Below are positions 1 to 32,000 of a DNA stretch of 32,000 nt, one piece after another. Each line of letters opens with the position of its first letter. Within the stretch, counting starts at the first letter, position 1. The notes beneath the pieces are model-generated. The model saw nothing but the letters and a program-made list of their open reading frames with translations, made no database searches and was not told the origin of the DNA. The stretch lies in NCBI RefSeq assembly GCF_000025925.1, contig NC_014033.1:360001-392000 (forward strand). Reading direction: 5' to 3'. Source of the DNA: Xylanibacter ruminicola 23. Its GTDB lineage: Bacteria > Bacteroidota > Bacteroidia > Bacteroidales > Bacteroidaceae. Both the position numbers and the translations under genes were made by a program.

Positions 1-3000
1 CCGTAGAAGTGAATGGTGCCCGACTCTCAGAAGCCCAACTGGATATCGCCCTGAGCGATACAGCGGCTGTTGACACCACAGAATCGACAATGAAATGGAT
101 AGTAAATGCCGATTCGGTGAGTATCCTGAAGAGTAATTTCATGGTCCACCTGCCAGGCGACACGCTGAACGCCCAAGCCTATATGGGTAGGGCAGTGGCA
201 CGCGAAGTGCTGGCCGACCTTGGTAACAAGATTTATAAAGTGGGCAGTCTGGACTGGAACCAGGGACGCCTGAACTACGACAACCGCTACGAGCCAGAGG
301 TGAGCGGACTGGATTATAACCATCTGGCACTTACGGATATCAATCTGCGTATCGATTCGATTGAATACGTAGAGCCTAACACCTCTCTTATTATTAGAGA
401 CCTGAGGGCGAAGGAGAAAAGCGGTCTGCAGGTAAACCACCTGTCGGCCCGCGTAACGATGGACGACAAGCGACTCACCATCCCCCAACTGAGATTGCAA
501 ACGCCTGATACAGATATCGAGACCGAGCTGGCGATGGACTTTAATACCTTCGACACCCAGCAGCCTGGTGCGATGAAGCTGCGTTTGAATGCGCAGATAG
601 GTAAGCAGGATGTGATGCGTTTTGCCGGCGATATGCCACAGGCCTTTGTGCGCAACTATCCTAACCATCCCATCAGCATCAAGGGTTCGGTAAACGGAAA
701 TATGCAGCATATGGCGTTTACGGGGCTCAACATCCATCTGCCAACTGCCTTCCGCATCACAGCTACCGGTACGGCTGATAACGTAACTGATATCACCAAG
801 CTGAAGGCTGATATCGCCCTGAATGCCAAGACCGAGAATCTGAATTTTGCCTTGGCTTTGGCCGATCCTGCCTTGATGCGTAATTATCGCTTGCCAGGTA
901 TGGCGATAGATGGTAAGCTGAAGGCCGATGGCACCCGCTATGCCACCAATCTGACACTGCGCGAGGGTACAGGCATAGTAAAACTGAAGGGTAGTGCCAG
1001 CATTCCAACCAATGCTAAAGGTGATTTGCTGATGGCTGGCATAAGCTACGATGCCGATATGAGCATCAACCGTCTGAATCTGCACCATTTTATGCCACGC
1101 GACTCTATCTATACCATCACAGCCGATGTGAAGGCCAAGGGATATGGTACCGATTTCCTCTCGAACAAGAGCAAATTGACAGCCAGTGCCAAGATACACC
1201 AGTTGCAGTATGGCAGTTGGGACTTGAAGCAGATGAATGCCGAAGCCACCTTGGCTAACGGACATGCGTTGGCATCTATCACGGGTCATAACCAGTTGCT
1301 GCAAGGCACCATAGGTGTTGACGCCCAGTTGAATACCAAGAAGCTGATGGCTACCATCAGTGCCGATCTGGATAAGGCCGACCTGTACCGCATGCGTTTG
1401 GTTGATATGCCATTGGCGATTGGCTTATGCGGTTCGGTAGATGTGGTTTCGGATATGAAACTCACTCATCGTGTAACAGGCTTGGTGGATGAAATCTACA
1501 TCAAAGGTAAGAACGAAACCCTGCGACCCGATTTTATCGGACTGCATGTCAATACTACGGTAGATACCGTGATTGCCCGTATTCAGAGTGGCGACTTTAT
1601 CGTGAAGCTGGATGCCAAGGGCAACTACGAGCGCCTGCTGAAGAAACTCACCATCTTAGGCGACTCAACTGTGGCGCAGATTGATAAGCGCATCATCGAC
1701 CAACCTGCCATCAAGCGTCTGTTGCCCGAGATGAAACTGCATGTCGAGAGTAAGCGCGACAACCCGATGGCCAGTTTGCTCAAGGCGTTAGATGTTCAGT
1801 TCAAGGAGCTGATGCTGGATGTGAATACCTCGCCTGTAACAGGTATTAATGGTCAGAGCTATCTCTACTCGTTGGTTTACGATAGTACCCGTATCGATAC
1901 CATCCGTTTGAACCTCACACAGAAGGGCGACCGCTTAACCTACCAGGGTCAGGTGCGCAACAACAAGCGTAATCCGCAGTTTATCTTCAATGCCCTGATT
2001 GATGGTACCGTCCACCAGCATGGTGCATTGGTAGGCTTGCGCTTTTTCGACCAGCACGATAAAATGGGCTTGCGTTTAGGCGTGACAGCCGAGATGGAGA
2101 ACGATGGTATCCGCTTTAAGCTGTTGCCCGAGCGCCCAACTATTGGTTATAAGGAGTTTAACCTGAACAAGGACAACTTCCTGTTTATGGGTCGCAACAA
2201 GCGCTTGCAGGCAAAGGTGGACCTGATTGCCGACGATAAGACGGGTATCAAACTCTATACCGAGAACCAGGATTCTACCATGCTGCAGGATATCACCCTG
2301 AGTGTGAACAGTTTTGATTTGGGCGAGCTCACCTCGGTAATCCCATACCTGCCCCGTATTACGGGTAAGCTGAATGGCGACTACCATATCCTGCAGGATA
2401 AGAACGAGAATATCTCGGTGGCCAGCGATATGGCTGTGCGCCAGATGACCTACGAAGGGTCGCCCATTGGTAACATCAGTACCGAGTTGGTTTACCTGAT
2501 GAAGGAGGACGATACCCATGCCGTAGAGGCCCGCCTGATGCTCGACGACGAGGAGTTCGGTTTGCTGAGCGGTATCTACAAGAGTCAGGGCGAAGGCTTT
2601 ATCGATGCCAACTTTACGATGACGCGCCTGCCTCTGTCGCTGGTAAATGGATTTGTGCCCGACCAGTTGGTTGGCTTAGAGGGCTATGGCGAGGGTAGTG
2701 TAACCATTCGTGGCACCACCAGTCATCCCGAGGTGAATGGTGAGATGTACGTAGATTCGGCCTATCTGGTCAGCATCCCCTATGGCATCCGCATGCGTTT
2801 TGATAACGACCCCGTGCGTATCGTGGGCTCTAAGCTGCTGCTGGAGAACTTCGGACTCTACTCGAGCAATAACGACCTGCTGAACCTGATGGGTAACATC
2901 GACTTCTCGGATACCGAGCATATCATGATGGATATGCGTATGCGTGCCAACAACTTCCTGCTTATCAACTCTAAGCGTCAGGCCAAGAGTGTGGCATGGG

Positions 3001-4247
3001 GTAAGGCCTACGTTAACTTTATGAGTCGTATGCAGGGTCCGCTCGAGGCGCTGAATATGCGTGGCCGTCTGGATGTGCTGGGTTCTACCGATATGACCTA
3101 TATGCTGCTCGATTCGCCTCTCTCAACTGATAACCGTTTGGAAGAGCTGGTTAAGTTTACCGACTTCAGCGATTCTACCACCACGGTAGTTACGCGTCCT
3201 GCACCATCGGGCTTGAATGTTGATCTTACCATCAACGTATCGCAAGGTGCTCACGTGGTGTGCGACCTGAATGTAGATGAGAGCAACTACGTAGATTTGA
3301 TGGGTGGTGGCGACCTGCGTATGAAGTACAACGCCGAGGGTATCCACCTCACAGGTCGTTATACCTTGTCGAGTGGCGAGATGAAATACTCGTTGCCTGT
3401 AATCCCGCTCAAGACGTTTACCGTTAAGGAGGGCAGCTATGTAGAGTTTACGGGCGATCCGATGAATCCTAAACTGAACATCACGGCTACCGAGCGTACC
3501 AAGGCTAATGTAACCAACGAGGGTGGTGGCACCCGTTCGGTACTGTTTGATTGTGGTGTGATTATCACCAAGACGCTGAACGATATGGGTCTGGAGTTTA
3601 TCATCGATGCCCCAGAGGATCAGACGGTGAGTGGCGAGTTGACCACCATGTCGAAGGAGGAACGTGGAAAAATGGCTGTGGCGATGCTTACCACCGGTAT
3701 GTATCTGGCCGATACCAACACCAGTGCCTTCTCGATGAACTCGGCCTTGAGCTCGTTCCTGCAGAGCGAGATTAACACGATAGCAGGTTCGGCCTTGAAG
3801 ACACTCGACCTGAGCTTGGGTATCGATAACACTACCGATGCCTCAGGAGCGATGCATACCGACTACTCGTTTAAGTTTGCCAAGCGATTCTTCAACAATC
3901 GTCTGCGCATAGAGTTGGGTGGAAAAGTATCGTCGGGTGCTAATGATGCGATGGGTGGTCAGAACCAGTCGTTCTTCGATAATGTCACGATGGAGTATCG
4001 CCTGAATCAGGATGCCACCAAGAACCTGAAGCTGTTCTATAACCAGAACGTTTACGATTGGCTGGAGGGCTACACAGGCGAATATGGTATAGGTTTTGTT
4101 TGGCGCCGTAAGCTGAACTCGCTGAAGGATGTGTTTAGCTTCTGGAAGAAGGAGCAGCCCATGCTGATGCCACGAACCACCACGCCTCGCGATACCATCC
4201 GTAGGGATAGTGTTCCATCCACAAACAGAGAACGCCATGCTAAATAA
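1..4247 (+). CDS. tamB: TamB-like translocation and assembly module protein (AsmA/DUF490 family), 5' truncated by the window edge
   Basis: ORF 9..4247 (1412 aa) is open back to the window start and has no N-terminal membrane anchor, so it is probably partial. It is very long and beta-rich with a repetitive G/N/D/T-rich composition. The C-terminal region has a DUF490-like tail (LRIELGGKVS...NVTMEYRL...FYNQNVYDW). It overlaps the downstream Omp85 gene by 11 nt, the typical tamB/tamA-type pairing. Confidence 0.85.
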   Translation, partial: VEVNGARLSEAQLDIALSDTAAVDTTESTMKWIVNADSVSILKSNFMVHLPGDTLNAQAYMGRAVAREVLADLGNKIYKVGSLDWNQGRLNYDNRYEPEVSGLDYNHLALTDINLRIDSIEYVEPNTSLIIRDLRAKEKSGLQVNHLSARVTMDDKRLTIPQLRLQTPDTDIETELAMDFNTFDTQQPGAMKLRLNAQIGKQDVMRFAGDMPQAFVRNYPNHPISIKGSVNGNMQHMAFTGLNIHLPTAFRITATGTADNVTDITKLKADIALNAKTENLNFALALADPALMRNYRLPGMAIDGKLKADGTRYATNLTLREGTGIVKLKGSASIPTNAKGDLLMAGISYDADMSINRLNLHHFMPRDSIYTITADVKAKGYGTDFLSNKSKLTASAKIHQLQYGSWDLKQMNAEATLANGHALASITGHNQLLQGTIGVDAQLNTKKLMATISADLDKADLYRMRLVDMPLAIGLCGSVDVVSDMKLTHRVTGLVDEIYIKGKNETLRPDFIGLHVNTTVDTVIARIQSGDFIVKLDAKGNYERLLKKLTILGDSTVAQIDKRIIDQPAIKRLLPEMKLHVESKRDNPMASLLKALDVQFKELMLDVNTSPVTGINGQSYLYSLVYDSTRIDTIRLNLTQKGDRLTYQGQVRNNKRNPQFIFNALIDGTVHQHGALVGLRFFDQHDKMGLRLGVTAEMENDGIRFKLLPERPTIGYKEFNLNKDNFLFMGRNKRLQAKVDLIADDKTGIKLYTENQDSTMLQDITLSVNSFDLGELTSVIPYLPRITGKLNGDYHILQDKNENISVASDMAVRQMTYEGSPIGNISTELVYLMKEDDTHAVEARLMLDDEEFGLLSGIYKSQGEGFIDANFTMTRLPLSLVNGFVPDQLVGLEGYGEGSVTIRGTTSHPEVNGEMYVDSAYLVSIPYGIRMRFDNDPVRIVGSKLLLENFGLYSSNNDLLNLMGNIDFSDTEHIMMDMRMRANNFLLINSKRQAKSVAWGKAYVNFMSRMQGPLEALNMRGRLDVLGSTDMTYMLLDSPLSTDNRLEELVKFTDFSDSTTTVVTRPAPSGLNVDLTINVSQGAHVVCDLNVDESNYVDLMGGGDLRMKYNAEGIHLTGRYTLSSGEMKYSLPVIPLKTFTVKEGSYVEFTGDPMNPKLNITATERTKANVTNEGGGTRSVLFDCGVIITKTLNDMGLEFIIDAPEDQTVSGELTTMSKEERGKMAVAMLTTGMYLADTNTSAFSMNSALSSFLQSEINTIAGSALKTLDLSLGIDNTTDASGAMHTDYSFKFAKRFFNNRLRIELGGKVSSGANDAMGGQNQSFFDNVTMEYRLNQDATKNLKLFYNQNVYDWLEGYTGEYGIGFVWRRKLNSLKDVFSFWKKEQPMLMPRTTTPRDTIRRDSVPSTNRERHAK

Positions 4248-6573
4248 TATCAAGTATATACCCCTAGTGCTTTGTCTGGCTTCGTGCTCAATGACAAAGA
4301 ATATCCCTGAAGGCGAGCAGCTCTTTACGGGACTTACCAAGATAGCCTACGACGATGCGAAGGAATACGATGTTGAGGCTTACGACACCCACTTGGAGAA
4401 TACCAAGGTTGAGCTCGAGGCCGCCTTGGCTACCGAGCCCAACGGATCGCTGTTTGGCAGTAGCTATTACACCGTGCCCTGGTCGTGGCACCTGTGGGTA
4501 TATAATAAGTACGCGGGTAAGGATTCGGGCTTTGCACGCTGGATGACCAAGACGTTTGGTAAGCCACCCGTTCTGATGAGTCAGGTTAACCCCGAGCTTC
4601 GCAGTAGTGTGGCACGATCGGTATTGCGCAATAACGGCTATTTTCGTGGCGATGTAACTTACGAGCTGGTGCCACAGAAGAATGCCAAGAAGTGTAAGAT
4701 TGGCTATACCGTACATCTCGACTCGCTGTTTACACTCGACTCTGTGAGCTATGTTAACTTCCCGGCTCCCATCCAGGCATTGATTGATTCAACCCGCGAC
4801 GAGAGTCTCATCAAGAGCCAGTCGCCCTTCAGTATCAATAACCTTGATGCCGAGCGCACCCGTATCAGCACGCTGCTGCGTAACAATGGCTACTATTATT
4901 ACAGTCCTAGCTATGCCTCGTACCTGGCTGATACCTTTGCTGTAGATAACAAGGCCCAGCTCAGGTTCCAGCTGGCACACGGCCTGCCCGATGTGGCCCT
5001 GCGCAAGTGGTATATCGGCAAGCTGGATGTTAACTTCCGCAAGTCGGCCCGCGAGGTGCTTACCGATTCGGTACAGCGCCGTTATCTCACCATTCATTTC
5101 AATGGTAAGAAGTCGCCCATCATGCCTCGCGTGGTGTTGCGTAACCTCAGTCTGCGCCCACGCCAGGAGTATAGCTACGAGAAATATATGGAGTCGGCCA
5201 GCAGGATTAACGCCACAGGTGTGTTCAGTAGTACCGACTTCCAGTTCACGCCCCGTCCCGATTCTGATACCCTCGACCTGCGCCTGAACTGCACCTTTGA
5301 TAAACCCTACGATTTCTATATCGAGTGTAATGCCATCGGACGTACCAGTGGCCGATATGGTCCTCAGGCCCGAATCGGTCTTACCCGTCGTAATGCTTTC
5401 CATGCCGGCGAGAAACTTGATTTGAACCTGCATGGTGCCTACGAGTGGCAGAAGAGTGCCGATGCTGATATGAACAGCTATCAGTATGGTGCCGATGTGT
5501 CGATTGAGTTCCCACGTATCATTGCACCTTTTGTTCATAGCGATCGTGTGCGCCGCGATAAGAATGGTCGTGTCATCCGTCGCCATTTCTATTCTACACC
5601 TACCACCTATGCCAAGGTGTCGAGCGATGTGATTCGTCGCCCCGATTATTATAAGATGCATATCGTAAGTGGCGAGTGGACCTATCGCTGGCAGTCGTCG
5701 GTCAATAGTCGCCACGAGTTCTCGCCCCTCACGCTCAAGTATCAGTTCGTAAACAGCCATACCGATAAGTTCGACTCGGTGATTGTTGAGAATCCCTATC
5801 TGGCAGCCTCGATGGAGGACTGCTTCATGCCTAAGATGCGCTATACCTATATGTACACCAGTCCGTCGTCGTTGCGCCATCCCATCCGTTGGGAGGTAAC
5901 AGTCGAAGAGTCGGGCAATCTGGTATCGCTTTGGGATTATGCGTTCGGGCGCTCTTTCAGCGAGAAGGATAAGGAGCTGTTTAAAACCCCATATTCGCAG
6001 TTTCTGCGTTTAGAGGCCGATTTCTCAAAAACGTGGAATCTCACCCCAACCTCACAGCTGATAGGGCATTTCAATGGTGGCATTATCTACTGTTATGGCA
6101 ATAGCAGCGAGGCACCTTACAGCGAGTACTTCTATGTGGGAGGTGCCAATACCATCCGTGCCTTTGGCGTACGCTCCATTGGTCCTGGTCGCTTTGATGG
6201 TCGTGGGTTAGGTCGCCAGCTCGATTATCTGATACAGAATGGCGAGACAAAGCTGGTGGGTAACCTGGAGTATCGCACCAAGCTGTTTGGCGATTTGAAT
6301 GGTGCCGTGTTCCTGGATGCTGGTAACGTATGGGACTTTACCGACGAGTATGTCGAGGGAGGCAAATTCCCCACATCGCTTAAGCAGTTGGTAAAGACCA
6401 CGGCGCTTGGCACAGGTGTGGGCTTGCGATACGATCTGGGCTTCCTGGTTATCCGCTTAGACTGGGGCTTAGCCATCCACTGTCCGTACGATACGGGTAA
6501 GTCGGGCTATTTTAATGTGCCCAGCTTTAGTGGTGCCCATACTTTGCATTTTGCAGTTGGTTATCCGTTCTAA
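4237..6573 (+). CDS. Omp85/BamA-family outer-membrane protein, lipoprotein form (TamL-like partner of TamB)
   Basis: I chose the internal ATG at 4237, which gives MLNNIKYIPLVLCLASC with lipobox LASC, over the ORF-track start at 4210. The product has a bacterial surface antigen (D15)-type C-terminal barrel (GGANTIRAFG, LEYRTKLFGDLNGAVFLDAGNVW) and ends in the barrel signature ...HFAVGYPF. Confidence 0.85.
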   Translation: MLNNIKYIPLVLCLASCSMTKNIPEGEQLFTGLTKIAYDDAKEYDVEAYDTHLENTKVELEAALATEPNGSLFGSSYYTVPWSWHLWVYNKYAGKDSGFARWMTKTFGKPPVLMSQVNPELRSSVARSVLRNNGYFRGDVTYELVPQKNAKKCKIGYTVHLDSLFTLDSVSYVNFPAPIQALIDSTRDESLIKSQSPFSINNLDAERTRISTLLRNNGYYYYSPSYASYLADTFAVDNKAQLRFQLAHGLPDVALRKWYIGKLDVNFRKSAREVLTDSVQRRYLTIHFNGKKSPIMPRVVLRNLSLRPRQEYSYEKYMESASRINATGVFSSTDFQFTPRPDSDTLDLRLNCTFDKPYDFYIECNAIGRTSGRYGPQARIGLTRRNAFHAGEKLDLNLHGAYEWQKSADADMNSYQYGADVSIEFPRIIAPFVHSDRVRRDKNGRVIRRHFYSTPTTYAKVSSDVIRRPDYYKMHIVSGEWTYRWQSSVNSRHEFSPLTLKYQFVNSHTDKFDSVIVENPYLAASMEDCFMPKMRYTYMYTSPSSLRHPIRWEVTVEESGNLVSLWDYAFGRSFSEKDKELFKTPYSQFLRLEADFSKTWNLTPTSQLIGHFNGGIIYCYGNSSEAPYSEYFYVGGANTIRAFGVRSIGPGRFDGRGLGRQLDYLIQNGETKLVGNLEYRTKLFGDLNGAVFLDAGNVWDFTDEYVEGGKFPTSLKQLVKTTALGTGVGLRYDLGFLVIRLDWGLAIHCPYDTGKSGYFNVPSFSGAHTLHFAVGYPF

Positions 6574-6591
6574 CGCATTTTTTTCGATTCT

Positions 6592-6625
6592 TTTGTGCTT
6601 AAGTCCAAAATATTTTGTACCTTTG
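6592..6625 (+). promoter_or_regulatory. Bacteroidetes sigma-A type promoter (TTTG ... TACCTTTG) for the nucleotidyltransferase/nrnA unit
   Basis: TTTG at 6592-6595 and TACCTTTG at 6618-6625 match the TAnnTTTG -7 consensus. They lie about 40 nt upstream of the ATG at 6666. Confidence 0.6.
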
Positions 6626-6665
6626 CACGCAAAAAATTGATATAACTCAAAAAATTTTAGAAAAA

Positions 6666-7607
6666 ATGAAACCGACTTTGTTTTTGCTCGCAGCTGGTAT
6701 GGGTAGCCGTTACGGCGGTTTGAAGCAGCTCGACGGTCTGGGCCCAAATGGCGAGACCATTATGGATTATAGTATTTACGATGCCATCCAGGCTGGCTTT
6801 GGCAAAATTGTATGGGTTATCCGTAAGGATTTCGAGGAGCAGTTCCGCACCCAGATTCTCGCTAAGTACGAGGGTAAGGTAAAGTGCGAACTCTGTTTCC
6901 AGGCACTCGACGCACTGCCCGAGGGCTTCAGCGTTCCCGAAGGCCGTCAGAAGCCATGGGGTACCAACCACGCTGTACTCATGGGTAAGGACGTTATCAA
7001 GGAGCCTTTCTGTGTAATTAACTGCGACGATTTCTACAATCGCGATGCCTTCATGGTTATTGGTAAGTACCTGGCAAATCTGCCCGAGGGTGCTAAGAAC
7101 CAGTATGCTATGGTAGGTTTCCGTGTAGGCAATACCCTCTCTGAGAATGGTACTGTAGCACGTGGTGTCTGCTCAAAGAACGAAAAGGGCCACCTGACAA
7201 CTGTAGTAGAGCGTACCGAGATTGTACGTTGCGCTGAGGATGGTTCGAACGCAGGTGCCGCTAACGAGCCTGTTCGTTATAAGGACGAGGACGGCAAGTG
7301 GGTAGCTGTCGAGGATAACACTCCTGTATCAATGAATATGTGGGGCTTCACACCCGATTACTTCCAGTATTCTGAGGAGTACTTCAAGGAGTTCCTGAGC
7401 GATCCAAAGAACCTCGAGAACCTTAAGGCCGAGTTCTTTATCCCCCTCATGGTTAACAAGCTCATCAACGACGGTACTGCTACTGTCGAGGTTCTCGATA
7501 CCACCAGCAAGTGGTTCGGCGTAACCTATGCAGCCGATCGCGACGCTACTGTTGCTCGTATCAAGCAGCTGGTCGACGAGGGTGTATATCCTAACAAATT
7601 GTTCTAA
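6666..7607 (+). CDS. Nucleotidyltransferase family protein (sugar-1-phosphate NTP-transferase-like)
   Basis: Start taken at ATG 6666 (MKPTLFLLAAGMGSRYGGLKQLD). This is the glycine-rich LxAGxGxR...K loop of NTP_transferase enzymes. The ORF-track extension from 6615 runs across the promoter box. Substrate unknown. Confidence 0.7.
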   Translation: MKPTLFLLAAGMGSRYGGLKQLDGLGPNGETIMDYSIYDAIQAGFGKIVWVIRKDFEEQFRTQILAKYEGKVKCELCFQALDALPEGFSVPEGRQKPWGTNHAVLMGKDVIKEPFCVINCDDFYNRDAFMVIGKYLANLPEGAKNQYAMVGFRVGNTLSENGTVARGVCSKNEKGHLTTVVERTEIVRCAEDGSNAGAANEPVRYKDEDGKWVAVEDNTPVSMNMWGFTPDYFQYSEEYFKEFLSDPKNLENLKAEFFIPLMVNKLINDGTATVEVLDTTSKWFGVTYAADRDATVARIKQLVDEGVYPNKLF

Positions 7608-8639
7608 ATGAATATAAACATTTTAGATACTAATCAGCTGGCCCTGATGGACCAGCTGATTTCTGATGCAAATACGGTACTTGTGGTTTGCCACAAGAGT
7701 CCTGATGGCGATGCTATCGGCTCGTCGTTAGGATGGGCTGAGTATATGCGCTTGCGCGGAAAGGATGTTACCGTGATTGTGCCCGATCAGTATCCCGACT
7801 TCCTGATGTGGTTGCCCAATACTGATAAGATTGTGCGTTACGATAAGCATCGCGAAAAGTGCGATATGCTGTTTAAGATTGCCGACCTGGTTTTCTGTCT
7901 CGACTTCAATACACCAAGTCGTGTCGACGAGATGGAGCAGGCCTTGGTAAGCACTAAGGCCAAGAAGGTGCTTATCGATCACCACCTGAAGCCCGATGTA
8001 CCTGCCGACCTGGTAGTGTCGCAGCCCGAGGCTTCGAGCACTTGCGAACTGGTGTTCCGCATTGTATGGCAGATGGGCGCTTTTGCCCAGCTGGATAAGG
8101 CTTTTGCCGTACCCGTGTATTGTGGAATGATGACCGATACAGGTGGCTTTACCTTCAACAGCACCCGTCCCGAGATTTTCCAGATTATCAGCGAGCTGCT
8201 CACCAAGCGCATCGATAAGGATCGTATCTATCGCAACGTGTATCATAACTATTCCGAGGATCGTATCCGCTTGATGGGGTATGTGATGTACGAGAAGCTG
8301 GTTTATATGCCCGAGTATCATGCCGCCTACTATTCGATTACTCGCGACGAGCTGAAGCGTTTCAACTATATCAAGGGCGATACCGAGGGCTTGGTAAACA
8401 TGCCCCAGCAGATTAAGGGGCTTAAACTGTCGATCTCGTTGCGCGAGGATACCGAGAAGAATATGGTTTGGGTTAGTCTGCGCTCTGTCGACGACTTTCC
8501 CTGCAACCTGATGGCCGAGGAGTTCTTTAATGGTGGCGGACACCTGAATGCATCGGGCGGAAAGGTTGAAGGAACCATCGAAGAGGCGATTGAAATTACC
8601 AAAAAGGCAATTTCTGCCTATGAAAACAAGTTAAAGTAG
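7608..8639 (+). CDS. nrnA: DHH/DHHA1 phosphoesterase, NrnA-like oligoribonuclease / pAp phosphatase
   Basis: Motifs CHKSPDGDAIGS, LIDHH (DHH) and FNGGGHLNASGG (DHHA1 GGGH). The ATG abuts the upstream stop (TAAATG). Confidence 0.85.
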   Translation: MNINILDTNQLALMDQLISDANTVLVVCHKSPDGDAIGSSLGWAEYMRLRGKDVTVIVPDQYPDFLMWLPNTDKIVRYDKHREKCDMLFKIADLVFCLDFNTPSRVDEMEQALVSTKAKKVLIDHHLKPDVPADLVVSQPEASSTCELVFRIVWQMGAFAQLDKAFAVPVYCGMMTDTGGFTFNSTRPEIFQIISELLTKRIDKDRIYRNVYHNYSEDRIRLMGYVMYEKLVYMPEYHAAYYSITRDELKRFNYIKGDTEGLVNMPQQIKGLKLSISLREDTEKNMVWVSLRSVDDFPCNLMAEEFFNGGGHLNASGGKVEGTIEEAIEITKKAISAYENKLK

Positions 8640-8645
8640 CCTAAT

Positions 8646-8679
8646 ATTGTTGGTGTTTACGAAAATATTCGTATTTTTG
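8646..8679 (+). promoter_or_regulatory. Bacteroidetes-type promoter, -7 box TATTTTTG
   Basis: TATTTTTG at 8672-8679, 24 nt upstream of ATG 8703. Only a weak TTG stands at the -33 position (8647-8649). Confidence 0.5.
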
Positions 8680-8702
8680 CACCATCAAATAGTAAATGCA
8701 AG

Positions 8703-9350
8703 ATGAAGAAGATACTGTTTATCATGATAGCCATGGCCGCTGTTCTCAGCAGTTGTAACGACTATGAGACCTACGGCGATAAGAAGGAAAAGGAACGTAA
8801 TGCTATTGCAAAGTTCATTTCCGACCGCTCGATTGTTGTTATTAGCGAGGATCAGTTTAACCAGCAGGGTTTCACCACCGATACGGTTAAGAACCAGTAT
8901 GTAAAGCTTGATAAGAGTGGTGTGTACATGCAGATTGTTCGCCCAGGCTGTGGCACCCAGCTGCAGGATGGCGAGAGCACTCGTCTGGTAGCCCGATTCG
9001 CTGAGTATAATATCCTTGAGGATACCACAACTATCTGCAACAACAATCCACGCTTGTCGTATAGTGGCATTTCGGTGGTAACACTGCCCGACATTATATC
9101 AGTATCTCGCTCAGGTAGCTCTTTCACTGCATCGTTCGAGAGCGGACTAATGTATAAGGCTTATTCGAGTGCTTCGGTACCTTCAGGCTGGTTGGTTCCC
9201 CTTACTTATGTAAAGGTGGGCCGCCCTCAGTCGCTTACCGACGAGTGCGCCAAGGTGCGCCTGATTGTGCCTCATTCTCAGGGTCATGCTACAGCTTCGA
9301 GCTATGTAACACCCTATTATTATGAGCTCACATTCCAACGTGAATCTTAA
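8703..9350 (+). CDS. Lipoprotein of unknown function (possibly the DUF4827 family that neighbours glmM in Bacteroidales)
   Basis: Signal peptide plus lipobox MKKILFIMIAMAAVLSSC. No catalytic motif recognised. The family assignment is from memory of synteny only. Confidence 0.6.
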   Translation: MKKILFIMIAMAAVLSSCNDYETYGDKKEKERNAIAKFISDRSIVVISEDQFNQQGFTTDTVKNQYVKLDKSGVYMQIVRPGCGTQLQDGESTRLVARFAEYNILEDTTTICNNNPRLSYSGISVVTLPDIISVSRSGSSFTASFESGLMYKAYSSASVPSGWLVPLTYVKVGRPQSLTDECAKVRLIVPHSQGHATASSYVTPYYYELTFQRES

Positions 9351-9368
9351 GAGAATTATAAACATATT

Positions 9369-10742
9369 ATGACATTAATCAAATCTATTTCCGGCATCCG
9401 TGGTACAATCGGCGGACGCACAGGTGACACGCTTAATCCTTTAGACATAGTAAAGTTTACCACTGCTTATGCCCAGTTTATTGGTGGCAAAAAGATAGTA
9501 GTGGGTCGCGATGGTCGTATTTCAGGCCTGATGGTTCGTAACGTAGTAGTTGGAACCTTGATGGGTATGGGCTACGATGTAATCGATATTGGTTATGCCA
9601 CTACACCAACCACCGAGTTGGCTGTACGTATGGCAGGTGCCGATGGTGGTATTATCATTACCGCCTCGCATAATCCCCGTCAGTGGAATGCCCTGAAGCT
9701 GCTCAACAGCGAGGGTGAGTTCCTTACAGCAGCCGATGGCGCCGAGGTGCTCCGTCTGGCCGAGGCCGAGGATTTTGATTATGCCGAAGTTGATCAGTTG
9801 GGTTCTTGCACCATCGACGATAGCTTCAACCAGCGTCATATCGACTCAGTGCTGGCACTTAAGTTGGTTGATCGCGAGGCCATCAGCAAGCGTAAGTTCC
9901 GTGTGTGCGTAGATACCATCAACTCAGTAGGTGGTATTATCCTGCCCGACCTGTTTAAGGCGCTTGATGTAGATTACGAGATTCTGAATGGCGAGTGCAC
10001 AGGCGACTTTGCCCACAACCCCGAGCCATTGGAGAAGAACCTGCATGGTATCATGGATAAGATGAAGAAGGGTGGTTTCGACCTGGGTATCGTAGTTGAT
10101 CCCGATGTCGACCGTCTGGCCTTTATCTGCGAGGATGGCACCATGTTTGGCGAGGAGTACACACTGGTATCAGTAGCCGATTATGTGCTGAGCCACACAG
10201 TAGGTAATACCGTTTCAAACCTCAGCTCAACCCGCGCTCTGCGCGACGTTACCGAGCAGCACGGTGGCCAGTACACCGCTGCAGCCGTAGGCGAGGTTAA
10301 CGTAACTACCAAGATGAAAGAGGTAGGCGCCGTGATTGGTGGCGAGGGTAATGGCGGAGTAATCTATCCCGAGAGCCACTATGGTCGTGATGCCCTCGTA
10401 GGTATCGCCCTGTTCCTGTCAAGTCTGGCTCAGAAGGGTTGCAAGGTAAGCGAGCTTCGTGCCACCTTCCCCGACTATCAGATTGCCAAGAACCGCATCG
10501 ACCTTACTCCTGAGACTGATGTTGATGCCATCCTGGTAAAGGTTAAGGAGATGTTTGCTAAGGATAGCAGCGCTGTAGTTAACGATATCGACGGTGTGAA
10601 GATCGACTTCCCCGATCGTTGGGTACACTTGCGCAAGTCTAACACCGAGCCTATCATCCGCGTGTATAGCGAGGCCCAGACCATGGAGCAGGCCGACGAC
10701 CTTGGTAAGCAGCTCATGCAGGTGGTTTACGATATGCAATAA
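9369..10742 (+). CDS. glmM: Phosphoglucosamine mutase (alpha-D-phosphohexomutase superfamily)
   Basis: Active-site phosphoserine loop ITASHNP, metal loop VVDPDVDRLAF and sugar loop GGEGNGG; 457 aa. Confidence 0.88.
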   Translation: MTLIKSISGIRGTIGGRTGDTLNPLDIVKFTTAYAQFIGGKKIVVGRDGRISGLMVRNVVVGTLMGMGYDVIDIGYATTPTTELAVRMAGADGGIIITASHNPRQWNALKLLNSEGEFLTAADGAEVLRLAEAEDFDYAEVDQLGSCTIDDSFNQRHIDSVLALKLVDREAISKRKFRVCVDTINSVGGIILPDLFKALDVDYEILNGECTGDFAHNPEPLEKNLHGIMDKMKKGGFDLGIVVDPDVDRLAFICEDGTMFGEEYTLVSVADYVLSHTVGNTVSNLSSTRALRDVTEQHGGQYTAAAVGEVNVTTKMKEVGAVIGGEGNGGVIYPESHYGRDALVGIALFLSSLAQKGCKVSELRATFPDYQIAKNRIDLTPETDVDAILVKVKEMFAKDSSAVVNDIDGVKIDFPDRWVHLRKSNTEPIIRVYSEAQTMEQADDLGKQLMQVVYDMQ

Positions 10743-10763
10743 TACATTATTAAATATGATTTC

Positions 10764-10799
10764 GAATCCTCGCCAGTCAGTGGCGGGGATTCTTCAATT
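10764..10799 (+). terminator. Hairpin terminator after glmM
   Basis: GAATCCTCGCC (10764-10774) pairs with GGCGGGGATTC (10782-10792) as an 11-bp stem with a 7-nt loop. The following T tract is weak (TTCAATT). Confidence 0.55.
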
Positions 10800-10825
10800 A
10801 AAATTATACGTTCAACTATAAATTT

Positions 10826-11608
10826 ATGGATTTGGTTTTATATCAAACTGTACTTTATGCAGCATGCCTGGTAAATTTTCTGTTAGCCCTTTTGCTGTTG
10901 TTTAATAACTACGAGTATCGTAAGTACGATATCTATCATCGTAGTTGTAAGATTACAGCCATCAACTATATCAACTTTGCCATAGGTTTCTTTATTCATG
11001 GCTATCTTACGTTGCGTTTTCAGAATCCGGTAGCAGCCTCGGCTCTCAGCGTGTCGTATTTCCACGTTGGTGCTGTTATGTTCAGCTGGAGCCACACCCC
11101 GTTGATGTGCCCCAATTACCTTACCCGCCGGATTGCCATTCGCGATATCTGTATCTTAGGCGTTGGCATCATTACCTATTGGCTGCCAATTGTTATCCCT
11201 GTACTCAGGCCCTATAGCGAGTGGCCGTTTGCCATCTTCTTCCTGCATGGCGTGTATCTGTCGTATATGTTCCTGAGCAACTATTTTAAAACGCAGAACA
11301 GCATTGAGCAAACCACTGTCGAGGCTAACGCTCCCAGTTGGTGGACGCCCGAAACCAAGCGCCGTTTGCTTAGCAAGCACCACTCGTTTATCACAGGTTG
11401 CGTTCTCATCGTTATTTTTGGTTTGGGCAGTATCGCCATTACAGCAGCCTTTCCTACTCAGGTTTGGCCTTACACGCTGCTGTCGGGTGGAGGCATGCTG
11501 GTGTTCTGGTTCCTCTACTATGCCGTCAGCGAGTATGGTGGTGTCATCGAGATTGCCACCTATGCCATGAAGATTAATAGCCTCGACGGTTCGCACCGCC
11601 CGAAATAG
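10826..11608 (+). CDS. Polytopic membrane protein, function unknown
   Basis: 260-aa ORF with about 6-7 hydrophobic segments (e.g. LYAACLVNFLLALLLLF, ICILGVGIITYWLPIVIPVL, GCVLIVIFGLGSIAITAAF). No recognisable motif. Confidence 0.5.
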   Translation: MDLVLYQTVLYAACLVNFLLALLLLFNNYEYRKYDIYHRSCKITAINYINFAIGFFIHGYLTLRFQNPVAASALSVSYFHVGAVMFSWSHTPLMCPNYLTRRIAIRDICILGVGIITYWLPIVIPVLRPYSEWPFAIFFLHGVYLSYMFLSNYFKTQNSIEQTTVEANAPSWWTPETKRRLLSKHHSFITGCVLIVIFGLGSIAITAAFPTQVWPYTLLSGGGMLVFWFLYYAVSEYGGVIEIATYAMKINSLDGSHRPK

Positions 11609-11713
11609 GTGTTCTTTTCTGCCAATGTGTCACATTAACCCGTATTTGGCACGGTTTTGGCAGCTATCATGGCAGAAATAAAAAAGTTTAAACATAAAAA
11701 ATAAAGTAGTATT

Positions 11714-11986
11714 ATGAACATCAAACCATTAGCAGACCGTGTGTTGGTATTGCCAGCACCTGCAGAAGAGAAGATTGGCGGTATTATCATTCCCGACACC
11801 GCAAAAGAGAAGCCACTCCACGGAACCATCAAGGCCGTAGGTCAGGGCACAAAGGATGAGGCTATGATTCTGAAAGAGGGCGACGAGGTGCTCTATGGTA
11901 AGTATAGTGGCACAGAGCTTGAGTTCGAGGGAACCAAGTATTTGATGATGCGCCAGAGCGACGTCTTGGCGATTATTGAAAAATAA
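11714..11986 (+). CDS. groES: Co-chaperonin GroES
   Basis: [12 protein letters not shown]...[13 protein letters not shown]...[13 protein letters not shown]; 90 aa; immediately upstream of groEL. Confidence 0.97.
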
Positions 11987-12057
11987 TCGTATTTGACGAT
12001 TGGACAATTTCACGATTTCACAATTTAATAGTCAAATAGTAAATAGTCAAATAGTAA

Positions 12058-13698
<1,641 letters not shown>

Positions 13699-13723
13699 TT
13701 TTGCAAACCTTGCATAACAATTT

Positions 13724-13756
13724 AGGGGATGGATTCTGCAATCCGTCCCCTTTTTT
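13724..13756 (+). terminator. Rho-independent terminator of groESL
   Basis: AGGGGAtGGATT - ctgc - AATCCgTCCCCT followed by TTTTTT (13751-13756). Confidence 0.85.
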
Positions 13757-13797
13757 AGGTATTTTAGCCAAAAAATGCGGTTTTTAATCACAAAATT

Positions 13798-13829
13798 TTT
13801 GCGGGTTACATAAAAACACGCTAATTTTG
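13798..13829 (+). promoter_or_regulatory. Strong Bacteroidetes-type promoter (TTTG-N20-TAATTTTG) with no CDS downstream
   Basis: TTTG at 13798-13801 and TAATTTTG at 13822-13829. The architecture TTTTGCGGGTT...TAATTTTGCAACCGCAAA closely parallels the tRNA-Phe promoter at 18894-18934. Confidence 0.65.
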
Positions 13830-13835
13830 CAACCG

Positions 13836-13927
13836 CAAATAATAATTTTTTTGATTTGTTTTAGTAGATTAGTTTTTAAGTAGTTTGTTTTTCGAGAACC
13901 GGGTGTCGTGATGACAGCCGGTTTTTT
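13836..13927 (+). ncRNA. Candidate small non-coding RNA (~90 nt) bounded by its own promoter and an intrinsic terminator
   Basis: The predicted start is a few nt after the -7 box. The body is AT-rich with no ATG-initiated ORF. The terminator is AACCGGgTGTC - gtgat - GACAgCCGGTT followed by TTTTTT (13897-13927). The sppA promoter lies beyond the terminator, so this is not simply the sppA leader. Confidence 0.4.
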
Positions 13928-13944
13928 GTGTTATTTTTCGTTTA

Positions 13945-13979
13945 TTTGTTGGCTGTATGCAAAAAAGTTGCTATCTTTG
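13945..13979 (+). promoter_or_regulatory. Bacteroidetes-type promoter of sppA
   Basis: TTTG at 13945-13948 and TATCTTTG at 13972-13979, 32 nt upstream of ATG 14012. Confidence 0.6.
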
Positions 13980-14011
13980 CAAACTGTTACGTAACCAATA
14001 AAAGACATTTT

Positions 14012-15808
14012 ATGAAGCAATTCCTGAAAATGACATTGGCCACTATCTGTGGTGTTGTTATCCTCAGTCTGATTACCGGACTGTTCTTCGTTATTTCTTT
14101 GGTAGGCATGGTTGCCAGCGATTCGGCTGCAACTAAGGTCAAGGAAAACTCTGTGTTCGTGCTTAAACTCAGTGGTTCTGTCAACGAGCGTTCTGAAGAG
14201 GGTACACCGTTCGACGATTTCTTAGGCTTAGGCGATACAGGCTCTATGGGTCTCGACGATCTCATTGCCAGCATCCGCAAGGCTAAGGACAACGATGATA
14301 TCAAGGGTATCTATATCCAGGGTGGTTCGGCTGGCTTCGATAGCCCTGCCACAGCCCAGCAGCTGCGCGATGCACTCAAGGACTTCAAGACCAGCGGCAA
14401 GTGGATTGTGGCTTATGCCAATAACTACTCACAGGCCTCGTATTATGTAGCTACCGTTGCCGATAAGATCTACCTTAATGGTCAGGGCTCGGTAGATCTG
14501 CGCGGTCTGGGTGGTAAGAGCGAGTATTATAAGGGATTGTACGATAAGCTTGGCATCAAGTACCAGGTGGCCAAGGTTGGAAAATATAAGAGCTATGTAG
14601 AGAGCAACACCCTTACTGGCATGAGCGATTACGATCGCGAGCAGCGCCAGGCCTACCTGGGTGGTATCTGGAAGTACTGGCTCAAGGAGATGGCCGAGGG
14701 CCGTAAGGTTAAGGCCGACGAGCTCGACAAGCTGGTTAACGATAGCCTGCTGGCATTCACACCTGCCGAGCAGCTCATCAAGAGCAAGCTGGTTGATAAG
14801 GTGCTCTTCCCCGAGGAGATAAAGGCCGAGATTAAAAACCGCCTCAAGCTGGGTAAGAACGATGAGATTAACCAGCTTACCCTGAGCGACATGCTCAACG
14901 TAAAGAGCAAGCAGAAGGAGAATGGCGGTAAGATTGCTGTTTACTATGCCTATGGTAGCATTGTAGATAGCGAGGCCATGAACATGCTCGAAGGCGGTGG
15001 TCACTGCATTGTAGGTAAGACCGTAGCCGACGACCTGCGCAAGCTGGCCGACGACGATGATGTGAAAGCCGTTGTGTTCCGTGTAAACTCAGGTGGTGGT
15101 AGCGCTGTGGCTTCCGAGTATATCCGCCATGCCGTTAAGCTCATCAAGGCCAAGAAGCCCGTTGTAGTATCTATGGGTGGTGCAGCCGCCTCGGGTGGTT
15201 ACTGGATTAGCTCACCTGCCAACTATATCATTGCCGAGCCTACCACTATCACTGGTAGTATTGGTATCTTCGGTCTGATTCCTAACGTCAGCGGTCTGGT
15301 TACCGATAAGTTGGGCATCACCTTCGATGGCGTGAAGACCCACCAGTTTGCCGGTTACGAAACCGAGCTGGTAGCAGGTAAGGACACCCAGGAGATTATG
15401 CGCCAGATGCAGAACTACATCAATCGTGGTTATCAGAATTTCCTGAATGTAGTAGCCGAGGGTCGTGGTCTTAAGCCCGAGCAGGTTAACGAGATAGGTC
15501 AGGGCCGTGTATGGCTGGCCAGCGATGCCCTTGGCATCAAGCTGGTTGACAAGCTGGGTAGCTTGGACGATGCTGTTAAGAAGGCTGCCGAGCTGGCTAA
15601 GCTTCAGGAGTATCACACCGCCGCTTATCCTGCCGAGCCAGGATGGTTCGAGAAGCTCATGAACAAGGAGCCTAAGGGTTCATACCTCGATGGTCAGATT
15701 CGCGAGCTGTTGGGCGATGCCTATCTGCCACTCATGCAGATTCGCAACGATCTCAAGAACAATAGTCGTATGCAGGCACGTATGCTCGACGACATTCGTG
15801 TGAAGTAA
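14012..15808 (+). CDS. sppA: Signal peptide peptidase SppA, 67K type (tandem S49 domains)
   Basis: Start taken at ATG 14012 (MKQFLKMTLATICGVVILSLITGLFFV, an N-terminal TM). The ORF-track start at 13928 would run across the promoter. Two ClpP/S49-like halves are present (IKGIYIQGGSAGF...; VKAVVFRVNSGGGSAVASE...GGAAASGGYWIS). Confidence 0.9.
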   Translation: MKQFLKMTLATICGVVILSLITGLFFVISLVGMVASDSAATKVKENSVFVLKLSGSVNERSEEGTPFDDFLGLGDTGSMGLDDLIASIRKAKDNDDIKGIYIQGGSAGFDSPATAQQLRDALKDFKTSGKWIVAYANNYSQASYYVATVADKIYLNGQGSVDLRGLGGKSEYYKGLYDKLGIKYQVAKVGKYKSYVESNTLTGMSDYDREQRQAYLGGIWKYWLKEMAEGRKVKADELDKLVNDSLLAFTPAEQLIKSKLVDKVLFPEEIKAEIKNRLKLGKNDEINQLTLSDMLNVKSKQKENGGKIAVYYAYGSIVDSEAMNMLEGGGHCIVGKTVADDLRKLADDDDVKAVVFRVNSGGGSAVASEYIRHAVKLIKAKKPVVVSMGGAAASGGYWISSPANYIIAEPTTITGSIGIFGLIPNVSGLVTDKLGITFDGVKTHQFAGYETELVAGKDTQEIMRQMQNYINRGYQNFLNVVAEGRGLKPEQVNEIGQGRVWLASDALGIKLVDKLGSLDDAVKKAAELAKLQEYHTAAYPAEPGWFEKLMNKEPKGSYLDGQIRELLGDAYLPLMQIRNDLKNNSRMQARMLDDIRVK

Positions 15809-15824
15809 AAAAGAAAATAAAGTT

Positions 15825-17009
15825 TTGGAAGGCGATTTCATCAAAATCAATAATAAGCTGCTGGGCCTGGCCTGGTTCTATGGTCTGGGCGTGGGTATCA
15901 GGAATCTGCTGTTCGAGATGGGCATCTTGAAGAGCCGTTCCTTCAGTACCCCCGTTATCTCTGTGGGCAATATCACTGTGGGTGGAACAGGCAAGACCCC
16001 ACATGTTGAGTATCTTATCCGGTTGCTGAAGGGCAAGCATAACGTGGCTGTGCTCAGTCGTGGCTACAAGCGTAAAAGCAGCGGGTTTGTGCTCTCCGAT
16101 AAGGATACCCCCATGCCTATGATAGGCGACGAGCCATTCCAGATGAAACAGAAGTTTCCCGATATCACTGTGGCTGTAGATCGCAAGCGCACCCGTGGTA
16201 TCAGCAAGCTCACTGCCGACGAGAGCGGGTTGGATATCGATGTGGTGCTGCTCGACGATGCTTTCCAGCACCGTTATGTCAAGCCCGGTATCAACATCCT
16301 GCTGGTAGATTACCATCGCCTGGTTATCTACGATCGCCTGCTGCCTGCCGGTCGTTTGCGCGAACCCGTCAAGGCTAAGGACAGAGCCGACATCGTGATT
16401 ATCACCAAGTGCCCCAAGGACCTCAAACCCATGGAGTTCCGTGTCATCACCAAGGCTATGAATCTGTATCCCTATCAGCAGCTGTTCTTCTCAACCTTAG
16501 AGTACGATGCCCCGCGCCCCGTATTTACCAACGAGCCCAATATGGCTCCCGTGGATAGCTTAGAGGCGCTAGCAGGCAAGAATATTCTGCTCCTTACAGG
16601 CATTGCCTCGCCCGAGCAGTTGATGCACGATCTGCAGCAGTATCACTCGCAGATTACACCTCTCACCTTTGGCGATCATCACGACTTCAAACGTAAGGAT
16701 ATCCTGGCCATCAACGAGACCTTTGCCCAGCTGCCTGAACCGCGACTGGTGCTTACCACCGAAAAGGATGCCACGCGCCTGATGGTGGTTGATGGACTTA
16801 CCGACGACGTGAAGCGCCATCTTTATGCGTTACCGCTGCGTATTGCTATCATGCAAGGCCAGCAAAAAGAGTTTAATCAAAAAATTTTAGGATATGTATA
16901 CAAAAATTCAAGAAACAGCATCCTGGCTAAAAGAAAGGATGACCACAAGTCCCAAAACAGCGATAGTACTGGGGACAGGCCTCGGACAATTAGCTTCAGA
17001 AATAACTGA
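15825..17009 (+). CDS. lpxK: Tetraacyldisaccharide 4'-kinase LpxK
   Basis: P-loop VISVGNITVGGTGKTP, preceded by a LAWFYGLGVGIRN helix that aligns with the E. coli LpxK N-terminus. The only start candidate upstream of this region is TTG 15825. The 3' end overlaps the next gene by 116 nt. Confidence 0.82.
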   Translation: MEGDFIKINNKLLGLAWFYGLGVGIRNLLFEMGILKSRSFSTPVISVGNITVGGTGKTPHVEYLIRLLKGKHNVAVLSRGYKRKSSGFVLSDKDTPMPMIGDEPFQMKQKFPDITVAVDRKRTRGISKLTADESGLDIDVVLLDDAFQHRYVKPGINILLVDYHRLVIYDRLLPAGRLREPVKAKDRADIVIITKCPKDLKPMEFRVITKAMNLYPYQQLFFSTLEYDAPRPVFTNEPNMAPVDSLEALAGKNILLLTGIASPEQLMHDLQQYHSQITPLTFGDHHDFKRKDILAINETFAQLPEPRLVLTTEKDATRLMVVDGLTDDVKRHLYALPLRIAIMQGQQKEFNQKILGYVYKNSRNSILAKRKDDHKSQNSDSTGDRPRTISFRNN

Positions 17010-17766
17010 TACTTACGAGTTTCCTTATCAAGATATACCCAACTTCCCTGTGTCAACCGTCGAGGGTCACAAGGGTAAGCTCATTTTTGGTAAGTTAGGT
17101 GGTGTCGACATCATGGCCATGCAGGGCCGTTTCCACTTCTACGAGGGCTACTCTATGAAGGATGTCACCTTCCCCGTTCGCGTCATGTACGAGCTGGGCA
17201 TCACCACCCTGTATGTGTCGAACGCAGCAGGCGGTATGAACCCCCAGTTTAAGATTGGCGACCTGATGATTATCACCGATCACATCAATCTCTTCCCCGA
17301 GCATCCGCTGCGTGGTAAGAACTTCCCCACAGGTCCCCGATTCCCAGATATGCACGAAACCTACGATCACAACCTCATTGCCGAGGCCGACAGCATCGCC
17401 AACGATCTTAATATCCCCGTGCAGCATGGTGTGTATGTAGGCGTTCAGGGCCCCACCTTCGAGACCCCTGCCGAATATAAGATGTATCGCATCTTTGGTG
17501 GCGATGCTGTAGGTATGAGTACCGTACCCGAGGTAATCGTAGCCCACCACTGTGGCATCAAAACCTTTGGTATCTCGGTCATCACCGACCTGGGTGGCTT
17601 CGACGTGCCCGTCGAGGTAAGTCACGAGGAGGTGCAGGAGGCTGCCAACATGGCACAGCCCAAGATGACTGCCATTATGCGCGAGATGATTATCCGAGCC
17701 GAGCGTATCCAGGCTCACAACCAAGACAAGTTTAATACCGATCACCCAACTGAAGGATGGAAATAG
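16894..17766 (+). CDS. punA: Purine nucleoside phosphorylase, trimeric PNP-I (inosine/guanosine) type
   Basis: AIVLGTGLG, MQGRFHFYEGY (the human and B. subtilis enzymes have the same motif) and DAVGMSTVPEV. Confidence 0.9.
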   Translation: MYTKIQETASWLKERMTTSPKTAIVLGTGLGQLASEITDTYEFPYQDIPNFPVSTVEGHKGKLIFGKLGGVDIMAMQGRFHFYEGYSMKDVTFPVRVMYELGITTLYVSNAAGGMNPQFKIGDLMIITDHINLFPEHPLRGKNFPTGPRFPDMHETYDHNLIAEADSIANDLNIPVQHGVYVGVQGPTFETPAEYKMYRIFGGDAVGMSTVPEVIVAHHCGIKTFGISVITDLGGFDVPVEVSHEEVQEAANMAQPKMTAIMREMIIRAERIQAHNQDKFNTDHPTEGWK

Positions 17767-18863
17767 CAAAATTAGGAGAATTCGGTCTTATCGACCGTTT
17801 AACAAAGGATATCGAAATCAAGAACGCCAGCACCGTAAAAGGTGTTGGCGATGATTGCGCCGTACTCAGCTACCCCGATAAGCAGGTACTCGTTACCACC
17901 GATATGCTGATGGAGGGCGTACACTTCGACCTTACTTATATCGACCTCAAGCACCTGGGCTACAAGTCGGCCATGGTAAACATCAGCGATATCTTCGCCA
18001 TGAACGGCACACCCCGTCAGCTCACCGTTTCGCTCGCCATCAGCAAGCGTTTCAGTGTCGAGGATATCGAGGAGTTCTACAGCGGACTGCGCCTGGCCTG
18101 CGATAAGTGGAATGTAGATGTGGTTGGTGGCGACACCACCTCATCCTATACCGGCATGGCCATCAGCATCACCTGTATTGGCGAGGCTGCCAAGGAGGAG
18201 ATTGTGTACCGCAATGGCGCCAAGGATACCGACCTGGTATGCGTAAGTGGCGACCTGGGTGCAGCCTATATGGGCCTGCAGCTCCTTGAGCGCGAAAAGA
18301 ACGTTTACTACGGTCAGATAAACGATCTGCAAAAGAAGATAGCTGAGGCCAAAGCCGCCGGCAACGATGCAAAACTGTCAACTCTCAACTCTCAGCTGTC
18401 AGCTCTCAAGGATTTCCAGCCCGATTTCAGTGGTAAGGAGTATCTGTTGCAGCGCCAGTTGCAGACCGAGGCCCGTGGCGATATCATTCAGAAGCTGCGC
18501 GAGGCAGGCATCCGTCCTACCGCTATGATGGACATCAGCGATGGCCTCTCAAGCGAACTCATGCACATCTGTAAGCAGAGTGGGGTAGGCTGCCGTATCT
18601 ACGAAAAGAATATTCCTATCGACTATCAGACAGCCGTAATGGCCGAAGAAATGAACATGAACGTTACTACTTGCGCCATGAATGGTGGCGAAGATTACGA
18701 ATTATTGTTCACCGTTCCCATCGGCGATCACGAGAAGATTCAGCAGATTGATGGCATTAAACTCATTGGTCACATTACCGACGCAAAATTCGGTCAAATA
18801 CTCGTAACCCGTGATAATCAGGAGTTTGCGTTAAAAGCACAAGGCTGGAACCCTTTGGCATGA
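17757..18863 (+). CDS. thiL: Thiamine-monophosphate kinase ThiL (AIR-synthase-related fold)
   Basis: LGEFGLIDRL, GVGDDCAVL, GGDTTSS and MDISDGLSSEL. The start overlaps the PNP stop by 10 nt. Confidence 0.87.
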   Translation: MEIAKLGEFGLIDRLTKDIEIKNASTVKGVGDDCAVLSYPDKQVLVTTDMLMEGVHFDLTYIDLKHLGYKSAMVNISDIFAMNGTPRQLTVSLAISKRFSVEDIEEFYSGLRLACDKWNVDVVGGDTTSSYTGMAISITCIGEAAKEEIVYRNGAKDTDLVCVSGDLGAAYMGLQLLEREKNVYYGQINDLQKKIAEAKAAGNDAKLSTLNSQLSALKDFQPDFSGKEYLLQRQLQTEARGDIIQKLREAGIRPTAMMDISDGLSSELMHICKQSGVGCRIYEKNIPIDYQTAVMAEEMNMNVTTCAMNGGEDYELLFTVPIGDHEKIQQIDGIKLIGHITDAKFGQILVTRDNQEFALKAQGWNPLA

Positions 18864-18893
18864 AAAAATAAAGTGTTAAAAGGTGTTTAAAAG

Positions 18894-18925
18894 TTTGGCG
18901 GGTTCGAAAAATAGTCGTACCTTTG
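18894..18925 (+). promoter_or_regulatory. Bacteroidetes-type promoter of tRNA-Phe
   Basis: TTTG at 18894-18897, N20, TACCTTTG at 18918-18925, about 48 nt upstream of the tRNA. Confidence 0.65.
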
Positions 18926-18973
18926 CACCCGCAAAACAACGAAAGGATGTTTGCAAAACGAATTTGAAATGTT

Positions 18974-19046
18974 GGTGCCTTAGCTCAGTTGGTAGAGCAT
19001 CGGACTGAAAATCCGTGTGTCCCCGGTTCGATTCCTGGAGGTACCA
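18974..19046 (+). tRNA. tRNA-Phe: tRNA-Phe (anticodon GAA)
   Basis: Cloverleaf folded by hand. Acceptor stem GGTGCCT/AGGTACC with discriminator A, D loop AGCTCAGTTGGTAGAGC, anticodon loop CTGAAAA, variable loop GTGTC, T arm CCCGG-TTCGATT-CCTGG (one C:T mismatch). CCA is not encoded. Confidence 0.95.
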
Positions 19047-19062
19047 CTCCTCCTTTCATTAG

Positions 19063-19096
19063 CCCGGTCTTGTAGTTATCTACAGCCGGGTTTTTT
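19063..19096 (+). terminator. Rho-independent terminator after tRNA-Phe
   Basis: CCCGG(tct)TGTAG - ttat - CTACA(g)CCGGG followed by TTTTTT (19091-19096). Confidence 0.8.
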
Positions 19097-19113
19097 CGTA
19101 TATATACCTAAAA

Positions 19114-19176
19114 TGTTTAATGTTTAATCTTTAATGTTTAATGTTTAATCTTTAATGTTTAATCTTTAATGTTTAA
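19114..19176 (+). repeat. Nine tandem copies of the heptanucleotide T(G/C)TTTAA
   Basis: Read directly: TGTTTAA TGTTTAA TCTTTAA TGTTTAA TGTTTAA TCTTTAA TGTTTAA TCTTTAA TGTTTAA. The array ends 6 nt before ATG 19183. Confidence 0.95.
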
Positions 19177-19182
19177 TGTAAC

Positions 19183-20010
19183 ATGGGCATAGTTATTGGT
19201 ATCGATGTTGGTATTTCAACTACAAAGATTGTTGGAATCAAGAATGGCAAGGTGTCAGCTCCAATCAGCATCACCGCTGCCGATCCTATCACGTCACTTT
19301 TCGGAGCCTTTGGCAAGTATCTGCACGATAATGATATCAATCTGCAGGATGTCGATCAGGTGATGCTCACAGGCGTAGGTGCTGCTTATATCGATCAGCC
19401 CATCTACGGATTGCCCACCGCCAAGAGTCAGGAGTTCGTTGCCGATGGTCTGGGCGCCCGTTTCGAGTCAAAGCTCGATCACACCATCGTTGTGTCAATG
19501 GGTACTGGTACCTCGTTTGTGCGCTGCGATGGCAACGATATGCGCCATATTGGCGGTATTGGCGTGGGTGGTGGTACCTTGGCAGGCTTAGCCCGCATTA
19601 TGCTCAACACCAGCGATATCAAGCAGGTGGCCACCATGGCCAAGCACGGTAACATTCGTAATATCGACCTTACCATTGGCGATATCAGCGCCATCCCCGT
19701 GCCAGGACTCACCATGGATACCACTGCCAGTAACTTTGCCAACGCCCAGAGCGATGCCTCAAAGGAGGATATTGCCGCAGGATTGATCCATATGGTACTG
19801 CAGTCGATAGGCTCAGCCGCCTGGCTCGCCTCTATAGGCAGCGATATACGCGATTTCGTGCTCATAGGCAACCTCTCGCTGCTTCCCCAGTGTAAAGAGG
19901 TGTTCCCCGCCTTAGAAACGCTTTACAACATCCGTTTCCACATCCCCAAGTACTCGCAGTATTGCACCGCCATCGGCGCCGCCCTCGATTACACCGCCAA
20001 CCACAAATAA
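19183..20010 (+). CDS. coaW: Type II (Fumble-family, CoaW-like) pantothenate kinase
   Basis: ASKHA-fold motifs IGIDVGISTTKIV, VSMGTGTSF, IGGIGVGGGTLAGLARIML and NIDLTIGDIS. By my recollection of the sequences, these line up with S. aureus CoaW and eukaryotic PanK motifs (GTGTS, GGIGTGGG, VGDIY). 275 aa. Confidence 0.72.
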   Translation: MGIVIGIDVGISTTKIVGIKNGKVSAPISITAADPITSLFGAFGKYLHDNDINLQDVDQVMLTGVGAAYIDQPIYGLPTAKSQEFVADGLGARFESKLDHTIVVSMGTGTSFVRCDGNDMRHIGGIGVGGGTLAGLARIMLNTSDIKQVATMAKHGNIRNIDLTIGDISAIPVPGLTMDTTASNFANAQSDASKEDIAAGLIHMVLQSIGSAAWLASIGSDIRDFVLIGNLSLLPQCKEVFPALETLYNIRFHIPKYSQYCTAIGAALDYTANHK

Positions 20011-20014
20011 GTAA

Positions 20015-20611
20015 TTAGTGCATATCACAAGGAGCAGTACTGATTATCAGGTGTTTCATGGGGTGACCGCCCCATAGATTGTCGTCAAGGTACTCGAATC
20101 CCACTTTGGTATAGAGTGCCTCACCGTCGGGATTGCCTTTATCAACCAGCAGTCCCACTCTGGGCAGGTGTAACAGGTAGCCTCGTTCCCTGGTGGCCAT
20201 CAGTAACTGCTGGGCTATACCCTGCCTACGATAGGCTGGTAGCACGGCCAGCGAGTCGAGATAGAGCTCGCCAGCCTGTGTCTCATCGTCCATACCAGTA
20301 TGATCCTTACCGATGTACGTCTTGGCGGCCTCGATAAAAGCACACCGCAACTCGTGCAGGCGGCTTCCATCGTAGCTTACCGATACGCCTACCACCTGCT
20401 TACCGTCCATCGCCACCAGCGTGTTCTTGTAACTGTACTGCGAGTCATCACGTTCTACGAGGTGGCACATCATCCGGTAAAAGTCGTCCAATCCGTAGCC
20501 CTCGCCACAGAAAAACTTACAACACTCGTCTGTCATTGCCATCATTATCAGTCGGGCAATATCCTTGTTCTGTTCCTTTATCGCGTTCTTAATCTCTATC
20601 ATCTTAACCAT
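20015..20611 (-). CDS. GNAT family N-acetyltransferase (last gene of the operon)
   Basis: GNAT motif A: LAVLPAYRRQGIAQQLL, then VGFEY near the C-terminus. ATG at 20611 is preferred over the TTG at 20614. It overlaps the upstream stop (20604-20606) by 8 nt. An alternative ATG at 20602 lies 1 nt after that stop. Confidence 0.8.
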   Translation of the reverse strand: MVKMIEIKNAIKEQNKDIARLIMMAMTDECCKFFCGEGYGLDDFYRMMCHLVERDDSQYSYKNTLVAMDGKQVVGVSVSYDGSRLHELRCAFIEAAKTYIGKDHTGMDDETQAGELYLDSLAVLPAYRRQGIAQQLLMATRERGYLLHLPRVGLLVDKGNPDGEALYTKVGFEYLDDNLWGGHPMKHLIISTAPCDMH

Positions 20612-21725
20612 CAATTTGGAAATAGCGCATGATATTCTTTTTGAACTCTTCGAGACTGAAAGGCTGCTCCTCTATCTCGAAGGTAAGACCTATCTGCTTG
20701 AGCAAGGCATCAATCTTCTCGGGCATGATCTGCGACAGTTCGGTCATGGTGTGAGGGTGGTCGGTGCTGGCGGCATCGAGCAACCGATAGGCAATCCAGG
20801 CTCCTGTGGCAGTCTCCCAGCATACGGCATTGGTGCCGTAGCGTTTCCAGGTGGTCTGGTTGGCCACCACACTCTTCACCCAGTAGAGCCTTTCTTTTGT
20901 GTCCCAGAAAAGTATGCCCGCCTGATCCTCGCCTTTCAGGCAATGGGGTACGGGGATAGAAAGCAACTCTTCATCGGTGATGTCGGCGCCCCGTTCCAGA
21001 AAATGCTGCTGCATGCCTCGTGGGGCCTGATAGATATTAGCCGTGCCCAGCAGGTTCTCGTCGCTGTGCAGCATGGAGAGCAGTTCCTCATGGGGTACGG
21101 GCAGATAATGGCGCTCGCTGCCGTGATAGGTGAGGCGTATGGTGCCACCTTCGTCATTCAGTTGCTGTGTCACATCGATGACGTTCTGCCTGGTTCCAAA
21201 CACCAACTCGGCGCGGCAACTCTCCTCGGCATACATGAATGGCGACCAGGTGCCAAATACCTCATATTCATCACTCACAGAATCGTCGTGTTCCAGTTCG
21301 AAGGCATAGTGTGGCTCCTGTGGTTTGTATCGCTGATAGACGTGTTCGAGTATGCCTGGATTGATGCCAAAGCCGAACATGATACGGCTGTGCGTAGGCC
21401 AGCACAATATCCGCTTCATTTCCTCTATATAGACGGGCGTAGATACGGTATCATCCGTTTCTATGCCGTCAGCGAAGCCAGCCACGTCGATACAGTCAAG
21501 GCCGTAGTCTATGCACATACGGGCAATCTCTATGCTGTTGGCCACCGATGTATTGACCACCACATCGAACTCATCGTGGTGACGGGGCAGAAAGTCGAAA
21601 ATGTCTTGTCCTTCTTTCAAGTCGCAGACAGTCAGTTTAAAACTGTCTTTTGGCTCCTGCTCATACATTATTTTCTCAAAGGCATGGGCGATATTACCAT
21701 AGCCTGCTAATAAAATTCGTTTCAT
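20604..21725 (-). CDS. Saccharopine dehydrogenase / homospermidine synthase-like NAD(P) enzyme, paralog 1
   Basis: N-terminal Rossmann loop RILLAGYGNIAH. The spacing NTS..(I/V)..MCIDYGLDxID, GFGINPGILEHV, ELEHDD....EVFGTWSP and NAVCWETATGAWIAY parallels bacterial HSS (NLSV...ALYIDT, GANPGMVS, ERD...FVNTWSVEG, NATGLQVSSAVLAG) as I remember it. 373 aa. Confidence 0.65.
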   Translation of the reverse strand: MKRILLAGYGNIAHAFEKIMYEQEPKDSFKLTVCDLKEGQDIFDFLPRHHDEFDVVVNTSVANSIEIARMCIDYGLDCIDVAGFADGIETDDTVSTPVYIEEMKRILCWPTHSRIMFGFGINPGILEHVYQRYKPQEPHYAFELEHDDSVSDEYEVFGTWSPFMYAEESCRAELVFGTRQNVIDVTQQLNDEGGTIRLTYHGSERHYLPVPHEELLSMLHSDENLLGTANIYQAPRGMQQHFLERGADITDEELLSIPVPHCLKGEDQAGILFWDTKERLYWVKSVVANQTTWKRYGTNAVCWETATGAWIAYRLLDAASTDHPHTMTELSQIMPEKIDALLKQIGLTFEIEEQPFSLEEFKKNIMRYFQIDG

Positions 21726-21751
21726 AGCGTGATAATTTTTAAGACGTGAAA

Positions 21752-22852
21752 TTAAAAATAGCGCATGATATTCTTTTTGAACTCTTCGACGCTGAAAGGC
21801 TGCTCCTCTACCTCGAAGGTAAGACCTATCTGGTTGAGCAAGGCGTCAATCTTCTCTGGCATGAGCAGCGACAGCTCCGTCATGGTGTGAGGATGGTTGG
21901 TGCTGACGACATCGAGCAGCCGATAGGCTATCCAGGCTCCAGTGGCCGTCTGCCAGCAAACAGCATTGGTGCCGTATCGCTTCCAGGTGGTCTGGTTGGC
22001 CATCACGTTCTTCACCCAGTACATCCTATCGCGTGTGTCCCAGAAGAGCATTCCCACATGATCATCACCCTTGAGGCAGTGAGGCACGGGAATCTTGAGG
22101 AACTCCTCAACCGTCATTTCAGTGCCATGGTCCAGAAAGCATTGCTGCATTCCTCGTGGGGCCTGAAAGAGATAGGCCGATCCGAGCAGATTCTCGTCGC
22201 TGTGCAGCATCGACATCAGTTCTTCGTGAGGTATGGGGAGATACTTGCGTTGCTCGCCATGATAGGTAAGGTGCATGGCGCCACCATCATCCTTCAGCTG
22301 CTGTGTAATGTAATTGATCTTATCTTTGTTTATCACGACCAACTCAGCACGGCAACTCTCCTCGGCATACATGTACGGTGACCAGGTGCCAAATACCTCA
22401 TATTCATCACTCACAGCATTGTCGTGTTCCAACTCGAAGGCATAGTGCGGCCCCTGTGGCTTGTACTTCTGATAGACGTGTTCGAGGATACCGGGATTGA
22501 TGCCAAAGCCACACATGATGCGGCTGCGGGTCGGACATTTCAGCAGCGGATCCAAAGCGAACAAGAAGTCCACAGCCGTCGTACCATCACCCATACCTTC
22601 ATCTACACCCATATCAATATAGTCCAGGCCGTAGTCGATGCACATCTGTGTAACATCACAGGTCTCGGCCTGCGACGTGTTTAATACGAGATCAAATTCG
22701 TTATGATGCTCTGGCAGATAACTGAGAATCTCTTGTCCATCCTTCAAGTCGCAGGTAGTAAATGTATAACTTCCACTCGGTTCCTGCTCTTTCATGATTT
22801 GTACAAAGGCATGGGCGACATTGCCATAGCCTGCTAACAAAATTCGTTTCAT
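21752..22852 (-). CDS. Saccharopine dehydrogenase / homospermidine synthase-like NAD(P) enzyme, paralog 2
   Basis: 366 aa. By eye about 70% identical to paralog 1, with the same motifs (GYGNVAH, GFGINPGILEHV, ELEHDN..EVFGTWSP). A 4-nt ATGA overlap joins it to the upstream C-domain gene. Confidence 0.65.
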   Translation of the reverse strand: MKRILLAGYGNVAHAFVQIMKEQEPSGSYTFTTCDLKDGQEILSYLPEHHNEFDLVLNTSQAETCDVTQMCIDYGLDYIDMGVDEGMGDGTTAVDFLFALDPLLKCPTRSRIMCGFGINPGILEHVYQKYKPQGPHYAFELEHDNAVSDEYEVFGTWSPYMYAEESCRAELVVINKDKINYITQQLKDDGGAMHLTYHGEQRKYLPIPHEELMSMLHSDENLLGSAYLFQAPRGMQQCFLDHGTEMTVEEFLKIPVPHCLKGDDHVGMLFWDTRDRMYWVKNVMANQTTWKRYGTNAVCWQTATGAWIAYRLLDVVSTNHPHTMTELSLLMPEKIDALLNQIGLTFEVEEQPFSVEEFKKNIMRYF

Positions 22853-24096
22853 TTCTTATAGAATATAATATTACTTATAGTTTCTTCTTGGTTGCCTACA
22901 AGTCGGAGTGCCATCTGGCCGGTTATTTCCGACAAGGTGTCGATCTGTTGTTGAGTATATAGGGCACTGCTACAATCAGTAAATACCTCGTATAGATCGT
23001 CACGACGTGTGACGTAGGTAGATGAGTGCTCGCCTGTGAGCGATGGATCTATATGATAGGTGTTCCACAGTTTGCCGTCGATATTGATATATTCTGAGAT
23101 AGTGCTGGCATTATACCCCATCTCCGCACCATCGTCGAGACCAATTTCGCGCAGCAGATGATATTCAGGGTAGATGCGGTAGCGCATGGAACAGAATAAC
23201 TCTCTGCGTGTCTGGCTAAGCAGTTCGGTCACGGTCTGACCTGGATCTGTATCGATCATGATAGGCAGACTGGTTAAGTAGTGACCATAGACATGGTCGG
23301 TGAGTCGCCGGTCGCCGCGCCCATGATTAAAGGTGTAGAAAGCCACACGCCTCTCGCCCGACATATAGGCTAATGCCAAGGCATAGGCAGCATAGAAAAC
23401 AGTGGTGGGCGTTTGACCTATGCGTTGACAGCCTTCATCGATGATAGTGGCCGACACCATGGGGTGCGAACTAATGGCAGGTCCCAATGGGTTGTCGGTC
23501 TCACGACAAAAATCAGTCACTTGTAGGCCCTCGAACTTCTTCAAATAGTATTCCCTGGCACGGCGATAGGCATCGCTGTCGTAGCTGGCGATTTCCTGAC
23601 GTGTTATTTCTGCGGCAATGTCTCCCTGCTGATAGAGGGGCTTGCCCTGCAGCGCTTCTTCAAAAGCATTCCACAGTGCTCTTTGAGATATACCGTCGAA
23701 GAAAAGGTGATGGTTTTCCATGACAACGTAGCACTTACTGTCGGTCTCTACCAGAGAGAGGTGAACGCAGGCCTCGTTGAATATGTCGAAGGGTTTTGTA
23801 AACGTGGGTTCTGCAGCCTCCCATTCCGCATCGCTCATGCGATAGTAATGCACGTTGTTGGGCATCTGCCAGTCCTCACAAATCATGATGTCGTCACCCT
23901 GGCGAACTAGATGTATATGCAGGTAACGCTGCTCATCCAGCATCCGCTGCATGGCTCGCTGAAAACGCTGTGCTGACGAGCGTTCGAAGGGCATACATAA
24001 TGTAACGTTGTGCTGCGTCAACTCTGGGGCTTGCATAAATTCCTCATAGCACTCCCACTGTATGGCGTTCAATGGGTAAGTAATATTTTCTTTCAT
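22849..24096 (-). CDS. Free-standing NRPS-type condensation (C) domain protein
   Basis: Catalytic motif ENHHLFFDGIS (HHxxxDG; codons at 23692-23712). C1-like YPLNAIQWECY and C5-like VYGHYLTSLPIMID. At 415 aa it is one C domain with no A, T or TE domain attached. Confidence 0.75.
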   Translation of the reverse strand: MKENITYPLNAIQWECYEEFMQAPELTQHNVTLCMPFERSSAQRFQRAMQRMLDEQRYLHIHLVRQGDDIMICEDWQMPNNVHYYRMSDAEWEAAEPTFTKPFDIFNEACVHLSLVETDSKCYVVMENHHLFFDGISQRALWNAFEEALQGKPLYQQGDIAAEITRQEIASYDSDAYRRAREYYLKKFEGLQVTDFCRETDNPLGPAISSHPMVSATIIDEGCQRIGQTPTTVFYAAYALALAYMSGERRVAFYTFNHGRGDRRLTDHVYGHYLTSLPIMIDTDPGQTVTELLSQTRRELFCSMRYRIYPEYHLLREIGLDDGAEMGYNASTISEYINIDGKLWNTYHIDPSLTGEHSSTYVTRRDDLYEVFTDCSSALYTQQQIDTLSEITGQMALRLVGNQEETISNIIFYKK

Positions 24097-24129
24097 AATC
24101 TTTGTTTTAGGGTTATATTATTTGTTGTT

Positions 24130-25554
24130 TCACTTCATTTTGCTGTCCATACCACCTCCCAGTGCTTTATATAGCTGAATGTGTGCAGCTATCATTTCAT
24201 AGCGGTGGGCCAGTAGTTGCAGACGGGCTTCGAGCAACGACTGGCGGGCCAGCAGCACCTGCAGGTAGTTCACGTCTTCATCGTACTGCATACGAACCTT
24301 CGAGGCATCGGCAATGCGCTGCAGCTTCTCAACTTGTTGCTCGCCCAGGCTGATGGCCCGGCGTGCGTACTGCTCTGTAGCCAGGATGTCGTTCACTTCC
24401 TGACCAGCCTCTAACACCGTCTGACGGAAGGCTACTTTTGCCGCCTCCTGTTCAGCTTTGGCACGCTGCACCTCGGCACGCAGTCGGCCTCCTTGGAAGA
24501 TAGGTTGTGTAAGCGAGCCTAAGGCGCTCATCAGCACACCTGCAGGACTGACAATCTCTCCAACATCATTCGTCCACCCGATGCTACCAGAGAGCGACAG
24601 CGATGGATAGAGCGCTGCGCGTGCCTCGTTGGTGGCATAGAATGCAGCCTTCAGCTCAGCCTCGGCCTGACGAACGTCGGGACGCCGGGCCAGGGCACGG
24701 ATGCTGATCGACGGCATACTGCTGATGGCGATGCACGATGAGCCCAGCGAGTCGCGGTCGATATGCTGACAGGGACGCCCCAGCACGGTACACAGGGCAT
24801 TCTCGGCCTGACGTAGTTGCATGCAGAGTTCCTCGAGGGTGGTCTCAGCTTCGAGCTTGGCAGCCTCCGACTGGTCGACATCGTCGCTGGTAGCCTCGCC
24901 TACAGCCAGTAGCACTTTTTGGGTGGCGATACCCTCCTCCCAACTCTGGATGATGGAGCGGGTATCGGCTATCTGTGCATCGTACATCTCCAGTTGGTAG
25001 TAGGCCGCAGCCACAGTAGCAATAAGTTCGGTGCGAACAGCCTGCTCGTAGGCCATCTGCTGTTCTACAGTGGCAGCAGCACCTCGCTTGGCATTGCGCA
25101 CTCGTCCGAATGCATCAATCTCCCAACTGGCCTCTAAACCTACGTTATAGCCAGAGGATGTAGCAGTAAAATCGCTGTTTTTAAATCGCGAATTGCTCTT
25201 CTCGGCCGTCAGCCCTATGGCGGGAAACAGTTCGCCTTTTGCACCACGGAGCAAGGCTTTGGCAGCCTGTACTTGCAAGTGGCCCTGCTGAAGGTCGCTG
25301 TTGTGCAACAATGCTTCGTCGATGAGTGCAACCAAGCGGGGCTCGGTAAAGGCCTCGCGCCAGTCTGCTGGCAAATTGCCTGCCACGCTGTCGGCAGTAG
25401 AAACACCCGCTGCATTGAGTTGCGCTTTCAGTACATCATTGGCTGTAGAGTCAGAGTGATAAGATGAGTAGGTTTTACAGCCCGACAGCATACAGATGGC
25501 GGTAAGCACAGCTAAGGTTGTCATGGCCTGACGCGGTCGTAGCCTTTCTTCCAT
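24130..25554 (-). other. OMF moiety of the fusion ORF; possible independent internal initiation at ATG 25554 or ATG 25524
   Basis: In-frame ATGs sit at 25552-25554 (M1029) and 25522-25524 (M1039), upstream of the lipobox Cys1054. No stop codon lies between the RND moiety and this segment. Confidence 0.45.
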
Positions 25555-28500
25555 CGTTTGGAAGAGAATGAAGAACACAGGCACAAAGAGCAGCAGGGCC
25601 AGCGTACCTACCAGCATACCGCCTACCACACATAAGCCCAGCGTAACGTTACCCATGGCACCGGCGCCCCGCTCAAAGATCATTGGCATCAGACCTACGA
25701 TGAGTGTGAGGGCGGTCATCAGGATGGGGCGCAATCGTGCTTTGGCGGCATCGAGTGCTGCTGCAACGATGGTCATCCCCTCACGGCGACGTTCGCAGGC
25801 ATATTCTGTAATCAGGATGGCAGTCTTGGCCAGCAGGCCGATAAGCATGATGATACCCACCTGCATATAGATATTGTTCTCCAGCTCCGCGAGATTGATG
25901 AGCAGGAAGCTGCCAACCAGTCCGAAAGGCACGCTGAACATGACGGCCATAGGAATGAGCAGACTCTCGTATAGGCAACAGAGCACAATGAAAACGAGCA
26001 ACAGGCTGATGGCAAACACCCAGGCTGTGGATGATGAGGAAGCGGCTTCCTCGCGAGCCGTACCAGTGTACTCATAGCCATAGCCCTGTGGCAGGGTGGC
26101 AGCCGACACCTCGCTCACCACATCAATCACATCGCCCGAGGTGTAGCCCTCGGCAGGCGTCAGTTCTACGCTGATGCCCTGGAATAGGTTGAAGCGATTA
26201 ATCGACTGAAGGCCATAGGTCTTCTTCAGCGTGATGAGTTCAGTGATTGGCGTGTAGGCACCCTTCTCCGTGACAACCAAGATGTTGTTCAGGGCGTCTT
26301 TGTTCATGCGCAATTTGGGATCTGACTGCAGCATGACGTGATAAAGCTTTCCGAAACTGTTGAACTGTGAGGCATAGTTACCGCCGATATAGCCGTTGAG
26401 CACACTGAGCACGCTGGCAGGCTCGATGCCATAGCGCTTACACAGCGAGGCATTCACCGTGACGGTATATTGCGGATAATTCACCTCGTAAGGGGAGTAA
26501 ACCTCTTCTATCTCAGGTCGTGCTTCCAGTGCCTTCATAAAGCTGTCAGACACTTCCTTGAGTTTGGTAATGGAACCGCCGCCGTAGTCTTCAACATACA
26601 GTTCCACACTGTTGCTATAGCTATAGCCAAAGACGGTAGGGAGCAGGAATACAAACATCGAACCACTCTTCACCTGATGGGTGGCTGCCTCTATACGGTC
26701 GTAGATGCTGAAGATGTCGTGGCCATCGTCCTGACGGTCGTCCCAGTGCTTCAGACGTCCCATCACCAGGCCGGTGTTGGGGCCCTCTCCGCCAAGGATA
26801 TTCCAGCCGGCTACCGAACCTGTGGCCCGCACATCGGGGTCGTTCTCAATGATTTCCGACATCTCCTTCACCGTCTTTTGTGTTTGTGCCAATGTAGAAC
26901 CCGATGGTGTGGTAATGTCGACAAAAACAATGCCTGTGTCCTCGTCGGGTACCAGACCAGTAGGGGTGCTATAGAGCATCCAGGCCAACAGGACGATGCT
27001 AACAGCAGTCAGCACACCTACGAGCCAGCGGCGACGGATGAACCAGCCCATAGCCCGACTGTATTTTCCTAACAGCGCGTCGAAAGCCTTGTTGTAGGCA
27101 CGGCGGAAGCGTACTGACCACGATTGAGCCTCCCCACCCTCTGGGGACCGTGGCTTCATCAACAGCGCACACAGAGCAGGACAGAGCGTCAATGCACAGA
27201 ATGTAGATATGGCTACAGCCACAGCCATCGTCAGTCCGAACTGTCGGTAATAGGCTCCGCTGAGTCCACCCATAAATGCGGCGGGAATAAACACACACAT
27301 GAAGACAATGGTGGTGGTGATAATGGCAGTCGAGATGTTATGCATCGCCTGGATAGTGGCATTCTTGGCTGTTGCAGCCGGATCTTCCAGTTTCTCCTGC
27401 ACCGCCTCCACCACCACGATGGCATCGTCTACCACCGTACCGATGACCAGTACCAAAGCAAAGAGGGTAATGAGGTTGAGTGTGAAACCCACCATATACA
27501 TAAAGGCAAAGGTGCCCACAAGCGAGACGATGATGCTTATGGACGGAATGATGGTGGCGCGCCAGTTTTGCAGGAACAGCAGTACCACGAGAATGACGAG
27601 CAGCAAGGCCTCAAACAGTGTCTTGTAAACCGCATTCATCGAGGCATCGAGGAAGTCGTTGGTGTCTAAGAGCACCTTGAACTCCAACCCTGCCGGCAAT
27701 TTCGGCTCCAACTCGGTCATGAGCCGGTCTATTTCATGGTTCACCTGTTGGGCGTTGGCCCCGGTAGCTGGGGTGATGATGGCAATGGTACCATTGTGAG
27801 AGTTCACCCAACTATCGCAGGCATAGGTTACCGTACCCAATTCTACGCGAGCCACATCTTTCAGGTGCAGGTCGTTAAAGCCATCGGTCTTTAAGACAAT
27901 ATCCTCAAAATCTTGTGGATTTTCCAAGCGCCCCCTATATACCAATGTGTACTGGTAGGTACCCTTTGAATCCTCACCCAACGTACCGATGGCAGCTTCC
28001 ACGTTTTGACCTTCCAGGGCTTTGATAATGTCTTCTGGATTCAGTTGGTACAATGCCATCATCTTCGGGTCCATCCATATACGCATGCTATAAACATTGC
28101 CCATCAACTGAATATTGCCAACACCGGCGATGCGTTGCAGGCGTGGCTGCACGTTGATATTGAAATAGTTGGTGATGAAGGCATTGTCATAGCGATTGTC
28201 GGGACACTCCAGGGCGATGATGCGCAGCATGCCCTGTTCTTCCTTCTCCACCTGCACACCAATGTTCAGCACCTCGGCGGGCAGATAGCCTTTAGCCTCC
28301 TCTACACGGTTCTTGACACGGATCTGTGCCAGGTCGGGGTCGGTGCCAGGTCGGAAGGTAACACTGACGGTAGCTATGCCACTACTGGTTGACGATGAAG
28401 TAATATACTCCATGCCCTCCACACCATTGACAGCCTCCTCAATAGGCGTAACCACACTTTTCATCACAGCCTCGGCGCTGGCTCCAGTGTACTCCGTATT

Positions 28501-28638
28501 GATAGTGACCACGGGTGGTGCCACATTCGGGAACTGCTCAACAGGCAGATTGATATATCCTACAATGCCCGCCAAAAGGACAAGCACTGAAAGGGCGCAG
28601 GCAAAGATAGGACGATTGATAAAGAAACGACTAATCAT
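24130..28638 (-). CDS. RND (HAE1/AcrB-like) inner-membrane pump fused in frame to a NodT-type outer-membrane factor lipoprotein
   Basis: Single uninterrupted 1502-aa ORF. Residues 1-1028 form the AcrB-like part: MISRFFINRPIFA, proton relay GTVVDDAIVV (TM4), LLAKTAIL (TM10), RLRPILMT (TM11), last TM ...LLLFVPVFFILFQ. Residues 1029-1502 start with a complete lipoprotein signal, MEERLRPRQAMTTLAVLTAICMLSGC. A TolC/NodT-type repeat protein follows (...LFPAIGLTAEKSNSRF..., ...LYPSLSLSGSIGWTND...). Confidence 0.9.
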   Translation of the reverse strand: MISRFFINRPIFACALSVLVLLAGIVGYINLPVEQFPNVAPPVVTINTEYTGASAEAVMKSVVTPIEEAVNGVEGMEYITSSSTSSGIATVSVTFRPGTDPDLAQIRVKNRVEEAKGYLPAEVLNIGVQVEKEEQGMLRIIALECPDNRYDNAFITNYFNINVQPRLQRIAGVGNIQLMGNVYSMRIWMDPKMMALYQLNPEDIIKALEGQNVEAAIGTLGEDSKGTYQYTLVYRGRLENPQDFEDIVLKTDGFNDLHLKDVARVELGTVTYACDSWVNSHNGTIAIITPATGANAQQVNHEIDRLMTELEPKLPAGLEFKVLLDTNDFLDASMNAVYKTLFEALLLVILVVLLFLQNWRATIIPSISIIVSLVGTFAFMYMVGFTLNLITLFALVLVIGTVVDDAIVVVEAVQEKLEDPAATAKNATIQAMHNISTAIITTTIVFMCVFIPAAFMGGLSGAYYRQFGLTMAVAVAISTFCALTLCPALCALLMKPRSPEGGEAQSWSVRFRRAYNKAFDALLGKYSRAMGWFIRRRWLVGVLTAVSIVLLAWMLYSTPTGLVPDEDTGIVFVDITTPSGSTLAQTQKTVKEMSEIIENDPDVRATGSVAGWNILGGEGPNTGLVMGRLKHWDDRQDDGHDIFSIYDRIEAATHQVKSGSMFVFLLPTVFGYSYSNSVELYVEDYGGGSITKLKEVSDSFMKALEARPEIEEVYSPYEVNYPQYTVTVNASLCKRYGIEPASVLSVLNGYIGGNYASQFNSFGKLYHVMLQSDPKLRMNKDALNNILVVTEKGAYTPITELITLKKTYGLQSINRFNLFQGISVELTPAEGYTSGDVIDVVSEVSAATLPQGYGYEYTGTAREEAASSSSTAWVFAISLLLVFIVLCCLYESLLIPMAVMFSVPFGLVGSFLLINLAELENNIYMQVGIIMLIGLLAKTAILITEYACERRREGMTIVAAALDAAKARLRPILMTALTLIVGLMPMIFERGAGAMGNVTLGLCVVGGMLVGTLALLLFVPVFFILFQTMEERLRPRQAMTTLAVLTAICMLSGCKTYSSYHSDSTANDVLKAQLNAAGVSTADSVAGNLPADWREAFTEPRLVALIDEALLHNSDLQQGHLQVQAAKALLRGAKGELFPAIGLTAEKSNSRFKNSDFTATSSGYNVGLEASWEIDAFGRVRNAKRGAAATVEQQMAYEQAVRTELIATVAAAYYQLEMYDAQIADTRSIIQSWEEGIATQKVLLAVGEATSDDVDQSEAAKLEAETTLEELCMQLRQAENALCTVLGRPCQHIDRDSLGSSCIAISSMPSISIRALARRPDVRQAEAELKAAFYATNEARAALYPSLSLSGSIGWTNDVGEIVSPAGVLMSALGSLTQPIFQGGRLRAEVQRAKAEQEAAKVAFRQTVLEAGQEVNDILATEQYARRAISLGEQQVEKLQRIADASKVRMQYDEDVNYLQVLLARQSLLEARLQLLAHRYEMIAAHIQLYKALGGGMDSKMK

Positions 28639-29777
28639 GATTGTTTTCCTCCTTTCTTGACTTTCTTTTCTGTTACCTCTATTCCGTCGGTTACAAATCC
28701 GGCTCCCTCGGCAATGATAGAATCGCCTTGCTCAAGACCGGCCGTCACAACAAAGTTTTGTCCGTCATTATAAGGCAAAATTGTCACCTCCGTTTCCACT
28801 GCCTTCCCATCGACCACTTTATAGACGAGATATTTATTGTGGATATCAACGACCGCTTCCTGTGGAATGACAACGACATGGTGCTGGATGTAGGGTAATT
28901 CGATATAGCCGTTACTGCCATTACGCAATCTCTCCGTGGGATTATGGAAGGAAGCACGTATATAAGTGGCACCATTGTTCAGATCAATGGTTCCACTGAT
29001 GACATCAATATGTCCCTTTTCCTCTAACTTATAGCCCCAATTGCTATAAAACGTGACAGGTGGCAGCTTTTCAAGAAGCTCGTCGGCAGAGTTACAGTTG
29101 AAGTCCTTAAGAAGTTCAGAGAGTGTCTCCTCAGAGAGGGCACCATATGCATGGAGATTGTTGTTGTCTGAAACGATTACCATGTGGTTTTCGCCGTCGG
29201 TTTCAACAAGATCACCCACACGGTATTCAATCATACCTATGGTGCCATCGACAGGACTACAGATCGTAGTGTAGTCCAATTGGGTACGCGCAGATTCTAA
29301 TTCAGCCAGTGCCGCTTCCAACTGTGAATAGGCTTCTTCCTTAGCATGACGGGCACGAAGCAGGTCGGACTCCCCCACCATTTTTTGTGCATATAGCTTC
29401 TCCTTGCCATCTAAGTTCAACTGGGCAGAGGAGAGTGCAACGCGAGCAGTGGACACCTGAGCTTTGGCGGCATCAACAGCAGCAATATAAGGGCTTTGGT
29501 CGATAACGAATAGCGGCTGCCCCTTCTTTACATGAGCACCTTCCTTTACTAAAATCTTAACAAGTCGTCCACTGACAAGTGGGCGAACATATATACTATG
29601 TAAAGATTCCATCTTCACAATAAAGTTGCGAGTCAGGGTGATGTCTTGCCGCTGCACACGCAACAGGCGGTAACAATCCTTCACCGTGGGTGTGGCCTCT
29701 TCACCACAGTTGCTGCAGAGTATCGACAGAGTCAGCACGGCAACTACAGATATAACATGGTATAATCTATGATGCAT
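28635..29777 (-). CDS. RND efflux periplasmic adaptor (membrane fusion protein), paralog proximal to the pump
   Basis: Signal/lipobox region VVAVLTLSILCSNCG. Lipoyl-like VKKGQPLFVIDQSPY, coiled-coil hairpin AAKAQVSTARVALSSAQLNLDGKEKLYAQKMVGESDLLRARHA, and SPVDGTIG. A 4-nt ATGA overlap joins it to the pump gene. Confidence 0.88.
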   Translation of the reverse strand: MHHRLYHVISVVAVLTLSILCSNCGEEATPTVKDCYRLLRVQRQDITLTRNFIVKMESLHSIYVRPLVSGRLVKILVKEGAHVKKGQPLFVIDQSPYIAAVDAAKAQVSTARVALSSAQLNLDGKEKLYAQKMVGESDLLRARHAKEEAYSQLEAALAELESARTQLDYTTICSPVDGTIGMIEYRVGDLVETDGENHMVIVSDNNNLHAYGALSEETLSELLKDFNCNSADELLEKLPPVTFYSNWGYKLEEKGHIDVISGTIDLNNGATYIRASFHNPTERLRNGSNGYIELPYIQHHVVVIPQEAVVDIHNKYLVYKVVDGKAVETEVTILPYNDGQNFVVTAGLEQGDSIIAEGAGFVTDGIEVTEKKVKKGGKQS

Positions 29778-29789
29778 AACAGATTGTAT

Positions 29790-30920
29790 TTAAAGTTCTT
29801 TCTTTCCTGTTTCCTGGGCAACAGCCATTCCCTCAGTCACCATTCCGGCTTTCTCGGCAATGATGACATCGCCGTCATTCAGCCCACTGCTCACCACATA
29901 GTCCTCATCGTTGGCAGAAATGCCCTTCACCTCTGTAGAGACGGCTCTGCCATCGACGATACGATAAACAAAACATTTGTCCTGAATGTGGATGGTGGCA
30001 TCCTGCGGTATAACAAAGACCCCATGCTTTGTGGTTGGCAGCACTACATATCCATTACTACCGTTGCGGAACATCTCCGAAGGGTTGTCAAACGACGCCC
30101 GGATAAGGACGGATCCTGTCGAGATGTCTGCTTCACCGCTAACGGCATCGAAGTGCCCTTTCTGCGGAAGTTCTTCACCCCAGGTAGTATAGAGCGAGAC
30201 AGGAGGCAACTTTTTCAGCAGTTCGTCGGAAGTACTGCAGCCGTACTCATCGAACAAGTTCACGAGCAATTCCTCTGACAACGTGACATAAGCATAGATA
30301 TGCTTGTTGGCCGCTACGGTGGCAATAGGCAGACTGCTGGTAGGGAACACGACATTATCTTCGAGGAAATTCAGAATACTAATGGTTCCGTCAACAGGGC
30401 TGTAGATGGTAGTGTAATTCAGGTTGGAACGCGCAGATGCCAGTTCCGCCTGGGCAGCCTCGAGTTGGGCCGCAGCATCTTCTTTGGCATAACGCGCCCG
30501 GAGTAGGTCATTCTCACCCACCATCTGCTGTGCATAGAGCTTCTCTTTACCATCTAAGTTCAGTTGCGCCGTGGAGAGTGCAGCACGGGCTGTCCTCACC
30601 TTGGCTTTTGCGGCATTGGCAGCAGCGATGTAGGGAGCTTGGTCGATGATGAAGAGCGGCTGCCCTTTCTTCACGCGACTACCTTCCTTCACGCAAACCT
30701 TCTTCAATGTCCCTCCAATAAGAGCACACACATCCACATTCTCTTTGCCCTCTATCTTTGCCACAAACCGGCGCTCTAACGTGTAGTTCTGTTTCTCTAC
30801 ACGCAACGTCTTATATGTGTTGGCGGGGCTGGATGCTGTTTCCCCGCAGCCGGTCACCAATGTCTGTATGCACAAAAGCATCAGAAAGCTCCATAAAGTG
30901 TATCGTGAAAATCTTTTCAT
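29790..30920 (-). CDS. RND efflux periplasmic adaptor (membrane fusion protein), second paralog
   Basis: Lipobox LVTGC. VKKGQPLFIIDQAPY, AAKAKVRTARAALSTAQLNLDGKEKLYAQQMVGENDLLRARYA, SPVDGTIS. By eye about 55-60% identical to the neighbouring adaptor. Confidence 0.88.
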   Translation of the reverse strand: MKRFSRYTLWSFLMLLCIQTLVTGCGETASSPANTYKTLRVEKQNYTLERRFVAKIEGKENVDVCALIGGTLKKVCVKEGSRVKKGQPLFIIDQAPYIAAANAAKAKVRTARAALSTAQLNLDGKEKLYAQQMVGENDLLRARYAKEDAAAQLEAAQAELASARSNLNYTTIYSPVDGTISILNFLEDNVVFPTSSLPIATVAANKHIYAYVTLSEELLVNLFDEYGCSTSDELLKKLPPVSLYTTWGEELPQKGHFDAVSGEADISTGSVLIRASFDNPSEMFRNGSNGYVVLPTTKHGVFVIPQDATIHIQDKCFVYRIVDGRAVSTEVKGISANDEDYVVSSGLNDGDVIIAEKAGMVTEGMAVAQETGKKEL

Positions 30921-32000
30921 ACTTTATTATTTTGAATGTTCTTGTAATTCTGAAGCAATTTGAATAGGATGATCACTGTTACAGTTCCAACCACGACATC
31001 AGTCGCAGGCTGTGCCAGGAATACACCCATATCGGCATGATCTGTCAGTAGGCGAGGCAGGAGCCAAACAAAAGGTACAAGCAGAAGCAATGTACGTGAG
31101 ATGCCTATCCAGAAAGTGAGTACGGGCCGGTTCATGGCCTGCAGCGTACACTGGCTGGCAAACTGCACTGTAGCCACGAAGAACACCACGAACGAGAGGC
31201 GAACCATCGGTACGGCGTAGTCCACCATAGGACCATCGCCAACAACCAATCGTACCACCGGCTCTGTCAGGATCATCATCAACAGGCACACCATCATGGA
31301 CCATACTAATGTAAATGCGAGCAACAACTTGACATTGTCCCATACCCGCTGCCATTTTCCAGCCCCCAGATTATAACTCGTTATTGGTTGGGAACCATAA
31401 GCCATGCCACGGACAGGAAAGAAAAGGAAGTCGTGAAGCATGATGACGAGTGCCATCGTGCCAACGCCCCAATCGCCAGCCAGATGGTAGAGTGTCTGGT
31501 TGTAAACGCCCATCTGCGCTGTTTCGGCCAGCATCATCGCCATGGGTGCTGTTCCCAAAGCCAGGCAAGGCACTATATGCCGCCAGTCCAGACTCAGAAG
31601 CTTCATCCGGATCCGCAGATTGCCCACACGTGCAAGCATCACAATAGCGACGACGGCAGAAGTTACCTCAGCCACAGTGGTAGCCCATGCTGCTCCGGCT
31701 ATACCCCAACCAAACAGGAATATAAAGATGGGGTCGAGTATCATGTTAATCACGATACCAGACCCGATTACAAAGAGTGCTTCGTTGGAGTATCCCTGAA
31801 CGAGCAGAAACGGTGCCAGCATGCTTGATATGATGCATGCCGCATTGCCGGGGGTGGAAATGCGCAGATAGCACTCGGCCATGGCAGCTGTCTGTGGACT
31901 ACCGCCAAAAATACGTATAAGTTCGGGGCAGAATACTTCTACTAAAAGCAAGGTGAGTATGGCTAACAAAATACTGAACGCCATCATGCTGCCAAGTGTG
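30917..32000 (-). CDS. MATE family efflux transporter, 5' end beyond the window
   Basis: The frame is open to the window edge. The 356 visible residues are polytopic and match the C-terminal two-thirds of MATE/NorM-like proteins (GWGIAGAAWATTVAE, MAYGSQPITSYNLGAGK). Its TGA overlaps the adaptor ATG (ATGA). Confidence 0.82.
   Translation of the reverse strand, partial: TLGSMMAFSILLAILTLLLVEVFCPELIRIFGGSPQTAAMAECYLRISTPGNAACIISSMLAPFLLVQGYSNEALFVIGSGIVINMILDPIFIFLFGWGIAGAAWATTVAEVTSAVVAIVMLARVGNLRIRMKLLSLDWRHIVPCLALGTAPMAMMLAETAQMGVYNQTLYHLAGDWGVGTMALVIMLHDFLFFPVRGMAYGSQPITSYNLGAGKWQRVWDNVKLLLAFTLVWSMMVCLLMMILTEPVVRLVVGDGPMVDYAVPMVRLSFVVFFVATVQFASQCTLQAMNRPVLTFWIGISRTLLLLVPFVWLLPRLLTDHADMGVFLAQPATDVVVGTVTVIILFKLLQNYKNIQNNKV

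Follow-up and report, generated by a model that had tools for sequence, protein, structure and literature searches.

Inspection of a 32,000 nt stretch of the Xylanibacter ruminicola 23 genome (hereafter the window) identified eight genes at its far end, all on the minus strand. In operon order these are:

30917 to beyond 32000, minus strand: MATE exporter (3′ 1084 nt; 360 of 453 codons inside the window)
29790-30920, minus strand: periplasmic adaptor 1 (376 aa; TIGR01730)
28635-29777, minus strand: periplasmic adaptor 2 (380 aa; TIGR01730)
24130-28638, minus strand: RND::OMF fusion (1502 aa, single ORF)
22849-24096, minus strand: stand-alone NRPS-type condensation (C) domain (415 aa; PF00668)
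21752-22852, minus strand: paralog A, carboxyspermidine dehydrogenase (CASDH)-like NAD(P) oxidoreductase (366 aa)
20604-21725, minus strand: paralog B, CASDH-like (373 aa)
20015-20611, minus strand: GNAT (198 aa; ATG start, alternative TTG at 20614)

Reading the junctions from the sequence showed ATGA overlaps at 30917-30920 (the TGA/ATG overlap of MATE and adaptor 1), 28635-28638 and 22849-22852, and an 8 nt TAA/ATG overlap at 20604-20611 between paralog B and the GNAT gene; start and stop codons overlap at four of the seven junctions. The remaining gaps measure 12 nt (preceding adaptor 2), 33 nt and 26 nt. Gene positions, overlaps and gap lengths all agreed with a preliminary description of this DNA, and its gene identities and the tight coupling it reported were borne out by the domain searches and the junctions. 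These eight co-oriented, translationally coupled genes form one operon. As had been proposed, it starts beyond position 32000: MATE is the first gene, with a TTG start 278 nt past the window end and a full length of 453 aa (seen in L001), and a divergent Peptidase_M15_4 gene lies upstream of it (also seen in L001). The last gene, GNAT, is convergent with a pantothenate-kinase-like gene ending at 20010. Scans for sigma-70 promoters (20 versus 14.6 ± 3.7) and terminators (10 versus 8.4 ± 2.6) were at background and gave no sign of internal transcription units, Bacteroidetes promoters lying outside the model used. No adenylation (A), carrier (T) or thioesterase (TE) domain was present in the window, as previously noted, or upstream of the operon.

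The enzymes: two paralogs, a C domain and a GNAT

Paralogs A and B are 70% identical when aligned. Neither scored above threshold for any family in Pfam and NCBIfam searches, the sole Pfam trace being a Sacchrp_dh_NADP match of 17.2 bits in one of them (cutoff 25.1). The AF2 model of paralog A (pLDDT 92.3), however, matched the CASDH entries 4rl6, 4ina, 8h52 and 8deb in Foldseek (E 1e-19 to 1e-18, TM about 0.72), and a profile search matched 8deb at E 3e-5. The motifs considered are:

22814-22831, minus strand: paralog A, GYGNVA Rossmann motif
22358-22360, minus strand: paralog A, Glu165
22220-22228, minus strand: paralog A, His-Glu-Glu
21084-21092, minus strand: paralog B, HEE

H209-E210-E211 align with the His228-Glu229-Glu230 triad of BfCASDH in the profile alignment, and E165 with Glu188; H209, E211 and E165 do not vary, and E210 hardly does, in homologs down to 26% identity. 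In BfCASDH the triad is central to catalysis, and Glu188 and Glu229 have been proposed to coordinate aspartate semialdehyde (PMC10413350). Both paralogs are divergent CASDH-like enzymes in which that family's catalytic residues are retained. Their identity to CASDH is only 14–17%, and since BfCASDH Asp140 is replaced by an invariant Asn119 and Ser144 by a nearly invariant Glu124, their substrates may differ from those of CASDH. The initial designation of both as homospermidine synthase (HSS)-like holds at the level of the saccharopine-dehydrogenase/HSS-type fold; a plain HSS identity was rejected, as the closest structures and the profile match are CASDH and its triad is kept. The family is tiny (89 matches among 1.84 billion representatives), and single-copy relatives at other loci are nearer to paralog B than to paralog A. 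No carboxyspermidine decarboxylase accompanies the paralogs, which makes a plain polyamine an unlikely product.

The C domain (PF00668 Condensation, 94.8 bits), ATGA-coupled to paralog A, carries this motif:

23692-23712, minus strand: HHLFFDG, intact

Residues H130, D134 and G135 were invariant across 27 homologs, and this stand-alone, NRPS-type domain is catalytically intact. A profile search of the PDB matched TycC6 at 1e-22, and the AF2 model (pLDDT 89.8) matched the LgrA C domain with a TM of 0.85–0.87. The domain resembles ordinary NRPS elongation/starter C domains (TycC6, LgrA, CDA-C1, RzmA). The analogy with VibH drawn earlier found no specific support: those four are the nearest C domains, and VibH was absent both from the PDB sequence matches at E ≤ 0.01 and from the top 50 structural matches. 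The operon lacks A, carrier and thioesterase functions, and a search with the A-T-C protein of a sister locus found no X. ruminicola homolog; no source of an acyl donor for this canonical, LCL-like domain was therefore found.

The GNAT matched Acetyltransf_7/_1/_10 at 32–40 bits. Its assignment to the SpeG type did not hold up: SpeG was reached at E 0.2–0.6 only, while the best PDB match was the uncharacterised 1u6m (3e-10). Weak similarity was seen to aminoglycoside N-acetyltransferases such as AAC(2') and AAC(3).

The export genes

The MATE protein was recognised by PF01554 (84.4 bits) and TIGR00797. The two adaptors, which share 53% identity, scored 219 bits (adaptor 1) and 226 bits (adaptor 2) with TIGR01730 RND_mfp. 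The large ORF between adaptor 2 and the C domain has the following parts:

25525-28638, minus strand: RND (HAE1, AcrB-like) permease, residues 1-1038
25477-25524, minus strand: internal lipoprotein-type signal peptide MTTLAVLTAICMLSGC in the RND-OMF linker, residues 1039-1054
24130-25479, minus strand: outer-membrane factor (NodT/OprM-type), residues 1054-1502 and the stop codon

The permease part matched ACR_tran (983 bits over residues 2-1027) and TIGR00915 (975 bits, cutoff 940), and the outer-membrane factor matched TIGR01845 outer_NodT (265 bits, cutoff 210) and OEP (147 bits). The signal peptide connects the two in frame, with no stop codon. The linker was likewise stop-free and in frame in 25 of 26 related loci; it always combined a stretch rich in K/R, a hydrophobic segment and a lipobox Cys, often with no Met at all. 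The fusion looks like a polyprotein that carries an internal lipoprotein signal, and with the two adaptors it makes up a complete RND pump. No natural RND-OMF fusion joined in this way was found described in the literature.

Gene content of related loci

Enzyme and pump genes co-occurred across genomes, in dozens of loci, in a neighbourhood survey of the kind suggested in the preliminary description. Among 48 loci with a paralog at least 45% identical, many on truncated contigs, a C domain was present in 39, MATE in 30, GNAT in 26 and RND in 26. In the 17 loci with long flanks the C domain was found in 16 and MATE in 13, with MATE recognised by Pfam only in a further two (L015 and L027). The cluster was confined to rumen Prevotellaceae and Bacteroidales MAGs. 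The gene set occurred in at least five different orders: MATE, first here, separates paralog B from GNAT in L014, L019, L033 and L036, and in L049 and L050 a paralog is flanked by the two adaptor genes. Such shuffling speaks for selection acting on the set of genes, and because this set turns up in several orders at dozens of independent loci, chance does not account for the arrangement. The two-stage export previously proposed, MATE plus a tripartite envelope pump, proved to be a conserved pairing; in the distant locus L027 (paralog 46% identical), which has the paralog, C domain and MATE, a MacB-type ABC tripartite pump replaces the RND pump. Relatives from the rumen repeatedly carry this gene set, but no published description of such a cluster was found.

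Some clusters contain additional genes. A-T-C NRPS modules are present in L015, L042 (two modules), L043 and L051, and L062 (paralog identity 30%) combines A-T-C, DUF6056, a paralog and MATE. The clusters of L009, L025, L054 and L062 include a GtrC-like GT-C membrane protein (DUF6056/GT_STM0557_N), and those of L015, L017, L035 and L039 include Acyl_transf_3. Both are typical of envelope glycan modification and speak against a soluble natural product. Distant C-domain homologs (35–40% identical) adjoin GT2, Polysacc_deac_1 and DUF6056 genes.

Proposed function and comparison with known systems

Our prediction, to which we give somewhat better than even chances, is that the operon is dedicated to the synthesis and export of a small amine-derived metabolite. 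The CASDH-like enzymes would carry out an NAD(P)H-dependent reductive condensation of an aldehyde, by analogy with CASDH most likely L-aspartate beta-semialdehyde, with a primary amine, adding one 3-amino-3-carboxypropyl unit, or two given the two paralogs. Because no decarboxylase is present, the carboxylates would be retained, and a carboxy-polyamine or an opine-like compound is the probable product. The C domain could then create an amide at one of the free amines of this backbone, the donor being a thioester supplied from outside the operon (acyl-CoA, acyl-ACP or a carrier protein from another locus), and the GNAT could acetylate another amine, as a biosynthetic cap or for self-protection. 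MATE would carry the product over the inner membrane; from the periplasm or outer leaflet, the RND pump would then export it through the outer membrane. Where sister loci have A-T-C modules inserted, these might extend the same scaffold by amino-acid units. A secreted N-acyl or N-acetyl amine is plausible as the product class. The polyamine-scaffold, siderophore-like product suggested at the outset was not supported, there being no uptake receptor and no iron-linked gene; nor did any uptake or regulatory gene point to the product's role.

The amine-containing or acylated product might instead be a head group kept on LPS, capsule or an outer-membrane lipid, the MATE protein (MOP flippase superfamily) flipping it and the RND pump delivering it to the outer membrane. 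The DUF6056/GT_STM0557_N and Acyl_transf_3 genes inside related clusters favour such an envelope system, and the genes beside distant C-domain homologs recall the ArnC/ArnD/ArnT or Lgm sets for lipid-A aminosugar modification. In mycobacteria, moreover, MmpL RND transporters work with PapA-type acyltransferases of the C-domain superfamily (e.g. PapA5-MmpL7). However, the window operon has no such glycan genes, and the C domain-paralog-MATE core is without any glycosyltransferase in most loci. Further, the RND protein scores as an efflux permease of the AcrB-type HAE1 class and, together with two adaptors and a NodT-type exit duct, makes a machine for extrusion through the envelope, and MATE fits TIGR00797/NorM-type models, not Wzx or MurJ. 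We consider that this reading has a modest chance of being correct.

A smaller chance is given to detoxification or resistance, in which a toxic rumen amine (plant alkaloid, polyamine or antibiotic) would be modified, oxidatively or reductively, by acylation or by acetylation, and the conjugate pumped out. While the multidrug type of the pumps, the weak likeness of the GNAT to AAC(2') and AAC(3) and the restriction of the cluster to rumen Prevotellaceae and Bacteroidales MAGs would suit this, NRPS-type C domains and A-T-C modules serve biosynthesis and not catabolism; the CASDH triad speaks for a C-N bond being formed reductively, and the strict C domain-paralog coupling suggests a building pathway. 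Efflux operons are abundant in Bacteroidales, and one for ordinary multidrug efflux could simply abut unrelated enzyme genes with no common function. The comparative data make this very unlikely: the same enzyme and pump families occur together in many independent loci and at least five orders, a paralog is embedded between adaptor genes (L049 and L050), the enzymes accompany another pump type in L027, and four of the seven junctions overlap.

The proposed synthesis and export of an amine-derived metabolite has partial counterparts in known systems. The paralogs share with CASDH/CANSDH of the alternative spermidine pathway (for example 8DEB of Bacteroides fragilis and 8H52 of H. pylori) the three-domain saccharopine-dehydrogenase-type fold, the GxGxxG/A Rossmann loop, the triad and the Glu188 equivalent; they are, however, about 30 residues shorter, duplicated, and never paired with CASDC; the genes coupled to them encode an NRPS C domain and exporters instead. 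Petrobactin-type NIS siderophore clusters, which hold polyamine genes, MATE and a TonB-dependent receptor, offer a precedent for CA(N)SDH-type enzymes and MATE near metabolite-assembly enzymes (PMC13573596). Those clusters use canonical CASDH and CASDC, IucA/IucC synthetases and a receptor, whereas this operon has a C domain and lacks decarboxylase, NIS synthetase and receptor. As in the VibH/vibriobactin system, a C domain whose catalytic His is intact stands free in the neighbourhood of polyamine-type enzymes, and the free-amine acceptor logic fits, but the operon encodes no aryl/peptidyl carrier protein and no A domain. The inferred product would, like the nicotianamine-like/opine-type metallophores staphylopine and pseudopaline (Cnt), keep aminocarboxypropyl units. 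Cnt systems use a SAM-dependent nicotianamine-synthase-like enzyme and an octopine-type dehydrogenase; the operon enzymes belong to other families, no metal-uptake genes are present, and the chemistry is here a proposal. Two-step metabolite export is known for EntS followed by a TolC-dependent RND pump, CntI by MexAB-OprM, and PvdE by PvdRT-OpmQ, and the operon likewise pairs an inner-membrane exporter with a tripartite envelope pump. Like TriABC-OpmH, an RND pump with two different adaptors, and AcrAB-TolC/MexAB-OprM, it combines an HAE1 RND permease and a NodT-type outer-membrane factor, with two paralogous adaptors; here, in contrast, permease and outer-membrane factor are one 1502-aa ORF joined through an internal lipoprotein signal peptide.

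Layout of the operon and its surroundings

The operon lies on the minus strand (20015-32000) and comprises eight genes. All ORFs were found where the preliminary description had placed them:

20015-20611, minus strand: GNAT ORF
20604-21725, minus strand: ORF of paralog B, one of two NAD(P) oxidoreductases resembling carboxyspermidine dehydrogenase (CASDH)
21752-22852, minus strand: ORF of paralog A, the other of the two (UniProt D5EWT3)
22849-24096, minus strand: ORF of a stand-alone condensation (C) domain
24130-28638, minus strand: single 1502-aa ORF, RND permease plus outer-membrane factor (RND::OMF)
28635-29777, minus strand: adaptor ORF
29790-30920, minus strand: adaptor ORF
30917 to past the window end, minus strand: MATE ORF

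When each junction was read in the sequence, the claimed ATGA overlaps (30917-30920, 28635-28638 and 22849-22852) proved exact, as did the 8-nt overlap at 20604-20611 (TAA/ATG) and the gaps of 12, 33 and 26 nt. Pfam and NCBIfam searches confirmed MatE, two RND_mfp adaptors, ACR_tran plus OEP/NodT in one ORF, Condensation and GNAT. In P. ruminicola 23 the operon proteins are annotated as hypothetical, 'condensation domain protein' or 'AcrB/AcrD family'.

The start of the operon, expected beyond position 32000, was located in an X. ruminicola contig (L001; assembly GCA_019973335.1) identical to the last 12 kb of the window. There, MATE is the first operon gene and is full-length (453 aa; L001 8643-10004), its TTG start lying 278 nt beyond the window end. 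A 198-nt AT-rich spacer separates it from a divergent Peptidase_M15_4 gene. Also outside the window, a promoter candidate, a TATATTTG box, precedes the MATE start by 50 nt; besides it, a search for TAnnTTTG on the operon strand returned two matches only, both intragenic. Scans of the operon for sigma-70-type promoters and terminators gave shuffle background only, although such scans are uninformative for Bacteroidetes and internal Bacteroidetes promoters are possible.

The GC content of the operon (0.48-0.55) was the same as that of the housekeeping flank, providing no signal of horizontal transfer. The remaining 20 kb of the window are occupied by housekeeping genes (TamB, an Omp85 protein, GroES/EL, SppA, LpxK, ThiL and pantothenate kinase). 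The TamB-like gene (9-4247, plus strand; 1412 aa) overlaps the Omp85/POTRA gene (4210-6573, plus strand; 787 aa) by 38 nt; the two have the look of a TAM-type pair for outer-membrane assembly, TamB first and the TamA-like gene second, in a housekeeping context unrelated to the operon. Opposite both paralog genes, the plus strand contains long antisense ORFs at 20565-21710 (381 aa) and 21746-22381 (211 aa) that are similar to each other. Since they mirror a duplicated coding sequence and had no family matches, they are most likely non-coding shadows.

CASDH-like enzymes and their gene neighbourhood

Paralogs A (366 aa) and B (373 aa) share 70% identity. Against the Pfam models Sacchrp_dh_NADP/Sacchrp_dh_C, paralog A scored 17.2 bits (cutoff 25.1) and paralog B had no match; neither matched an NCBIfam model. 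The AF2 model of the paralog (pLDDT 92.3, built from 27 homologs) showed a saccharopine-dehydrogenase-type three-domain fold with an N-terminal Rossmann GxGxxG loop in which G8 and G10 are invariant. Its best Foldseek matches were the CASDH entries 4rl6, 4ina, 8h52 and 8deb (E 1e-19 to 1e-18; TM about 0.72), followed by homospermidine synthase (HSS) at 1e-13 and then by lysine 6-dehydrogenase and saccharopine reductase. The sequence profile of the family matched the CASDH of B. fragilis (8DEB; E 3e-5). In that enzyme His228-Glu229-Glu230 is central to catalysis, while Glu188 and Glu229 are proposed to coordinate aspartate semialdehyde; saccharopine and lysine dehydrogenases lack the His-Glu-Glu triad (PMC10413350). 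Profile alignment to 8deb placed the paralog PHEEL on YHEEL, with H209-E210-E211 on H228/E229/E230 and E165 on E188. Among 17 family sequences, with identity down to 26%, H209, E211 and E165 were invariant and E210 was at least 90% conserved.

The preliminary description had called these enzymes HSS-like, which holds at the level of the fold; the Foldseek ranking, the profile match to 8DEB and the conserved triad, however, indicate CASDH as the nearest family. The HSS entries 6y87, 2ph5 and 6s65 reached only E 1e-13 to 1e-11, five to six orders behind CASDH, with target-normalised TM values of 0.57-0.62, and HSS was absent from the sequence-profile matches. The lengths (366/373 aa versus about 470 aa) also disfavour HSS. 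Stated precisely, the paralogs form a divergent CASDH-like family, for which NADPH-dependent reductive condensation of aspartate semialdehyde with a diamine, a CASDH-type activity, is predicted by analogy. No gene for CASDC, the decarboxylase partner of CASDH, was found either in the operon and its flanks or in the related loci examined. The UniRef name of paralog A (D5EWT3), 'Outer membrane protein', is an apparent misannotation, given the N-terminal Rossmann motif, the absence of a signal peptide and the dehydrogenase fold.

The family has very few members: in 1.84 billion representative proteins, searched exhaustively with HMMER, only 89 matches were found at E <= 1e-3 and 21 at <= 1e-30. 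A one-genome-per-species scan found it at 16 loci only, all in rumen/ruminant-gut Prevotellaceae or Bacteroidales MAGs, and a metagenome scan added 53 further loci. The window proteins were mapped on all of them; the counts refer to the 48 loci with a paralog at least 45% identical, many of them on short contigs. The C domain was present in 39/48 loci, MATE in 30/48, and GNAT and RND in 26/48 each. Among the 17 loci with long flanks, 16 contained the C domain and 13 MATE, plus two with MATE by Pfam only. The commonest order was adaptor, adaptor, RND::OMF, C, A, B, MATE, GNAT (L014, L019, L033 and L036), from which X. ruminicola differs in having MATE at the front. Two loci (L049, L050) have the paralog between the adaptor genes and three (L021, L023, L024) consist of C-paralog-MATE only, while in L027 (paralog 46% identical) paralog, C and MATE precede a MacB-type ABC pump that has an adaptor and an OMF of its own. 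The association of enzyme and pump genes put forward in the preliminary description thus recurs across Bacteroidales loci, and the shuffled order and replacement of the pump type provide strong comparative evidence that enzymes and exporters work together.

The L027 region (3006-19397), from a distant member of the Bacteroidales, also groups a TonB-dependent-receptor-like outer-membrane protein, a choloylglycine-hydrolase-family amidase, a TAT-signal amidohydrolase and a DHO_dh+4Fe-4S protein; the receptor and hydrolases could serve re-uptake and hydrolysis of the product. In a paralog subclade of 33-35% identity (L057, L058, L075 and L076; match at 10001-11100 in each), the gene stands alone beside an HD-domain gene in housekeeping contexts. 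No tblastn match to the C domain was found in these four loci, and a Pfam scan of a few neighbouring ORFs in L057 and L058 detected neither a C domain nor MATE. Membership of the paralog family is not, in every case, membership of the cassette.

Condensation domain, acetyltransferase and exporters

The C-domain protein matched PF00668 with 94.8 bits and has an HHLFFDG motif (HHxxxDG) with H130, D134 and G135 invariant; its model shows the full C fold (TM 0.85-0.87 to the LgrA C domain). The earlier analogy with VibH was rejected as a specific relationship: VibH was absent from the 41 PDB sequence matches (E <= 0.01) and from the best 50 Foldseek matches, and the nearest relatives were ordinary elongation or starter C domains (TycC6, 1e-22; LgrA, CDA-C1 and RzmA). 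The window lacks adenylation, carrier and thioesterase genes, as had been noted; none lies upstream of the operon in L001, and AMP-binding and PP-binding domains were absent from the window plus 10 kb upstream.

Four sister loci contain NRPS modules with adenylation, carrier and condensation domains (A-T-C) inside the cluster (L015, L043, L051, and L042 with two modules). In the L015 protein the set of A-domain core motifs is complete, the carrier site reads GGDS and the C domain has an xHxxxDG motif. In a tentative hand reading of its A domain against GrsA, only Asp235 was clear, presumably implying an alpha-amino-acid substrate, and the rest was ambiguous. L062, with a paralog 30% identical, keeps A-T-C, DUF6056, paralog and MATE. 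These modules indicate the cassette to be a modular, NRPS-related biosynthetic family, of which the window operon is the module-free, two-paralog version. That two paralogs and the A-T-C module are mutually exclusive alternatives was considered but not supported, A-T-C being present in 0/18 two-paralog and 4/30 single-paralog loci, numbers too small for significance (Fisher p = 0.28). A search of 5.8 billion proteins for a trans-acting A-T partner, using the sister-locus A-T-C protein as query, returned only six close clusters, all metagenomic and none named X. ruminicola.

Distant stand-alone C-domain homologs (35-40% identical) were observed in L007 (8102-17524), L008 and L011 (4654-12593), adjoining GT2, Polysacc_deac_1 and DUF6056/GT_STM0557_N (one or two genes). 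The combination is reminiscent of lipid-A aminosugar modification by ArnC/ArnD/ArnT or LgmABC, a hint that in some bacteria this C-domain clade may carry out N-acylation of lipid-linked sugars at their free amines.

The acetyltransferase is a generic GNAT, matched best by an uncharacterised member of that family (1u6m; 3e-10), whereas SpeG structures, the type proposed earlier, reached only E 0.2-0.6, over the acetyl-CoA-binding core; its NCBIfam matches fell far under the cutoffs.

The tripartite pump is complete, in agreement with the preliminary description, with the RND (HAE1) permease (TIGR00915, 975 bits; cutoff 940), the periplasmic adaptors (TIGR01730, 219 and 226 bits; cutoff 95) and the outer-membrane factor (TIGR01845, 265 bits; cutoff 210) all above threshold. 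Its components are not all separate polypeptides, RND and OMF forming one ORF. This conserved ORF was found in the window (24130-28638) and in L009, L011, L013-L019, L025, L028-L043, L050 and L051; it was in frame without a stop in 25/26 loci, the exception (L015) being a MAG frameshift. The linker (window 25477-25524) reads '...RPRQA-MTTLAVLTAICMLSGC-KTYSS...'. Linkers differ in sequence and length, yet each contains a basic and a hydrophobic stretch plus a lipobox Cys; they often lack Met, which makes separate translation of the OMF impossible. These sequence features speak against an assembly error and imply that RND::OMF is a putative polyprotein in which a lipoprotein signal peptide lies internally; it looks like one cut by signal peptidase II. 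A natural RND-OMF fusion was described neither in a major tripartite-pump review nor in the papers found by targeted literature searches; such a polyprotein would bear on the fixed-stoichiometry assembly of tripartite pumps.

Between the front MATE of X. ruminicola and the internal MATE of L014, L019, L033 and L036, identity is only about 63%, whereas the other genes of these loci are 83-97% identical, suggesting that the exporter was relocated or replaced. L003-L006 have, directly ahead of adaptor 1, only a 126-aa C-terminal remnant of MATE, and in L003 a release-factor gene lies further upstream.

Proposed pathway, alternatives and relation to known clusters

With gene identities, catalytic motifs, coupling and co-conservation established, the operon was classified as a biosynthesis-plus-export gene cluster, dedicated in the proposed reading to an amine-derived metabolite. 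The CASDH-like enzymes would carry out reductive condensation of an amine with an aldehyde, for which aspartate semialdehyde is the most plausible candidate; since no decarboxylase is present, the carboxylates would persist, and the backbone would be a carboxy-polyamine or opine-like compound, not a plain polyamine. The C domain would amidate a free amine with a thioester donor from outside the operon's genes, the GNAT would acetylate another amine, and the product would leave first through MATE, then through the RND pump. What weakens this mechanism most is the missing donor.

An envelope modification or envelope lipid system would agree with the DUF6056 and Acyl_transf_3 genes in related loci and with the Arn/Lgm-like neighbours of the distant C homologs; we consider it unlikely, but the strongest of the competing explanations. 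A detoxification module, to which the generic multidrug-type pumps and the weak similarity of the GNAT to aminoglycoside acetyltransferases would be suited, seems more doubtful still. Mere chance adjacency of enzyme and pump genes is essentially excluded by the comparative data and carries only a minute probability.

In a bolder version of the synthesis-and-export reading, as speculative as detoxification, the operon would encode a hitherto unknown pathway, independent of SAM, whose product would be a poly(aminocarboxypropyl) compound of nicotianamine or opine type, such as a metallophore or signal of rumen Prevotella. The two enzymes, of a new CASDH-derived family, would couple aspartate semialdehyde to an amine iteratively, and the C domain, working without a carrier protein, would cap the product from acyl-CoA or acyl-ACP. 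Sister clusters would replace the second reductive aminase by NRPS A-T-C modules, so that assembly would follow a modular 'reductive-amination / amide' hybrid logic. The product would be exported by MATE and then by a pump whose RND and OMF subunits would be made as one polyprotein and cut apart by lipoprotein signal peptidase.

Among rumen bacteria, Prevotella ruminicola and its relatives belong to the most abundant, and to our knowledge almost no specialised metabolites have come from them. Genome-mining tools whose NRPS rules call for an adenylation domain would probably miss an operon with C and without A, which could thus represent a type of Bacteroidales metabolite cluster that has stayed hidden. 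The operon also marks out a tiny, uncharacterised branch of the carboxyspermidine dehydrogenase family, and its presence in the cultured and sequenced P. ruminicola 23 makes genetics and metabolomics feasible.

The suspicion that a cluster of this composition had not been described was upheld by literature searches, which covered condensation domains and polyamines in Prevotella/ruminicola, rumen NRPS surveys and CASDH homologs in natural-product clusters. The siderophore-like product suggested earlier gained no support, as neither the window nor L001 contains a dedicated uptake receptor or transporter in or beside the cluster; a TonB-dependent-receptor-like gene lies nearby in the distant L027 only. 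The nearest published arrangement is that of the petrobactin-type siderophore clusters, which co-localise canonical CASDH/CASDC, MATE and a receptor (PMC13573596). The operon differs from these in lacking a receptor and in its divergent reductive aminase family without a partner decarboxylase, its stand-alone C domain and its pump, which is a fusion.
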